Assembly: GCF_036365525.1 (NCBI RefSeq)
Contig: NC_090380.1
Location: 87,243,658-87,307,657, forward strand
Source of the DNA: Heterodontus francisci
Lineage: Eukaryota
DNA length: 64,000 bases
Direction of reading: 5' to 3'
Position numbers and translations under genes: made by a program. Of this stretch, positions 1 to 64,000 are shown piece by piece (positions within the stretch are counted from its first letter, which is position 1; the number at the start of each line of letters is the position of its first letter). Under the pieces are notes generated by a model, which had not been told where the DNA came from, made no database searches, and saw only the letters and a program-made list of their open reading frames with translations.

Positions 1-479
1 CTGACAGACACTTGAGTTTGAATACCATGTTGGTGGTAGAGTTTCCCCTCTGGTAATTGCTTTTCTTCCTTCTCTCCAGTTTTCCTTCATAACTCTTCCG
101 TTCCTAAACACTGTAACTCATACTGCAATGAAGTTCCACAGATGCCAATGGTCCTCAGGTACCTCATACAATGTCGTCATTCTACTGAGTCTAGTCAGTG
201 ATTGTATAAACTATCATATATAATCTCAATCATATCCTCACCCAACATTCACACACAAGCAATTTCAATAGGAGTAGCTGGATAGCAATCAACATTGAGG
301 AGCCTTTTTGATTTTTAATCATCTCTAGATGAGGGATGCGTAGATCAAATATAATGGCCCTAGCTCCCCCTTAACTATTCTGGGTATTATTGATTAACTC
401 AATACAGATGCAATTTTTTAAAGGTTTTCTTTTATCATCCACTAATTTTTGCCAGTAGTTTTCCATCCTGAAAGATATG

Positions 480-790
480 GTTCTATGGCCACTGGTTGTC
501 CACGTTAATATTCAAGTAACATTCTTGCCAGGATGTTTACTGGGGAAGGGGTTGGGGGGGCGGTGTGGAGGAAACCACAGTCTGCATAATCTTATTCTCA
601 GTGCCAGCAAGAGTTGCTGGATAGCAAAACCCTGAAGTAACAGGGCCAATTGCAATGTTCCTAACACAGCCCTGGCTGAAATCAGCTAACTCACACTAAT
701 CAGAGATCAAGCCTGGAACATTCCTAGTATTCATGCCTCAGTTACTCACTGAATAACTTGCTAACCCACCAGGGAGCTAAACATATAACT
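480..790 (-). repeat. Ancient degraded SINE-like repeat, family unassigned
   Basis: The motif cagctaactca(g)cac...gatcaa(a/g)cctgg at about 682-720 recurs in degenerate form at about 2830-2870, 11885-11920, 18450-18480 and 18830-18880. Confidence 0.45.
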
Positions 791-973
791 TTTATTACTT
801 TGTTATAGTTTTCCTCACAATTATAGTTTATAATCAATCAATGCACTGGGGTGGGGAGATGTGCACAATAGTCAAATTTACATCTTTTGATATATTAATG
901 CATCACAAAAATCAGTGCAGTAATAAAGATATTTCTTCTAGCCAAATCAGTACTTAAAATATTTGAAGGATCT

Positions 974-2296
974 TCAATCTTCATCCACCCACCATCTTTT
1001 TTTATGACTATCTGAAGATTTTTCTGCAACTCGATTTGAATTTAAAGTTGACTTTTGCCAACTGGCTCTCTTTTCTGGTTCATTGTTAACTGTCTTCTTG
1101 TTCTGGTGATTTTTGGTTCGACTGCAGTATCTCTGTTCTATTGGAACTGGTAAAAATCCTTCATGTTTCCTTTTTGGAACAAACTTGAGAGCCTCTTGCC
1201 AGCTACCAGTTTCTTTCACAGTCAACAAAATGCCGATCATTTGGTTCAATGTAAGGTTTTTTGCACCACTATCCCACTTCAAATACTCATCCAAAGGAAG
1301 GCGTGCAGTTGCCAACTTTAAACGCTTTGCATTTGCAAGGGACAACCCTGGCTGAATTGACTTATCAACAATCGATCCAATGATGTAGATTTTATCATCC
1401 CGAAAAGTCTTCAATATGGAAGGTGAATCTGCAGTTAAATACACAAGCTTGTCTTTGGGAAAAATGTCAACATATGACTTTTCCGTTACTGTTATCAAGA
1501 GTCTATCCCAGGCATCCCCGTAACGTTTCAAAAGCTCCTTATAATATGATCCCTCAGGGCTAAGGTTACAGAAATGTAAGTGGAATGGGTCCAAAGATCT
1601 TCTGTTATACCCCTCACACTCCAGTAGCTGAGAGACAGTGTTCTCCATTTCTCGACGGGCCATGTAGCTTTCATAGCTCATATCAAATACCAGTGGCTGA
1701 CCAAACATCATGGACTGAGCTGCCCTCCAATTGTACATTACGTCAAAAGACCGTTGCCAGAATTGTAAGAGAAAAGTATTCTTTAATGCAACTCCTTCCT
1801 CGTTTTCTTTTTCCTTCTGCAGATGCTTTGTTCCTCCTTGCTTTAATTTTTGTTTTTCCTTTTCAGCTTTCTTTTTGCCTTCTTTGATTGCTAGGTACTT
1901 AAGATATTTTTTCTTTGCAGATTTAGTGGGTAGTTCTTGAACTGTGCTCAGCTGTTCATCAGTTATGTCCTCTGGCACGGTTTTCCCAGCTAGTCGCCAC
2001 ATTTGAACCAGTTCCCTTGTAGCAGCAAGGGATGAGTTCCCAAGATCTTCAGAGGGGAGTGGTTTGGGAGCTTCAGTTGCGTTTTCTCTCATGACAGTCT
2101 TCCACATATCTAAATCTAGTTTATCAGGGCTAACTTTTTGTTCTTCATTCTTTACACAAGGCGTCAAAACCAGTGTCCTGTGATTTGGCATAAATTGGCA
2201 CCAGGCCAACAGCACTTTATTCTTCACCTGAGTCTTTACTTGTAGAGTGTAGCGTCTACTAAAGCTTTGTAAAAGATGGGGAACACGGAGCCACAT
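974..2296 (-). CDS. TRMT10C: tRNA methyltransferase 10 homolog C (MRPP1, mitochondrial RNase P subunit), single coding exon, about 440 aa
   Basis: The ORF carries Trm10/SPOUT motifs (PLVFDMSYESYM, PFHLHFCNL, LVYLTADSP, YIIGSIVDK, ARLPLDEYL, LTLNQM) and an N-terminal Lys-rich coiled coil. The track start at 2362 is TTG; the first ATG is at 2296. There is a splice acceptor (ttttatctaattacag) just upstream at 2378 and a candidate AATAAA on the minus strand at 791-796. Confidence 0.95.
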   Translation of the reverse strand: MWLRVPHLLQSFSRRYTLQVKTQVKNKVLLAWCQFMPNHRTLVLTPCVKNEEQKVSPDKLDLDMWKTVMRENATEAPKPLPSEDLGNSSLAATRELVQMWRLAGKTVPEDITDEQLSTVQELPTKSAKKKYLKYLAIKEGKKKAEKEKQKLKQGGTKHLQKEKENEEGVALKNTFLLQFWQRSFDVMYNWRAAQSMMFGQPLVFDMSYESYMARREMENTVSQLLECEGYNRRSLDPFHLHFCNLSPEGSYYKELLKRYGDAWDRLLITVTEKSYVDIFPKDKLVYLTADSPSILKTFRDDKIYIIGSIVDKSIQPGLSLANAKRLKLATARLPLDEYLKWDSGAKNLTLNQMIGILLTVKETGSWQEALKFVPKRKHEGFLPVPIEQRYCSRTKNHQNKKTVNNEPEKRASWQKSTLNSNRVAEKSSDSHKKRWWVDED

Positions 2297-3029
2297 AATT
2301 ATACTCAAAATAAAATAATTCTGAAATCTGAATAATCTCCAACAATGTTCTAATAAATCCAAGGATGATGTTTGATCCTGTAATTAGATAAAAAGTATTA
2401 GAAGAATAATGAAAGATTTTTCCAAATTAAATGTTACCAAGTTCTTGCTGAATCTGTTTGAGCTGAAACGCAGAGTTCCCAATTTTCTCAAAACCATAGA
2501 TGTACAAAACGACTGAGCACAGGAATCATTTCTTCCAAGCACACTTTTTCACCCTTCCCAATTTTCTCCATTCCTCTCTTGGAGAGACCAACTTATGCTA
2601 GAATAATGGGCACAGGATGGTAACTCATTGAAATCAGATAGTAAATGTTGACAGGCTATTCGAGCTCCAGAACCACTGAGTCTGACCCTGTTTTCACCCA
2701 ACGTCCACCCACCTGAACTTGCCAATGGGAGTCAATGGATTGCAGTTAGCTACAAGAACCCTTCGTTGATTTCCTTTTCTCCCCCGCCTACGGACATTGA
2801 ATCCAATTGTATAACTGCTGCCCATAAGCGGACTCAACACAGACTGAACAATGAACTGGATTCTGGAGGTTGTAATATGTAGGAAAGAATAGCGCGGAGA
2901 ATTTTGCGTATTCTTGTCAATTAATATTGCTGTGAAATGCTCTCCATAGATTTGCCTCGTTACACAGGCACTTCAATTTTAAAAATACAAAATAAAAAAT
3001 GGAGATCGTATATTAGGAATAAATAGAAT

Positions 3030-3718
3030 CGCGCTAACCTGTTAAAGAGATGAATGAAGTCCGGTGTTGCAAATTCGAATCTGGAACGTGCAACACAGAA
3101 CCCTGCCCGGATCTCATTCAGAGAAACTGCAGCTGCCTTCACATGGGGGAAAGGTCAACGCGGCGTGTGTCCGCCGCTTTCCAGACTCCCTGCTTTCCAC
3201 ATTCCAAATGAACAATGCACACATCAAACCATTGCAGTTTTTTTTTTAAATTGAGCACAGTTGCTCAATTGTAGTAGCTAGTTACCTACAGAATCATTTT
3301 CATGAACAACAGATATCATGAAACACAGGGCAAAGTTATCGTTTGAGTAATCTAATACTGCATGTGCCCGATTCATTTTAATTCAGATCTTTCAATTTGC
3401 AATCCTTGTTCAATCGCAAATATCTGGCAGTGTCTAATACATTATGTGCATGCTGTGTATTTTGTGATGCTGTTTATTAAACGAATATAAGTTCGTTTAG
3501 TATGGTAAACTTTGAGGAATCATTTGATCACGTTGTTAATTAAAATGTAACATTTTCTTTCATTAAAAATTAGCTTGAAGCGTGTTTCTGGGGAATTATT
3601 TCGAAGTAGTCCTAGGAGCAGAAGAATTACATCCGGTTCGTCGTTGTCCTTTCCCCGCCTATGTGAATTTTAGTTTAACTCTTTATTTCAATTAGCCTTT
3701 TCTCTTCAAGTTGAGAGA
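3030..3718. promoter_or_regulatory. Bidirectional promoter region shared by trmt10c (minus) and txnl4b (plus), including a probable non-coding trmt10c exon 1
   Basis: The genes are head-to-head. CpG-enriched patches lie at about 3030-3190 and 3600-3660. A minus-strand donor CAG/GTTAG at 3038 could splice to the acceptor at 2378. Confidence 0.6.
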
Positions 3719-3850
3719 ATGAGCTTTTTGCTGCCAAAGTTACAAACTAAGAAAGACGTTGACCATATCATAAAGACCGTGGCAGAGAGGGTGCTTGTTC
3801 TGCGTTTTGGTCGCGACCAGGACACGGTCTGTTTGCATCTGGATGAAATT
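3719..3850 (+). CDS. TXNL4B: Thioredoxin-like 4B (Dim2), coding exon 1
   Basis: Hand translation: MSFLLPKLQTKKDVDHIIKTVAERVLVLRFGRDQDTVCLHLDEI, followed by donor gtaaga at 3851. Missed by the ORF track. Confidence 0.95.
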
Positions 3851-4299
3851 GTAAGAATTGTCACTAAACGTTAACAAACCTGTTTCATTTGATTTTTTTA
3901 AGTAATTATTTTCATTATGTTTCACTGTCAGCAGGGAAAATACATTATAGTATCAGCTTGGTATAACTTTCGGCTCTAAATCATAAAACTAGTTTCCCTT
4001 CCAGCCTTCTAATCAGGTGCTGTGAATTTATCAGCTGAGTTCACACTTCAGTGCAGTTCTGGGGGAGTGTTGAAGGTACTATCTATCGAATGAAATCATT
4101 TGGCAATTTTAAAGAAATATGGCACCATTCCTCAAAATGCTGAAACCACTAAAAACTGATTGAATGTATCTTGGGGTTATTTGTGTCGTACTACAGTGTG
4201 CAAAGTGATTGCCTAGAACAGTTAGTGTTTGTCTGCAACAGTACTGCATTTCAAAAGTGAGTGTTATGTGTGAAGCTTTGAGGTGTTCTGGCAAGACGA

Positions 4300-4810
4300 T
4301 GCTCAAGCTCATCCAAAACTCTGCCGCCTGCATCCTAACTTACGCAAAGTCCTGTTCACCCATCACCCCAGTGCTCGCTGACCTACATTGGCTCCTGGTA
4401 TGACAAAGCCTCAAATTTAAGTTCTCATCCTTGTTTTCCAATCCCTCCATGGCTTCGCATCTCTCTAACTCTATAACCTCTTCCAGCCCTACAACTTATT
4501 GATGTCCCTGCACAAACCAATTGTAGCCTTTTATGTATCCCTGATTTTAATCTTTCCACCATTGGCAACTGTGCCTTCAACTGCCTATACACTAGGCTCG
4601 GGAATTCCCACCTTAAACCTTTCTGTCTCTCTATCTCTCTCTCTCCTCCTTTTAAGGTACTCTGTAAAATCTACTTCTTTAATCAAGCTTTTGGTCATCT
4701 GCTATACTATCTCCTTATTTTGCTTGGTGTCAAATTTTGTTTGACAATGCATTTGTGAAGAGCCTTAGGACATTTACTACATTAATGGCACTTTATGAAT
4801 ACAAGTTGTT
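4300..4810 (+). mobile_element. L2-type LINE 3' fragment
   Basis: Encodes remnant LKLIQNSAACILT..KSCSPITPVLADLHWL, typical of the L2 ORF2 C-terminus. Ends in a tail ...ggcactttatgaatacaagttgttg. Confidence 0.8.
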
Positions 4811-5418
4811 GAAGGTACAAATATTGCGCTATAATTTGCTGTAAATGGGCATCTAATGGTGCCTGCTGTTAGTTAGACTTGCCATTGTACATTTAGGTTT
4901 TTAAATGTTTTGTAAAGACACACAAATGAATGCCCACTTGGGCAAGGGTGCTGATAGACACCTTTATTGATATGTGTCAATACCACAAGGAATTGCTGAA
5001 GTGTAACTCGAGGTTGGAACTATACCAGTTTTTTCTCATTGTTAAGTAGATAGGTCATCTTAACTTAAAAGTTGGAATGGGCAACTTGGCTGAATCAGTA
5101 AGTTACAGACCAGAAAATGTACAAATGTAAATATCACCTGAAGTTTGGATTTCAACCCAGGATTGGTTCACTTTGCAGACTAAGTATTACACCAGACTGA
5201 TTAAACATCCATATTTAAATTTATTGTTATGGTTTTTTTTAAAACTACATAATTCTACAGTTATGTTTCAAGCTTTGCTACTGATTATTTGCCCCAACCT
5301 ATTGTATTATGTTCTTATGTTTATTCTTTGTAATAAACAATTTTCTTTCCAAGGTAAAAGTATCACTTCTAGTAAGGTCTCAATATCAAGTTCTTTTCTT
5401 TCATCTTTGTTTCATTAG

Positions 5419-5570
5419 CTTTCAAAAACTGCTCATGACCTGAGTAAAATGGCAGCTATTTATCTGGTGGATGTTGACAGTGTGCCTATATATACCCGCT
5501 ACTTTGACATCAGCTACATTCCTTCCACAGTGTTTTTCTTCAATGGCCAACACATGAAAGTGGATTATGG
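5419..5570 (+). CDS. TXNL4B: Thioredoxin-like 4B, coding exon 2
   Basis: Acceptor ttcattag at 5418. Encodes LSKTAHDLSKMAAIYLVDVDSVPIYTRYFDISYIPSTVFFFNGQHMKVDYG. Donor gtaaga at 5571 (phase 2). Confidence 0.95.
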
Positions 5571-6646
5571 GTAAGATATTTTACTTCAGTTAAGGTGTAA
5601 TACAGTTCCATCTAGTATGTGTACAAGGTTTCAGTAAACACATCCTTGTGCTAAGTATCTTGGTTAATATGGAATGGAAGGATCAGTACGTTTAAGGAGA
5701 ACCATTTTTCTCTTGGCTTCCCCCAACAGATGTAAGACAATCAATTGAAATTAGCCAAACAATAGCAGTTTTTTTCAACTGAAAATTACTGCTTAAAATC
5801 TTTCCTTTTATTATTAGCTACTCCACAATCCATAATTGTGCTGAGGCTCACATTTTACTTTTTATCTGTTAAGTTACACCACAAATGACCAGTTAGCCTT
5901 GCATAACCTTTGGTTGCAAATGTTCACAATACTTCTGCAATGTTTGATGTGTCCAGCACTCCCTCATTTCCACCTATGATGCTCTTGGCCCCAGAAAAAA
6001 CTTTTACTCTCTCCCATCCAAGTCAATCCCCCGATGTGGCCCCAGCTTTGTTCCCTCAAGTCGTAGGGGTTGAGTGTATCTGGCCCACAATTGGATTAGT
6101 TATCCATCACCAGAACTGGCTGGATCATATCAAGAACTATTGAGCCATTTTCTCCTCTCCCAAAACCACATATTACTCCAGGGTCATCCTGGCAAGCATA
6201 GACAACTCCTGCCTTTTTTTCTCCACTACTTGCTGTCTCGCTAAACCTCTCTCTCCTCACCTCCAAACAACATGAGAGGAGCTGATGGACTTCTTTATCA
6301 TGAGATTGAGACTGTCTCTTCAGCTGCTTCCACCCCCCAACCCTTCTCCTTACCCACCAAGTCAAACCTCTTCCTGCCCTTGCCCTAAAGTCATGTTTTT
6401 TTTCAGTTTCTCTCCTATTTCCGCTGTGCCCTTTCTAAGCTCATCATACTCCTGAGATCCACCTCCTGCATCCCTTGACCCCAGTCCCACTACACTGCTG
6501 AGCACTCAACTTTCTTCATGACCCCCAATGCTAGCTGACATAATGGTTCCCTCTCCTGAGGTACTGCTCTTGCACTTTCAAAACTAGTGTTATCACCCCT
6601 TCCTCAAAAAACTCCCTTGACACTACTATCCTTGCAAACTCTCACC

Positions 6647-8904
6647 TCATAGTTATACAGCACAGAAACGGGCCCTTCGGCCCATCGTGTCTGTGCCGGC
6701 CATCAAGCACCTAACTATTCTAATCCTATTTTCCAGCACTTGGCCCGTAGCCTTGTATGCTATGGCGTTTCAAGTGCTTATCTAAATACTTCTTAAATGT
6801 TGTGAGGGTTCCTGCCTCTATCACCTCTTCAGACAGTGCATTCCAGATTCCAACCACCCTCTGAGTGAAATTTCTTTTCCTCAAATCCCCTCAAAACCTC
6901 CGGCCCCTTACCTTAAATCTATGCCCCCTGGTTATTGACCCCTCCGCTAAGGGAAAAAGTTTCTTCCTATCTAACAGATCAATGCCCCTCATAATTTTGT
7001 ATACCTCAATCAGGTCCCCCCTCAGCCTTCTCTGCTCTAAGGAAAACAACCCTAGCCTTTTCAGTCTCCCTTCATAGCTGAAATGCTCCAGCCCAGGCAA
7101 CATCCTGGTGAATCTCCTCTGCACCCTCTCCAGTGTAATCACATCCTTCCTATAGTGTGGTGCCCAGAACTGTACACAGTACTCCAGCTGTGGCCTAACT
7201 AGCATTTTGTACAGTTCCATCGTAACCTCCCTGCTCTTATATTCTATGCCTCGGCTAATAAAGGCAAGTATTCCATATGCCTTCCTAACCACGTTATCTA
7301 CCTGTGCTGCTGCCTTCAGTGATTTATGGACAAGTACACCAAGGTCCCTCTGACCCTCTGTACTTCCTATGGTCCAACCATCCATTGTATTTTTCCTTGC
7401 CTTGTTAGTCCTCCCAAAATGCATCACCTCACACTTCTCAGGATTAAATTCCATTTACCACAGCTACGCCCATCTTACCAGCCCTTCTATATCGTCTTGT
7501 AATCTAAGGTTTTCCTCCCCACTATTTACGACACCACCAATTTTCGTGTCATCTGCGTACTTACTGATCATACCTCCTATATTCACATCTAAATCATTAA
7601 TGTGCACTACAAACAGCACGGGTCCCAGCACTGTTCCCTGTGGTACACCACTGGTCACAAGCTTCCACTCGCAAAAACAACCCTCGACCATTACCCTCTG
7701 CCTCCTGCCACTAAGCCAATTTTGGATCCAATTTGCCAAATTGCCCTGGATCCTATGGGCTCTTACCTTCTTAACCAATTTCCCATGTGGGACCTTATCA
7801 AAAGCCTTACTGAAGTCCATGTAGACTACATCAACTGCTTTACCCTCATCCACACATCTAGTCACCGCCTCAAAAAATTCAATCAAGTTAGTTAGACACG
7901 ATCTCCCCCTGACAAAGCCATGCTGACTATCCCTGATTAATCCCTGCCTCTCCAAGTGGAGATTAATCCTGTCCCTCAGAATTTTTTCCAATAATTTCCC
8001 AACCACTGATGTTACACTCACTGGTTTATCCCTGCTACCCTTCTTGAATAATGGTACCACATTCGCTGTCCTCCAATCCTCTGGTACCTCTCCTGTGGCC
8101 AGAGAGGATTTGAAAATTTGTGTCAGAGCCCCTACTATCTCCTCCCTTGCCTCGCATAACAGCCTGGGATGCAGTTCATCTGGCCTGAGGATTTATCCAC
8201 TTTTAAGCCCTCTAAAACAGCTAATACTTCCTCCCTTTCAATGCTAGTATGTTCAAATATATCACAATCCCCCCCCTGATCTCTACACCTACATCGTCCT
8301 TCTTCATAGTAAACACAGATGAAAAGTAATCATTTAAAACCTCACCTATGTCCTCCAGCTCCACACACACATTGCCACTTTGGTCCCTAATGGGCGCTAC
8401 TCTTTCCCTGGTTATCCTCTTGCCCTTAATATACTTATAAAATGCCTTAGGATTTTCCTTTATCTTGCCCGCCAGTATTTTTTCATGTCCCCTCTTCGCT
8501 TTCCTAATTACTTTTTAAAGTACCCCCCCTTCACATTCTGTACTCCTCTAGGGCCTCCGCTGTTTACAGCGCTCTGAATCTGCCATAAGCCTCCTTTTTT
8601 TTCCAGCTCCAATCCTCTATATCCCTTGACATCCAGGGTTCCGTGAACTTATTGGTCCTACCCTTCACCTTAACGGTACATGTTGGGTCTGAACTCTCAC
8701 TATTTCCTCGTTCAATGACTCCCACTGGTCTGATGTAGACTTTCCTACAAGTAGCTGCTCCCAGTCCAATTTGGCCAGATCCTGTTTTATCATATTGAAA
8801 TCGGCCTTCCCCCAATTCAGTACTTTTATTTCTGCTCCATCTTTGTCCTTTTCCATAACTACCTTAAATCTTACAGAGTTATGATCACTATCCCCGAAAT
8901 GCTC
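6647..8904 (-). mobile_element. CR1 LINE, 5'-truncated, ORF2 frameshifted
   Basis: ORFs 7464-8060 and 6891-7454 contain YMDFSKAFDKVPH, GVPQGTVLGP, KYADDTK and RPQLEYCVQFW. CR1 3' stem-loop gggcccttcggccc at about 6670. Confidence 0.95.
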
Positions 8905-9004
8905 ATCTCCAATTTTTCTTTCTTCAAAGTTCTTGAATGTGTTACCTCTCCCAAATCCATGCCCACATTTCCTACAACTTGATGTTTAAAAAAAAAAAAT
9001 GCCA

Positions 9005-9430
9005 CGGCTCAGTGACTCTCGACTCTGAGTCAAAAGGTTGTGGGTTGAAGTCCCACTCCAGAGACTTGAGCACAAAAATCTAGCTGACACTCCAGTGCAA
9101 TACTGAAGGAGTGCTGCACTGTCAGAGATGCCGTGAATGAGATGTTAAATTGAGTTCCTGTCTGTGCACTCAGGTGGATGTAAAAGATACCATGACACTA
9201 TTTTGAAGAAGAGCAGGTGTCCTCGCCAATATTTATCTCTCAATCAATAATAGTGAAACAGATCATTTGGTCGTTATCACGTTGCTGTTTGTGGGAGCTA
9301 GCTGTGAGCAAATTGGTTGCCATGTTTCCTACATTACAAAACAGTGACTACATTTCAAAAGTACTTCATTGGCTGTAAAAAGCTTTGGGACATCTTGAGG
9401 TCATGAAAGGTGCTAAATAAATGCAAGTTT
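9005..9430 (+). mobile_element. tRNA-derived DeuSINE/SacSINE1-like SINE
   Basis: tRNA-like head (ggctcagtg...gggttgaagtcccactccagag), a Deu-like core (caggtggatgtaaaagat.ccatg.cactattt.gaagaagagcagg) and an L2-like tail (ggtgctaaataaatgcaag). Confidence 0.75.
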
Positions 9431-10658
9431 TGAAAAAAAATCTCTCCAATCATGTTTCTTCTACTGCCACAGCACTGAAACGGCCCTAATCAAGGTCAAA
9501 ATGACGACACTTGTGATTGAGACCATGTTGCATTATTCCTCCTCAACTACTCTGCAGCATTTGACATGATCAACCACACCATTCCCCTCCAATGCCTTTC
9601 CTCTATTATCCAGCTCGGTTGGATTACCCTTGGTTGGTATAACTCTTACCTATCTGATCATAGCCAGAGCATCTCAGCAATGGCATTCTTTACCAATCCC
9701 ATACAGTTGCCTTCAAATCCCTGAAGGATCAGTCCTTGGCCCCTCCTCTTCCTCATCTACATACTGCCTCAGCTTCCACATGTATGCTGATGACACTCAA
9801 ATCTCTTTCTTCTTCACCTCTCGTGACCCCTGTACTGCCTTAGTCTTGTCAGATTGCTTATCCGATATCTGGTCTTGATGAGTTACAATTTCTTCCAAGC
9901 GAACATTGGAAAGACATCATCTCTGGATCACACCAGAATCTCTGTATCCTTGCTGTTGATTCTGTTGCCCCTCCTGTATATTGTCTCGGGCTGAACCAAA
10001 TTGTTTACAATCTTTGAGTCCTTTTTGACTACAAGCAGAACATATACTCTCCATCGCTAAGACCGCTTACTTTCACCTCTGTAACATTGACTGCCTTCAC
10101 CCCTCCTTTAGCCCATCTGCTGCTGAAACTCTCCGCCAGTCCAAACTTGATATTCTAATGCTCTGCTGGATGGCTTTGCATCCTCCACCCTCCATCCCTC
10201 TTGAAGTTCAGCTGATCCAAAATTCTGCTCCCCCAACACTCCTACCAATGTCTCAAATTTAAATTTCTTATCCTTATGTTCAGATCCCTTCATGAGCTTC
10301 TTGCTCCTTATCTCTGTAACCCTCTCTACCCCAATGTTCCATTCCTCTGACTGTAACCTTAATGCATTCCCCACCATTGGTGCCTTCAGCCAACTAGGAA
10401 TTCTGTCCCTAAACCCTTCCACTTTTACTCCTGCCTCTCCTCAAAACACAGATCTTTGACAAAGCTTTTGATCACCTCTTCTGATATCTCCTTCTTTGTC
10501 TCCTATTATTTTCACCTGATTAACCCCTGTGAAGTGCTTTGGGACATTTTCTACGATAAAGACGCTATATAAATGTAAGTTGTTTAGCTTTATTGGATTT
10601 CTTGCAAGTAAAATTGTGAGCTATAGCAAAATTAAGTGTTTGCATTTTCTTTTTTTAG

Positions 10659-10824
10659 GTCTCCAGATCATACAAAGTTTGTTGGGTGTTTCAAAACAAA
10701 GCAAGACTTCATAGATTTAATTGAAGTAATATTCCGTGGAGCGATGCGTGGAAAACTAATAGTGCACAGCCCTATTGATCCGAGGAATATCCCAAAGTAT
10801 GACCTCCTCTATCATGGCATCTAA
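10659..10824 (+). CDS. TXNL4B: Thioredoxin-like 4B, coding exon 3
   Basis: Acceptor ttttttttag at 10658. Encodes [54 protein letters not shown]. The exons sum to 132+152+166=450 nt, i.e. 149 aa plus stop. Confidence 0.95.
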
Positions 10825-12379
10825 ATATACTGGCTGTTTGTTGTGTTTTGCAATCACCCCATGGCAAATATTGAATACAGGATGCAATTTCTAGTCATCA
10901 AAATGTTCTCCGTTTGTTGAGAAGTATTGAGATTTTGATTTAATATTGTGGACTATGTAAATATTCATAGACAAGAAACTTCTTGGAAGAGATTTGCAAG
11001 AATCATGATGAAGAGACTCAGTATGCAGAGCTTCTGATCCTCCATTGCTTAGAATTTCAGTATCCTGGAACACTCTATCTCAGCTCATTGGCAAGTCTGC
11101 TGCCACATGCTTGTCTTAAAGATTAGCTTTGGATAAATAATTCATTTGCCTGACAATTGGTGTTTTCCTGATTAACACTTGATGGGAATCTTTTTGTCTG
11201 CAGGGGTTCTTCTTGGCTCTGTGGTCTCTCTTAAAACAACTGTGCTATAATCTAAGATGTAAGCCCTATATGTGAAAAGAGTATTGGAAAGGAAGCAATA
11301 GCTATTTAAAAGAAAGTAGGGGGAAACAAATTCTGTTTCTGTACTACCACAAACCATTCCCTGACCAAGATAGTAGGCAGCTAACCTTCCAAGCCCCTGC
11401 TTCTTTGAGCTCATCAGCAGGAGGGATTTTGTTTTATTAACCTCTAAATTTCTGCTTTAGAAGTGGGAGTGTTTACTTCCTGTATGGGGATTTGTCTTAG
11501 CACTTCATGCACAGTCCAAGTGTACGATGCAATGTGCCATCAGGCGCCCTTTGAATGTGGATTTCTCCCCTCAACCCTATTTTTCTGTCCTGAAAAAGAT
11601 GGCTCACGTTAATGTATGGTTCAAGAGGTGCCAGTAACTTTGTGATATGTTGAGAACATAGCCACTGTTCAAGTATGCACCTACTGTTTCAGGGTTGTTT
11701 AATCATGGTAGGCATTACATTCTAGCCTGATCTTGTCGTTGCATGCCTGTCTCTGTCTTACACAACCAATGTGCAAATTTTCTGGTACTGTTCACTGCAT
11801 ATGACTTGTGAGCAGAAAGTCAGTGCTTTCTTCATGCTGGATACTAGGGCTAAGTGGAAAACCTATCACCTTTTGCTGGCTTATCGCAGTTAACTCAGCA
11901 TAGTAGATCTGAGACTTCCTGTTTGTCAGGCATACAATAATGGCAACACTCTGCTCCTTGTAGTCTTGCATTTGATTAAAAAAAATCTATTCTGTATGAC
12001 TATGATTTATGTTGAGTTCCTGTAACCAACCTGAAATTTTGAAAAAAAGAACAAATGCTGCAAATGCTAGAAATCTGAAACAAAAACAGAAAATGCTAGA
12101 GACACACTTCGGTCAAGCAGAATCGGACGAGAAAACAAGTTGGTTGGCATTTCAGGAAACAAACTATTCTTTTGAATTAAAGGTATTACAAATAAACAGC
12201 ATTAAAGAAGGAACAGAACAGTGAAAAGGGAGGATGAGAGGGAAAAAAACATTAGACACATTGACCCAGGAAAAGACATCGAATGGCCTGTAAAGTGCTA
12301 CGATGGGAACTGGAAATTAGGTAAAGTGCAGAACTGATATGCACAGCTGGCATGAGAGAAATAAAAGACATAAACATAT

Positions 12380-12630
12380 CGCCTGAGATGAGGAGAAATT
12401 TCTTCACTCTCAAAGTGTTGTGAATCTTTGCAATTCTTAACCCTAGAAGGCTGTACATGCTCAGTTGTTGAGTATATTCAAGACCGAGATCGATAGATTT
12501 TTATGGATACTCAGGGAATCTAGGGATATGGGGATAGTGCAGGAAGGTGAAGTTGAGGTAGAAGATCAGCCATGATCTGATTGGGTGGTGGAACAGGCTT
12601 GAAGGGCCTACTGCTCTTACTTCTTGTGTT
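12380..12630 (+). mobile_element. CR1 3' end fragment
   Basis: gagatgaggagaaatttcttcactc...gatcagccatgatct...gaagggcctactgctc matches the 3' UTR of other CR1 copies in the window. Confidence 0.75.
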
Positions 12631-12889
12631 TCAATGCCACTGAACATGTAAGAAGAGCTAAGGAGAATAGGTGAGTAGAAAGGGAAGCGTGAAAAACTGT
12701 CCAAGTGGAGCAGTTTCCAGCAGTCAGGCAATCTTGTGGAAGGAAACAGTGCAAGAGTGCATTTGATTCCATCAGTACAGTTTTCTCACCTCAGCACCAA
12801 CTCTCTCACTTTCCTAATCCCTAGAAACACCAGTGCACCCATCCAACACCTACTGCTACAGAGAACATGGTAGCTATATTTAAGGTTTG

Positions 12890-13070
12890 ACGTTGTTAAA
12901 AATCGAATCGAGGCCAGAGTGCCAAGTAGAAATATGAGGTCCTGTTCCTCAAAGTCAGAGTGGGATTGGACGGAAGATTGAAATACCATACAACATAAAA
13001 CTCGGGGTTGCACTTCTGAACAGAATGGATGTTTTTAGCAAAGCGATCACCTATTTACATTGGGGAGATC
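12890..13070 (-). mobile_element. Penelope-like element fragment (GIY-YIG C-terminal region)
   Basis: The minus-strand remnant EEQDLIFLLGTLA resembles the EEQHLIFRLGTL motif recalled from vertebrate Penelope elements. The associated terminal repeat is at about 12050-12170. Confidence 0.5.
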
Positions 13071-14231
13071 AAATATATATGCAAATGCAATGAACAGTTA
13101 CATGGCTTACATTGAATGAATTTTGTGACAAAAGTTGCGGTTATCCTATTTGGGATTTTCAATGTAAAAGGCCCATTCATAAAGACTCAAATATAGCTTA
13201 ATTGGACAGGAATAATTACATTGGTGCAGGTTTCAAGCATCTTATAAAAACCCTTCCATATTGGGTCTTACAAATTTAAAAGTTGCACTCAATGATTTAT
13301 CCTGTAGGTCAATATTGGCAGAGAGTGGGGAACACTACTCTTGTTTGCTGACCTTGGCTCTGAAATATATAGCAAAGGTTTTATAAGGTTCAGGCAGCAT
13401 TTCAGCAATGGAATCAATCCAGGATCATGAAGGTTGTTGATGCCAGCTCGCCAGACATTACCAAGCAGTTAAGTGTTCAGAAGTTTTTTGTCCTTTTCAG
13501 AAACCTTCAGTAAGCTGTTTTCCAACCTGCACCAAATTGTCAGCCACTGTAATTATTGGAAATAGGATCACTGCTTCCTTTATTTATATCCAAAATAGTG
13601 CTGGATACAATAAGATGGATTGCAGAAGAGCTTTCAAGTATCCAATCACTCTGTGAAGATTAAGTACTTTAGGGGATAATCAGAATTCTGGCTGGATTAT
13701 CACTTTTCTCTTCTAGATGACCTGGCCTTTCTTTAAAGGGTGCTGAATTTTACCTTCCACGACAGCAATGTTTAATTTTGCTCAGAATTCTATTAAAGGA
13801 TCAGTTGAGTAGATTTCTGGTGTTTTTGCTTCAATACCTCTCCAGGAACCTACAATGCCTTTGTGTTTAGTAACTGGTGCAGCATTTTACATGATCCTGC
13901 AACATGTATTTTAATGATAATGAACTTAAAGTCAAAATCAGCTAACTTGTGGGTGCTCCATATCGATAATGCTAGAAGAAAAGCAAAACGGAATTCTACC
14001 ATATCTCTTCTGGGTACCAGTTTTAGGAAGTGATGTGTACAAATATAGAAATGGCACTTAAAAATAAAAAAAAATCAAACTACAGCATTGTAAAGAGCTT
14101 TGATATTTCCAATATTCCCCACATGACAGACATACCATTGTGGGAGGATTATGGTATGGCCATGTAGTGAGGGGATGTGGGTGGACCCCACTGTTCAACT
14201 CCCACCTGATCACAGCAAGTGTTTTTGTTTT

Positions 14232-14570
14232 GCAGTGGTTAGCACCGCAGCCTCACAGCTCCAGCGACCCGGGTTCAATTCTGGGTACTGCCTGTGTGGA
14301 GTTTGCAAGTTCTTCCTGTGTCTGCGTGGGTTTCCTCTGGGTGCTCCGATTTCCTCCCACAAGCCAAAAGACTTGCAGGTTGATAGGTATATTGGCCATT
14401 ATAAATTGCCCCTAGTGTACGTAGGTGGTAGGGAAATATAGGGACAGGTGGGGATGTGGTAGGAATATGGGATTAGTGTAGGATTAGTATAAATGGGTGG
14501 TTGATGGTTGGCACAGACTCGGTGGGCCGAAGGGCCTGTTTCAGTGTTGTATCTCTAAACTAAACTAAAC
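14232..14570 (+). mobile_element. HE1-like V-SINE (tRNA head, V domain, CR1-type tail)
   Basis: gcagtggttagc...gggttcaattc head; V domain tgtgtggagtttgca...ggtgctcc.atttcctccca; tail gggccgaagggcctg...(taaac)n. Confidence 0.85.
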
Positions 14571-15606
14571 TTATTAGGGTTTTTACCCCTCTGTGTTTTA
14601 TTTGTCAAATAAACAGACAATTACAGGTTTTCTTGTAGGTTTAAAACAGAAGATGAACTAATGAGCAAATATTCACTCCTGAAATGGTTGCAACCTTACC
14701 CACACACGCATTCACTCACACCCACATACACAAGAATAGATAAGTGAGGTAGGTTTTCGGGTTCACGATAACCTGTTGAATCTTCTCAGAGGTCAATTTC
14801 TTCTTTAAAGTTACAGGCCTGGGTTGTTCATAGATTTCACGGTTGAAATTTCAGTCTGAAGATGGGATCAATTCCAGTTCTCTGCTGCACAAGTTGAAGT
14901 GTAGAAATTACAGCAGGGTTGAATTTTTCTCCCAGCTCTCAACTGGACAGGCTTTTGTGGTGTTTGTCCTGATTCTTTTGCTCTCTCTCCTGAGAGCTAC
15001 TTTTTAAATCTAAAATCCTCTCCCATCTTGCCTCTGTTGGGATACATAGATCTTCCTCCCTGTGGTGACTGACAATGGCCTGGGATGTGGCTAGTTCACA
15101 CCTTCTTTATTTCAGAAGAACTCATTCAATTCAAAAATGTCTTTTGAAGAGTTCAGGATTGCTGTTTTTGACACCTCAGCTTTGGAATGTATCCTTCTGT
15201 CCTTGCCAAATAGTAAGTCAGTTTGAATATACAAGGCCAGGTCTTTTGACCTTTGGCAGCCATTTTGAAGCACTTTTTAAAAGAAAAGTCAATTTAATAA
15301 CTCTTCAGGTTGAGTTCTTGTATTTTCAATTGCTGTACTTTATGTGAGCGTGACAGTTGAATAATTTAAATGCTTCCAATGGGGGTTTCAAAGGATTCAA
15401 ACACACACACAAGCTATTTTATGGGTGCATAATTTCTTAAAACATTGCACCACTTAGAGTCATAGAGTTATACAGTACAGAAACAGGCCCTTTGGCTCAT
15501 GTCTTGAAGAAATATTTAAGTATTAATGCAGTTACAATTTGCATTTAATTGAAGTATTATTGAATGCCAGTACACATCTTTCAGTTCTAAATTGAAAGGG
15601 TACAAT

Positions 15607-16680
15607 CAAAGAACAAAGAAAATTACAGCACAGGAACAGGCCCTTCGGCACTCCAAGCCTGCGCCGATCCAGATCCTCTATCTAAACATGTCGCCTATTT
15701 TCTAAGGGTCTGTATCTCCTTGCTTCCTGCCCATTCATGTATCTGTCTAGATACATCTTAAAAGATGCTATCGTGCCCGCGTCTACCACCTCTGCTGGCA
15801 ACGCATTCCAGGCACCCACCACCCTCTGCGTAAAGAACTTTCCACGCATATCCCCCCTAAACTTTTCCTCCCTCACTTTGAACTCGTGACCCCTAGTAAT
15901 TGAATCCCCCACTCTGGGAAAAAGCTTCTTGCTATCCACCCTGTCTATACCTCTCATGATTTTGGACACCTCAATCAGGTACCCCCTCAACCTCCGTCTT
16001 TCTAATGAAAATAATCCTAATCTACTCAACCTCTCTTCATAGCTAGCACCCTCCATACCAGGCAACATCCTGGTGAACCTCCTCTGCACCCTCTCCAAAG
16101 CATCTACATCCTTTTGGTAATGTGGCGACCAGAACTGCACGCAGTATTCCAAATGTGGCCGAACCAAAGTCCTATACAACTGTAACATGACCTGCCAACT
16201 CTTGTACTCAATACCCCGTCCGATGAAGGAAAGCATGCCATATGCCTTCTTGACCACTCTATTGAACGGCGTTGCCACCTTCAGGGAACTATGGACCTGA
16301 ACACCCAAATCTCTCTGTACATCAATTTTCCCCAGGACTTTTCCATTTACTGTATAGTTCACTCTTGAATTGGATCTTCCAAAATGCATCACCTTGCATT
16401 TGCCCTGATTGAACTCCATCTGCCATTTCTCTGCCCAACTCTCCAATCTGTCTATATTCTGCTGTATTCTCTGACAGTCCCCTTCACTATCTGCTACTCC
16501 ACCAATCTTAGTGTCGTCTGCAAACTTGCTAATCAGACCACCTATACTTTCCTCCAAATCATTTATGTATATCACAAACAACAGTGGTCCCAGCACGGAT
16601 CCCTGTGGAACACCACTGGTCACACGTCTCCATTCTGAGAAACTCCCTTCCACTACTACTCTCTGTCTCCTGTTGCTTAG
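15607..16680 (-). mobile_element. CR1 LINE, 5'-truncated, with an open 323-aa RT C-terminal ORF
   Basis: ORF 15682-16653 contains [16 protein letters not shown] and RPHLEYCVQFWSP. The tail repeat reads caaagaacaaagaa on plus. Confidence 0.95.
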
Positions 16681-18069
16681 TTGCTCCTACCAATTTTCTT
16701 GCCTGAGGTGCTGAGTCATGTTTGGCTACAGTTTTGTAGACCAGAGCAGCCCTTAGTACTACATCCAAATGATCATTCTTCGCTTGTAAGCTTCATGACT
16801 ATTAGCAGACAATGACAACTTACATTTACGTTGTGCCGTTAGCATAGGAAAATGTCACAAGATGCTTCATCAGACTAAAATTAGGATGGGTGACTAGTAA
16901 CTTGGTCAGAGGTAGATTTTAAGAAGAAAAAGGTGGAGAGGTTTAGGGAGGGAATTCCAGAGCTTAGGGACTAGACAACTGATGGCATGTTTGCCAATGG
17001 TAGGCCTACTTCACTTTATTATTAGACTATTTTATTAATCTAGCAGGTCCATACAATTTCAAATCAATTTTTAAAATATTTTCTGTAGGAATTTTTAGCT
17101 ATGCCGGTATTATAACAACTTTGAAATAGCTTCAGTGATTCTGGCAGAGATTTTTTGCTACCAGTGTTGGGAAAAGTGGAGAATCTGCAATCATCAGGAA
17201 GTCTTACAAATCAAAGACCCACCTTTTGAAATAGATTTGCTTTGTCTCAACTGCCAATGAATTGTTTAGATTGGATTCCGAGAAGGTGCACTTGTGCCTT
17301 TAAAATCTATTGATTGTTTAATTGTGAAAGTACTTTAAAAAAAAAAAATCTTCCTTTGTACCGATTCAAATGTCAAAGGAGAAGGAGGCATATAACCTAA
17401 TAGCCTTTGTTTCTGTGTTTTCCAACTTTGCCATTTCTCCATATGGGTCGAGAGCGAGCAGTGCACTCTCTATTGCTTCCATCTTACCAAAACCTTATGA
17501 CCACATGTTCCAATAGCTAAAATTTTAGAACTTTTTAAAATCTTGCTCTGTCTGATTAAAGTTTTTTTTTGCCTCTGTTTAATCTAACATGAATGGCCAT
17601 GTGTTTTTTTCCCCTTCAGTCAGAAAGGAGGACTATGCTAGTATCCTATGCTATTCCCGATCCAAGCACTATTGGCAAGGGGGTTTATTGTTCATCTGGA
17701 GGCCTACCATCTTAAATTCTTTATGCACAACCACTTCTGTTCAGGAGAAAGCATGTGCTGACCTATGAAAGCTGCCTTTGTGTTGTGCACAAAATAAAAT
17801 GTGTCAGAGGGAAGATGTGTTCATCTGATGTCCACCACCCTGAATTGCTCTATAGTTTTCAGGTGTGTGGTTTTCCTGTTTAATCTAGTAGCAGTGAGGA
17901 TAATTTAAGCATTACTCATTCTGCTCCTTCTAAGGTCAGGTATCTTTGTACTGATCAGGAACTGAAGCTAGAACCATCGGTATCATTCAGTTCCATTCTG
18001 CATTTGTTGACTGAACTAACTGAAACCTTAGGAATTTCTGACAAGGCAGGCTTTTATTTGTCCATTTTC

Positions 18070-18350
18070 TATCCCCAGTTTTGCTTGAGATGGTGCAGGT
18101 GATCCTTCTTGAATCGCTGCAGCCAGTGTGGGGAAGGTGCTTCCACAACGCTGTTATGTAGTATGCATCAGAATTTTGACCCAGTAACAATGAAGGTACA
18201 ACAATATATGTCCAGGTCAGGGTGGTACCTGACTTGGGGCTGACAGTATTCCAATGTATCTGCTGCCATGGTAGTGGAGATCGCAGGCTTGGGAGGTGCT
18301 GCCGAAGAAGCCTTCGTGAGTTGTTGCCTCCTAAAGATAGTATGTACTGC
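18070..18350 (-). mobile_element. Degraded 3' fragment of the tRNA-headed LINE family (see 27345-30570)
   Basis: Colinear by eye with 27410-27715 (ccttcttgaa.cgctgcag, aattttgaccc, gtcagg.tggt, tgg.aggtgctg). Confidence 0.6.
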
Positions 18351-19183
18351 AGTTGAGAAATTTTTCAGAAATGGGCAATGGATAGCAATTGGAAGATTTC
18401 TCCCTTTCCCCAAACCAGAAATTGAGGCCAACTATTAATACTACTCTAATATCTGCTAACTCAGGCCAGAGATAGCTCTTGATCTTTTTTGATTTAGTAC
18501 CCTATGATATGGTACAATCACTCATTAAGCCATTGCTAGTGCTCATTTTGTAGCCTTTAATCAACACACAGACTATGGAATTTCCTACTCCATCCTCACA
18601 AACTATTTAGTTTTGAAAATTAAAATGACAGCATAAAGGCAATGAGTGCAATATAGATAATTCCATGTGTAAGTAGGCTACCAGGTTTGCCAAATTATTC
18701 TGAGTTCCATGACACTGTCCAGCTATACACACTGCACTGTCTACTTTAAAGAAAAAAAGCTGCAACAAACAATGCCAATTTAAGATTAGTTACATGAAAA
18801 CACATACATAGAACTACAGTGGCCAGATATCAGCTAACTCAGCACAACCCACAGATCAAACCTGGGAGCTTCTGGTCTTTGATTATCACCCATCACCAAT
18901 CAAAACACAGAAGGTTACAGACTTAGAAACAAATGATTTAATAAAGGACACTAATAAAAAGAGACACGATCTAATGTAGACAGAAGTGAAAATTACACAG
19001 TAGTCTTAGTGTGGAAAGTGATAGGGCAGGAGGTTGAAATAGCACATTCTGAATACTGAATTCATTTAATTCAGACCTAATGAACTGGAGTCAGTATTTT
19101 AGCTGTTTCTCAAGATTTGTGAGCCATGTTATTGGTATGCCTCCATTTTGATGTCAGCACTACACAAGATTTAAAAAGGGGGA

Positions 19184-19341
19184 TAAAAGCAAAATACTGC
19201 AGGTGCTGGAAATCTGAAACAAAAACAAGAAATGCTGGAAATACTCAGCAGGTCTGGCAGCATCTGTGGAAGGGTCACTGATCTGAAACGTTAACTCTGC
19301 TTCTCTCTGACCTGTGAGTATTGCCAGCATTTCTTGTTTTT
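19184..19341. repeat. Fold-back Penelope-derived repeat flanked by a 14-15 bp direct repeat
   Basis: aaaaacaagaaatgctggaaatactca...tgagtattgccagcatttcttgttttt forms an inverted repeat. It is flanked by atttaaaa(a)ggggga at 19169-19183 and 19342-19355. Confidence 0.7.
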
Positions 19342-19719
19342 ATTTAAAAGGGGGAAATGTTTTATCTTCAGAAATCTCAAATCTTCTAGAAGCAGTTTAG
19401 AAGTGTGTTGACAGAAATACACTAAATTAATATCATTTTCTAGGAAGCTTTACATTTTTGGAGAGGGCAGTGCTGAGGATACTTCTTGAGAAAACCCAAT
19501 TATTACATAAAATGAGTGGTTTTAAACATATCTTTCCCAACCAGGCTACTGCACATAGCAATCGCCAAAGATTGCATCAAGAAAAACATTTCTCCCTAAA
19601 TAAGCAAACAATTTTATTTTCACAAGATAAAATCTTAGTTTAGAGTAGAATTTAGACTGTGCCCAAATATTAAAGATATTTAGGTAATCATTGCAAAACA
19701 TTGTTAACACAAAACAATA

Positions 19720-19769
19720 AACATCGAGGGCCGAAGGGCCTGTACTGCGCTGTAATGTTCTAATTCTAA
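19720..19769 (+). mobile_element. 50-bp extreme 3' end of a CR1
   Basis: Exact reverse complement of 41777-41826 (stem-loop plus ttctaa tail). Confidence 0.85.
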
Positions 19770-19943
19770 TACTGCAGAAGCTGGAAATCAGTAACAAACA
19801 CACAAACAGAAAATATTAGAAGCAGCATCTGTGGAGAGATCATTAATTTTCGTTTCAGCTGTGGAGCCCTTAGTTCTGTTTATTGTTTCATTATGAAGTA
19901 TTGTGGCTTTATTGGATTCACTTGAACAATTCAGCAAGCAATG

Positions 19944-21002
19944 CTACATCCTCTTCTTTTCCTTTAAGCAATTTTTCTTACTTAAACTTCTTGTAACAAT
20001 TGGCGATCGAGTGAATCGATTAGTTTTCTGCACATTTGCAACTTTCTTCAAGTACTTGAAAATTGAGTGAAAGCAAATTGTGGGGGCCAAGTCGTGGTTT
20101 TCAGTGCCTGCAGAAACCTGCGCACAGTCCATCCTTACGGAGGATACAGGCTTGTCTAGAGGTTTGGGGCTCAGTAACCAGTTACGGCATTTTTTTTCAA
20201 TCCAATTCCGACCTATTTGCCCAACGTTTTGATGGTCTGCATCATGAGCAGAGTTTATGAAGGCCACAGCATATACTTTGCTCATTACCTCCGTACGTTC
20301 ATTCAGTAGGTTGACAAATGTCAACCCGCCATAGCCATGAGCTATGAAGGCTACATTCATTGCAGTAGACTTCGATATAAAGTGGTCCCAAATGTAGATG
20401 ACGTGCTGTTCAGCACTTTCAAAACCTCTTTTTGGTATTTGTTTAAGTGTTAGGTTATATTTTTGATCAGAATCACATTGTTTTTTCTCTTCTGCGGCTG
20501 CGACATCGTCTTGCTTAATAGGCATAAAGTTGTCATTACTGTTTAATACAATCACTTCATAGTGCTCCCTTAGAGCTTTCTTAATAAAAGGGATTTGAGT
20601 GCCAGTATCCAGACAATCATGCACAATCAGTTGCTGGGACCATGTACCGGCCCGCATGACTCCACGATCTTGCAGTAGAACAATTAACTTGCAAGGATTA
20701 GTCAAGGCACCTTCGCTCATGAAGCAGAAACTTTTCGGGCCATCCTCTGCGGCCTCCAGGGGAATATAGACTCGTTTCAGTAGACATTCTTTCTCCAAGA
20801 GTTCGTATACATACTCGGCCAGAACTGTTCCAAAGACTTTGTACCATTGGTGGTTCAAGTTGGTTGCATTACTATATTGTTTGAAAACAAATGGTTGGTT
20901 TGTTTCCGTGTTCCTCAGTTGTCCTTTGTCATTGAAATAGTATTTGAATTCTTTCAGTCTTTTTGCATTTTCCAGTTGTTTAGGAATCACCGGCTCTCCC
21001 AT
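19944..21002 (-). CDS. FAM172B: FAM172/ARB2-family protein (Arb2-like alpha/beta-hydrolase fold), intronless, about 352 aa; probable FAM172B ortholog
   Basis: Motifs YYFNDKGQLR, YVYELLEK, GVMRAGTWSQQLIV..CLDTGTQIPFIK, HVIYIWDHF, AHGYGG and VSAGTENH match FAM172A as recalled. First ATG at 21002 (the track start is TTG). The position beside TRMT10C matches human FAM172BP. Confidence 0.85.
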   Translation of the reverse strand: MGEPVIPKQLENAKRLKEFKYYFNDKGQLRNTETNQPFVFKQYSNATNLNHQWYKVFGTVLAEYVYELLEKECLLKRVYIPLEAAEDGPKSFCFMSEGALTNPCKLIVLLQDRGVMRAGTWSQQLIVHDCLDTGTQIPFIKKALREHYEVIVLNSNDNFMPIKQDDVAAAEEKKQCDSDQKYNLTLKQIPKRGFESAEQHVIYIWDHFISKSTAMNVAFIAHGYGGLTFVNLLNERTEVMSKVYAVAFINSAHDADHQNVGQIGRNWIEKKCRNWLLSPKPLDKPVSSVRMDCAQVSAGTENHDLAPTICFHSIFKYLKKVANVQKTNRFTRSPIVTRSLSKKNCLKEKKRM

Positions 21003-21091
21003 TTTGAGAAAACGATACTCCAAATTAGCTCTTAAGTCAGTAGATAGCCTAAACTAATTATATTGTGCTGTTAATTTGCGATACGACTGTG

Positions 21092-21202
21092 CTTTTATAT
21101 AGATAGAGAAACCTACCCAAACTGAAGTTAACCACTTTTGTTGTTTGAGGCAATACATACCGACCCTTAATTACCATGCTGATACGATTGGTTTAAACCA
21201 AT
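21092..21202 (-). promoter_or_regulatory. TATA box plus double CCAAT promoter of the FAM172B-like gene
   Basis: Minus-strand TATATAAAAG at 21092-21101, about 90 bp upstream of the ATG. Palindrome attggtttaaaccaat at 21187-21202. Confidence 0.55.
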
Positions 21203-21269
21203 GTTCTTTAATTAGTTATATTAATGAAAATGTGTCGGTTCTAGAGTTCTGCGTAACTGCTATGTAAAA

Positions 21270-22570
21270 GTAACAATTTATATTTACATAGCACCTTAAT
21301 GTAATAAAACGTCCTAAGATGCTTCACAGGAGCATTATAAAACAAAATATGACAGAGCCACATAAGGAGATAATGGGTCAGGTGACCAAAAGCTTGGTTA
21401 GAGGTAAGTTTTTAAGGAGTGTTTTGAAGGAAGAAAGAGAGGTATAGGGAGGGAATTCCAGAGCTTAGGGCCTAGGTGCCTGAACAAGTGGCCACCAATG
21501 GTGGAGTGATTAAATTTGGGGATGCCCAAGAGGCCAGAATTAGAGGAGTGCAGATATCTTGGAGGGTTGTGGGGCTGGAGAAAATGACAAGATAGAGAGG
21601 GGTGAAGCCATGGAGGTATTTGAAAATTAAGGATGAGAATTTTAAAATCAAGATGTTGCTTGACCGGGAGCCAATATAGGTAGGTGAGCACAGGTGTGAA
21701 GGATGAATGGGACTTGGTACGAGTTAAGACACAGGCAGCAGAGTTTGGATGACTTCAAGTTTATGGAGAGTAGACTGGGAGACCAACCAGGAGAGTATTC
21801 GAATAGTCAGGTCTAAAGGTAACACAGGCGTAAATGAAGGTTTTAGCAGCAGATAAGGTGAGAGGAGAAGTTGGGCGATGTTACAAAAGATGGTCTTAGT
21901 GATGTGCAAATGTGGGTTGGAAGCTCATCTCTGGGTTAAATGACACACCAAGGTTGCAAACACGCTGGCTTAATCTAATTGTTGCTAGGGAGAGGGATGG
22001 AGTCAACAGCTAGGAAATGGAGTTTGAACCAAAAATGATGGCTTCCCAATATTCAAATGGAGGAAATTTTTCTCATCCAGTACTGGATTTCAGATCAGAA
22101 GTCTGATAATTTAGCAACAGTAGATGGGTTGGGAGAGTTTGAGGTAGAACTGAGTGTTAGCATACATGTGAGACCTAATGTAATAAAAACAAGAAATGCT
22201 GGAACCACTCAGCAGGTCTGGCAGCATCTGTGGAAAGAGAAGCAGAGTTAACGTTTCGGGTCACTGACCCTTCGGAACTTTTTTAGTGTGAGAATTAATG
22301 TATGTTTTCAGATGATGTCACTGAGGAGCCTCGTGTAGAGAAGAAATAGGAGTGGGCTAAGGATAGCTCCTTGGGGGACACCAGGGGCAATGGTGTGGCA
22401 GTAGGAAGAGAAGCCATTGCAAGTGATTCTCTGGCTACGATTGGATAGATAAGAATGGAACCAGGATGACAGTAGAGGGGCTTTGGAGGAAGATGGCACG
22501 GTCAATTGAATCAAAGTTGGCAGGCAGGTTGAGAAGGGGAAGTCTACCTTTGTCACAGTCCCATAGGATG
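21270..22570 (-). mobile_element. L2 LINE 3' portion with a Penelope-derived repeat inserted at about 22180-22280
   Basis: Remnants SWFHSYLSNRSQ..GVPQGAILSPLLFLLY, WLPVKQHLDFKILIL and LGPKLWNSLP. L2 tail at about 21270-21330. Confidence 0.8.
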
Positions 22571-23589
22571 TAAGTTAGGTCAATTTGAGATAACTCACCA
22601 ATTAAAATGTTTGTTATTCATACAAATATATAGACTTGTCATGATTAATTTATTCTTCCTTTGCAAAGAATGCCAAACTCAGATTATTTTGCCATTCATT
22701 CAATTCTTTAGGAGCAACTTAAATGCAAAGTTCTCAAGGATATTTTTGTATGCTAATTAGACTTGAGTACAGCTGAATTCATTATTCAAATAATTAAAAC
22801 ACAATCTACATGTGTTAATGACCAGCAACAATGGAATTTTAATAAGACCTTTGTACAAATCATTGTTCCCTTTGTGTCCTGTTACTTAATTACTATCAGA
22901 AAAAATATTTGTATTGGAACCTGCAAGTTTAGCACTTCTAATTTGAGTGGTGTGTTAATATCACATATAACACTAAGTCCATTATAATTATAAAAAATTC
23001 TCAGCTGATAAAATTACTCTGATGTATATAGCAATGGATTTCTCAGTGCTGCCTTTAACCTTCTAGAACAAGATTTCCTATTGGCACACAGCTAACAGGG
23101 TGTTCTCCACCCATGGGGCCTACCTGCCTTTCTTCAGCTACATTCCCAGGCCAACTTTGTCAGATTTTCCAGGCTTCCCTTCTCCTCTGGATGCACGTTT
23201 TGTTTCTATATATCTCATTATCACCTCATTTTACCTTGCACTATCACCATTTCATCATTTAATGACTTCTGCCCGCCACCCTATCACAGAGCTCCATTTT
23301 TTTGTTTCCTGCAAACCACCTCCTTTCCCCCCAAGTTCTGCACCTGCTTAAGAATTTTTCATCTCTAACTTATTCTAGTTATAATGAAAAGTCATCAACT
23401 TGATAGTTAACTCTCCTTTCTCTCTCCAAAGAAGCTACCTGACCCTGAGTGTTTACAGCATTTTTTGTTTTTACTAAGATTTTGTACTTTAAAATTAGTT
23501 TAGGTATGTGCTATACAAGCACATGCTGTGTCGACTCTACGGTGCATCAGTGAAGGGAGGGCAGATCCTTCATGGCTTGCAGCCTAGGC

Positions 23590-24001
23590 CTTGAATATTG
23601 GTTATCACTCCTCCCCTTCCGGTCTGATGAGGGATTCCTTCCTCCTAGCCGAGAGAGAGAGGAGGAAGGAGTGAGAGGACGAGCTACTGCTCTTGGCTCC
23701 TGCTGTCTTTTTATTTAAAAGCGGACCGAATAGCTGGGCTGAGCCGGTGCTGGGTGTCCGGCCGGCGGGGCTGGCGCTGTCTCTATCTCCGGGCTGGGCC
23801 GTGGGCGTCCGCGGCCTGCAGGTGCTGAATGTGACCGTTACTGAGTTTCCTGCCAGCTGACGGGTCGAAAACAGTGAGCAGCCAGGTCAGGCCGCTCAGG
23901 TCCCTGTTCACTTCCTAACCGTGTGTGTGTATTTTCTTTTAAAAAAAATAAAAGCAATAATTTGCCGTCCAGCCACACATCCCTGCCATCTCACTCTTGA
24001 G
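23590..24001 (+). promoter_or_regulatory. CpG-island promoter and first non-coding exon of a plus-strand gene, probably SENP7 by synteny
   Basis: GC/CpG-rich stretch at 23640-23920, an ETS-like cttccgg at about 23616, and a strong donor GAG/GTGAGT at 24001/24002. The human order recalled is SENP7, FAM172BP, TRMT10C, with SENP7 divergent. Confidence 0.6.
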
Positions 24002-24979
24002 GTGAGTGCTGATCTACTATCTGTTTTAGACCATTTATTTTGGATGATTGCAATTTGGTTTGGGTGTAGAAACAAGTTGGCTACCAATTGTATATTTTGT
24101 TTGTTTTGGCTGCTGATATTTGCTGCTCGGAGTCTCTCACAGGGAAAATACATCTACCGGATGTTTTCAGTTTTTGCAAAAATATAAAATATAACCCACC
24201 GTTAGTCTGTGATTCCTAAAACAAACCTAACTTATTTTTGGTATGTTTTGCATTCACTTGGAAATCAGCCAGATTATCAGCATTATCTTGGTGAAAAAAA
24301 CGATTGGTAAGTTTTATTGAAGAGAGAGCCAGGAAATACATGATTACAATTGTCTTTTGATATGATTTTGGTTATGTTGCACGATGTAAATATATATTTG
24401 GAAATGGCAGCCCTTTGAAGTTGGTGTTGCTTGTTTCAGAATGTCACAGATTTACAACAGATGGGAATGAGTAGCATCTAGCATCGATTTGATCTGAAAA
24501 TTCACTTGCTGCAGCATCTTGCAGATCCTGTAGCATTGCTCACGATGAGTCAGAGGATATGTTTTATGTTAGCGTTCTCTTGAACAAATTGGTGAAGTGC
24601 TACAGGAATTTAGTGTGACGGGCTGAAACAGTGCAAGGTACATCAAAAATTGTTTATATGTTAGTATTTAGGCTATGATCAGAATACTTGGTATTGATTT
24701 AAAGAAAGGTTGAGCAGAAAAATTAATCAAATATACTTTTACAATGTCCAGTCTTGTGTGATATTCAATTCATACTTTTTAACAGCTACTTATACTACCA
24801 GTGATGGGACTGAAACTGCCTGTACTTCTATCATTACAGATCAAAATGTTCCAGATTTAGCCCACGCTTGGAAGAACAAAATCTAGAATTGTGCTGCTGG
24901 GTGTATGTACCCATCTTTATGGTTTGCTAAAATCCTAATGGTAATACTCTAGTTTGTAAAGAGTATGGCAAAAATCCAG

Positions 24980-25175
24980 ACATAGAATCAGAAAATGGTT
25001 ACAGCACAAAGGAGGCAATTCACCCATCGTGTCTGTGCCAGCTCTCTGCGAGAGCAACTCACTTAGTCCCACTCCCATGCCTTTCCCCTTAGTCCTGGAA
25101 TTTTTTTCTCGAGACAAATATCCAGTTCTCTTTTCAAGGCCTCGCTTTGAATCTGCCTCCACCACATGCTGAATA
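24980..25175 (-). mobile_element. CR1 3' end fragment
   Basis: catagaatcaga...ttacagcacaaaggaggc...gaatctgcctccacc, the CR1 3' UTR pattern; a similar fragment is at about 40720-40920. Confidence 0.65.
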
Positions 25176-27344
25176 CTAGAAAAATAAATACAGTTGTGCA
25201 TGAAAATTAATCATAAGTATTCTGTGAACCAGTTCTTTTCCTCTTTTTTTTTAATGTGCAACTTAATGTCAACTTTTTGATGACCTTGCTTTTGTCGCCA
25301 GTTAATATTGTTTTGAAATTAGGGTGAGTTGAATAAAGCATCTTTACGTTTCAAGATATTTTTGAGGTATCCAATGTAATAATTGAATTGCAAACTAATA
25401 TTGCAAAATAAACTTGATGCTTTTGTACAAAAATAGAATTATGTGCTGGATAGTGGTTGACAACAGTGTTAAAGGTTTATAATCTATAAAGTGTGTCTTT
25501 TACAGATGATTTACTTCAGGGTGTGATGCACCTCAGAGTGCTTTCCACATTCGAACAAGCTTTATCTGTTTGTGATCGGCACAGATCATGTCCATTATAT
25601 TTGCTTAACTCTGCACCATCATCTATTATTTTGAAATAATTGCAGTTAATACTTTATGCATATGTGGAAAGTGGAGATCTTGCATTCCTTTATATGTGGC
25701 ACATGCCCTTATCAACAGTGTAATGTGTTTCGAATCTCAAATCTCCCATGAGTAGCTTATTTCTATATTGCAGGATTGAATGTGCTGATGCTTTGGAATT
25801 CACCCTGTTTATATTATAGATTCAGATCACAAGTAGCATTGGGGAAAGGTGCACAGTTGTTGAAAAGGGTGTTTACAATCTCACCCTTTTGCCATTGGTA
25901 TGCAGTACCTCTAGTGCTGAAGAGAAAAGCTATTTGAAGATGTGATGCTTTGGTACCAGCGGTGCTCGTGTTATTTCTCTTGTATTACAGTCCTGCCCCT
26001 GGACATGGAGGTGCCTCTGGCAAATTGCAGCATTCAAGTTCCCAACTTCAATGTCCACCTGTGACTCAGAAAATTCTAATCTCGAGATTTGTATGCAAAG
26101 ACTAGGAGCAAAGACATTTCCCATGTTTCCCCCCCCCCTGCAGCAAGAGGAAGGGATTTAAGGGTTGTGGAGAAAGGGGCTGACATTTCCTGTTTCAAAA
26201 AAAACTTTAAAAATGCTTAACAAATTTTTTTTTCCTAATTTGGGTCCCTTTGAACCACTTGCTACCTTCTAACAGAGAGGATCTGGCATATAGCTTATTC
26301 CCAAGCCAATACTCGTTTATTAAAATACTGGTAGTTGCACAAGAGAGCCCAGGTGACTTGTTCTGTACAGATTTTCTCCTCTTTACACTCAGGGATAATG
26401 CCTCACCACTGGTAAGGAAGGTTTGTGGGAACCATGGGCGTAAAGGAAGAATTTTTTTCCCAAATGCTACAGATGATTTAATGCAGCAGTGAAGCAATAG
26501 CCATCCATAAAAGTATAATTTACGCATTGAATGTTGAAGGTATTTATTCAAATCATGACTGCTTCTGTTTGTCTTTCCCTCTACAACTGTTTTCTGTCTT
26601 AATTCAGCATTGTGAAAGATTCAGGTTTTTTGGGGGGATAATTACATTTATAATTTTGCAGTGATCAGTGCTTTGATCTTTTTCTGGATAAGATATTGGC
26701 ATAGAATCACTTGAGTTTAATATCCTTTTTGTGGATTTATCTGACGGCCATTATTTGTTGAAGAATTTAGAATTCTCTCAATTTGGTAACTTTTTTTTAT
26801 TTTTGGATTTAGCAGTTTCAAAAGCAGACAGTTGCAATCTCTGTTCCATTTGAGTTGAATTGGAATTCAATTTTTTCCCCACAAGTGGTCAGTTAAAGAA
26901 GGTAGAAAGTGGCACTTGTTGTATAAAGTGCATTGGACTACCCCTCTCTTTTTAAAAAAAAAAAAATCCTCACTTTTGTACAGTTCTTTTGATTTTTATG
27001 AAGAACTACAATTCTGGATATCTGTGCCTCCAAAGCCACTCTAGTAACCTGGATTCTCGAGCAGCATGCATATCTTCCAGAGTAATTCTATGGGTTTGAT
27101 TATCCCTGTGTATTTTGCACTGGCTCAAAGACCTATTTGGATCTGCCTGAGCTGGGAAACGTCAATATTGATATTTCAGGTATTTCCATCAGTTTATCTT
27201 TTTGATCTTTTAATCTTTTTTTTTTCTTCAAGGTGGTGACCAATGCTGGGATGTAGTTCTAATCTCTCTCCCAATTGTCCATTCTTATGGGACTATATAT
27301 TATGTTACATAGAAACATAGAAAATAGGAGCAGGAATAGGCCAT

Positions 27345-30300
27345 TCTTTTATTTTCATTCATGGGATGTGGGCGACGCTGGCCAGGCCAGCATTTAATGC
27401 CCATCCCTAATTGCCCTCGAGAAGGTGGTGGTGAGTTGCCTTCTTGAACTGCTGCAGTCCATTTGGGGTAGGTATACCCACAGTGCTGTTAGAAAGGTAG
27501 TTCCAGGATTTTGACCCGGCGACAGTGAAGGAATGGTGATATAGTTCCAAGTCAGGATGGTGTGTGACTTGGAGGGGAACTTGCAGGTGGTGGTGTTCTC
27601 ATGTATTTGTTGCCCTTGTCCTTCTAGTTGGTAGAGGTCGCGGGTTTGGAAGGTGCTGTCTAAGGAGCCTTGGTGCATTGCTGCAGTGCATCTTGTAGAT
27701 GGTACACACTGCTGCCACTGTGCGTCGGTGGTGGAGGGAGTGAATGTTTGTAGATTGGGTGCAAATCAAGCGGGCTGCTTTGTCCTGGATGGTGTCGAGC
27801 TTCTTGAGTGCTGTTGGAGCTGCACCCATCCAGGCAAGTGGAGAGTATTCCATCACGCTCCTGACTTGTGCCTTGTAGATGGTGGGCAGGCTTTGGGGAG
27901 TCAGGAGGTGAGTTACTCGCCTCAGGATTCCTAGCCTCTGACCTGCTCTTGTAGCCACAGTATTTATATGGCTACTCCAGTTCAGTTTCTGGTCAATGGT
28001 AACCCCTAGGATGTTGATAGTGGGGGATTCAGCGATGGTAATGCTGTTGAATGTCAAGGGGAGATGGTTAGATTCTCTCTTGTTGGAGATGGTCATTGCC
28101 TGGCACTTGTGTGGCGCAAATGTTACTTGCCACTTATCAGCCCAAGCCTGGATATTGTCCAGGTCTTGCTGCATTTCTACACGGACTGCCTCAGTATCTG
28201 AGGAGTCACGGTGCTGAACATTGTGCAATCATCCGCGAACATCCCCATTTCTGACCTTATGATTGAAGGAAGGTCATTGATGAAGCCGCTGAAGATGGTT
28301 GGGCCTAGAACACTACCCTGAGGAACTTCTGCAGTGATGTTCTGGAGCTCAGGTGATTGACCTCCAACAACCACAACCATCTTCCTTTGCGCTAGGTATG
28401 ACTCCAGCCAGCGGAGGGTTTTCCCCCTGATTCCCATTGACCTCAGTTTTGCTCGGGCTCCTTGATGCCATACTCGGTCAAATGCTGCCTTGATGTCAAG
28501 GGCAGTCACTCTCACCTCACCTCTTGAGTTCAGCTGTTTTGTCCATGTTTGAACCAAGGCTGTAATGAAGTCAGGAGCTGAGTGGCCCTGGCGGAACCCA
28601 AACTGAGCGTCACTGAGCTGGTTATTGCTAAGCAAGTGCTGCTTGATGGCATTGTTGATGACACCTTCCATCACTTTACTGATGATTGAGAGTAGGCTGA
28701 TGGGGCGGTAATTGGCCGGGTTGGAATTGTCCTGCTTTTTGTGTACAGGATATACCTGGACAATTTTCCACATTGCAGGGTAGATGCCAGTGTTGTAGCT
28801 GTACTGGAACAGCTTGGCTAGGGGCGCGGCAAGTTCTGGAGCACAGGTCTTCAGTACTATTGCCGGAATATTGTCAGGGCCTATAGCTTTTGCAGTGTCC
28901 AGTGCCTTCATTCGTTTCTTAATATCACGCGGAGTGAATCGAATTGGCTGAAGTCTGGCATCTGTGATGCTGGGGACTTCAGGAGGAGGCTGAGATGGAT
29001 CATCAACTTGGCACTTCTGGCTGAAGATTGTGGCCAATGCTTCAGTCTTATCTTTCGCACTGATGTGCTGGGCTCCCCCATCATTGAGGATGGGGATATT
29101 TGTGGAGCCACCTCCTCCAGTTAGTTGTTTAATTGTCCACCACCATTCACGGCTGGATGTGGCAGGACTGCAGAGCTTAGATCTGATCCGTTGGTTATGG
29201 GATCGCTTAGCTCTGTCTATTGCATGCTGCTTATGCAGTTTGGCACGCAGATAGTCCTGTGTTGTAGCTTCACCATGTTGACACCTCATTTTGAGGTATG
29301 CCTGGTGCTGCTTCTGGCATGCCCTCCTGCACTCTTCATTGAACCAGGGTTGGTCTCCTGGCTTGATGGTAATGGTAGAGTGGGGGATATGCTGGGCCAT
29401 GAGGTTACAGATTGTGGTTGAGTACAATTCTGCTGCTGCTGATGGCTCACAGCGCCTCATGGATGCCTAGTTTTGCATTGCTAGATCTGTTCAAAATCTA
29501 TCCCATTTAGCACGGTGATAGTGCCACACAACCCGAAGGAGGGTATCCTCAATGTAAAGGCGGGACTTCGTCTCCACAAGGACTGTGCGGTGGTCACTCC
29601 TACCAATACAGTCATGGTCAGAAGCATCTGCAGCAGGCAGATTGGTGAGGATGAGGTCAAGTATGTTTTTCCCTTGTGTTGGTTCCTCCACCACCTGCCG
29701 CAGACCCAGTCTAGCAGCTCTGTCCTATAGGACTCGGCCAGCTCGGTCAGTAGTGGTGCTACCGAGCCACTCTTGGTGATGGACATTGAAGTCCCCCACC
29801 CAGAGTACATTTTGTGCCTTTGCCACCCTCGGTGCTTCCTCCAAGTGGTGTTCAACATGGAGGAGTACTGACTCATCAGCTGAGGGAGGGCAGTAAGTGG
29901 TAATCAGTAGGAGGTTACCTTGCCCATATTTGACCTGATTTCATGAGACTTCATGGGGTCCGGAGTCGATTGTTGAGGACTCCCAGGGCAACTCCCTCCC
30001 TACTGTATACTGCTGGGTCTGTCCTGCTGGTGGGACAGGACATACCCAGGGATAGTGATTGCAGTGTCTGGGACATTGTCTGTAAGGTATGATTCCGTGA
30101 GTATGATTGTCAGGTTGTTGCTTGACTAGTCTGTGGGACAAGCCCCCAGATGTTAGTAAGGAGGACTTTGCAGGGTCGACAGGGCTGGGTTTGCCGTTGT
30201 CGTTTCCGGTGCGTAGATCGATGCCGGGTGGTCTGTCCGGTTTCATTCCTTTTTATTAACTTTGTAGCGGTTAGGTACAACTGAGTGGCTTGCTAGGCCA

Positions 30301-30570
30301 TTTCAGAGGGCATTTAAGAGTCAACCACATTGCTGTGGGTCTGGAGTCACATGTAGGCCAGACCAGGTAAGGACAGCAGATTTCCTTCCCTCGAGGACAT
30401 TAGTGAACCAGATGGGTTTTTACAACAATCGACAATGGTTTCATGGCCATCATTAGACTAGCTTTTAATTCCAGATTTATTAATTAAATTCAAATTCCAC
30501 CTTCTGCTGTGGTGGGATTCAAACCCATGTCCCCAGAGAAATACCCTGGGTCTCTGGGTTACTAGTCCAA
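27345..30570 (-). mobile_element. Near full-length single-ORF APE-RT LINE (CR1/L2 supergroup, clade unassigned) with a tRNA-derived 5' head
   Basis: APE remnants (KVLLTNIWGL, QQPD, NILDLILTN, SDHRTV) and RT motifs ([34 protein letters not shown]) across ORFs 29941-30246, 29491-29694, 28177-29460 and 27599-28228. B-box-like GGTTTGAATCC on minus at 30515-30525. Confidence 0.9.
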
Positions 30571-30753
30571 TCCCTTTGGGCCTGCTCCGCCATTCAAAAA
30601 GGATCATGGCTGATTGTCTAATTCAGTACCCTGTTCCTGCTTTCTCCCCATATCCCTTAATCCCTTTGGCATTGAAAAAAAATCTATCTCCTTTTGAATA
30701 TATTTAATGACTTGATCTCCATTGCCTTCTGCGGTAGAGAATTCCACAGATTA

Positions 30754-31100
30754 GGGCGGCGCAGTGGTTAGCACTGCAGCCTCACAACTCCAGCGACCCG
30801 GGTTCGATTCTGGGTACTGCCTGTGCGGAGTTTGCAAGTTCTCCCTGTGACTGCGTGGGTTTTTGCCGGGTGCTCCGGTTTCCTCCCACAGCCAAAGACT
30901 TGCAGGTTGATGAGTAAATTGGCCATTATAAATTGCCCCGAGTATAGGTAGGTGGTAGGGGAATGTCGGGACAAGTGGGGATGTGGTCGGAATATGGGAT
31001 TAGTGTAGGATTAGTATAAATGGGTGGTTGATGGTCGGCACAGACTCGGTGGGCCGAAGGCCCTGTTTCCGTGCTGTATCTCTAAATAAATAAAATAAAT
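30754..31100 (+). mobile_element. HE1-like V-SINE, full length
   Basis: A-box ggcgcagtgg, B-box ggttcgattc, V domain and CR1-like tail (taaa)n. Same family as 14232-14570. Confidence 0.9.
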
Positions 31101-31796
31101 ATTCACCACCCTCCTGAGTGAAGAAATTTCTCCTCCTCTCAGTTCTAAATGGCATACCCTGTATCCTGAGACTGTGAGCCCTGGTTCTGGACTCTCCATC
31201 CTCCCTGCATCTAGTCTGTCTCGTCCTGTTAGAATTTTATAGGTTTCTGTGAGATCCCCTCTCATTTTTCTAAACGCTAGTGAATATAGGCCTAGTCGAC
31301 CCAATCTCTCCTCGTACGTCAAGCCTGCCATCCCAGGAATCAGCCTAGTAAATCTTCTTTGCTCTCGCTCCATGGCAAGAACATCCTTCCTCAGATAAGG
31401 AGACCAAAACTGCACACAATACTCCAAATGTGGTCTCACCAAGGCCCTATACAACTGCAGTCAGACATCCTTGTTCATGTTGATGAGCTATTCACCTGTA
31501 AGGGCTATCATAATTGAGCTGGTCTTGTCCTTAATTGTAGAAGATGGACAGAAAAGTTTTGAGTTGAAATCCTCAAAACTCCTTGTTCCTTTCAAGTTCT
31601 GTAAAGCCCATGGATTTGAATATTGCAACCTTGTTTATCTCGAGTGGTGATAAATTCCAAATTGATTCACTCTATAGTCCTATTTGGACCAGAATTTCTG
31701 AGGATGTCCTCCAAAGCCACTCTAGTAACCTGTTCTTCATCTGCAGCATTGCACAAATGTCAGACAGTCGGTCATCTGTAAGACCAAAACAATAAC

Positions 31797-34700
31797 TAAT
31801 ATTACTTGTTCTTTTGGTATGTGGACTATTGTAAGAGTCACAGGTACACAAAGCTACTGCAGGAGCCAAACCAACACACACCTCACTCTGTCAGGCTACA
31901 CCCACAACTCCCTGGTCGTGTGTGATGCAACATCGCTTCCTCCAGCGACCTTCACTTACACACAACAACCCCCATTTTTCCAAAGATAAAAACATATGTA
32001 TAATAAAACATTATTTACAAATAAGCAAGTTTAACACTCTCTAAAACGTAGAGGAGGATTGCTTATTTGTCCCAATCTTGTTGTTTTAAACCTCTTCCCA
32101 GAGCTGAGTTTGTCTTTTCGATTTCTTTGACTGTGGCGACTTGGAACTCTGGTTAGCATGTTCTTCCTCTGTGCTCATAGCCTCTGTATGTTCATCTTCA
32201 GGCTTTGTCTTTGAACGTGTCCATGATGCCACAGGGTGGTCACATGTTGTGTTGTACAGCTTTCTGAGCTGACTTCGGTTCCGTCTGAGATTCGCACCAT
32301 TGAGTGTCTGGACCTCGTACAATCTGGGTTGGTCGCATATCCTAGAAACCTCTGCAGGATACCAAGTTCCCAACCTTCTGTCCCACTTGCAATTGAACTA
32401 CTTTTGGTCCTGTTTGCCTGTCATACAATGCCTTCATCTTCCCTTGCTCAGAAAGCTCAGAGAAATGATGACTGGCAACATCACCGGCAGTCCCTCTGGC
32501 CTCCATGTACTTACTGCAACGGACTGAAGCCCAAGGAGAGACTACTGGTCATGTCGTCTCTTCGTTTCAAGATGCCCAGCATTTGTATCCTTTACATGGA
32601 CTGACCCAATATACTTGATCTGGATATTTTCTACTATATTTGATGCATTACTGACGACTTGTGGGGAGGTGGTGGCATAGTGGTAATGTTGCTATATGAG
32701 TAATCCAGAGGTCCAGGCTAATGTCCTGGGGACACTGGTTCAAATCCCACCATGGCAGCTGGTGGAATTTAATTTCAGTTAAATAATTCAATTAATTAAT
32801 CTGGAATTGAAAGCTGTTCTTAGTTTCATGGTGCCATTACTATCATTGATTGTCGTAAAAACCCATTTGGTTTACTAATGACCCTTGGGGAAGGAAATCT
32901 GCCATCCTTAACTATGCTGGTTTACATGTTACTCCAGACCCACATCAATGTGGTTGACTCTGAACAGCCCTCGGGTGTCAAGGGCAATTAGGCAACAAAT
33001 GCTGGCCTTGCCAGCGCCACCCACATCGCGTGAAAGAATAAAAAAAAATTGTGACGATTCGTAAATCTTGGCATACTGGAAGTCTTATGACAGCTGGTCC
33101 AGTTGTGTCTACAATATAAAACATTCATGGTATTCATCTGGAGCTCCCATAGCTGCACTGCAAGGATATCATTCCAATGCACTTGATTGGAGAACCATTG
33201 ATGGCAGTCAGCCTAAATGTGGTGGGGTCATACCATAGATTCCCATTTCCTTAAGTACATGTCCTTCAGTATGTGGATGGGCAGAATATTTGCACTTGTT
33301 CTGGTGGTTTGAGCTTATGCTTTCCACTCTTTTGCAGATATATAGTCATGATCGTGGCAAATGCCTCAGATTGCATAATAGCATTGACGTTGATCCAAAT
33401 TAACAATGTGAAATGCTTGCTTGCTCTTCGCATTAGTGCATTCTTCACCTGTGTTCTCCTGACAATCTGTCTCTTTGCTGACCTGATGTACCTGCTTGGG
33501 CTTTTGTTCTGTATTAGCATACCTTTTGTTGCATTTGCTATTCTGTCTTGCAGATGTTCTCTGCCAGCATTCCTGTGTGCAGTATCTGAGCTCAGCCTTC
33601 TGCACTGCCTTCCTAATGTCCTTGCATGCCACAAGCTTTGCACTGGCCCTGGTACGCCAGACAACTGCGAATTGGGTGAGTCAGGCCACATTTGCCAGCA
33701 GGCCTAGCAGACTTCTGACCCTTGGTTACCATACCAATTGTTGTAGCCACCTCCAACACTTGTAACTGTTGGCACCCAGCCATGATGGCTTCAGATTTCC
33801 TTCCATCACTGAGTAGTGCATCTATGATATGCCCTTTCTCCTTTTCTAGCAGGTCTTTTTGAAAGGCCTCTATTGGAGTAGATGCGATTACTGGCTCTAT
33901 TACCCGCCCCAGCAATTCATTATCTGCAAAGTCGCATTCTTGAGCTTTGTCTCGGCACCTTCCAACAAACTGGTCAATGGACTCATCTTGCCTTTGCCAG
34001 TAGGTCATCAGCTCAAGCCTCAGCAATTGACCATCACCTTGAGTTGCTGCTTCAGGAATGTCCATAGCTTGCTTGGGTCAGCTGACAATCCTGATGTGTT
34101 GATCTGTTCTAGGCCCTTGTTGCCCAGTCCGATATTGATTTTTGATAGCTTATTTATTTGGTTCGCTCACTTCTTGATCTAGGAAACACTTCCATCTGTT
34201 GTTGAAACAATTTAAATTGAGATGCTGTGGATTCTTGAATACCATATTCTGGATGATCCTGCTGTTATATAAATATGGGGCTTTTTACAGTTACAGCTTT
34301 GTTTCCTTTTTTTTCTGGCCTGCCCCTTTTAAGAGTGAGCCTACAGCTGCCTTTGTTTACACTGCTTGTTATTTTTTAAACTGAGGGAGCAGTTCTTTGT
34401 TTAAAAGCTTTTTTTTTTAAAACTGAGAACAGGTTATTTTAAGAGGTCTGCAGCTTGTAGTACCAGCAGCTGCCACGGTCAGCCTTTTACTTTGCTAGAC
34501 CTCTAGTGGTGCTGTTGAGCACTTCCCTCTCTTTTCAGCTTAGGCCCTGCCCACTAAGCAAAAAAACTAGGAAAACTAAAGCAGTAATGGCTGTACTACT
34601 GCTTTACAAATTGTTCGACCCACTGCTAGATTAGGTGAAAGCTCCAATCTCCTGGAAAGTTTCCTACTGTACTCAACACCTCTTGGTCCTGTCTGTGGTC

Positions 34701-35122
34701 CTAGCTCGCATTGTTGTGGGGTCTCCTGCCAGCTGGATCTTCAGCCACTCCAGGTAGGCAGTCAGCTGTTCCTTGTTCTCTCCCAGTGTGGTGTTCAGGG
34801 AAAAAAAATCAAACATTGCCACGTTGTAGTATTTGATACTCTTCAGAAAAAATATATCCCAAACATTGCCACTATGTAATGTTACTTGTTCCTTTGGTAT
34901 GTGAACTATTGTAAGATTCACAGGACTACAAGTAATATTCAAAGGTTAAAATAAAAACCCACATTTTCTTACTAGAATATATATGCAGGAGCCACACTAG
35001 CGCATGCCTCACTCTGTCGGGCTACACCCACAACTCCCTGCTCGTGTGATGCAACGTCACTTCCTCTGGTGAGCTTCACTTACAGCTTCTTAAGGTGGTG
35101 CTCTTAAGGGCATTCCACAACA
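31797..35122 (-). mobile_element. Degenerate Ty3/Gypsy LTR retrotransposon with paired LTRs
   Basis: Direct repeats at about 31797-31967 and 34875-35122 (ttacttgttc.tttggtatgtg.actattgtaaga...ggctacacccacaactccctg...cacaaca). Gag remnant with a Cys/His knuckle at 33613-34065. Integrase C-terminus WYPAEV..PRLYEVQT..G..LRRNRSQL at 32086-32373. PPT-like aaaatggggg and possible TSD ataac/atcac. Confidence 0.8.
32664..33048 (+). mobile_element. tRNA-derived SINE composed of the head and tail of the 27345-30570 LINE
   Basis: A-box TGGCATAGTGG (32673-32683) and B-box GGTTCAAATCC (32737-32747). The body matches the LINE 5' region and the tail matches the LINE 3' end. TSD ttgtg at 32659-32663 and 33049-33053. 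Confidence 0.9.
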
Positions 35123-36014
35123 ATCACTAAACCAGATCTCTCTGCATGTTTATACCAAGAATATGAGTTGCAACGGAGTTAGTTTAAACATTTGCATAAT
35201 GTGATATAGCATCACAAACCTCTTGCTTTGGTAACTCTGTCCTTTGCACAAATATGGAATTAACCAGCACTTTCACAAGATTAGTGAAAGTATATTAATA
35301 AATGTGGAGGGGGGGAGGGGGGGGGAAACGATATGTCCTGTGTTACAAAGCTGAAACAAATGCTTGAACTTTGTGACTGCAAATTTGCTACTTCTTTCAA
35401 GATACTTTTTGAAATCTTCTTTAATAGGTCAGTTATGTGCAAATTAGATTGTGGCCTGAGATTTTTTTTATTAGATTAGAAAAGAGCTCTGCAGATGTGT
35501 GCATTTTAAAATAGTTCTTCGACTTTTTTGTTGCAATCTCAATCCAGAATAGAGCTCTTAACGTTTTTCATTTGTTCATTCTGTGTCCTAAAAATAGGGG
35601 AATTATTTTGCACACATTGTACCAAGGAACGCATCAAGCTGCAGAGATGGATTTTACTTCATTTAGATAAGCCATCTCCGTGTAAATATGCAAATCCATT
35701 GAAACATTTGTCATATGTGGCTTGAAGTAATAGTTTGCACAATGCACATGAAGTTTCAATAATGTTGCTTTCCCACTTTCCTAGTAACGTTCATTATTGA
35801 TATGTGAAAATCATTTTGCAAGTGTGCTTTTGGAGGCGGAGAAGAGAAGGGAAAACTAATTAATTTAGTACCCTAGCTTTACTTGTGTTTAATTGATCTA
35901 CAAAACTGTTAACACAGAAAATAGCTTTGAATCTTGTCAACTGTCAAGCTGCTTATGTAATAGTTACCAATTTTACAGATTTTTTCCAGAATAAATTTCC
36001 CGTGAGTCTGTCAA

Positions 36015-36825
36015 CAACAACTTGCATTTATAGAGCACTCTGAACATAGAAAAAATTCCCAAGATGTTTTAAAGGCATGATACAAAAATGGATACTGAAC
36101 CAAAGAAAATATTAGGTCAGATCACCAAATGTTTGATCAAAGAGGTAGGGTTTAAGGATTATCTTGAAGGGGGAAAGAGAGTTGGAGAGGTTTAGGGAGC
36201 AAATTATAGAGCTAAGGGCCTCAGCAGCTGAAGAGACAGCTGCCAGTGGTGGACTGATTAAAATTGGGGACGCGCAAGAGACCAGAATTGGAGGAGTGCA
36301 GATATCTCGGAGGATTGTATGGCAGGAGGAGGTTGCAGAGAGCGAAGGGTGAAACCATGGAGGGATTGAAAGCAAGGATGAAAATGATAAAATAGAGGTG
36401 CTGCTCAACCAGGAGCCAGTATAGGTCAGCGAGCACAGGGATGATGGCTGAACAGCACTTGATACAAGTTAGGATACGTGCAGCAGGGTTTTGGGTGAAC
36501 CTAAGTTTACGGAGGATGAAAAATGGGAGGCTAGTTGGGTGTTCGTTGGAACAGTCAAGTCTGGAGGTAACAAAGGCGTGGATGAGGGTTTCAGCATCAG
36601 ATGAGCTGAGGCTGGGACAGAATTGGGAAATGTTACGTAGATGGAAGTAGGTGGTCTTGTTGGTGTGGATGTGTGATTAACATCTCATCTCAGTCAAATA
36701 CTACGTCGCAGTTGTGAACAGTTTGGCTCAGTCTCTGATAGTTACCTGGGAGAGGGTTGGAGTTGGTGGTTAGGGAATGGAGTTGGTGGCGGGGGCCGGA
36801 ACAAAGGCTTCAGTCTTCCCAATAT
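36015..36825 (-). mobile_element. L2 LINE 3' portion
   Basis: Remnants LADLYWLLVEQHL and PRYLHSSNSGLL; tail caacaacaacttgcatttatagagc on plus. Similar to 21270-22570. Confidence 0.8.
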
Positions 36826-36842
36826 TTAAAGAAAAAAAGCAT

Positions 36843-37240
36843 GACTTGCATTTATATAGCGCCTTTCACAACCACAGGAAGACCCAAAGCACTTTGCAGC
36901 CAGTGAAATATTTTCGAAGTGTATCAATGTTGTAGGAAACTTTGCCACCAATCTGCACACAGCAAGCTTCCACAAACAGCAAGTGATTATGAACAGATAA
37001 TCTGCCTTTTTGTGATGTTGATTGAGATAAATATTGACTAAGGCACTATACTCGTTTTCAAAAAAGTGCAGTGGGATCTTTTATATCCACCTGAGAGGGC
37101 AGACAGAGCCTTGATTTAATGTTTCATCCAAAAAAATGGCACATCCAACAATGCAGCACGCCCTCAGTACTGCAATGGAGTGTCAGTCTTGATTTTTTTT
37201 TTGTGTTCCATCAAGTCCCACTCGAGGACCTGAGCAGGGA
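36843..37240 (-). mobile_element. DeuSINE/SacSINE1-like SINE
   Basis: Reverse-complement similarity to 9005-9430 (cttgcatttatatagcgcctttc...gggatcttttatatccacctgag...ccctcagtactgca.tggagtgtcag). Confidence 0.75.
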
Positions 37241-38444
37241 ATGAACAGTGAGAGAGAGGCATTAATTTCTAGAATACAGTGTACACATTACAAAACTTCT
37301 TGAAATTTTGAATCTGCTAGGCATTAGGGCTTTGGTGTTTTTGTTTGGTCATGTACCCATGTATCAGGAAAGGTGGTTTTTTGAGTCGAGAGAAGATTAA
37401 GAGAGTACTTTGAGGCACATATAATTTTGTTACATTGCTTTAAAGCAATCAGGTAACTGAGAATATTTGAATTAGTAAAAAAAAAAAAATTTAAAACAGA
37501 ACCATTCATTCGTGATCCAAAAATTTGATTGGAATAATCTTCCAGACACATGAGGAAAGACAAAAATAATCATTTAAAATGGAGTGGATGCTAAACTGGG
37601 AAAGCTCGAATACTTGAGCGACAAGGCTTTGTTATGCAGAGGGACTTTTCTTCTTGATGGCACGTTATCAAATAAATGAAGAGCTGCAAGTATTGGTTTC
37701 CAGGGAGGGGGTTTAAAAAAAAAATGTAGTAATGTCACCTGAATATTTTCTGTCGGAAAACAAGTATTCCCCCCCCCACCACCCCAACAGTTTTTCCATA
37801 TACTGGAACACTCTGGTACACTTTCAGCATTTCTATAGGGATTCTTCGGTGCCGGTGGCACAGTACCAAAAACTGAAGTTCTTCTGGGAATTGCCTGTTA
37901 TTTCAATAATGAGCCAAGGAAAATTATGCATTACGTAGGAGAATCTCATTAGGGGAAAAATAAGAACAACTTGTGCTAAAGACCTACAGGGGATTTGTAT
38001 CCCCTTAATAGACATAAATTGAACATTTAAAATGTTCAGTAAGAAACCGCTCAAAGTACTACGTTAATGGCTAAAATATGATTGTGGTGATCACCACTTT
38101 TATTGTTTTGAGTATACAGAATTACTTATGCATTAATATATTATAGGAATTATATCCATATTCTATTGTTTATTTGATAATTGAAGTGTTGTATCATTAA
38201 GTTATTGCTTCATTTTACATCAACATGATTGGTGTAGCTAATTGTTTTTGAATTCTTCAATGTTACCAACTCAAATTACTACTACTTCAAGTGCAAATAA
38301 TGCTTCCAGTTTCACTTTGAGTGGATCTTCACTAACTTCCATCTATTCAACACTCTTTGGAGCGGTTTTTAGAAGCTTTTGTGGTGTAAACTGATATATA
38401 AAATATAGACTAGCATAATTAATATCCGATGGATAAATGCAACT

Positions 38445-40300
38445 GAGAACCAGGCTGAATATAGAAAATTTGGAGGGGAAATGAAGAGAGAATGAGACTG
38501 ACAGCTAACATAAAAGGGAATCCAAAAGTCTCTTTAGGCATATAAATAGTAAATGGCTGGTAAAAGGAAGAGTGGGTCTAATTAAGGGCCAAAAAGGGAA
38601 TGTATGCATGGAGACACGGTTGGGGGGTGGGGTGGGGAAGGGGCATAGCTGAGGTACTAAATGAGTACTTCGCATCTGTCTTTACCAAGGAAGAAGATAC
38701 TGCTTGAGTCATAATGAAGGAGGAGGTAGTTGAGACAGTGGATGGGCTAACAGTTGATAAAGAGGAGATATTGGATAGGTTGGCTGTGCTTAAAGTTGAC
38801 AAGTCAACAGGGCCAGATGAGATGTAACCAAACATACTGAGGGAAGTAAGGGTGGAAATTGCAGAGGCAGCGACCATAATCTTCCAATCCTCCTTAGATA
38901 ACAAGGGGTGCCAGAGGACTGGAGAATTGTAAATATTAGACCTTTGTTCAGAAAAGGGTGTAAGGATAAGCCCAGCAATTACAGGCCTGTCAGTTTAACT
39001 TCAATGTTGGGAAAGCTTTTGGAAATGATGATTTGGGACAAAATTAAATCACTTGGACAAATGTGGATTAATTAAGGAAAGCCAGCATGGATTTGTTGAG
39101 GGCAAATCATGTTTAACTAACTTGCTTGAGTTTTTTGATGAGGTAACAGAGGGTTGATGGGATGTACATGCCCAAAAGGCATTTGATAAAGTGCTTGTCA
39201 GCAAAAAAAAAGTTAGAGCCCATGGACTAAAAGGCACAGTAGCAGCAGCGATACAAAGATGGCTGAGTAACAGGAAACAGAGTAGTTGTCAACAGTTTTT
39301 TGGACTGGAGAAAGATATATAGTGGGGTTCCCCAGGGGTCAGTGTTAGGGCCACTGCTTTTCTTGATCTATATTAATGACTGAGACTTTGGTGTACAGGG
39401 CACAATTTCAAAATTTGCGGATGACGCAAAACTTGGAAGTATTATGAACCGTGAGGAGGTTAGTGATAAACTTCAAGAGGGTATAGGCTGGTGGAATGGG
39501 CAGACAAGCGATAAATGAAATTTAAAGCAGAGAAGTGTGAAGGGATTCATTTTGGTAGGAAGAATGAGGAGAGCCGATATAAAATAATGGGTACAATTCT
39601 AAAGGGGGTGCAGGAGCAGAGGATCCTGGGGATATATGTGCACAAATCATTGAAGATGGCAGGGCAGGTTGAGAAAGCATACAGGATCCTGGGCTTTATA
39701 AATAGGGGGATAGCGTACAAAAGCAAATAAGTTATGGTGAACCTATATAAAACCCTGGTTTGGCCTCAGCTGGAGTTTTGTGTCCAGTTCTGGGTACCAC
39801 ACTTTAGGAAGCATGTGAAGGCATTAGAGAGGGTGCAGAAGATTCGTGAGAATGGTTCTTGTGATTAGGAACTTCAGTTACCTGGATAGATTAGAGAAGC
39901 AGGGTCAGTTCTCCTTGGAGGAGATTGAGGAGTTTTAATAGAGGTTTTCAAATCGTGTAGGGTTTTGACAGAGTAGACAGGGAGAAACTGTTCACATTGG
40001 CGAGTAGTCGAGAATCATTTGACACCTACTTAAGGTGATTGGCAAATGAAGCAATAGCGACGTGAGAAAAAGTTTTTTTACACATTTGAGTGGTTAGGAT
40101 CTGGAGTGCACTGCCTGAGATTGTGGTGGAAGCAGATTCAAATTGAGGCCTTCAAAAGAGAATTGTATAATTATCTGAAGTGCCAAAATTTGCAGGGCTA
40201 TGGGGAAAAGGTGGGGCAGAGGGACGAGATGAGTTTTTTTTTTTGCAGAGAGCCGGCAGAGACTTTACAGGCCAAATGGCCTCCTGTAACCATTCTATGA
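38445..40300 (+). mobile_element. Degraded CR1 LINE, ORF2 3' half
   Basis: Remnants of [38 protein letters not shown] and KFKAEKCEGIHFGRKN; tail cattctatga. Confidence 0.9.
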
Positions 40301-41383
40301 TTTTTAAGTAGATCTGTTCATCCACAGCTTACCACTCTATTTGTAGAGTTTGCTATTTTAGATTATATTTCTTTTCAAAGGTATACTACTTCATATTTAT
40401 CTTTCTTGAACTACTTTTGCTGATACCTGCCCAGTCTTCTAATCTGTCACTCATTTTGCATTCTTCTATCTGCCATGCCCCTTCCTTCCAATTTGGGGAT
40501 GTCAGCAAATTTTGATATTAGTTCCTCATGCTCATGCCCAAATAATTTAATGAGAGGTCTCAGCACATCTCCGGGGCAACAACATCTTGTCAGTCTCATT
40601 AACTCTCTCAGTTTTATTTTTATCTTTCATGCAGCCCTATACTTGCTGCCACATTCTCTTTAATGGCAAGGTCTTAATTTTGAAGCCATTGTCTAATGTG
40701 GCACTACATCATAATAAAATCATAGAATAGTTACAGCCAGAAGGAGGCCATTCGGCCCATAACGTCTCTACCAGCTCAGAGTTACTGCAGCTCGTCCCAC
40801 TCCTGCCTTTTCCTCATAGCGCTGTAATTTGTTTTGATTGAGTTAATTATCCAATTCCCTTTTGAAAATCACAATTGAATCTGCCTCCACCACACTCTCA
40901 GGCAGTGAGTTCCAGATCACACATTCCCTTTGTCAGTGAGTAATTTTTTTAAAGCATTCATCTAGTTAAACCAATTTGATCAGTCCTTGATTTTCTGATT
41001 GCATCTCATAGCATTAATGAGCAATGCCAAATTCTTATATTTCTATTAAAACCCTCAATGAAGTTTTTGCCACTGATGACCTTTTTGATTAAGTGTTCTC
41101 CTTTCATGTTTTATGCTGTATAGACTTGACAAGTGATGTTGTGAATATATCACTAAAGTGGTTAAAAGAAATTGAATAGAGACAAAATAATTTGTTGCAA
41201 GTCTGTGCTTAATGCTAAAGAGTACCTTATTCATCCACAGGTTAATTTTATATTGGGCATTCTTTTGAGACATGTCATTTTAAAACCTTTGCTAATGAAA
41301 TAGCTGAAGACCATTTATATTTTTTCTGATCATTTATAAATGCTGACACAACTTTTAACCTTTTTAATTTGGTGTCCAAACAG

Positions 41384-41489
41384 TTCTGAAAATTCTGTTC
41401 TTCTACACAACGATCCTGCAGCTGCCCAAATGGATAGGCGTAGGGGATCAACTCAACCTGCTGGCCAGGATGAACCGGGTACTTTGAAG
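41384..41489 (+). CDS. Candidate first coding exon of the plus-strand gene starting at about 23.7 kb (SENP7?)
   Basis: Pyrimidine-rich tract then cag at 41381-41383. ATG in good context (caaATGG) at 41430 gives MDRRRGSTQPAGQDEPGTLK. Donor AAG/gtacca at 41490. Lies in non-repeat sequence; human SENP7 begins MDKRK as recalled. Confidence 0.4.
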
Positions 41490-41776
41490 GTACCAAGTTC
41501 AACTTTATTGTTGGGTCTACAAAATAGATTTTACTGTTAACTGTTTTTCTTGTATGGTTTTCTGGTGAAGGCAATGAATGATTACAGAATGCATTCATTC
41601 TTTGTGCTGTTGAAATGCCAGTTGTTCACCATAATTCCAAGTCTCAGTTGATATTCATTTTAGAGGGTTATGGAGTTGATATTTGTAACTGACTGACTGA
41701 ATTGGCTTGCATTGTGTCTGCAGTATTTCTGTACTGATAACCAATTGGAAAAATAATTTGACCTGAAGTTTTTTTT

Positions 41777-44700
41777 TTAGAATTAGAACATTACAGCGCA
41801 GTACAGGCCCTTCGGCCCTCGATGTTGCGCCGACCTGTGAAACCATCTGACCTACACTATTCCATTTTCATCCATATGTCTATCCAATGACCACTTAAAT
41901 GCCCTTAAAGTTGGCGAGTCTACTACTGCTGCAGGCAGGGCGTTCCACGCCCCTACTACTCTGCGTAAAGAAACTACCTCTGACATCTGTCCTATATCTT
42001 TCACCCCTCAACTTAAAGCTATGTCCCCTCGTGTTTGCCATCCTCATCCGAGGAAAAAGACTCTCACTATCCACCCTATCTAACCCTCTGATTATCTTGT
42101 ATGTCTCTATTAAGTCACCTCTCTTCCTCCTTCTCTCTAACGAAAACAACCCCAAGTCCCTCAGCCTTTCCTCGTAAGACCTTCCTTCCATACCAGGCAA
42201 CATCCTAGTAAATCTCCTCTGCACCCTTTCCAAAGCTTCCACATCCTTCCTATAATGCGGTGACCAGAACTGCACGCAATACTCAAGGTGCGGCCTCACC
42301 AGAGTTTTGTACAGCTGCATCATGACCTCGTGGCTCCGAAACTCGATCCCCCTACTAATAAAAGCTAACACACCATATGCCTTCTTAACAGCCCTATTTA
42401 CCTGGGTAGCAACTTTCAGGGATTTATGCACCTGGACACCAAGATCTCTCTGCTCATCTACACTACCAAGAATCTTCCCATTAGCCCAGTACTCTGCATT
42501 GCTGTTACTCCTTCCAAAGTGAATCACCTCACACTTCTCCGCATTAAACTCCATTTGCCATCTCTCAGCCCAGCTCTGCAGCCTATCTATGTCCCTCTGT
42601 ACCCTACAACATCCTTCGGCACTATCCACAACTCCACTGACCTTAGTGTCATCCGCAAATTTACTAACCCACCCTTCTACACCCTCTTCCAGGTCATTTA
42701 TAAAAATGACAAACAGCAGTGGCCCCAAAACAGATCCTTGCGGTACACCACTAGTAACTAAACTCCAGGATGAACATTTGCCATCAACCACCACCCTCTG
42801 TCTTCTTTCAGCTAGCCAATTTCTGATCCAAAGCTCTAAATCACCTTCAACCCCATACTTCCGTATTTTCTGCAATAGCCTACCGTGGGGAACCTTATCA
42901 AACGCCTTACTGAAATCCATATACACCACATCCACTGCTTTACCCTCATCCACCTGTTTGGTCACCTTCTCGAAAAACTCAATAAGGTTTGTGAGGCACG
43001 ACCTACCCGTCACAAAACCGTGCTGACTATCGCTAATGAACTTATTCTTTTCAAGATGATTATAAATCCTGTCTCTTATAACCTTTTCCAACATTTTACC
43101 CACAACCGAAGTAAGGCTCACAGGTCTATAATTACCAGGGCTGTCTCTACTCCCCTTCTTGAACAAGGGGACAACATTTGCTATCCTCCAGTCTTCCGGC
43201 ACTATTCCTGTCGACAATGACGACATAAAGATCAAGGACAAAGGCTCTCCCTTTAGATCCTTCCTGGCTAGCTTGTAACTCTCAAGCGCCCTAACTGAAC
43301 CTTCACGTCTTATCCTAACTTCTTCCTCTTGACAAGCGCTTCAACTTCTTTGGTAAACCACGGCTCCCTCGCTCGACAACTTCCTCCCTGCCTGACAGGT
43401 ACATACTTATCAAGGACACGCAGTAGCTGCTCCTTGAATAAGCTCCACATTTCGATTGTTCCCATCCCCTGCAGTTTCCTTCCCCATCCTACGCATCCTA
43501 AATCTTGCCTAATCGCATCATAATTTTCTTTCCCCCAGCTATAATTCTTGCCCTGCGGTATATACCTGTCCCTGCCCATCGCTAAGGTAAACCTAACCGA
43601 ATTGTGATCACTATCACCAAAGTGCTCACCTACATCTAAATCTAACACCTGGCCGGGTTCATTACCCAGTACCAAATCCAGTGTGGCATCGCCCCTGGTT
43701 GGCCTGTCTACATACTGTCAGAAAACCCTCCTGCACACACTGGACAAAAACTGACCCATCTAAAGTACTCGAACTATAGTATTTCCAGTCAATATTTGGA
43801 AAGTTAAAGTCCCCCATAACAACTACCCTGTTACTCTCGCCCCTGTCGAGAATCATCTTCGCTATCCTTTCCTCTACATCTCTGGAACTATTCGGAGGTC
43901 TATAAAAGACTCCCAACAGGGTGACCTCAGCTCTCCTGTTTCTAACCTCGGCCCATACTACCTCAGTAGACGAGTCCTCAAACGTCCTTTCTGTCGCTGT
44001 AATACTCTCCTTGATTAACAATGCCACACCACCCCCCCCTCTTTTACCATCTTCTCTGTTCTTACTGAAACATCTAAATCCCGGAACCCGCAACATCCAT
44101 TCCTGTCCCTGCTCTACCCATGTCTCCGAAATGGCCACTACATCGAGATCCCAGGTACCAACCCATGCTGCAAGCTCACCCACCTTATTCCGGATGCTCC
44201 TGGCGTTGAAGTAGACACACTTTAAACCAGGTTCTTGCTTGCCAGTGCCCTCTTGTGTCCTTGTAACCTTATCCCTGACCTCACTACTCTCAACATCCTG
44301 TACACTGGAACTACAATTTAGGTTCCCATTCCCCTGCTGAATTAGTTTAAACCCCCCCCCCCCCCCCCCCCGAAGAGCACTAGCAAATCTCACCCCCCCA
44401 GGATATTGGTACCCCTCTGGTTCAGGTGAAGACCATCCTGTTTGTAGAGGTCCCACCTACCCCAGAAAGAGCCCCAATTATCCAGGAAACCAAAACCCTC
44501 CCTCCTGCACCATCCCTGCAGCCACGTGTTCAACTCCTCTCTCTCCCTATTCCTCGCTTCGCTATCGCGTGGCACGGGCAACAACCCAGAGGTAACAACT
44601 CTCTTTGTTCTCGCTCTAAGCTTCCACCCTAGCTCCCTGAATTTCTGTCTTAAATCCCCATCTCTCTTCCTACCTATGTCGTTGGTGCCTATGTGGACCA

Positions 44701-45600
44701 CGACTTGGGGCTGCTCCCCCTCCCCCCTAAGGATCCCAGAAACACGATCCGAGACATCACGAACCCTGGCACCTGGGAGGCAACACACCTCGTTCCCACA
44801 GAACCTCCTATCTGTTCCCCTAACTATGGAGTCCCCAATGACTAATGCTCGGCTCCTCTTCCCCCTTCCCTTCTGAGCAACAGGGACAGACTCTGTGCCA
44901 GATACCTGTACCCCATTGCTTACCCCTGGTAAGTCGTCCCCCGCAACAGTATCCAAAACGGTATACCTGTTGGTGAGGGAAACTGCCACAGGGGATCCCT
45001 GCACTGCCTGCTGGTTCCCCCTCCTTCCCCTGACGGTAACCCATCTACCTACTTCTTTTACCTGAGGTGTGACTACCTCCCCATAACTCCTCTCAATAAC
45101 CCCCTCTGCCTCCCGAATGATCCGAAGTTCCTCCAGCTCCAGTTCCCTAACGCGGTTCTCGAGGAGCTGGAGTTGGGTGCACTTCCCGCAGATGCAGTCA
45201 GCAGGGACACTCTTGGCGACCCTTACCTCCCACATTCTGCAGGAGGAACATACAACTGCCTTAACTTCCATTCCCACTATTCTAAATTCCCAACAAATCT
45301 ACTGAAAAACCAAAAAAAAAAAGTCAAAACTTGTTAGGTTAGCAATCCAACGGACAGAACTTTTTAAATAAAAAGCTTACCTTATCAACACACCAGAGTC
45401 CTTTTTTTTGGTTAGAGGAGGAGGGTGGGTGGGAGACACTACATGTGTAGTGTCTCGGGTACAGCCACCACCCAAGTATATAGTTTTTACTTACCCAGCA
45501 GTCCCCTGGTCCTCCGAAAACAAAAGGGAATTAACTTTTAACTTACACTGAAATTGACTTCCCAGCTGCAAGTTCGCTCCGCACCTCCGCTACTGTCAAA
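41777..45600 (-). mobile_element. Near full-length young CR1 LINE: ORF1 (Zn finger, coiled coil, SGNH esterase) and ORF2 (APE-RT) with frameshifts and an internal deletion near 43250
   Basis: ORF1 44390-45277 (CSSC..CICGKC, GDS, VHIGTND, DGLHLN). APE at 43310-44456 (YFNARSI, ISETW, YRPP, GDFN, SDHN). RT at 41895-43241. (ttctaa)n tail. Confidence 0.95.
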
Positions 45601-45929
45601 GCTGCTGCCACCAAAACTAAAAGTTTCTGTTCGGTTTCACTGTTTGCTTTTAAGCGCGCTGTCTAAAATTGACCAAACCAGTGGAAAATATCAAGGAACT
45701 TCAAGTGCAAATTACATCCAGCACAAATTGTTCTTGCCATCTTTTGTACTAGTTTAAAAAGCATGGTGCTGGAAGCCAGCCCTGCCTATAGAACGGGCCA
45801 CACCCCAGATTGAATTAATCACCAAGGTGAGTTTCTGCTAATTGCAATCATTTGTGGGCCTTTGAGGAGGCTCTTGGAATTAAGCTGTTTTCCTTTAAGG
45901 TGCATAGGCACTAATAGGCACCTTTTCAG

Positions 45930-48900
45930 TAATAGGTTTTGGAAAAAAACGTCAACAGTGATATCACAGGAAAGCTGCAAGGTGATTGGTTGGTGAGTAA
46001 CAGCTGTTGGGAAATAACTCGAAATAGCTCCAAGTAACTGAAGTAAAGAGAAAGGCCTACAGTTCTTTTTCATATAGAAGGTAGTTTTTTTTTTTAGGCA
46101 GTCTAGGTTCCTTGTGTAAATCTAATTTTTGGGCATTTTAAGCGAGTAAAAACAGTTTAAAATAAAACAGTGATGTCACAGGAAAACTATAAGTTCATTG
46201 GTAAGTAACTGCAAATTTGAATTACCAATTCTAAGTTGATTTCAGATTAGAGGTGAATAGGAGAAATATTTTACAGATTAAAAACTAAAGACCAGTCGGA
46301 AATTTAAAAAACAAATTAAAATCTAATTAAATAAAAGAGATGCAGGGCCAGGCAATGTGTTGCACCTGCATGATGTGGGAGCTGGAGGACCTCATTGTGG
46401 TTCCTAGTGACCACATCTGTAGCAAGTGTTAGCTGCTCGAGGAACTCCGGCTCGGAGTTGATGAGCTGGAGTCTGAGCTTCAGACACAGCGACCCATCGG
46501 GGAGGGGGAAAGTTACCTGGACGCTGCGTTTCAGGGGGCAGTCACACCCCTTAGATTAACTACCTTGAATTTGGCCAGTGGTCAGGGACAGGAGGGTGTG
46601 ACTGAGTGAGGCAGGTAGAGGGATCCAGGAGGTAGTGTTGCAGGAGCCTCAGCCCTTGTCCTTGTCCAACAGGTTCGAGATTCTTGCTCCCTTTGTGGAC
46701 CAGAGCAGGGACTGTAGGGCGGATGAGCAAACTGACCATAGCACCGTGGTACAGGGAGCCATTCAAATGGGGGGGAGAAAAGAGAAATGTAGTCGTAATC
46801 GGGGATAGTATAGTTAGGGGCATAAACACTGTTTTCTGTGGCCAGGATCGAGACTCGCGAAGGCTGTGTTGTCTACCTAGTACCAGGGTTCAGGATATCT
46901 CATCTGGACTGCAGAGGAACTTGGAGTGGGAAGGGAAAGATCCAGTTGTTGTCCACATAGGTACTAACAATATAGGTAGAACGAGGATAGCGATTCTGCT
47001 GAGGGAATATGAGCAGAACCAAAAAACCACGAGCTAATTGGCACAGGGTCAATAAGATTAAAGAGGTAAATGCGTGGCTCAAAGATTGGTCTGGGAGTAA
47101 TGGGTTCGAATTCATGGGACATTGGCACCAGTACTGGGGAAGGAGGGAGCTGTTCCGATGGGACGAGCTGCACCTTAATCATGCTGGGACCTGATTCCTG
47201 GCGAATCGCATTACTAGGGCTGTAGGTAGGGCTTTAAACTAAATAGTGGGTGGTTGGGGGGGGGGGGGGGGAAGGGGGAGGTGGGGGTGTTCAGTTGCAT
47301 GGAAAATTAGGAAGTCAGAGTTCAGGTTAGTGATGAGGCTGATTGTTAACAGAAAATAAAAGGTAGGGACAGAACGTGTGAGCGTCCTATTGCACCAAGG
47401 AATTGTACAAGAGTAGGGAAATTTGATAATAGAACAAACGTAAAGGCTTTGTATCTGAATGCACAAAGCATTCTGAGTAAAATTGAGTTAACAGCGCAAA
47501 TAGAGATGAATGGGTATGATTTAGTTGCGATTACGGAGATGTGGTTGCAGGGAAACCAGGTTTGGGAATTGAATATCCAAGGGTATTCAGTATTTCGGAA
47601 GGATAGGTAGGAAGGTAAAGGAGGTGGTATAGCTTTCTTAGTAAAGGAAGAGATCGGTGCTGTAGTGAGAAATGACATAGGCACTGGAGATCAAGATGTC
47701 GAATCAGTCTGGGTAGGAATAAGAAATAGCAAAGGAAAGAAGTCCCTGGTGGGAGTAAGCTACAGGTCCCCAAACAGTAGTTCTGCAGTGGGGCACAGTA
47801 TTATCCAGGAAATACTGGGGGCTTGTAAAAAAGGTACGGCAATAATCATGGGTGATTTTAATATGCATATAGACTGGATTAATCATATTGGCAAGGGTAG
47901 CCTCGGGGGAGAGTTTATTGAATGTATTAGCAATTGTTTTTTGGAGAAATATGTTGTGGAACCAACCAGGGAGCAGGCTATTCTAGATGTGGTATTGTAC
48001 AATGAGGTGGGATTAATTAATCTCATAGTTAAGGATCCTCGAGGGAAGAGTGATCATAGCATGCTAGAATTTCAAATTCAGTTTGAGGGCGAGAAACTGG
48101 AGTCCCACACGAGCATTCTGGAGTTAAACAAAGATAATTACATAGGCATGAGGCAGATTTGGCCCTAGTGGACTGGGCAGGAAGACTAAAAGGTAGGACA
48201 GTTGATGAGTAGTGGTAGATATTTAAGGAGATATTCAATTCTTCCCAACTAAAATATATTCCAGAGAGGAAGAAAGATTGTAAGAGGGGGAAAAACATCT
48301 ATGGCTAAGCAAGGAAGTTCTTCCTTCTTCTTCTTTGGCCTCCTTGTCTGGAGAGACAATGCGTAAGCGCCTGGAGGTGGTCAGTGGTTTGTGAAGCAGC
48401 GCCTGGAGTGGCTATAAAGGTCAATTCTAGAGTGACAGACTCTTCCACAGGTGCTGCAGATAAAATTGGTTGTCAGGGCTGTTACACAGTTGGCTCTCCC
48501 CTTGCGCTTCTGTCTTTTTTCCTGCCAACTGCTAAGTCTCTTCGATTTGCCACAATTTAGCCCAGCCTTCATGGCTGCCCGCCAGCTCTGGCGATCACTG
48601 GCAACTGACTCCCACGACTTGTGATCAATGTTACAGGACTTCATGTCGCATTTGCAGACATCTTTAAAGCAGGGACATGGACGGCCGGTGGGTCTCATAC
48701 TAGTGAGGAGCTCGCTGTACAATGTGTCCTTGGGGATCCTGCCATCTTCCATGCGGCTCACATGGCCAAGCCATCTCAAGCGCCCCTGGCTCAGTAGGGT
48801 GTATATGTTGGCCACCTCGAGGACTTCTGTGTTGGAGATATGGTCCTGCCACCTGATACCAAGGACTCTCTGGAGGCAGCGAAGATGGAATGAATTGAGA

Positions 48901-51697
48901 CGTCACTCTTGGCTGACATACGTTGTCCAGGCCTCGCTGCCGTAGAGCAAGGTACTGAGGACACCGGCTTGATAAGCTCGGACTTTTGTGTTCTGTGTCA
49001 CTGCGCCCTTTTCCCATACCCTCTTGGCCAGTCTGAACAGAGCAGTGGAAGCCTTTCCCATGTGCTTGTATATTTCTGCATCGAGAGAGAGGTTACTGGT
49101 GATAGTTGAGCCTAGGTAGGTGAACTCTTGAACCACTTCCAGAGTGTGGTCGCCGATATAGATGGATGGAGCATTTCTGATGTCCTGTCCCATGATCGTT
49201 TTCTTGATGCTGATGGTTAGGCCAAATTCGTAGCAGGCAGCTGCAATCCTGTCGATGAGTCTCTGCAGACGCTCTTCAGTGTAAGATGTTAATGCAGCAT
49301 CGTCCGCAAAGAGGAGTTCCCTGATGAGGACTTTCCGTCCTTTGGCCTTTGCTCTTGTATGCCTTTCATATTGTCATGGAATGAGGTGATGATACTTAGT
49401 AGCTTTGGTGGACATCCGATCTTTGCTAGTAGTCTGAAGAGACCACGTCTGCTGACGAGGTCAAAGGCTTTGGTGAGATCAATGAAAGCAACGTAGAGGG
49501 GCATCTGTTGTTCACGGCATTTCTCCTGTAGTTGGTGAAGGAAGAACAGCATGTCAGTGGTGGATCTCTCTGCTCGAAAGTAACACAGTGCCTCAGGGTA
49601 GACACGCTCAGCTAGCTTCTGGAGCCTGTTCAAAGCGACTTGAGCGAAGACTTTCCCCACTATGCTGAGCAGGGAAATTCCACGGTAGTTAAGGATAACG
49701 TAAAGACAAAAACTAAGGCATGCCATATTGCAAACGCCAGTGGCAGGCTGGAAGATTGGGAAACTTTTTTAAAGATCAACAAAGGGTTACTAAAAAAAGT
49801 AATAAAAAGAGAAGAGGTAAATTATGAAAGAAAACTAGCGCAAAATATAAAAACGGAAAGCAAAAGCTTCTGTAGTTATATAAAAGGGAAGAGAGTAGCT
49901 AAAGTGAATGTTGCTCCCTTGGAGGATGAGACTGGGGAGTTAATAGAGGGGAACACAGAAATGGCGGAGACACTAAATCAGTGTTTTGCCTCAGTTTTCA
50001 CAGTGGAAGACATTAGTACCATCCCAATAGTAACAGGTAATGCAGACGTTATAGAAAGGGAGGAACTTGGAACAATCATCATCACTAGAGGAAAAAGTGC
50101 TGATCAAACAATTGGGATTGAAGGCCGACAAGTCCCCAGGGCCTGATGGCCTACATCCTAGGGTCTCAAAGGAAGTGGCAGCGGAGATAGTGGATCCATT
50201 GGTTATAATATTCCAAAATTCCCTAGATGCTGGGAAGGTTGCAGTGGATTGGAAAAAAGCTAATATAATGCCCTTATTCAAAAAGGGAGGCAGAAAGTAG
50301 GAAACTGTAGACCAGTTAGTTTAACATCTGTAGTTGGGAAATTGTTAGAATCCATTATTAAGGAAGTAATAACAGGACATTTAGAAAGTCAAAATGCAAT
50401 CCATCAGAGTCAGCATGGTTTTATGAAGGGTAAATTGTGTTTGACTAATTTGCTAGAGCTCTTCGAAGATGTAACAAGTAAAGTAGATAATGGGGATCCT
50501 GTAGATATAGTATATCTGGTCTTCCAGAAGACATTTGATAAGGTGCCGCATAAAAGGTTAATACACAAAGTAAGGTCACATGGGGTTAAGGGCAATTTAT
50601 TAGCTTGGATAGAGGATTGGCTAACCAACAGAAAAGAGAGAGTTGGGATAAATGGGTCAATTTCTGGTTGGCAAGATGTAACTAATGGGGTGCCACAGGG
50701 TTCGGTCCTCAGGGGCCCAACTATTTACAGTCTATATTAATGACTTGGATGCAGGGATAGAAGGTACTATAGCCAAATTTGCAGATGACACTAAAATAGG
50801 TGGGATAGTAAGTTGCAGTAAAGAAATAAGAAATTTACAAATGGATATGGATACGTTAGGTGAATGGGCCAAAATTTGGCAGATGGAGTTCAACGTGGAT
50901 AAGTGAGGTTATCCATTTTGGTCGGAAGAATAGAAAGGCAATTATTATCTAAATGGAGAGAAACTTCAGAGTGCTTCGTTTCAGAGGGATCTGGGTGTCC
51001 TCGTGCTTGAATCGCAGTAAACCAGTATGCAGGTGCAGCAGGTAATAAGGAACGTAAATGGAATTTTGTCAATTATTGCTAAAGGAATAGAGTATAAAGG
51101 TAGGGAAGTGTTGCAACTTTACAAGGCATTGGTGAGACCGCACCTGGACTATCGCGTACGGTTTTGGTCCCCTTACCTGAGGAGGGATGTAGTTGCATTG
51201 GAGGCAGTTTAGAGGAGGTTCATTAGATTAATTCAAGAGATGAGGGGTTTGTCTTGTGAAGAGAGTTTGAGCAGTTTAGGCCTTTACTCTCTCTCGAGTT
51301 TATAAGAATGAGAGTAGATCTAATTGAGGTACATAAGATGATTAAGGGGACTGACAAAGTAGACGTAGAGAGGATGTTTCCTCTGGTGGGGCAATCTAGA
51401 ACGGGAGGTCATAGTTTTAGGATAAGGGGTAGCAGATTTAAAACAGCGATGAGGAGAAAGCACGTCTCTCAAAGGGTCATGAGCCTGTGGAATTCCCTAC
51501 CCCAGAGTGCAGTGGATGCCGGGACACAGTAAATTTAAGGAGGAGATAGACAGATTTTTAATTAGTGATGGGTTATGGAAAATGGGCAGGAAAGTGGAGT
51601 TGAGGCCGAGATGAGAACAGCCATGATCGTATTGAATGGCGGAGCAGCCTGGAGGGGCTGAACTGCCTACTCCTGCTCCTAGTTTTTATATTCTTAT
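45930..51697 (+). mobile_element. Full-length degraded CR1 LINE interrupted by an RTE insertion
   Basis: ORF1 remnants at 46340-47240 (Cys knuckle, VVIGDSIVRG, VHIGTNN, DELHLN). APE 47665-48168 and RT 50067-51532. 3' tail cctactcctgctcctagtttttatattcttatg. Confidence 0.92.
48320..49686 (-). mobile_element. RTE-clade (BovB-like) LINE, 5'-truncated and internally deleted
   Basis: NYRGISLLSIVGK, AFIDLTKAFDLVSR, FTYLGS, LLYGSEAW, RLRWLGHVSRM, C-terminal CSTCGRVCHSRIDLYSH finger and (GAA)n tail. Junction duplication agtt at 48316-48319 and 49687-49690. Central RT is missing at about 49355. Confidence 0.9.
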
Positions 51698-52794
51698 GTG
51701 TGTGAGAAGGAGCCAAGCTCAATCATTGCATTTGCACTCAGCTGCAAGGAATACAAGAACGTTGTAGAAGATCTTGGACGAGAATCTGTGATGAATGGGA
51801 GTGACGATGGAGTACAACAGCCAAATAATGCGGACAGACCAAAGACCAATAGCCTTGCAAGGCACTTGGAAAGCTGCAGCAGTCAAGGAAATCGCAGCAG
51901 TGATTCTGAACAAACATATGATGGTGATGGAGACAAACAGAAGAAACATCTTGGAAACCCACATGTGGAACTACAGTTTTCAGACGCCAATGCCAAGTTT
52001 TACTGTCGAATTTATTACGCTGAAGAATTCCACAAAATGAGGGAAGTGATCTTGGCAAACAATGAAGATGACTTCATCCGATCTCTATCTCACTGTGTGC
52101 CATGGCAAGCCCGAGGAGGCAAATCAGGAGCATCTTTTTATGCTACAGAAGATGACCGCTTTATTCTGATGCAGATGCCTCGTTTGGAAGTACAGTCATT
52201 CCTGGATTTTGCTCCTCATTATTTTAATTATATTACAACTGCCGTTCAGAAAAGACCGACAGCATTGGCAAAAATTCTGGGAGTATATCGAATAGGCTAC
52301 AAAAACTCTCAGAACAATACAGAGAAGAAACTTGATCTTTTGGTTATGGAGAATCTCTTTTATGGGAGAAAAATGGCGCAAGTTTTTGATTTGAAAGGTT
52401 CTTTAAGGAATCGAAATGTTCAAACTGAAACGGGAAAAGAGACATGTGATGTTGTATTACTGGATGGAAACCTATTGAAAATGATTCGCGATAACCCTCT
52501 TTACATTCAGTCACACTGCAAGGCTGTGCTGCGGGCATCCATTCATAGTGATGCATATTTTCTGTCAAGCCATCTCTTCATTGACTATTCCCTACTTGTG
52601 GGCCGAGATGACATTAAAAATGAATTGGTTGTTGGAATTATCGATTGATATCAGGACATTTACTTGGGATAAAAAACTTGAAATGGCTGTAAAGTCTACG
52701 GGAATCTTAGGTGGGCAAGGGAAAATGCCAACTGTGGTTCCCCCAGAACTTTTATAGAACGAGGTTTTGTGAAGCAATGGACAAGTACTTCCTG
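51698..52794 (+). pseudogene. PIKFYVE: Processed PIKFYVE fragment covering the C-terminal PIPK kinase domain
   Basis: Intronless CEKEPSSIIAFALS...ARGGKSGA...FDLKGSLRNR...IDYSLLVG...GIID/IRTFTWDKKLE...YRTRFCEAMDKYFL. Frameshifts at about 52647 and 52752. The catalytic Lys codon appears as ATG at 52169-52171. Confidence 0.92.
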
Positions 52795-52864
52795 AAGTGT
52801 CAAGAAAAATGTAGCAATGCCCAAGAGCTGAGCAGAAAACTCTTCCTGCCGTACTGGCACATAT

Positions 52865-53700
52865 CATGCTAACGGCGCAATGTTGGCGAATTCCTGCTGG
52901 TACTGACGCCCAAGGCTGTCGCCCACCTCCCGGAAGACACGGATGAGCTTTCCTGGCGTCGATGGTGGGAACTGATGAAATATTTTATTACCTGCACCCC
53001 CTTTCTCTCTCCCCCGCACCCTCTTCACCCACCCCCTCGCAACCCCTTCCCAACCCCTTCCCACCTTCCCCTGCAGCCCCCTTCCCACCGGCATCCACCT
53101 ATCCCTGAGCAGGGGCCCTAACAACCCCACTGCCTTGTGGGCGTCTCGGGAGAGTCCAAGGCTAAGGGAGTAAACCCTAACAGAAAATCCGGAGCGGAAC
53201 CCCGTAGGCAGTCATGTGTCACCTTTGGCATGTTTCCGGCAGTTCCTGCAGCCATACCGGTGCCAAACGTCGTGCTCTGCACTCCTTTGGACCCCACCAG
53301 AAAGGCCAAGAGGGGGGTTTTGACGCTTGGGCAACTCACAACCTCCATACATTCGCCCAGGCATGCGCCATTGAGAGGTCACTCCGTAGTCGCCTCACAG
53401 CGACCGAAACAACATGGAAGGCAGCAGTTACGGGTTATAGGTCCAGCTGAATTGGCTTAGAGATTGGGCGCCACGGGTTGTCTTGGTCGGTGGGAGAGGT
53501 CATCGCACCTCACTGGAAGCGCAAGGGGAGAGCCAACTGTGTAACAGCCCCGACAACCAGTTTTTTCTGCAGCACCTGTGGAAGAGTTTGTCACTCTAGT
53601 GTTGGCCTTTATAGCCACTTCAGGCGCTGCTCCACAAACCACTGACCACCTCCAGGCGCTTACCCATTGTCTCCCGAGACAAGGAGGCCAAAGAAGAAGA
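52865..53700 (+). mobile_element. Short non-autonomous RTE derivative (RTE-like 5' region joined to the RTE 3' end with a GAA tail)
   Basis: 53517-53700 closely matches the reverse complement of 48320-48510. The upstream part (taagggagtaaaccctaacagaaaatcc) resembles RTE 5' UTRs as recalled. The left boundary is uncertain. Confidence 0.7.
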
Positions 53701-55437
53701 TGTTCTTTTCAAACTGAATTTTTAAATATTTGTTAGACTGAACATTAATGAAACTAATTATTGTTTCTGTACTGCTTTTAAAGTCATTTTCAGTTATAAG
53801 TGGTGGACTAGACACTGGTTATAATGCTTTTTTTTGTGATAAACCCATTTTCAGTTGCATTGGTAAAACTGTACCAGGCTACCATTCTTAAATATATCAA
53901 ATTTTTTTATTGCAAAAAAAAATATTCTAAAACCCTGCCCGCTTCGGATTCATGGCAGATTTTACATTCAGCAAGATGAGTTTGAGCAGAAACCTGAGCC
54001 ACAAATCACTTCTGAAAATTAGCACAATTTTGAGTGCATTTTCACTCTGCCAGTTGCGCCCAAAGCGGAAACTCTACTCCATTATTTTAGTTGCCTCCGT
54101 TTTGATTTTCCTACTGTTTTGTACCTCAGTAGGTGAATATGCAGACACATAATAGCTATATTTCCCCTGCTCCTCCCACCTGCAGTAATGCTCTGTATTG
54201 ATATGACTGCTCTAATTTGCTGTAGCAGGACATTTTAGTTAGATTTGCCCTTGCATGTTTAGCTATTTTTGTGTGGCAAAATGTTCAAAATGAGGGAAAC
54301 AGGGCATCTGAGACCTGAGTGAACAGGGCAAACTACTCTATATTTCCTTAGCTAATCAGATTAAGGAATTGTGAAATTAACAGGACCGGAACTAAGAAGG
54401 AAGTGCAGATTAGAGTGGGTGAGTTCAAGTTTATATCTGGTACAGAGAGAGAAATGAGCAAGCGTACAAAATGTTGGATTGAGAGAGATAAAGACAAAAG
54501 AAAAGCTTAAAAAAAACACTTTTAAAATCTGAAGGAATGAGACTCCTCATTCATAATTGTTCATTTTCAGTGGCAGCAAAGTAGATTTGCAGTAGTCAAC
54601 ATATCACTTTGGTAGTTAAGTCTTGTCCATTTCTGTCTAAGTACTTTCTATAGGGCTTTTAGTTTGTATCTATCATACAAATACAGCAACTTCATGTTGA
54701 ATGCATTTCAATGGTGCACGAGGCACTGAGATGCTGTTTTTGCGAAGCAAATGGCACATCTGTCCCTTGCCTGAAGTTGCTGTACCATTCGCACATAAAT
54801 AACATTGAGTGCCATTGACTTCACCGTTACTTTCACAGCAAATTCTAGTCCATTGTGTGTCCCATATTACTTGCCCAATTGGTTGGTTAAGACTGATAAA
54901 ACTTTCCTTTGTACAAGGCTGATGGATGAGAGATTTTAAGGCTGGGGCCTTCATATGCATCAAAGTAACCTACTGATTGTTTTGTTGCATGCAGTATTTG
55001 GGGTTATGTTTGTAAATCTGCAAATGATGGTGCTTTCGAAGAGTTGAGAAGAACATGCAAGAGAAGGGTTTTTATTTTGTTGAATATTTCATGTTTTTAC
55101 CAGGCATTAAGTTTTTAAAAATGTGCCTTGGAAGCATGTTGACTTTCAACACTCCATGCTATATGGTGGGAAGTAATGGAGGTTTGAGTTCTGCTCTGCT
55201 CACTTCTCAGCCATATTCAATGGAGAACTGCTGAGTGAGAGCTGCAGTGTCTCCCAGGAGCAAAAGTTAGCAGAGAGAACCTACCCACCAGTTAGTTTCT
55301 AATGCACTATGACAGCAGTCTAGAGTGGTACTGGTGGTCTGAGAGCGTACAGTTTCCACAAGGACAGAAGACTTGTAGTGCACCTGGGTCTGCCAAAGGG
55401 GAATATTCATTGAGGTGCATAGATTATGGATGATCTG

Positions 55438-55770
55438 TTTTTTATTTTAGAGATACAGCACTGAAACAGGCCCTTCGGCCCACCGAGTCTGTGCCGACCA
55501 TCAACCACCCATTTTATACTAATCCTACATTAATCCCATTACCCTCTCACATCCCCACCTTCCCTCAATTCCCCTACCACCTACATATACTAGGGGCAAT
55601 TTATAATGGCCAATTTACCTATCAACCTGCAAGTCTTTGGCTGTGGGAGGAAACCGGAGCACCCGGCGAAAACCCCCGCGGAGAACTTGCAAACTCCGCA
55701 CAGGCAGTACCCTGAATCGAACCCGGGTCGCTGGAGATGTGAGGCTGCGGTGCTAACCACTGCGCCACTG
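55438..55770 (-). mobile_element. HE1-like V-SINE
   Basis: Reverse complement of the 30754-31100 family. Confidence 0.9.
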
Positions 55771-56319
55771 TGGGACCAAGGAGAATTTTATGCAAAATGT
55801 TCTCCGGTTAAATGGATGGGGTAGTGGCCTTGAGTACGTTAATTGCACGTGACTTGTTGGGTTGACCGGACTTACGCACTTACTAGTATTAACTTGTTGA
55901 GTATAGCTTGTTACTGTTGGTATCCTATAGATAAGAGAGCTGTTTTACACTTCTGAAAACTCGTCTTTGTGCTAAAGCTCTGTACGGTGTATAATGTGCA
56001 TCTGATAAATGTTTTCATTTTTTTAAAGCAATAAACAACAACTTGCATCTATACAGTGGCTTTAATGTACAAAAATCTCCCAAGGTGCTTCACAAAGGCA
56101 TAAACAGTCATAAATGGAGAACATGTATTGAGCCATGCAGTTTCAAGGGCATGTAAAATCCAAATTGAGTACTCATCCATTGCAGATCAAGTTCTATTTT
56201 TATGTGCTAATACTCCAGGGGCATTTATTAATTGTGGTGTTGATGTCTAAATTGAGTCCTCCAGGAGCTGATGCCGTAAATCTATCAAACCTGTCCCAGT
56301 GTCGACAACCTTTAGTTAG

Positions 56320-56950
56320 AAATCATTGAAACTTACAGAAGGAGGCCATTTGGCCTGCTGTGCCTGTGCCAGCTCTTTGAAAGAGCCGTCTTGCTTGGCC
56401 CCATGTCCCGATTTGTGTCTGTAACCCTGTAAGTTCCTGATCCTCAAGGACCTGTCCCAACTCCCTTTTAAAATTATTTATGGAATCCGCTTCCACAACT
56501 TTTCAGGTAATGCTTCGGATTTCCGAGGGTTTTGAATTCATGATCTCGAGTTATTGACCTACTCACCAGAGGGAATACTTTTCCCCTGTTTACTCTGTCC
56601 AAACCTCACATCATCTTATAACCTCCATTCGGTCACCTCCTAACCTCCCTCTGTTCCAACCTTTGCACATAACTGATGTGTCTCAACCCTGATTACATCT
56701 TGGTAAACCTGCTCTGTACCGTTCTAAGGCTTTACAGTTTTGCTGAAGTCTGATGCCCAGAATTGTCTCCACATTCTAGCTGAGGCCTAACCAGAGATTT
56801 ATAAAGTTCTAGCATGATCCCTTAGGTTTATAATTAGAGGAATAGAATATAAAGCAAAATAATCCATATGCTTTTTAACCACCTTATCAACATGCCCTGT
56901 CACCCTTTTAAGGATTTGTGTAAATGGCTACTAAGATTTCTCTGCATTTC
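56320..56950 (-). mobile_element. Old CR1 3' fragment
   Basis: gaaggaggccatttggcc tail region and a degraded ctgaggcctaaccag (LVRPQL) remnant. Confidence 0.65.
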
Positions 56951-57072
56951 TTTGAAGGAGGGAAACTATGGTGAGAAAAATTTAAGGTTTCATTAAATAT
57001 TTTTTGTTAAATGATTTGTATGCTATAGGATGCATTATCCAATTAAAAAAAAAAAATCTTCTGGCACACTGA

Positions 57073-57900
57073 GGGCTGTATTTTGCATTCCTGCTGCCGA
57101 AATCGGCTGTGGACGTAAACAGTGGAGGTCCGCCCATGTGGACCGCACATTGCGGAGCTGCCGCGATATTCAGCGCGGCAGCTCATTTAAATGGTCAGGG
57201 CGGACTGTCCACCCCGATGCCATGGAGGGAGCAGGTGCTCTGTCGGCAATGGTGTCGGCAACCTTTGCACAAGTGCTGATGCCCTTTTTAAAGGGCTTTG
57301 AGCCCTAACTTGCAATTTAAATATTTAAAGGAGAAATGATTGTAAAAAGTTAATTACATTGGTCCTGACACTCTCCCACCCCCAATAATAGAATTAAGTA
57401 CGTGCCCTCAAACGCCCCCACTAAAAAAGACTTAACTGGTGCAGCTGACCTTCCCCCTCCCCGCCCCACCCCCCAAGTTCAGAAAGCTTAAACTTTACCC
57501 CTTCCCACCATCCCCTAGACCAATGAAATTACTCTGTCACCGCTCCCTCACCCTGCACTGAAAAACTTAGCTGCTCCCCACTCCCCACCAGTATTCCGCC
57601 TAGGATCCCCAGACAAGGACCGAAAGGCGTGGGAGTGGTGGCCACCGGCATCAGTATAGCCTTGGAACGGATGGTGGGAGTGGGTAGGTCACTTATTCAT
57701 TCATTTCAATTATTTTACACATGCAAATTTGGCTTCTGTCTTTGAGCGGCGGGGTGACCACCATGAGGCCTCTCCGCCACTGGCAATGTTGGCTGGGCCT
57801 TTGCAGCGTCGAGACCCATGGCGGGCCTCTGCCGGAGTCATTTTCTGGCCCACCACCCCTGCCACAATCCCTGGCATCAGGTGTCTGTAAAATTCAGCCC
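57073..57900. mobile_element. Non-autonomous PIF/Harbinger-like DNA transposon (MITE)
   Basis: TIRs gggctgtattttgca (57073-57087) and tgtaaaattcagccc (57886-57900), 13/15 match. Flanks tga and taa resemble a TWA target duplication. GC-rich subterminal region. Confidence 0.7.
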
Positions 57901-58230
57901 TAAGTGTTTTCATAATAACTAAAGTAGAATAAGCCCAATGTACTTGTGATCCAAATTAAGCGCTCCCAGGTGTTAACATTGCTATACAGAAGTAGCAGAA
58001 CTTTCATAAGTCCAGAGCATATTTGAAATGCAGCAAATGGCTCAACACAAAGTTTTATTTGATGGAATGCTGTCATGATTACAAAGATGGTGTTATAATA
58101 TTTACAAAATTGGCTGCATGGTTGATACTGAGGAGGAAAGGTGTAAACTGCAGGAAAGTATCAACGAGCTGGTCAGATGCGCTAAAGTGCCAAATGGTAT
58201 TCGATCTGGAGAAGTGTGTGGTGGTAATGC

Positions 58231-58536
58231 ATTTATTTATTTATTTAGAGATACAGCACTGAAACAGACCCTTCGGCCCACCAAGTCTGTGCCGCCCAAC
58301 AACCACCCATTTCTACACCAATCCCATATTCCCTACCATCTACCTACACTAGGGCAATTTATAACGGCCAATTTACCTATCACCTGCAAGTCTTTTGGCT
58401 GTGGGAGGAAATCGGAGCACCTGGCGAAAACCCACGAAGACACAGGGAGAACTTGCAAACTCCGCACAGGCAGTACCCAGAATCGAACCTGGGTCCCTGG
58501 AGCTGTGAGGCTGCGGTACTAACCACTGTGCCACTG
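58231..58536 (-). mobile_element. HE1-like V-SINE nested among CR1 fragments
   Basis: Same family as 55438-55770. Neighbouring CR1 pieces at about 58080-58230 and 59060-59405. Confidence 0.85.
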
Positions 58537-58749
58537 TCTGGCCATTTCACTTGTCTATGTCCTTCTGAAGTCTATTACTATCTGCCTCATCATTTATTGT
58601 TTGAGTTTAGTGCCATCTATAACATTTTACATTATGACCTGCATACTCCAAGTCATTACTATATCAAAAAGAGCAGCGGTCTCAATATCGCACTGTCTGC
58701 TTCCCACCAGTCTGAAAAACAACCATTCGCTGTTCTCTGCTTTCTGTCC

Positions 58750-59050
58750 CTTGAGAGGGCACTTAAGAATCAGCCACATTGCTGTGGGTTTGGAGTCACA
58801 TATAGGCCAGATCTGGTAAGGATGGCAGGTTTCCTTCCCTGAAGGACATTAGTGAACCAGATGGGTTTTTACAATAATCTATAGTTTCATTGCACCATTA
58901 CTGAGACTAGCTTTCAATTCCAGACTTTTATTAATTAATTGAATTTAAATTCCAGCAGCTTCCGTGGTGGCCTTTGAACCTGTGTCCCCAGGGCATTAGC
59001 ATGGACATTGAATTACTAGTCCAGTGATATTACCATTACGCTACTGTCTC
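58750..59050 (-). mobile_element. Second copy of the SINE/head of the tRNA-headed LINE family
   Basis: Colinear with 30305-30570 (ccacattgctgtggg..tggagtcac, ggacattagtgaaccagatgggtttttacaa, ttactagtcca). A-box-like tagcgtaatgg on minus. Confidence 0.85.
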
Positions 59051-60210
59051 CGCACAGAAGAGATTCACAAGGATGCTGCCAAGAAGGACCTATTCCCGTT
59101 AGCAGAGCGTCAACAACCAGCGGGTTTAGTTTTAAAATAATGGGTAGAAGTGTTAGAGGGGAGTTGAGTAGTTTTTTTTCACCCAGAGGGTGGTGGGGGT
59201 CTGGAACTCACTGCCTGAAAGGGTGATAGAGGCAGAAACCCTCATCGCGTTAAAAACAAAACACTTGGAAATGCACTTTAGGTGTAACCTCCACGGCTAG
59301 GGACCAAGATCTAGAAAATGGGAATAAGCTGCATAGCTTTTTTTCAGCCAGCACAGACACGATGACTGAAAAGCTTCCTACGGTGTCAGAGTTTTATGAT
59401 TCTATGTCTAAGCTAGATTTTTTTTTTCAAGCTGCAGAAATGTTTGTCTCTGGTACTGAGAGGGAGCGCAGCTTCGACTTTTAAATCAGGCAAAAACTCA
59501 TCAACCCAAGAAGCGCTCTGAGCATTGTACTGACTATTGTCCTGTGCCATCCGTTATGGCTAGGGGAAAGATGTTTCAGTCTTCCGAAAAAATCATCAGG
59601 CCAGCTTATTGTCGTACTTCTAGCAAATATTTCTACATCTTTCTTTCCTATGTTTTGCACTTACTGAAGCAGGCACTTTTTTTTAGATTAAAAGTGGTAC
59701 TGATCAACATAACTGATTTGATTTGGACCCAATATAGAATGGTAAAAGTTTACAGCAATCACGTCTGTGGTGATTGTTAGTCGGAGCCATTCAAAAATAA
59801 TTTCACTGCTCTGTATGGTTCCAGTAGCTGTTTATCTTCCTCTGCTTCAAATAGTTATGCAATTTTCTCATACAAAGATTCACTAGTCTATGCCTTACTG
59901 TTTGCTGTGGCTAAGCATTCTATATCTTCAAGGCAGTTTTTGTAAAGCTTAAAACCTATTCATATATTGAACCAAAAATCTAGATCCTCAGTTAACCTAT
60001 TAAACTGAAGCCATTAAATGGGTTAGTAAACGTATTCCCTTATGTTACACATTTTAGTAGATAGACCTCAAGAGGCAGACAAGGCAAAATACTGTGAATA
60101 CTAGAAATTTGAAATACAGAAAATGCTGGAAATAGTCAGCATATGAGGCAGCATCTGTGGAGAGAGAAACAAAGTTAACATTTTTGATTGACCTTTCATC
60201 AGAACTGAAA

Positions 60211-61233
60211 CAGTAGCATAGTGGTAATGTTACTGGATTAGTAACTGGACTCGAAGCTGGGACTAATGCTCCGGAGAGACAAGTTCATATCCTACCATGG
60301 TAACTGGGGATCTTAAATTTAATTAATAAATCTGGAATAAACAGCTCGTCTCAGTAATGATTATGAAACTACCATGTTGTTGTAAAACACACTTGGTTCA
60401 CTAATCTCCTTCAGTGAAAGAATTCTGCTGTCCTAACCCGGTGTGGCTGTTGTCACTCTAGACCCGCAGCAACGTGGTTGACTCTTAACTGTCCTCTGAA
60501 ATTGCCTAGCATGCCACTCCAGTTATGTCAAACCGCTACACAAGTCAAATAAGAATAAAACCAGATGGACCACTAGGCACCAGAAATGACACAGGCACAC
60601 CTTTCCCAGTCGACCCTGCAACGTCCTCCTCACTAACATCTCTGGACTTGTGCCAAAATCTGTCCCACAGACTCGTCAAGCAACAGCCTGACATAGTCAT
60701 ACTCACGGAATCAAACCTACAGCCAATGTCCCAGACTCCTCCATCACCAGAGGTGGCGGCACAGTGATCTGCAGGTGAGAGGCAGTGGCCCAGGGAGTCC
60801 TCAATATTGACTCTGGACCCCATGAAGTTTTGTGGCATCAGGTCAAACATGGGCAAGGAATCCTTCTGATTACCACCTACTATCCTCCCTCAGCTGATCA
60901 GTCAGTGCTCCTCCATGATGAACACTAGTTAAAAGAAGCACTGAGGGTAGCAAGGACACAGAATGGAATCTGGGTGGCGACTTCAGTGTCCGTCACCGAG
61001 TGTCTTGGTAGCACCACTACTGACCGGGCTCCGAAGGACATATCTACTGGGCTGGGCCTGTGGCAGGTAGTGAGAGAACCAACAGGAAAAACCTACTTGA
61101 CCTCGTCCTTACCACCGACCTGTCGCAATGCATTTCTCCATGACAGTATTGGTAAGAGTGATCACTCCTTGTGGAAACAAAGTCTCGTCGTCTGATTGAG
61201 AACACCCTACATAGTGTAGTATGGCACTACACT
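60211..61233 (+). mobile_element. 5' part of a second tRNA-headed LINE copy (head plus APE domain)
   Basis: A-box TAGCATAGTGG (60214-60224) and B-box-like AGTTCATATCC (60282-60292), then the shared body, then LSHRLVKQQPDIVILTES and later APE remnants. Truncated by a CR1 at about 61235. Confidence 0.85.
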
Positions 61234-61234
61234 A

Positions 61235-63060
61235 AATATGAACATACCCCTCGAGCCTGCTCTGCCATTCAACAAGATCATAGCTGATCTGATTGTAACA
61301 TCACCCGCACATTCCTGCCTACCCCCGAAAACCTTTCATCCCCTTGCATATCAAGAATCTATCTACCTCTGCCTTAAAAATATTCAAAGGCTGTGCATCC
61401 ACTGCCTTTTGAGGAAGAGCATTCCAACAACTCGCGACCCTCTAAAAGTAAAAATTTCTCCTCATCTCTGTCTTAAATGGGCAACCCCTTATTTTTTAAA
61501 GTGACCCGTAGTTCTAGATTCTCCCACAAGAGGAAACCTCCTTTCCACATCCACCCGGTCAATCAGAATCTTGTATGTTTCAATCAAGTTGCCTCTTGCT
61601 CTTCTAAACTCCAGCGGATACAACCTGTCCAACCTTTCCTCATAAGCCAACATGCGCATTTCAGGTATTGGTCTAGTAAACCTTCACTGACCTGCTTCCA
61701 AATCATTTACATCCTTCCTTAAATAAGGAGACCAATACTTTACACAGTACTCCAGATGTGTTCACACCAATGCCCTGTATAACTGAAACATAACTTCCCT
61801 ACGCTGTATCCAATTCCCCTCACAATAAATGATAACATTCTATTAGCGTTCCTAATTACTTGCTGTTCCTGTATACTAACATTTTGCGGTTCATGCATTA
61901 GGACACCCAGATCGCTCTATCTTCGAGCTCTGCAATCTCTTACCATTTCGATAATGTGCTTTTTTTAGTCTTCCTGTCAAAATGGACAATTTCACACTTT
62001 CCCACATTATACTCCATTTGCCAGATCTTTGCCCACTCACTTAACCTATCTATATCCATTTGTCGCCTCCTTATGCTCTCTTCACAACTTACTTTCCGAC
62101 CTGTCTTTGTGTCATCAGCAAATTTAGCAACCATACCTTTGGTCCCTTCATCCAAGTCATTTAGATAAATTGTAAAAAGTTGAAGCCACAGCACTGATTC
62201 CTGTGGCACACCACTCATTACATCTTGCAACCAGAAAATTACCCATTTATGCCTATTCTGTTTCCTGTTGGCTAGCCAATCTTCGATCCAGGCCAATGTT
62301 ACTCTCTACACCATGAGCTTTTATTTTCCACAGTAAACTTTGATGTGGTACCATATCAAATGCCTTCTGGAAATTGGTTCCCTTTATCCACAGCACATGT
62401 AACTCCCTCAAAGAACTCCAAAAAATTGGTTAAGCCTGATTTCCCTTTCACAAAACCATGTTGACTGCTTGATTAGCTTGAAATTTTCTAAGTGCTCTGC
62501 TATAATAGCTTCTTTAATAATTCTTTAATAGCTTCTAACATTTTCCCTATGACAGATGTTAAGCTAATTGGCTTGTAGTTTCCTGCTTTCTGTCTCCCTC
62601 CCTTTTTGAATAAAGCAGTTACAATCGCTATTTTCCACTCTAATGGAACGCAGAATTGTTACAGCACAAAGGCCATGCAGCCCATTGTTCCTTCCCCGTA
62701 TGTCGGGAATTTTGGGAAATTAAAAAAAAATCAATGCATCAACTATCTCAATTGCCACTTCTTTCAAGACCCTAGGATGAAGTTCATCAGGACCTGGGGA
62801 CCTGTCAGCCCGCAGCTCCAACAGTTTGCTCAGTGCCACTTCCCTGGTGATTGTAATTTTCTTGAGTTCGTTCCTCCCTTCAATTTCCTGATTTACAGCT
62901 ATTTCTGGGATGTTACTTGTATCCTCTATCGTGAAGACCGGTGCAAAATATCTATTCAATTCACCTGCCATCTCCTGATTTTCCATTATTAATTCCCCAG
63001 ACTCACCTTTCTTTTGGACCAATGCTCACTTTAACTCTTCTTTAAATATCTATAGAAACT
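61235..63060 (-). mobile_element. CR1 LINE fragment
   Basis: SPGPDELHPRVLKE, GVPQESVL, FADDTK and WQMEYNVGKC remnants. Confidence 0.9.
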
Positions 63061-63063
63061 CTT

Positions 63064-64000
63064 CACAGAATCACAGAATAATACAGTGCAGAAGAGGCCC
63101 TTCGGCGCACCGAATCTGCACCAATGCATTAAAGACACCTGACCTGTCTACCTAATCTTATTTGCCAGCACTTGGCCCATAGCCTTGAATGTTATGATGT
63201 GCCAAGTGCTCATCCAGGTAATTTTTAAAGGATGTGAGGCAACCCACCTCTACCACCCTCCCAGGCAGTGCATTCCAAACCGTCACCACCCTCTGGGTAA
63301 AAAAAAAAGTTCTTCCTCAAATCCTCCTGCCCCTCACCTTAAACTTGTGTCCTCTCGTAACTGCCCCTTCAACTAAGGGGGAACAGCTGCTCCCGATCCA
63401 CCCTGTCCATGCCCCTCATAATCTTGTACACCTCGATCAGGTATCAACCCAAGCCTATCCAACCTCTCTTCATAGCTTAAATGTTCCATCCCAAGCAACA
63501 TCCTGGTGAATCGCCTCTGCACCCCCTCCAGTGCAATCACATCCTTCCTATAATGTGGTGACCAGAATTGCACACAGTACTCCAGCTGTGGCCTTACCAA
63601 AGTTCTATACAACTCCAACATGACCTCCCTGCTTTTGTAATCTATGCATCGATTGATAAAGGCAAGTGTCCCATATGCCTTTTTCACCACCTTATTAACC
63701 TTCCCTTCTGCCTTCAGAGATGTATGGACAAACACGCCAAGGTCCCTCTGTTCCTCGGAACTTCCCAGTGTCAGGCCATACATTGAATACTTCTGCGTCA
63801 CATTACTCCTTCCAAAGTGTATGACCTCACACTTTTCAGGGTTAAATTCCATCTGCCACTTTTCTGCCCATTTGACCATCCCGTCTATATCTTCCTGTAA
63901 TCTAAGACACTCCACCTCACTGTTAACCACTCTGCCAATCTTTGTGTCATCCGCGAACTTACTGATCCTACCCCCCAACATAGTCATCTATGTTGTTTTA
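63064..64000 (-). mobile_element. CR1 LINE 3' part, continuing past the window end
   Basis: ORF 63373-63987 (FADDTK, WQMEFNPEKC, RPQLEYCVQFWSP). Tail cacagaatcacagaat on plus. Confidence 0.92.

Follow-up and report, generated by a model that had tools for sequence, protein, structure and literature searches.

The window (the whole 64,000-nt stretch of Heterodontus francisci DNA that we analyzed) contains a near-full-length LINE copy on its minus strand, running from 30570 to 27347, together with further copies related to it and several other frames and repeats (Table 1). As the initial annotation had it, this is an APE-RT element: the Pfam family RVT_1 was found in the copy itself at window positions 28177-29463 (E 1e-30), and L035, a better-preserved sister copy, has the endonuclease families PF14529/PF03372 in its 5' frame. 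The same annotation placed a tRNA-like head with a B-box within a few hundred bases of the APE-RT start. The spacing stands, with the endonuclease motif beginning at 30172, ~400 nt from the 5' end, and the open frame reaching back to 30292, ~280 nt from it; of the head, only a remnant survives here. Its A-box was lost to 5' truncation, its B-box (30525-30515) reads GGTTTGAATCC and is altered at a core position, and Rfam returned no match on this copy. Four deletions (20, 2, 17, and 4 nt), one inserted nucleotide, and stops disrupt the frame. Given the missing A-box, the damaged B-box, and the broken frame, our case rests on the family, Zenon, rather than on this copy, which is 96% identical to the family column majority across nt 31-3288. 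Inspection of the flanks placed its insertion site in the tail of an element that we take to be of CR1 type.

Table 1. Features of the 64,000-nt window, with the parts of the main Zenon copy listed beneath it (family nt, numbering of the family column majority)
Feature	Position	Strand	Remarks
Zenon LINE, main copy	27347..30570	-	near-full-length, dead; young subfamily; 5'-truncated by ~30 nt
tRNA-like head remnant of main copy	30504..30570	-	family nt 30-96: anticodon-like stem, long variable stem, T-arm
Conserved 150-nt body of main copy	30277..30429	-	family nt 171-323; common to SINE-like partner; candidate initiation element
APE-RT single frame of main copy	27407..30292	-	basic leader; 975 codons in family, broken here; no in-frame AUG until codon 285
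3' tail of main copy	27347..27420	-	ORF end, 3' UTR, short A-tail; common to SINE-like partner
Older-subfamily copy	60211..61229	+	3'-truncated; shares head, body, and APE start; A-box at 60214-60224; B-box at 60282-60292, with one change
SINE-like partner copy	32663..33048	+	head and body joined straight to last ~75 nt of LINE; A-box 32673-32683, B-box 32737-32747
Head and body only copy	58751..59049	-	no ORF or tail detected
Old 3' fragment	18064..18327	-	same or related LINE; 67% identity
Further tRNA-headed SINE	30754..31100	+	within same CR1 remnant as main Zenon copy; presumably V-SINE/HE1-like
Canonical CR1	41895..45298	-	esterase ORF1
Unbroken 469-codon frame	974..2383	-	tRNA m1G methyltransferase domain; host gene or young retrocopy; presumably TRMT10C-like
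Intronless 369-codon frame	19944..21053	-	Arb2 domain; candidate retrogene; presumably FAM172A-like
Intronless frame	51683..52648	+	PIP5K domain; probably processed copy; presumably PIKfyve-like

The second copy that had been reported at the far end of the window does share the head, with A-box and B-box, joined to the same APE start, and it belongs to an older subfamily and is 3'-truncated. Its A-box reads TAGCATAGTGG, and it is 74-75% identical to the main copy over ~990 aligned nt. Two ORF-less head copies, those starting at 32663 and 58751, were absent from the initial annotation. Many genomic copies of the canonical CR1 in the window are 99% identical and some retain open frames of 965 codons, and that CR1 has thus been active very recently.

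By its sequence, the element is an elasmobranch Zenon LINE of the CR1 group, having a single ORF with APE and RT, no ORF1, and a poly-A tail. Zenon elements occur in sharks and rays, and every one is described as lacking ORF1 and carrying a poly-A tail in the relevant passages of Stuart et al. 2026 (PMC13343379). The lack of ORF1 singled out in the initial annotation is confirmed, although it is unsurprising, being an ordinary property of Zenon in that account. An 11-nt motif from the body matches seven elasmobranch Zenon rows and one unrelated row of supplementary table 2 of the same paper, the seven coming from white shark, whale shark, catshark, dogfish, and stingray. Compared by eye over the first 400 letters, CarCar_, RhiTyp_, ScyCan_, SquAca_, and HypSab_Zenon carry the same head, body, and leader as our element, and they resemble it in length (2.9-3.3 kb), in having no ORF1, and in their poly-A tails. 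The hagfish and coelacanth Zenon rows differ, in that their first 400 letters do not open with the element's head.

In a protein tree (FastTree), the element fell within a 30-row clade (support 100) alongside amphioxus, crab, and metagenome proteins, in a set that included no named Zenon protein, and apart from canonical CR1, including the CR1s of the window. Among 80 metagenome loci, L242 alone belongs to the same clade. This sole same-clade relative with DNA carries 20 T4 runs, its 950-nt 5' region is of non-tRNA type, and its frame has an early Met. Relaxed ARAGORN matches in the metagenome loci were scattered, and we did not accept them as heads; the viral contigs scanned held no relatives.

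We searched the shark's own 6.0-Gb genome with the head and ORF start as query, which gave 40 scored places, 39 of which were fetched. Twenty-four of these 39 copies align in one piece from head to tail and differ from the column majority by 3.2%. That majority is 3,298 nt long with a single open frame of 975 codons (nt 308-3232), and the unit of ~3.3 kb consists of a head (nt 1-96), an AT-rich spacer, the conserved body (nt 171-323), one APE-RT frame, and an A-tail. The A-tails are short and are preceded by an AATAAA-like stretch, and no second tail was found beyond the LINE end. Across four arbitrary 100-kb stretches plus the window, matches to the family cover 29.0 of 464 kb, or ~6%.

So that the head would not be selected for, we examined 5' ends using the endonuclease region alone as query. 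With the DNA query, 22 of 29 copies (own copy excluded) reach nt 1-12, and with the protein query 20 of 29 do so; pooled, 42 of 58 copies reach nt 1-12 of one tRNA-Leu-like head. The common end is sharp and lies 10 nt before the A-box. The other 16 copies end at scattered points against unrelated flanks, and no alternative shared 5' UTR or ORF1 was present among the 58. Each search took the best-scoring 30 of thousands of candidates, and the copies in this test are accordingly young. The head-ORF junction is single in all copies of both subfamilies, which upholds the earlier claim that the fusion is a family trait. The initial annotation also suggested testing for target site duplications (TSDs) that flank head and tail. 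Such duplications, 7-8 nt long, enclose head and tail in 4 of 28 copies, where mismatched pairs would give 0.3; in two of the four they overlap with the A-tail, and 15 of the 28 copies show none; TSDs are short or absent here and an irregular feature.

These observations bear on whether the head could be a separate SINE, either nested by chance or inserted at a preferred, fixed target within the LINE. Among the bodies in 400 kb of arbitrary DNA, six were tail-joined, three were ORF-linked, and two were assigned to neither, so the free short element equals or exceeds the ORF-linked form in number, in keeping with that reading. However, the one junction across all copies and both subfamilies, the lack of a second tail past the LINE end, the bracketing duplications, the unrelated flanks of 5'-truncated copies, and the presence of the same head in the consensus sequences of five species (PMC13343379, as tabulated there) refute a separate nested SINE, and we give this reading scarcely any weight. 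Our results support instead a single, family-wide retroposing unit formed by the head and the ORF together.

The short, SINE-like partner of ~400 nt consists of LINE nt 1-~323 followed by the last ~75 nt, the tail. All of the top 30 matches to the copy at 32663 have this structure, although eleven of them, with near-identical flanks, are duplicates of one locus on a single chromosome, a multi-copy segmental duplication at G000:C8:114-124 Mb (L107-L129). Partner junctions are mostly of one kind, with others joining 354 to 3138 and 322 to 3176, and this variation implies that the internal deletion recurs. Partner sequences group together (support 88) in a tree built from nt 1-320; the tree is unrooted and does not orient the history. 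The partner may descend from a SINE that was fused onto the LINE, or it may be a deletion product of a LINE that had captured a tRNA. Assembled RNA contigs from four runs, which carry no start, strand, cap, or polymerase information, span the whole element as well as a 322-to-3187 joint.

Several sequence comparisons indicate that the head at the 5' end of the LINE, which bears the A and B boxes, derives from a tRNA. ARAGORN called 10 of 24 heads as tRNA genes, 91 nt long with a long variable stem, and Rfam gave a weak tRNA-clan match on the full head (19.8 bits, E 0.28). Compared with this genome's tRNA genes in a set limited to four isotypes (Leu, Thr, Lys, and Ile, with Ser, Gln, and Tyr outside it), the head was closest to tRNA-Leu (z 8.4-9.0), followed by Thr (6.1), Lys (3.9), and Ile (2.4). 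We set aside ARAGORN's label of an AGT "tRNA-Thr", which mirrors the loop letters only; sequence similarity prefers Leu among the four isotypes. This genome also holds, at G000:C34:18.73-19.00 Mb (L233-L241), a tandem array in which a unit of 3,050 bp is repeated ~80 times; in both units checked there is a tRNA-Leu and a tRNA-Ile gene, and the anticodon is TAG or CAG while the body is otherwise the same.

Using the A/B-box consensus for matching, we located the A-box at family nt 11-21 and the B-box at nt 75-85, and 38 of 48 young copies fit the A-box pattern and 37 of 48 the B-box pattern. Box differences among the young, old, and partner majorities are confined to degenerate positions, while the head as a whole has diverged by 19% between the young and old subfamilies. 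The consensus agrees with motifs quoted in PMC10886601, as excerpted. Folding on the alignment of head and body found few compensatory pairs (8 of 78) and showed no IRES or pseudoknot in this region.

If these boxes drive transcription, the rest of the element should bear the mark of the polymerase that reads it. Pol III terminates at T-runs of the sense strand, and thus a 3.3-kb RNA made by Pol III must be without them. On its sense strand, the young majority has zero T4 runs in 3,278 nt, compared to 14 runs of at least four A, 12 of C, and 8 of G. From composition, 4.6 T4 runs would be expected against none observed, and 22.5 T3 runs against 8; runs of A, C, and G come close to their expected numbers or exceed them, so the deficit is limited to T on the sense strand. 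The old subfamily is similar over 2.1 kb (T4, 0 versus 2.8 expected; T3, 4 versus 13.8 expected), and the pattern was repeated in three natural near-intact copies.

We then held the protein fixed and drew synonymous codons at the element's own fourfold-site frequencies. Zenon had an observed-to-expected ratio of 0.17 for T3 and 0 for T4. Ratios in 51 other LINE frames (those of at least 500 codons, out of 80 metagenome loci) ranged from 0.74 to 1.35 for T3 and from 0.45 to 1.56 for T4, and no frame was T4-free. Within the same genome, an RTE of similar T content gave 0.80 and 0.61, and CR1 gave 1.08 and 0.87. The T4 deficit taken by itself is non-significant (dinucleotide shuffle, P=0.14; own-codon shuffle, the strictest null, P=0.08). 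Both shuffles absorb part of the T-run effect, 2 of the 51 control frames have an own-codon z-score as low as Zenon's, and the mixed-age majority from a random sample contains one T4. The bulk of the signal is avoidance of TTT and TT, and TTT falls short of the textbook length of a vertebrate Pol III terminator. We also considered a built-in terminator in the 3' tail, given the stretches of 4-6 T in 10 of 43 LINE-type tails, and rejected it, as these tails are unclustered on the tree and a T-run followed by an A-run is common genome-wide. In a sample of 400 kb (L162-L199), that order was 3.6 times commoner than the reverse (91 versus 25). A-tails in this genome appear to drift to TTTTAAAA.

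Read from sequence in this way, the strand-specific loss of T-runs gives Pol III use good indirect support in the form of a clear compositional signature. In a competing account, the head would be the relic of a captured SINE or tRNA, or would serve only to shield the 5' end as an RNA structure, with Pol II transcribing the element from the body or by read-through, and the T-run deficit would have another cause, such as avoidance of U-rich decay, splicing, or 3'-processing signals, or mutational bias. The body is much more conserved than the head (3.3% versus 19% divergence) and could be a Pol II promoter, an AATAAA-like stretch lies ahead of the A-tail, and the weakness of the T4 deficit under the strictest nulls fits this account. 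LINE promoters are also usually internal Pol II promoters, as stated in the passages of PMC5786205 used here. On the other hand, CR1 and RTE reside in the same nuclei without such a deficit, which in Zenon is restricted to T and to the sense strand; the box cores have been retained while the remaining head drifts; and the 5' end falls 10 nt ahead of the A-box. We consider this account unlikely, and the upstream AUGs described next weigh further against it.

Transcription by Pol III from the tRNA head would yield an RNA with an unusual reading frame. The first in-frame AUG of the 975-codon frame is at codon 285, past the endonuclease. Ten AUGs lie upstream of the endonuclease motif, none of which opens into it: six are in other frames, and the stop at nt 305-307 closes the remaining four. 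Together they would defeat the cap-dependent scanning that a Pol II messenger implies. The frame is under purifying selection between the young and old subfamilies, with 52 synonymous versus 23 replacement changes in 515 codons, and both subfamilies were thus autonomous, as the initial annotation had proposed for the element. The basic leader has 0 synonymous and 4 replacement changes, with CpG sites excluded. Divergence between the subfamilies is 5.6% in the ORF, and the low value for the body applies to the ~150 nt ahead of the frame.

Predicted proteins of most relatives have a Met start near a similar basic leader. We rejected the out-of-frame AUG at nt 354, which opens a 46-codon frame overlapping the endonuclease, as the start. 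It is present in 48 of 48 young copies, but it reads ATA in 14 of 23 older copies (a set chosen by likeness to a copy carrying ATA) and hence is not essential. Alternatively, ribosomes that started at an in-frame AUG may read through the stop at nt 305-307; the spacing this requires fits the young and old subfamilies and three published rows, but not, by eye, those of dogfish and whale shark. For LINEs generally, initiation of the IRES type at non-AUG codons has been proposed (PMC3894237, in part).

We propose, with a probability of roughly 0.64, that the Zenon LINE is transcribed by Pol III from its tRNA head and that the same RNA is translated in cis without a cap or an AUG. TFIIIC would bind the A and B boxes, and Pol III would start at nt 1 and read through the T-run-free body of the element into the flank. 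The uncapped RNA would recruit ribosomes via the conserved body, with a non-AUG start codon somewhere between ~nt 308 and 428, and the protein would use target-primed reverse transcription, at the tail, to copy the RNA that encodes it, and would mobilize the short partner as well. An uncapped Pol III messenger would need what is seen here: a head gained, T-runs and the AUG lost, and a conserved block upstream.

RNA made by Pol III lacks a cap and is a poor substrate for translation, and no AUG start is on offer here, two facts that leave room for a division of labor. Pol III would make the RNA that is copied, and the protein would come from Pol II read-through of intragenic copies, making Zenon in effect a 3.3-kb SINE with its own helper gene. 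In its favor, 39% of Zenon-like copies in the whale shark are intronic (bioRxiv 10.1101/443036, as excerpted). Even so, purifying selection on the frame is most easily explained if the copied RNA makes its own protein, and non-AUG initiation would be needed for a read-through RNA too, and we find this arrangement decidedly improbable. Pol III transcription as such, with this variant counted in, strikes us as quite probable.

The cis reading, in which one Pol III RNA is both template and messenger, would have broader consequences. The usual rule assigns LINEs to Pol II and reserves Pol III for short, non-coding SINEs. If our proposal is true, a LINE making up ~6% of a 6-Gb vertebrate genome and driven by a tRNA promoter breaks the rule of Pol II for LINEs, a translated RNA of 3 kb can be a natural product of Pol III, and the body points to a compact, cap-independent initiation element. 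Pol III use would be unusual for an autonomous retrotransposon, and internal deletion of its own LINE would offer a route to a SINE in one step. The fullest form of the proposal is that elasmobranch Zenon is an autonomous coding retrotransposon whose 3.3-kb messenger is made by Pol III and translated free of cap and AUG via a conserved RNA element, and so a natural vertebrate Pol III protein gene and a living LINE-SINE link kept across sharks and rays; we hold the chances of this to be about even.

The Zenon family is known, and its tRNA promoter head is apparently undescribed. We found no description of a tRNA head on Zenon in the literature outside Repbase, Dfam, subscription journals, and the Zenodo files of PMC13343379. 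In the text of that paper, the word "tRNA" occurs 0 times across the main text and supplement, the head being printed as sequence and left unremarked, and its passages on these elements do not discuss T-runs, an AUG-less start, or a short partner. New here are the absence of T4 runs and the depletion of TTT on the sense strand, and the 975-codon frame with an AUG-less start behind a conserved 150-nt block.

Known systems resemble Zenon in part. Invertebrate Zenon with its derivative Persaeus likewise pairs a single-ORF LINE of the CR1 group with a bipartite 5'-plus-3' non-autonomous element; the lepidopteran Persaeus, however, lacks both homology to tRNA and a Pol III promoter in the account excerpted from PMC6740152. 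Several tRNA-headed SINEs of cartilaginous fishes are comparable to the partner, namely HE1 (V-SINE), SacSINE1 (Deu), the CmiSINEs (CORE), and UCON3_CM. The described shark SINEs pair with other LINEs (HER1, L2-2_CM). We also rejected the UCON3 body as a match, since three motifs of the body are missing from the supplement of the UCON3 paper and the UCON3 domain is unlike this body. Bov-tA, AfroSINE, and CoeSINE4 are built like the short partner, from a tRNA head, LINE 5' sequence, and a LINE tail; in those systems the head sits on a non-coding LINE derivative and the autonomous LINE is headless, whereas here the coding LINE bears the head (PMC5786205, in the passages used). The same passages state that SINEs cannot encode a protein, and they offer an anatomical precedent in RTE-1_DAn and related elements, an autonomous LINE of another clade reported with a tRNA-like sequence, the likeness resting on mention of that part without its position or function. 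In the SINE2 class, elements have a tRNA head with A/B boxes and no internal sense-strand terminator, both of which we find in Zenon; they are also short and non-coding, which is true of the ~400-nt partner only and not of a 3.3-kb LINE with a selected frame. Pol III retroelements, according to the parts of Kojima 2024 (PMC10886601) drawn on here, are short and non-autonomous, at 100-1,263 bp, a size attributed to low processivity, and this counts against a 3.3-kb RNA from Pol III. The TRIMp3 elements Cassandra, Helenus, and Ajax in the same source are non-SINE retrotransposons with a Pol III promoter derived from a small RNA, as we propose for Zenon, although they are LTR-type, non-coding, and 311-1,263 bp long, whereas Zenon is a 3.3-kb LINE with a coding frame.

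What the first reader, a model, noticed from the sequence alone, without database searches (positions are those of the whole stretch)
27345..30570. Sense strand of the tRNA-headed LINE almost lacks TTTT Pol III terminators
Seen: scanning about 3.2 kb by eye, I found only one T4 run on the element's sense strand (plus-strand aaaa at 29493-29496). It sits in TTTTGA, plausibly CpG decay of TTTCGA, and creates a stop. The second copy has one T4 run in about 1 kb (near 60828), where the first copy has none. The same-strand CR1 at 41777-45600 has many T4 runs. Established: Pol III terminates at T4 or longer. Inference: selection for full-length Pol III transcription of a protein-coding retroelement. 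This raises the question of how an uncapped RNA is translated; I also found no in-frame ATG ahead of the APE motif in this copy.
Basis: partly seen in the sequence, partly recalled or inferred. Interest (0 to 1): 0.8.

Follow-up and report, generated by a model that had tools for sequence, protein, structure and literature searches.

The report
Shark LINE built for polymerase III
An abundant 3.3-kb protein-coding jumping gene in a shark-type genome starts with a tRNA-type promoter, has no T-run stop signal for RNA polymerase III anywhere on its coding strand and no start codon in its open frame ahead of the enzyme domains, so it is likely copied by the polymerase normally kept for short non-coding RNAs and would need an unusual way to be translated.

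Summary
Confirmed, and stronger at family level than in this copy. The window holds a decayed copy of a 3.3-kb LINE family (65,440 exact matches to a 3' marker). Four subfamily consensuses have zero TTTT; the youngest also has no TVTTT. The single T4 here is CpG decay. One copy alone is not significant (P=0.29), nor is T4 alone under the strictest null (P=0.08), but T-runs are avoided by context: at synonymous sites where T would make a run of three or more, T occurs 1 of 53 times, against 10 of 57 in a composition-matched RTE and 34 of 66 in CR1 of the same genome; 51 headless relatives show no such drop. Full-length copies begin sharply at an A/B-box head; the single APE-RT frame is under purifying selection (dN/dS 0.14-0.19) and lacks an ATG before APE, though an in-frame ATG-GCC-TAG abuts it. 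A SINE family equals its first 321 plus last 80 bases. It is not the SacSINE1/Deu-L2 pair. Pol III transcription and the translation route are inferred; RNA data were contigs only. The scan found this family before in other genomes; ten paper searches found no description.

The parts
27347..30569 (-). Decayed copy of the 3.3-kb tRNA-headed LINE; lacks family nt 1-30
   Evidence: 96% to subfamily consensus nt 31-3295; deletions of 20, 2, 17 and 4 nt and one 1-nt insertion
30495..30569 (-). Remainder of the tRNA-like head (A box lost in this copy)
   Evidence: relaxed ARAGORN folds the Y1 consensus head as tRNA-like; weak Rfam T-arm match, E 0.008, below gathering score
30514..30526 (-). B box, with one C-to-T decay against the family's GGTTCGAATCC
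30278..30494 (-). 5' body shared with the companion SINE, ending at the SINE junction (family nt 321)
30293..30301 (-). In-frame ATG-GCC-TAG directly ahead of the long frame, purine at -3 and G at +4
   Evidence: no variant at 25% share in runs of four coded organisms
27407..30292 (-). Single APE-RT frame, 975 codons in the consensus, broken in this copy; first Met lies inside or after APE
   Evidence: Pfam Exo_endo_phos and RVT_1 on unbroken copy L246
30152..30169 (-). First APE motif, about 42 codons into the frame
29493..29496 (-). The only T4 run of this copy, from CpG decay
28210..28740 (-). RT domain, part ahead of a frameshift
   Evidence: RVT_1, E 1e-30
27347..27420 (-). 3' tail of about 80 nt shared with the SINE; holds the stop codon; ends in GAAT repeats and a short A tail
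60213..61229 (+). Older copy, 5' third only, T4 at 60828
58751..59049 (-). Companion SINE copy (head and body, tail remnant)
32663..33048 (+). Companion SINE copy, second subfamily
18064..18327 (-). Old 3' fragment of the same LINE family

Best explanation
This is an autonomous single-frame APE-RT LINE whose RNA is likely made by RNA polymerase III from its own tRNA-type A/B-box head, and the same uncapped RNA would serve as both message and template. Shown: the head is the family's own 5' end; the sense strand has no T4 and avoids T3 by codon context; the frame is under purifying selection; no AUG lies in the open frame before APE; a SINE family consists of the two ends. Inferred: a T4 arising in a source copy would stop Pol III before the 3' tail that the RT needs, so such copies leave no offspring, which purges T4 and TVTTT and confines T3 to Phe codons; transcription would end at the first T4 in the 3' flank. 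Least certain: translation start. My preferred route is loading on the conserved body, then the ATG-GCC-TAG mini-frame followed by readthrough or AUG-independent restart; direct non-AUG entry between nt 306 and 430 is not excluded.
For: Zero T4 in 4 of 4 subfamily consensuses; Y1 has 0 T4, 0 TVTTT, 0 TTTVT against 17, 10, 15 on its antisense strand; TTTT and TVTTT are the shortest working terminators (PMC8466645, passages). T3 runs in the frame 4 against 12.8 under synonymous-codon permutation, 0 of 5000 as low; A, C, G runs normal. VTT before a T-starting codon 0 of 23 against 39 of 176 elsewhere; NNT before TTN 0 of 28. Third-position T at TTT-making sites 4 of 58 against 198 of 700, p=1.5e-4, ratio 0.24; RTE 0.94, CR1 1.23; 51 metagenome relatives lowest 0.73, median 1.13. 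Two close relatives with the same 21% T have ordinary counts (L047: T4 4, T3 12; L040: T4 2, T3 17). Phe is 18 of 975, 14 of them at columns where most homologues have Phe. 20 of 30 copies picked by protein alone reach nt 1-8, 10 are truncated, none shares another 5' end. A box intact in 29, B box in 28, both in 24 of 36 full-length young copies; the boxes fit the consensus in Old and Y1 while 20 of 92 aligned head positions differ. dN/dS 0.14-0.19 between subfamily consensuses. All 60 copies examined meet a T4 within 783 nt of their 3' end.
Against: No direct RNA evidence: all runs laid were contigs without strand, start or cap information. T4 alone is not significant under the null that keeps codon usage (0 against 2.1, P=0.08). 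The RTE control is also T4-poor (2 in 1.8 kb) and mildly low in TT (P=0.018) and 4-of-5 T windows (P=0.028); 1 of 73 scored metagenome frames (L040) had no T4 in its longest frame. The test for ongoing rather than inherited avoidance is weak: 1 against 4.4, 0 against 3.4, 1 against 1.1 expected, and not independent. The body folds no better than shuffles (z 0.18), so no entry-site structure is shown. The 42 codons before APE evolve near neutrally (dN/dS 0.83 against Old). The mini-frame lies in a stretch that is conserved anyway and one SINE subfamily keeps it. Published opinion is that LINEs use Pol II and that Pol III processivity limits length (PMC10886601, passages).
Confidence: 0.68

Rival explanations
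1. Split labour: Pol III makes the template RNA (hence the T-run purge), but the protein comes from separate capped Pol II transcripts, for example host read-through spliced into the frame or started upstream.
For: No AUG in the open frame; no folding support for an entry site; N-terminal 42 codons near neutral; the element is abundant in RNA-like runs, as expected from read-through.
Against: dN/dS of 0.14-0.19 along successive source lineages is simplest if each source RNA is copied by its own protein; no shared upstream sequence among 30 protein-picked copies.
Confidence: 0.14
2. A Pol II LINE that captured a SINE head; the boxes are vestigial or dual-use and T-run avoidance serves something else (cryptic splicing, U-tract binding proteins, innate sensing) or is left over from an earlier Pol III phase.
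For: Known LINEs use Pol II (passages); the ongoing-selection test is weak; the RTE shows a mild TT drop too.
Against: The extra drop starts at run length three (1 of 53) while the drop at two is shared with RTE and CR1; TA is not avoided at synonymous sites (0.25 against 0.23), which speaks against UU/UA-cutting nucleases; C-rich tracts are not avoided. Boxes are kept while the sequence between them drifts. CR1, RTE and L2 of the same genome keep T4 runs (9, 2 and 7).
Confidence: 0.15
3. Composition artefact: a T-poor strand (20% T) has few T4 runs by chance.
For: Single copy P=0.29 against dinucleotide shuffles; T4-only P=0.08.
Against: Context tests keep protein and codon usage fixed and still give p of 1e-4 or below; controls of equal T content are normal.
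Confidence: 0.03

Closest known systems
Single-frame CR1-group LINEs of the Zenon type and their internally deleted SIDE Persaeus (PMC6740152, passages)
   Same: One APE-RT frame; a short partner made of the LINE's 5' and 3' ends. The RT groups (support 0.995) with compact invertebrate elements including a lepidopteran and an amphioxus protein. The name Zenon for this clade is recalled; no named reference was in the tree.
   Different: Persaeus has no tRNA head or Pol III promoter; full-length homologous proteins are annotated with a Met ahead of APE; the relatives with DNA are rich in T4.
tRNA-headed SINE2 elements built on bipartite LINE ends (Kojima 2018, PMC5786205, passages)
   Same: tRNA head, LINE-linked body, LINE tail. 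[quoted passage not shown]
   Different: There only RTE and Vingi give SINE bodies and the LINE lacks the head; here the coding element itself carries head and body. RTE-1_DAn is named in 1 paper of the library, without analysis of Pol III use in the passage seen.
SacSINE1/DeuSINEs and their L2-2_CM or CR1-4_DR partner (PMC5499810, PMC3747384, PMC7245038)
   Same: Shark tRNA-headed SINE sharing a tail with a LINE.
   Different: True Deu SINEs are a separate family in this genome (375 exact motif matches) with a tail like the genome's L2 family and no significant match to this element. By recall only, the short partner resembles AmnSINE2; not testable here.
R2 elements and R2 SIDEs (PMC3414825, passages)
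   Same: Coding retroelement RNA not made from a Pol II promoter; a conserved stop codon ahead of the frame, proposed there to matter for internal initiation and lost in the short derivatives (one of two SINE subfamilies here has lost the TAG).
   Different: R2 is cut from the rRNA co-transcript by an HDV-like ribozyme, has a restriction-like endonuclease and a fixed target; this element has APE, its own A/B boxes and dispersed sites.

Membership tests
Autonomous APE-type LINE | APE and RT domains in an open frame | tested here: met
   Pfam on unbroken copy L246
Autonomous APE-type LINE | Fixed 3' end with simple-repeat/A tail and variable 5' truncation | tested here: met
   10,067 head-to-frame junction matches against 65,440 3' marker matches
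Autonomous APE-type LINE | Frame under purifying selection across source lineages | tested here: met
   dN/dS 0.14-0.19
Autonomous APE-type LINE | Pol II transcript, capped, AUG-initiated | not testable with these tools
   no AUG in the open frame before APE; runs were contigs
tRNA-derived SINE (SINE2) | A and B boxes at a sharp 5' end | tested here: met
tRNA-derived SINE (SINE2) | Short (100-700 bp) and non-coding | tested here: not met
   3.3 kb with a 975-codon frame; met only by the companion SINE
tRNA-derived SINE (SINE2) | No internal Pol III terminator | tested here: met
tRNA-derived SINE (SINE2) | Transcribed by Pol III | not testable with these tools
   inferred only
DeuSINE (SacSINE1) / L2 partner | Deu domain in the body | tested here: inconclusive
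   no blastn or nhmmer match to this genome's Deu SINEs; local score 43.5 against 32.9 +/- 5.8 in shuffles, P=0.054
DeuSINE (SacSINE1) / L2 partner | Shared 3' tail | tested here: not met
   Deu SINE tail resembles the genome's L2 family, not this element
CR1-Zenon group | RT phylogeny with named Zenon elements | tested here: inconclusive
   tree has no named reference; clade includes a lepidopteran protein
CR1-Zenon group | Single frame, no ORF1 | tested here: met
   only 305 nt precede the frame
SIDE (for the companion SINE) | Made of the LINE's 5' and 3' ends | tested here: met
   nt 1-321 at 92% to Old, last 80 nt at 89-94%
SIDE (for the companion SINE) | No Pol III promoter | tested here: not met
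   A and B boxes present
R2-like uncapped translation | Structured internal entry site or ribozyme | tested here: inconclusive
   no excess folding energy; pseudoknots not searched

The most novel reading that the evidence does not exclude
A natural 3.3-kb messenger RNA made by RNA polymerase III in vertebrates: an autonomous, protein-coding SINE-LINE that has recoded a 975-codon frame to be terminator-free, is translated without a cap or an in-frame AUG through a conserved SINE body acting as a ribosome entry element, and spawns its SINE by simple internal deletion. It would give a function and an origin to a conserved SINE body.
Probability: 0.5. Interest if true: 0.92.

Novelty: new variant of a known kind. 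Interest (0 to 1): 0.8.

Why it matters
The working rule is that LINEs use Pol II and code, SINEs use Pol III and do not, and that Pol III cannot make long RNAs. A successful coding element on a tRNA promoter would break that division, supply a natural test case for long Pol III transcripts and for cap-free, AUG-free translation in a vertebrate, and make the open question of what conserved SINE bodies do directly testable. The T-run test used here is also a simple screen for other such elements. A self-contained 3.3-kb retrotransposon with a short internal promoter is of interest as a compact insertion tool.

Tried and rejected
My first label for the body, Deu domain / SacSINE1, was recall and failed when tested; early notes carrying it were corrected. 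T-runs at the 3' end of some copies were considered as a built-in terminator: the youngest copies end in one T and A9-10, and T-runs replace As without a significant trend with age (rho -0.18, p=0.23), so I read them as decay after insertion; not settled. An out-of-frame ATG at family nt 352 is present in Y1, Y2 and Mid but is ATA in Old and has no good frameshift site by eye: rejected as the general start. The 42-nt in-frame deletion in the Old and Mid consensuses is an artefact of picking copies with a query that has it. ARAGORN at default settings found nothing in the window. Viral contigs gave nothing; a 15-nt motif scan of prokaryote genomes gave 120 hits that I took as chance and did not use. 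None of 80 metagenome loci matched head or tail. RNA-like runs could not show strand or start. One tree run was killed and repeated with FastTree. Nishihara 2006 and Gunnery and Mathews 1995 were not held. Supplements of PMC5499810 and file 1 of PMC4824008 could not be read and may hold L2-2_CM or SINE alignments that bear on naming. Repbase and Dfam were not searchable; the family may be catalogued there.

Full report
Observation. The stretch 27345-30570 has one T4 on the minus strand, at 29496-29493, and 11 runs of three or more; the CR1 at 41777-45600 has 18 T4. On its own this is not beyond chance (P=0.083 by base shuffle, 0.29 by dinucleotide shuffle), and an RTE fragment in the window is as T4-poor (1 in 1151 nt). 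The question therefore had to be put to the family.

The family. The window lies in a 6.0-Gb genome; a DNA search gave 29,864 candidates, 40 scored, 30 fetched at 92-94% identity. Proteins 76-85% alike come from whale shark and sevengill shark, so the host is shark-type. Exact 17-mers count 65,440 LINE 3' ends, 10,067 head-to-frame junctions (control 73) and 3,633 SINE junctions. Ninety loci from three searches (two were duplicates) fall into young and old groups; 73 of them went into four consensuses. Full-length copies are 3.3 kb, start within about 2 nt of one another, differ in their upstream flanks, and end in GAAT repeats plus A9-10, mostly without a clear target duplication. Of 30 copies picked by a distant protein, with no reference to the head, 20 reach nt 1-8 and 10 are truncated; none shares another 5' end. 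The window copy lacks nt 1-30 and has a decayed B box.

Head. A box at nt 11-21 and B box at nt 75-85 match the tRNA promoter consensus (established knowledge); both are intact in 24 of 36 full-length young copies. Relaxed ARAGORN folds the Y1 head as tRNA-like but not the Old head; Rfam gives a weak T-arm match.

Frame. One frame of 975 codons, APE then RT, no ORF1; copy L246 is full-length with an unbroken 972-codon frame. The first Met is at about codon 204 or 285 in the young consensuses, past the start of APE at codon 42-47. dN/dS between subfamily consensuses is 0.14-0.19 from APE onward and 0.83 (Old) or 0.45 (Mid) for the first 42 codons. An in-frame ATG-GCC-TAG abuts the frame in all four consensuses. 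Homologues often have a basic extension of 15-60 residues before APE, as here, but with a Met.

T-run test. All four consensuses have zero T4. In the frame, T3 runs number 4, all Phe codons, against 12.8 when synonymous codons are permuted (0 of 5000 as low); A, C, G runs are normal; T4 is 0 against 2.1 (P=0.08) or 3.9 under a third-position model (P=0.012). TVTTT plus TTTVT is 0 against 4.3 (P about 0.005); the paper passages read give TTTT and TVTTT as the shortest working terminators and TTT as minor (PMC8466645). No TTT is formed across a codon boundary: 0 of 23 and 0 of 28 chances. By run length, with TpG sites set aside, T at synonymous sites is 0.24, 0.15 and 0.02 (1 of 53) for runs of one, two and three or more; RTE 0.22, 0.12, 0.18; CR1 0.47, 0.33, 0.52. 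So the TT drop is shared and the drop at three is specific. Copies gain T4 after insertion: 22 in 184,798 nt of 58 copies, 39 with none, against 6-8 per kb in the window at large; by eye the repeated sites do not group sister copies.

Controls. Same genome: RTE T3 14 against 16.1, T4 2 against 3.2; CR1 T3 35 against 33.7, T4 9 against 9.3; L2 7 T4 in 700 nt. Metagenomes: 80 related loci, 73 with a frame to score; one (L040) had no T4 in its longest frame; in the 51 frames of 1500 nt or more the avoidance ratio was never below 0.73, against 0.24 here. Most are richer in T, but two at 21% T are ordinary. Against my reading: RTE is mildly low in TT and T-rich windows, and the test for ongoing selection is weak.

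Companion SINE. Of 30 loci fetched with the window SINE at 58.7-59.0 kb, most run from the body straight into the LINE's last 80 nt; the consensus is LINE nt 1-321 (92% to Old) plus tail. A second subfamily (14 of 20 loci aligned, 6 near-duplicates left out) has lost the TAG. Both junctions occur in runs of four coded organisms. Direction is not shown: deletion from a headed LINE, or recombination of a SINE head onto a LINE through the shared body. The T-run purge says the coding element has depended on the head for a long time either way (inference).

Identity. I first took the body for the Deu domain from memory. The Deu alignment in the supplement of PMC7245038 looked different, and Deu SINEs fetched from this genome form a separate family with an L2-like tail and no significant match (P=0.054 for one local alignment). 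The RT sits in a clade of compact, mostly invertebrate elements at 38-48% identity, apart from shark CR1 (54 sequences); Zenon is my recalled name for it.

Literature. Ten full-text searches found no description of a Pol III-driven coding LINE or of this element. Seen as passages: PMC4824008, PMC5786205, PMC10886601, PMC4255032, PMC3747384, PMC7245038, PMC8466645, PMC3414825, PMC3894237, PMC6740152; PMC5499810 as part 2 of 6 plus passages. [quoted passage not shown] Recalled, not read: AUG-independent restart of L1 ORF2, and translation of engineered Pol III RNAs. Repbase and Dfam were not available. The scan's own notes show this family flagged in other genomes; they are not independent support.

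Verdict. Shown: head, sharp start, terminator-free and context-purged sense strand, selected frame without AUG, end-joined SINE. Inferred: Pol III transcription (about 0.8 for the template RNA), translation of that same RNA (0.68 overall), and the start mechanism (open). Interest 0.8; a new variant of a known kind that would be a new route of gene expression if the bench tests hold.

Noticed in passing
window 974-2383 (-): Intronless 469-codon frame with a tRNA m1G methyltransferase domain, TRMT10-like by recall.
   Followed up: partly
window 19944-21053 (-): Intronless 369-codon frame with an Arb2 domain, FAM172-like by recall; gene or retrocopy not decided.
   Followed up: partly
window 51683-52648 (+): Intronless PIP5K-domain frame, probably a processed pseudogene.
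   Followed up: partly
window 32086-34077 (-): Decayed frames that look like LTR-retrotransposon gag/pol by eye, no Pfam hit in 2 frames; a companion SINE copy sits inside at 32663-33048.
   Followed up: partly
G000:C8, about 114-124 Mb (L376-L378, L383-L386): At least ten matches of near-equal length and score to the SINE query cluster on one contig arm, suggesting a multiplied segment.
   Followed up: no
protein P0009 (Branchiostoma lanceolatum Hypp5830): In-clade relative with only 1.5% Phe and an annotated start inside APE: a lead for a second terminator-free lineage.
   Followed up: no
family nt 351-400, window about 30250-30200: 1 difference in 50 nt between Old and Y1 next to 13 in the 50 nt before it, then a small hairpin kept in both: possible RNA element near the translation start.
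   Followed up: partly
L127, L133 and joints: Further head-plus-tail derivatives with other junctions (for example nt 320 joined to 2931), so internal deletion has happened more than once.
   Followed up: partly
window 30570-31500 (-): The copy's truncated 5' end abuts the 3' part of an older CR1 that carries another SINE (HE1-like by recall) at about 30760-31100.
   Followed up: no

Follow-up and report, generated by a model that had tools for sequence, protein, structure and literature searches.

A tRNA-headed Zenon LINE of elasmobranchs and a SINE that probably arose from it by internal deletion

How does a SINE come to share its head and body, as well as its tail, with a LINE? The question is raised by a short tRNA-headed element in the window (the whole 64,000-nt stretch of DNA analysed here), whose features are collected in Table 1. 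In the standard model, a SINE is born by the addition of a small-RNA head to LINE-derived parts, with LINEs being transcribed by Pol II and SINEs by Pol III (PMC5786205, PMC10886601). The sequence-only reading that preceded this work stated that SINE-LINE pairs normally share only the tail. This is true as a rule, but derivatives that keep both ends of their LINE are in print (Persaeus and the bipartite SINEs of RTE and Vingi elements). The unusual point here is that the LINE itself carries the tRNA head.

The element has the anatomy that had been claimed for it. Its two flanking ttgtg repeats enclose exactly 385 bp, and a run of nine A residues stands at the 3' end. A blastn search with the element against the window gave four non-self matches: 59056-58755 (76%, E 1e-57), 30563-30306 in LINE copy 1 (75%, E 2e-48), 60213-60496 in LINE copy 2 (67%, E 1e-18) and 27420-27343 (77%, E 2e-11), which pairs with the final 72 nt, in the tail. 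Because these matches reach both ends of the LINE, the short element corresponds to ~310 nt from the LINE's 5' end fused to ~70 nt from its 3' end, as the sequence-only reading had described it with a first part of ~300 bp. The likeness of the two heads is not limited to generic tRNA boxes. Behind the B box, identity over the ~170 nt of the body lies at 76-88% in each of the six pairwise comparisons among the four window copies, with pair scores of 77-219 compared with 10-14 for the best of 200 shuffles. In the tail, 58 of the 69 positions aligned with the 3' end of the LINE are identical (score 63, best shuffle 10). The jump from head to tail holds as anatomy but is not clean, with six unmatched letters at the junction. 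Likewise, the similar copy that had been placed at 58750-59050 is indeed a second SINE copy, but only ~6 nt of its tail are left before unrelated DNA begins. The 32664-33048 element is non-coding, short, multicopy and flanked by target site duplications (TSDs), and it carries a LINE-type tail, as SINE2 elements do.

The head itself (32664-32760) is evidently tRNA-derived, with both an A box and a B box present, spaced by 64 nt. In the whole window six such pairs were found. Five mark SINE heads; in the sixth, which belongs to the head of LINE copy 1, the A-like box falls in flanking DNA. At a 90% threshold, ARAGORN calls a tRNA in the 32664-33048 SINE as well as in the majority head of the four copies, which it folds into a cloverleaf having a long extra arm; at 80%, none of 200 shuffles of the head passes. 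At its default threshold the program called no tRNA in the SINE head, and Rfam searches of single copies gave no tRNA match and nothing else relevant. As a matter of speculation, young Zenon heads might inflate the counts of tRNA loci in shark genomes; a shark genome paper describes many tRNA loci, some of them intron-containing.

Table 1. Features of the window, with positions counted from its first letter.
Feature	Position	Strand	Remarks
Full-length SINE	32664..33048	+	Read as a Zenon derivative shortened by internal deletion; carries head, body, tail and A9
TSD, left	32659..32663	+	ttgtg
TSD, right	33049..33053	+	ttgtg
Pol III A box	32673..32683	+	0 mismatches to the consensus pattern; 9 nt past the SINE's first base
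Pol III B box	32737..32747	+	0 mismatches to the consensus pattern
AT-rich linker and body	32760..32972	+	Common to the SINE and the LINE 5' UTR (LINE 30500-30306)
Putative deletion junction	32973..32978	+	Six letters of SINE 32664-33048 that match neither side
SINE tail	32979..33048	+	End of the LINE ORF (~3 codons and the stop), then the 3' UTR with its stem-loop and the A run
Second SINE copy	58751..59056	-	Head, body and the first ~6 nt of the tail; 30306-type junction
Zenon LINE copy 1	27343..30572	-	Head (first ~25 nt absent), then 5' UTR, a single decayed APE-RT ORF and 3' UTR; no ORF1
Zenon LINE copy 2	60207..61229	+	Head intact, A box included, and joined to the ORF region as in copy 1; 3' part gone
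Longest open piece of the LINE copy 1 ORF	28177..29466	-	RVT_1, E 1e-30
3' join point of the SINE family	27407..27419	-	Just ahead of the ORF stop codon
Region in which the 5' joins of the SINE family fall	30274..30306	-	30277, 30279, 30302, 30306
Upstream half of a canonical CR1 3' end	30573..30760	-	Split by LINE copy 1; other half at 27291-27345
Second tRNA SINE family, presumably HE1-like	14232-14569, 30756-31094, 55438-55771, 58220-58537	+, +, -, -	Four copies, 79-91% alike
Near full-length canonical CR1	41895-45298	-	GDSL esterase ORF1, endonuclease, RT; control
321-codon frame, presumably PIKfyve-like	51683-52648	+	PIP5K domain, no introns, between CR1 pieces; probably a processed retrocopy
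Uninterrupted 369-codon frame, presumably FAM172-like	19944-21053	-	Arb2 domain; single-exon gene or retrogene
469-codon frame, presumably TRMT10C-like	974-2383	-	tRNA m1G methyltransferase domain

The LINE that matches the SINE at both ends is ~3.2 kb long and has a single ORF, whose APE part was read from broken frames and whose RT part was recognized by an RVT_1 domain match. Since its endonuclease-type motifs begin ~410 nt from the 5' end, there is no room for an ORF1. The tail is predicted to form a long stem-loop fold, and at the 3' end of copy 1 only a short A-rich stretch is left. Behind the point at which the SINE breaks off, copies 1 and 2 are 84.5% identical over 710 aligned positions. 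The tRNA head that had been claimed for the LINE is complete on copy 2 at 60207, whereas the copy at 30572 lacks the first ~25 nt, including the A box. We take the tRNA-like head to be part of the LINE's own 5' end on several grounds: its junction with the ORF region is common to the two window copies; copy 1 went as one unit into the 3' end of an older canonical CR1 and split it (the flanks match 51485-51647 and 51665-51699 in order); a contig of sequencing run X15, possibly an RNA run, spans 30144-30508; and published consensuses have the same arrangement (see below). By eye, the head types of the two copies differ, that of copy 2 (60207-60330) being Squalus-like and that of copy 1 (30572-30430) Carcharodon/Scyliorhinus-like. 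Inverted repeats also occur in the window, as the pairs 40098-40304 / 40716-40918 (73%) and 48326-48510 / 53516-53700 (94%) and as an exact 50-bp inverted match (19720-19769 / 41777-41826).

To which group does this LINE belong? With a length of ~3.25 kb, no ORF1, one APE-RT ORF and an A tail, it is assigned to elasmobranch Zenon of the CR1 group. Zenon is defined by the absence of ORF1 and by a poly-A tail (Stuart et al., 2026; PMC13343379), and both features show here, the lack of ORF1 in the LINE and the A tail in the A9 end of the SINE. Loose ends at 27347-27362 are T-rich on the + strand in all four sequencing runs described below. According to the same paper, elasmobranch Zenon elements group with crustacean ones and are not formally annotated in a repeat repository (PMC13343379). 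We compared the published Zenon consensuses by eye over the first 400 letters of each. All seven elasmobranch consensuses in the supplement, from five species (sharks and a ray), begin with a tRNA-like head (PMC13343379); they start 5-10 nt before the A box and continue through the body into the ORF, with a clear B box in six of the seven. The head is absent from the three non-elasmobranch Zenon consensuses of the supplement, two from hagfish and one from coelacanth. Two motifs from the window match five and six consensus rows, the rows listed being all Zenon and alike by eye over the window's 5' 400 nt; the motifs are present in the CarCar, HypSab, RhiTyp, ScyCan and SquAca consensuses, in which the same head leads into the same ORF start. 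The word 'tRNA' is absent from the text of this paper and from the part of its supplement that was covered, and the paper describes no short derivative.

In an RT tree of 52 rows, the window LINE and two butterfly proteins belong to one clade of 34 rows (100/99), and the canonical CR1 of the window stands outside it; no named Zenon reference is among the rows. Of 156 relative loci, 39 combine a long ORF with 450 nt or more of upstream sequence; these served as a control for the head, a control that is thin for close kin as only L001, L006 and L081 among the 39 fall in the Zenon-like clade. A single relaxed pair of A and B boxes was found among them, in L006; it sits in a short direct repeat and was rejected as a tRNA-like head. 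ARAGORN found no tRNA in the 60 of the 156 loci that were tested, and blastn of the SINE and the LINE ends against all 156 gave no match. Exact family motifs had no matches in viral contigs or in metagenome contigs, and in protein scans of viral contigs 0 of 1 and 0 of 34 candidates were confirmed. Among the relatives, 76 animal-type LINE loci (L081-L156) lie inside prokaryote genome bins, many of them bins of bivalve symbionts, and are likely host DNA binned with the symbiont.

Sequencing data were used to ask how the short form behaves as a family. Four runs from four organisms were mapped on 27250-30680 at 80% likeness (811108, 703275, 717636 and 38205 records), low-share metagenome rows being left aside; at this likeness repeat-derived joints are possible, and as the runs consist of contigs, contig depth is no copy number. 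Joints of head to tail occur in all four runs, with a fixed 3' join ~three codons ahead of the stop and several 5' joins. Among the joints listed, 13 of 15 link 27412-27448 to 30274-30321 (20591 more joints exist). Joint 27417>30279 is found in 31, 18, 16 and 11 contigs of the respective runs, 27417>30302 in 3, 18, 18 and 0, 27417>30306 in 2, 7, 9 and 1, and 27417>30277 in 12, 1, 2 and 9. Moreover, loose ends that continue as LINE tail are located at 30277/30279 (523, 901, 741 and 63 records) and, in two of the runs, at 30302 (453 and 354 records). The joints contain 0-7 letters from neither side, and the 30306 join lies within a 5/6 match between the two sides; both SINEs of the window belong to the 30302-30306 class. 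The summed depth over the body is 2.6-7.3x that at the ORF start and in the head bin 0.8-1.1x, values that are no copy number and in which diverged SINE heads may drop below 80%. The short form is a multicopy family, as the sequence-only reading had supposed, and an abundant one. In one deep contig of 1919 nt (run X15, record 15; 30148-30251 + 30307-30407), 696 other letters separate the body from the ORF start and ~1 kb more lies upstream; it could come from a variant element or a host transcript, or reflect a nested insertion.

The nearest known counterpart is Persaeus, a short internally deleted derivative of head-less lepidopteran Zenon that has arisen at least four times and has kept the ORF end and 3' UTR (Wang et al., 2019; PMC6740152). 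Like Persaeus, the shark element consists only of the 5' end of a Zenon LINE with the ORF end, 3' UTR and poly-A; it shares the size range of 260-390 bp and the high copy number, as well as a variable 5' break, microhomology and, presumably, a repeated origin. Unlike the shark element, which took over its A and B boxes from the LINE and has hardly any middle, Persaeus is described as having no tRNA homology or Pol III promoter and a variable unrelated middle. Because the two boxes are present, the shark SINE resembles Persaeus in origin but stands outside the Persaeus family. Because the parent LINE carries the head, the element is at once a true tRNA SINE; it is best described as both things together, a Persaeus-like deletion derivative and a tRNA SINE. 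The bipartite SINEs Bov-tA, AfroSINE and SINE2-1_ACar of RTE and Vingi elements likewise combine 5' and 3' parts of the partner LINE with a tRNA head (Kojima, 2018; PMC5786205). In contrast to the case presented here, their head is described as added after the deletion and absent from the LINE (PMC5786205).

A tRNA head, a LINE-type tail and the same hosts are also features of HE1 (V domain), SacSINE1 (Deu) and CmiSINE (CORE). Identity with SacSINE1 or Deu was rejected, as the printed SacSINE1 head and Deu alignment are by eye unlike the element, and so was identity with a Meta domain, whose printed form is by eye unlike the body. CmiSINE, with its tRNA-Ala head, CORE and L2 tail, was rejected too, and it was not found in the elasmobranch data searched. 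The HE1-like family of the window has no blastn match to the 32664-33048 element; its 3' end matches canonical CR1 ends at 6655-6728 and makes it an ordinary tail-only pair. In the parts of the open literature covered, no description was found of a tRNA head on elasmobranch Zenon or of this SINE.

Which came first, the head on the LINE or the SINE? The sequence-only reading had offered two origins, namely that the SINE arose by deletion of the LINE or that the LINE arose when an ORF joined a SINE head. The analysis supports this pair of origins, with the addition that they are not exclusive and probably took place in turn. In the order we prefer, to which we assign a probability of about 0.7, Zenon gained its head in the elasmobranch ancestor and a deletion subsequently made the SINE. 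That the LINE gained its head is suggested by the non-elasmobranch Zenon consensuses, which have none. A Zenon element, probably in the ancestor of sharks and rays, would thereby have received a 5' module derived from a tRNA, complete with A and B boxes and folding like a long-arm tRNA; this module is now the LINE's own 5' end. An internal deletion of ~2.86-2.89 kb, beginning in the 5' UTR and ending at the final codons of the ORF, would then have left the head, the body and the 3' recognition tail. A later deletion fits because the SINE has essentially no sequence of its own and because its joins fall at several points of the LINE 5' UTR, a pattern that may reflect either recurrent deletion or secondary shortening of the longest form. 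Persaeus, with its identical layout and several origins from Zenon, offers a precedent for this route. From the boxes and the position of its 5' end, the SINE would be transcribed by Pol III from its internal boxes, and the common tail, the A run and the TSD suggest that the Zenon protein copies its RNA in trans by target-primed reverse transcription. Copying in trans via a common tail is an established mechanism for pairs of LINEs and SINEs.

The reverse order would begin with a tRNA SINE that took a Zenon tail, after which a Zenon template switch onto SINE RNA gave the LINE its head and body. The four window copies leave the root unplaced, the structure by itself gives no order, and donation by the SINE through a template switch could fit. 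As other Zenons are headless, the head had to come from a tRNA or a SINE; many ordinary SINEs use Zenon tails (ZenoSINE and bivalve SINEs), and template switching is an accepted route of module exchange. However, the switch would have been needed exactly at the border of body and tail with zero SINE-only letters, and the LINE sequence runs unbroken through all the 5' join points of the SINE family. Moreover, the body distances between the four copies (two SINEs, two LINEs; n=4) give a star-like pattern in which the SINEs have no branch to themselves, and the body resembles neither of the printed Deu and Meta domains by eye. We regard this order as unlikely. By eye, the SINE heads are intermediate between the Squalus-type and Carcharodon/Scyliorhinus-type LINE heads, which is compatible with either order.

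A mixed history, in which SINE and LINE repeatedly exchanged 5' modules via their common 300 nt by recombination or template switching and neither is a simple parent, would account for the coexistence of several junction classes with at least two head types and for the many records (856, 631, 461 and 70 in the four runs) that part from LINE copy 1 at 30430 and then follow the other body type. Yet ordinary subfamily turnover gives the same variation and no mosaic copy is demonstrated, which makes such a history quite improbable. Nested insertions are common in the window, but that the SINEs merely adjoin truncated LINEs is hardly tenable with the same junction in two window copies and seven published consensuses, nor is a one-off genomic deletion with the short form in four of four runs and with a TSD of its own.

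We consider it possible, if doubtful, that elasmobranch Zenon is an autonomous coding LINE whose 3.2-kb RNA is made by Pol III from the captured tRNA promoter and translated without a cap, with T runs purged for this reason and with SINEs spawned repeatedly by single deletions. By eye, all of the published elasmobranch consensuses start where a tRNA gene would, and the boxes are kept across sharks and rays. On its sense strand the LINE has two T4 runs in 4253 nt (one in 3230 and one in 1023), while the window's canonical CR1 has 51 over 11287 nt, a deficit with a binomial P of 1e-5 in which the copies are not independent. T3 runs number 11 against 22 expected under base shuffles (P ~0.003-0.007), the lowest count in 244 windows of 3.2 kb, while A4 runs are as expected (16 vs 17). 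In the LINE ORF, TT stands at 0.76 and T3 at 0.38 of expectation; among the 109 relative ORFs the lowest values are higher, at 0.80 and 0.53. The one T4 of copy 1 overlaps a premature stop where relatives have Arg, which suggests that it arose by decay after insertion. Among the changes listed (40 of 292), none of the 13 majority changes to A creates a run. Over the first 400 letters of the published consensuses, T4 was seen by eye in none of the seven elasmobranch Zenons and in all three from hagfish and coelacanth.

Several results speak against a Pol III LINE. T4 alone gives 1 vs 4.5 expected (P 0.05), the T3 deficit is gone under dinucleotide shuffles (P 0.14), and synonymous-codon shuffles show no deficit (0 vs 1.2 and 0.4). 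A3 is somewhat low in the LINE ORF too (0.70). Pol III RNA lacks a normal cap, and nine ATGs lie upstream of the likely LINE ORF start at 30246. Kojima (2024) argues that Pol II is obligatory for autonomous elements. One relative, L082, whose 5' end lies off its contig, has an intact ORF of 953 codons (34-2892) with one T4 in 2859 nt and TT at 0.80 of expectation. The decayed HE1-like SINEs contain three T4 runs in 1332 nt, with 16 T3 runs against 19 expected, and are a weak positive control because decayed copies of true SINEs contain T4.

With the head on an autonomous element across sharks and rays, a SINE would arise here by deletion alone. The parent LINE and its SINE derivative can be compared base for base. 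The case also puts within reach of a direct test whether a retrotransposon RNA of 3 kb that is translated can be a product of Pol III in a vertebrate. The finding also corrects the annotation of a very abundant elasmobranch repeat, and it may bear on inflated counts of tRNA loci in shark genomes.

Follow-up and report, generated by a model that had tools for sequence, protein, structure and literature searches.

Retrocopies of cellular genes are usually credited to L1, through recognition of poly(A), and CR1, L2 and RTE elements are thought to require their own 3' end (PMC3747384, PMC4476161). Fusions of cellular RNA with non-L1 LINEs are nevertheless documented: U6-RTE, U6-RTESINE1 and U6-L2 chimeras occur in lizard, opossum and platypus, with RTE template switching reported for U6 (Doucet et al. 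2015, PMC4476161). In the cases presented there, the cellular RNA lies 5' of a non-L1 LINE or its SINE in the same sense, the chimeras are attributed to template switching, and the U6-L2 cases carry duplications of 1-9 bp. In the human mRNA/LINE-1 chimeras of Law and Burns (bioRxiv 10.1101/2025.02.02.635956), as outlined in that preprint, spliced mRNA lies 5' of the LINE within one duplication; the partner is L1, duplications are long, poly(A) is present, and sense cases often consist of first exons.

Two further systems, as their main accounts describe them, are close in structure. Bipartite non-autonomous RTEs (Kojima 2018, PMC5786205) retain a 5' leader and a 3' end with the middle deleted, and heads of SINEs and RTEs have been proposed to be added by template switching (Kojima 2018, PMC5786205; Kojima 2020, PMC7245038), where the described heads are either small RNAs or GC-rich pieces of unknown origin and their products have amplified. 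The two- and three-part WEIRD-MGL retrocopies of Magnaporthe (Gogvadze et al. 2007, PMC2104539) derive from template jumps of a non-mammalian LINE; there the LINE is fungal, the partner RNA is non-coding, copies are many, and the tripartite case has a 14-bp repeat.

The stretch of Heterodontus francisci DNA analysed here (the window, 64,000 nucleotides) contains, in the tail of a CR1-type LINE, a fragment of PIKFYVE coding sequence followed by a repetitive segment (X), a C-rich tract and two parts of an RTE element (Table 1). This unit is a real, dead chimera of an mRNA and an RTE that probably arose in a single event. It resembles the U6 chimeras in the order and sense of its parts but differs from those described in its 1.1 kb of spliced coding mRNA, internal entry into that mRNA, bipartite RTE with a 5' leader, and occurrence in a cartilaginous fish. 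It shares its candidate mechanisms with the mRNA/LINE-1 chimeras, except that here an RTE is joined to 3' coding exons, and unlike the amplified products with small-RNA or GC-rich heads, its PIKFYVE piece is at near single-copy depth in the contig data. In the literature searched, which took in few subscription papers, neither a coding-mRNA/RTE chimera nor a mechanism of retrocopy formation in sharks turned up. The fusion of a coding mRNA with an RTE is a less familiar form of known LINE chimeras.

Table 1. Features of the PIKFYVE-RTE unit and its host element (positions in the window)
Feature	Position	Strand	Basis
CR1-type LINE, degenerate host element	46636..51695	+	ORFs, Pfam, similarity to second CR1 in window
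5'-truncated RTE copy, same family, nested in same CR1	48316..49690	-	similarity, duplication
T-run, 9-13 nt upstream of duplication, also CR1 tail	51683..51687	+	sequence
Left ATGT copy of 4-bp duplication	51696..51699	+	parent contigs from 51698, CR1-tail contigs to 51699
PIKFYVE coding fragment, spliced	51698..52795	+	domain, protein and parent-contig alignments
Segment X, CpG-rich, repetitive at least from ~52875	52796..53001	+	contig depth, organism B contig
C-rich tract, 11-bp tandem units	53002..53082	+	sequence, contigs
RTE 5' leader and start of reading frame	53083..53517	+	nucleotide and protein similarity
RTE 3' end (final 42 codons with stop at 53643-53645, short 3' UTR, GAA tail)	53516..53699	+	similarity, contigs
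Right ATGT copy (53700-53703) and next CR1 tail unit	53700..53707	+	CR1-tail contigs, sequence

The PIKFYVE fragment

The comparative data consist of public contigs matching 51400-54600 (4 of 21 runs) and metagenome loci. As the first-pass annotation had proposed, an intronless PIKFYVE fragment begins at 51698. A domain search detects the PIP5K domain (E=1.2e-33), human PIKFYVE chain 7k2v matches the fragment with E=1.4e-124, and identity to a mammalian PIKFYVE isoform is 78% across the entire fragment, which spans VCEKEP to KYFL. From organism B, a 2650-nt RNA-type contig aligns colinearly over 51698-52797; it differs by 28 substitutions and 23 gap letters (gaps of 18, 3, 1 and 1 nt) and extends beyond the alignment by 414 nt on the upstream side and 1153 nt on the downstream side. 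Four parent pieces from organism A together show 25 differences over 1047 nt, and the match of one of them, a 3393-nt contig, likewise begins at 51698. Because the parent contigs are colinear with the fragment and run on at both ends, the PIKFYVE piece is an interior cut of a spliced mRNA. Introns are absent, as expected of a retrocopy, with exon borders within the stretch deduced from gene-model variants of homologues; a 55-aa alternative exon, optional in mammalian isoforms, is absent from both the fragment and the organism B contig.

The reading frame of the copy is disabled by two +1 frameshifts (~52647 and ~52750), and a 3-nt deletion lies near 52246. Both parent contig sets are without the extra bases, so that the frameshifts belong to the copy. 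It is a dead pseudogene without promoter or start. No RNA was listed as carrying the stretch, which has no bearing on whether it is expressed. The last 13 codons and the 3' UTR are missing after KYFL, and no A-run of at least 6 is present between 52790 and 53913, which bears out the initial description of a fragment that stops before its last codons without poly(A). The residue following KYFL is Met in 113 of 120 homologues, the remaining 7 being without the motif; the alignment with the parent can be extended to 52797 at the cost of one mismatch. The copy has neither the poly(A) tail nor the 7-18 bp duplication of a classical L1-type processed pseudogene.

The RTE parts, segment X and the host CR1

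Judged from its sequence, the element at the 3' end of the unit is a member of the RTE clade, which combines an AP endonuclease and a reverse transcriptase in one frame with a short 3' UTR and a microsatellite tail. Proteins of the family have a single frame of ~1040 aa with PF03372/PF14529 and PF00078. The closest relative of the RTE protein in the window is from Heterodontus francisci (83%), the next best reaching 59%; one relative is named after F52C9.6, which is RTE-1.

The 3' part (53516-53700) is identical to the RTE copy at 48326-48510 at 173 of 185 positions, a divergence of about 3% each if the two are equally old, and its GAA tail has only about two units. Within the 5' part, 53123-53515 shares 72% identity over 406 nt with the beginning of a near full-length RTE from a metagenome (locus L070), and 53241-53531 encodes a sequence with 43% amino acid identity to the N-terminus of a shrimp RTE frame (P0161, E=1.6e-18). 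The two parts join through a 2-nt overlap at 53516-53517. Contigs of autonomous elements depart before 53516 and behind 53517, which indicates that the RTE of the unit is internally deleted and bipartite in the sense of Kojima 2018 (PMC5786205). The 5' part is deep in run X1, and among the contigs listed none clearly crosses 53516.

The 5' leader contains a conserved structured motif (~53128-53190). An 18-nt motif at 53160 is matched exactly by 84 metagenome contigs, of which 19 match RTE protein P0161, and by no viral contig. Of 56 distinct loci, 46 can form a 3-bp stem around a conserved loop upstream of this motif, with several kinds of base pair, a count that is biased in that the best stem was picked per locus. 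An Rfam search of the region returned nothing, and its fold is not unusually stable (z=0.47). HDV-like ribozymes have been reported at RTE 5' ends in the elements covered by PMC5786205 and PMC6765202. The motif recalls these and is a candidate ribozyme-like structure.

The first-pass annotation had the PIKFYVE fragment running into a short RTE with a GAA end. The GAA-ended RTE stands, but ~290 bp of repeat DNA (52796-53082), comprising segment X and the C-rich tract, intervene before the recognisable RTE begins. A further contig of organism B matches 52875-53001 and then 53083 onward, linking X to the RTE 5' part; the C-rich tract is unlike the sequence that this contig has between the same two sides. 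Depth summed over contigs of run X1 is 746 for 52791-52897 and 13,876 for 52898-53004, compared with 5-7 in unique contigs and ~657,000 in the RTE core; summed depth is not a copy number and indicates only that X is repetitive and much rarer than the core. Based on the depth and the organism B link, X, at least from ~52875 onward, is most simply read as an upstream extension present in a minority of RTE family members, and it may represent an RTE/SINE head.

Segment X has no significant match in protein and RNA databases, protein searches with its forward frame are blank, none of the 84 metagenome loci matches it, and nothing was found to identify it as a known RNA or tRNA head. On the minus strand, all eight matches in PDB are to BAK/BCL-2 (BH3 region) with non-significant E values of 0.35-1.5, and one further search gave a single repetitive, unrelated protein. 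A second host mRNA (antisense, BAK/BCL-2-like) as the source of X is thus unsupported by the other searches, and X is repetitive, although this origin is not disproved.

Many decayed LINEs are present in the window. The host of the unit, presumably a CR1 from features of that group, has an esterase-like upstream frame, endonuclease and reverse transcriptase pieces (PF14529, PF03372 and PF00078) and a 3' tail, and is 67% identical to another CR1 in the window; position 46636 marks its first recognisable frame and should not be read as a mapped 5' end. It is interrupted at 48320-49686 by the separate RTE copy, on both sides of which the CR1 frame keeps the same Val codon. On the right of the unit, the CR1 tail was expected to resume at 53700, and the contigs agree. 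In run X1, 282 contigs track the CR1 end to 51699 and then diverge, their consensus starting TCTTATG (overall agreement 0.35); a further 17 contigs in run X5 and 22 in run X7 diverge after 51699. Since the CR1-end contigs depart with TCTTATG, the bases from 53700 onward are the next CR1 tail unit. The 8-mer of 53700-53707 is found at 6 of 128,020 window positions.

Target site and origin of the unit

The longest duplication around the unit is ATGT (51696-51699 and 53700-53703), where a 3-bp ATG duplication had initially been noted; a short duplication is present, if not exactly the one first described. The GT of the left copy also provides the first two mRNA-matching bases (microhomology), so that 2 to 4 bp of the duplication derive from the target. 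No duplication of at least 7 bp occurs at the ends of the unit, while RTE duplications are mostly 7-15 bp according to PMC6007223, citing Ichiyanagi and Okada. The same source gives, for animal RTE targets, a duplication that begins with A and a T-run near -10. The target found here fits this signature, starting with A and having its T-run at -13 to -9, although this T-run is part of the CR1 tail as well.

The second RTE copy in the same CR1 provides an internal control. It is flanked by a 4-bp duplication (48316-48319 and 49687-49690) that overlaps its 5' end, so both RTE insertions in the window fall short of the typical 7-15 bp. Because the control is also 4 bp, the short duplication is less damaging to an RTE origin of the unit. 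The target contexts of the two insertions are identical at 11 of 15 positions, a level reached by 31 of 128,020 window positions, with the 15-nt frame having been chosen post hoc.

The best reading of the locus, and a moderately probable one, is a single RTE-primed insertion during which the enzyme switched templates to an internal part of PIKFYVE mRNA. An RTE endonuclease would have nicked the tail of the older CR1 at the target context seen here, and synthesis would have been primed at the GAA end of an RTE RNA that was non-autonomous and internally deleted, with the bipartite structure preserved in the unit. Synthesis would have continued through the RTE 5' leader and the upstream extension X, whereupon the enzyme may have switched, with about one base of homology, into spliced PIKFYVE mRNA 13 codons before the stop. 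After the switch 1.1 kb of this mRNA would have been copied, giving the observed fusion; the cDNA end would have joined the target by the 2-nt microhomology, leaving the duplication of up to 4 bp, and the PIKFYVE copy would then have decayed as a pseudogene, as its frameshifts attest. We infer both the single event and the RTE enzyme as its agent.

Several observations argue for a single event. The PIKFYVE and RTE parts are in the same sense with the LINE part at the 3' end, the arrangement of a chimeric retrocopy; all parts of the unit share one orientation, and a single 4-bp repeat surrounds the whole. The parent contigs pass both ends of the fragment without X or RTE, and decay is parallel, the divergence of the fragment from the organism A parent being set beside 12 differences in 185 nt between the two RTE 3' ends. 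Against it, 4 bp is short for an RTE and a 4-mer is weak by itself; a third ATGT (52809-52812), inside segment X, could bound the RTE part alone; the Met codon that follows KYFL in the parent is identical to the three bases with which the right flank opens, a match also explicable by internal priming on the mRNA; and a switch in the interior of an mRNA without poly(A) is unlike most described mRNA chimeras.

The chimera could instead have existed as RNA before an RTE inserted it, as a product of read-through or 5' transduction, cis- or trans-splicing, or RNA ligation, an origin that we consider unlikely. Variants would place a source element in or behind the last exon, or would have a cryptic donor immediately behind the Met codon spliced into X. 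RTEs are described in PMC6765202 as promoterless and released by ribozymes from host co-transcripts, and splicing and ligation routes have been proposed for mRNA-L1 chimeras (bioRxiv 2025.02.02.635956), although the spliced L1 chimeras described there have first exons. The unit keeps ~290 nt upstream of the point where most contigs of the family begin, and if the parent alignment is taken as far as 52797, it stops right in front of a Val codon, whose first two letters must be GT. However, the Val-Pro codons after this point would make a poor splice-donor consensus, judged from the encoded residues, and a source element within the final coding exon would be expected to truncate the kinase. Parent contigs from two organisms also cross the junction without X, which disfavours simple 5' transduction from the present gene. 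The first-pass annotation had offered such transduction next to a single RTE-primed insertion; the latter is retained here. A single copy does not distinguish a template switch from an RNA that was already chimeric.

Two insertions at one site are improbable. Either the target would have been reused, with an RTE that begins at 52813 and has its own ATGT and a PIKFYVE piece with a 13-nt filler entering at the same nick, or a PIKFYVE piece primed internally on its Met codon would have been followed by an RTE at its junction. The third ATGT suits this sequence of events, as does the identity of the Met codon with the right flank, and the upstream T-run and nick context outlast the first insertion. 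ATGT occupies 0.49% of window positions, however, so that the probability of meeting one by chance within the 31 nt examined is about 15%, and the filler (52796-52808) is left without explanation. An independent landing at most 1 nt from the junction is unlikely a priori, and the enzyme must still copy an mRNA without poly(A). No repeat of at least 3 bp bounds the RTE core at 52990-53010 or 53070-53125, at its boundary with the C-rich tract, which favours a single insertion, whereas the ATGT at 52809 could serve as such a boundary.

It is very improbable that a poly(A)-primed PIKFYVE retrocopy (L1/Tx1-type) came first and an RTE later, with loss of the 3' part. Poly(A) priming is the usual route to retrocopies in the view of PMC3747384, but no trace is left of the final codons, the 3' UTR or the poly(A), the ends carry no duplication of at least 7 bp, and the exact return of the CR1 tail at 53700 would require a deletion whose end coincides with the former boundary. 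An assembly artefact fusing a retrocopy with a repeat is scarcely credible: no contig among those listed (4 runs) bridges any of the three junctions, but DNA contigs covering both the retrocopy (52320-52643) and the right flank show 0 differences and have similar depth, and an artefact would not yield a duplication together with a resumed CR1 tail.

Significance and age of the insertion

With a single RTE-primed insertion as the preferred reading, a host coding fragment placed ahead of an RTE 3' end is a way around the limit set by the requirement of such elements for their own 3' end. The unit is valuable as a mechanistic record and possibly as a phylogenetic marker, and it offers a simple screen, namely for shark and ray retrocopies with an RTE tail in place of poly(A). 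CR1-group elements account for 22-34% of the elasmobranch genomes surveyed in PMC13343379, and galeomorph sharks are reported there to be without L2. The initial picture of a genome dominated by CR1 and L2 is thus only partly borne out, and the accompanying term "non-L1 route" applies to the PIKFYVE-RTE insertion itself, not to the genome as a whole. A broader proposal is that RTEs of cartilaginous fish routinely capture mRNA interiors and that this is a main source of their retrocopies, with X as an older, amplified capture and two rounds at this locus. We regard this as doubtful; if true, the locus records two capture rounds, with X as the head of an RTE subfamily.

Among the joints listed, none represents an empty site; organism C has next to no cover of the right flank and so speaks neither for nor against one. 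The sites listed at which both RNA sets differ from the window number 17, of which 9 are synonymous and 8 are not, out of 201 synonymous and 747 non-synonymous sites available. Neutral decay alone would give ~4 synonymous changes among these 17 sites. The excess suggests that some changes probably arose in the parent after copying but before organisms A and B split, and we infer that the insertion is probably older than that split. In organism C, a 160-nt DNA contig spans 51707-51866 as one ungapped match and crosses places where gene models of homologues suggest exon borders; the parental letter is absent from it at 51775 and 51855 and present at 51821. Its sequence hints at an orthologous PIKFYVE copy in organism C, for the PIKFYVE part of the unit.

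The RTE 5' motif and its metagenome relatives

The chimeric insertion's RTE element carries a putative ribozyme-like motif at its 5' end; an Rfam search with E-values up to 10 gave no match for it. An 18-mer of this motif has 84 exact matches in metagenome contigs, and across the matching loci (L001-L084) a 3-bp stem covaries when the best stem is picked for each locus. One of these loci, L070, holds an RTE that is 72% identical to the 5' part of the window element and shares 55% amino acid identity with the RTE protein P0161. The closeness of a shark RTE to L070-type elements may bear on horizontal transfer.

Features in the window and in metagenome loci
Feature	Position	Strand	Remarks
LINE 5' region	43662-45298	-	esterase-like upstream frame, endonuclease start
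LINE 5' region	46636-48168	+	esterase-like upstream frame, endonuclease start
RTE copy, 5'-truncated	48316-49690	-	4-bp duplication; nested in the CR1 that also hosts the chimera
Segment X	52796-53001		CpG-rich repeat
Structured motif	53128-53190; L001-L084		conserved, at 5' end of RTE-like elements
SINE-like copies (two)	about 55440-55775 and 58100-58520		mutually related; by eye and reading frames
RTE, near full-length	L070:1-4499		metagenome contig

The PIKFYVE retrocopy and its surroundings

DNA contigs from organism C align gap-free to 51707-51866 and 52308-52473, hinting at an orthologous retrocopy there. The parental PIKFYVE contig from organism B lacks 18 nt present at 51876-51893, adjoining a 6-nt direct repeat. 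In segment X, which follows the PIKFYVE piece, one register is nearly open on both strands, and a BH3 region is weakly similar to its minus strand. The truncated RTE copy, whose target context resembles that of the chimera, served as internal control.

Other repeats

ARAGORN called no tRNA in the SINE-like copies; judged by eye and from reading frames, one end of each resembles a tRNA on the minus strand. The two LINE 5' regions, presumably CR1-like, are arranged back-to-back.
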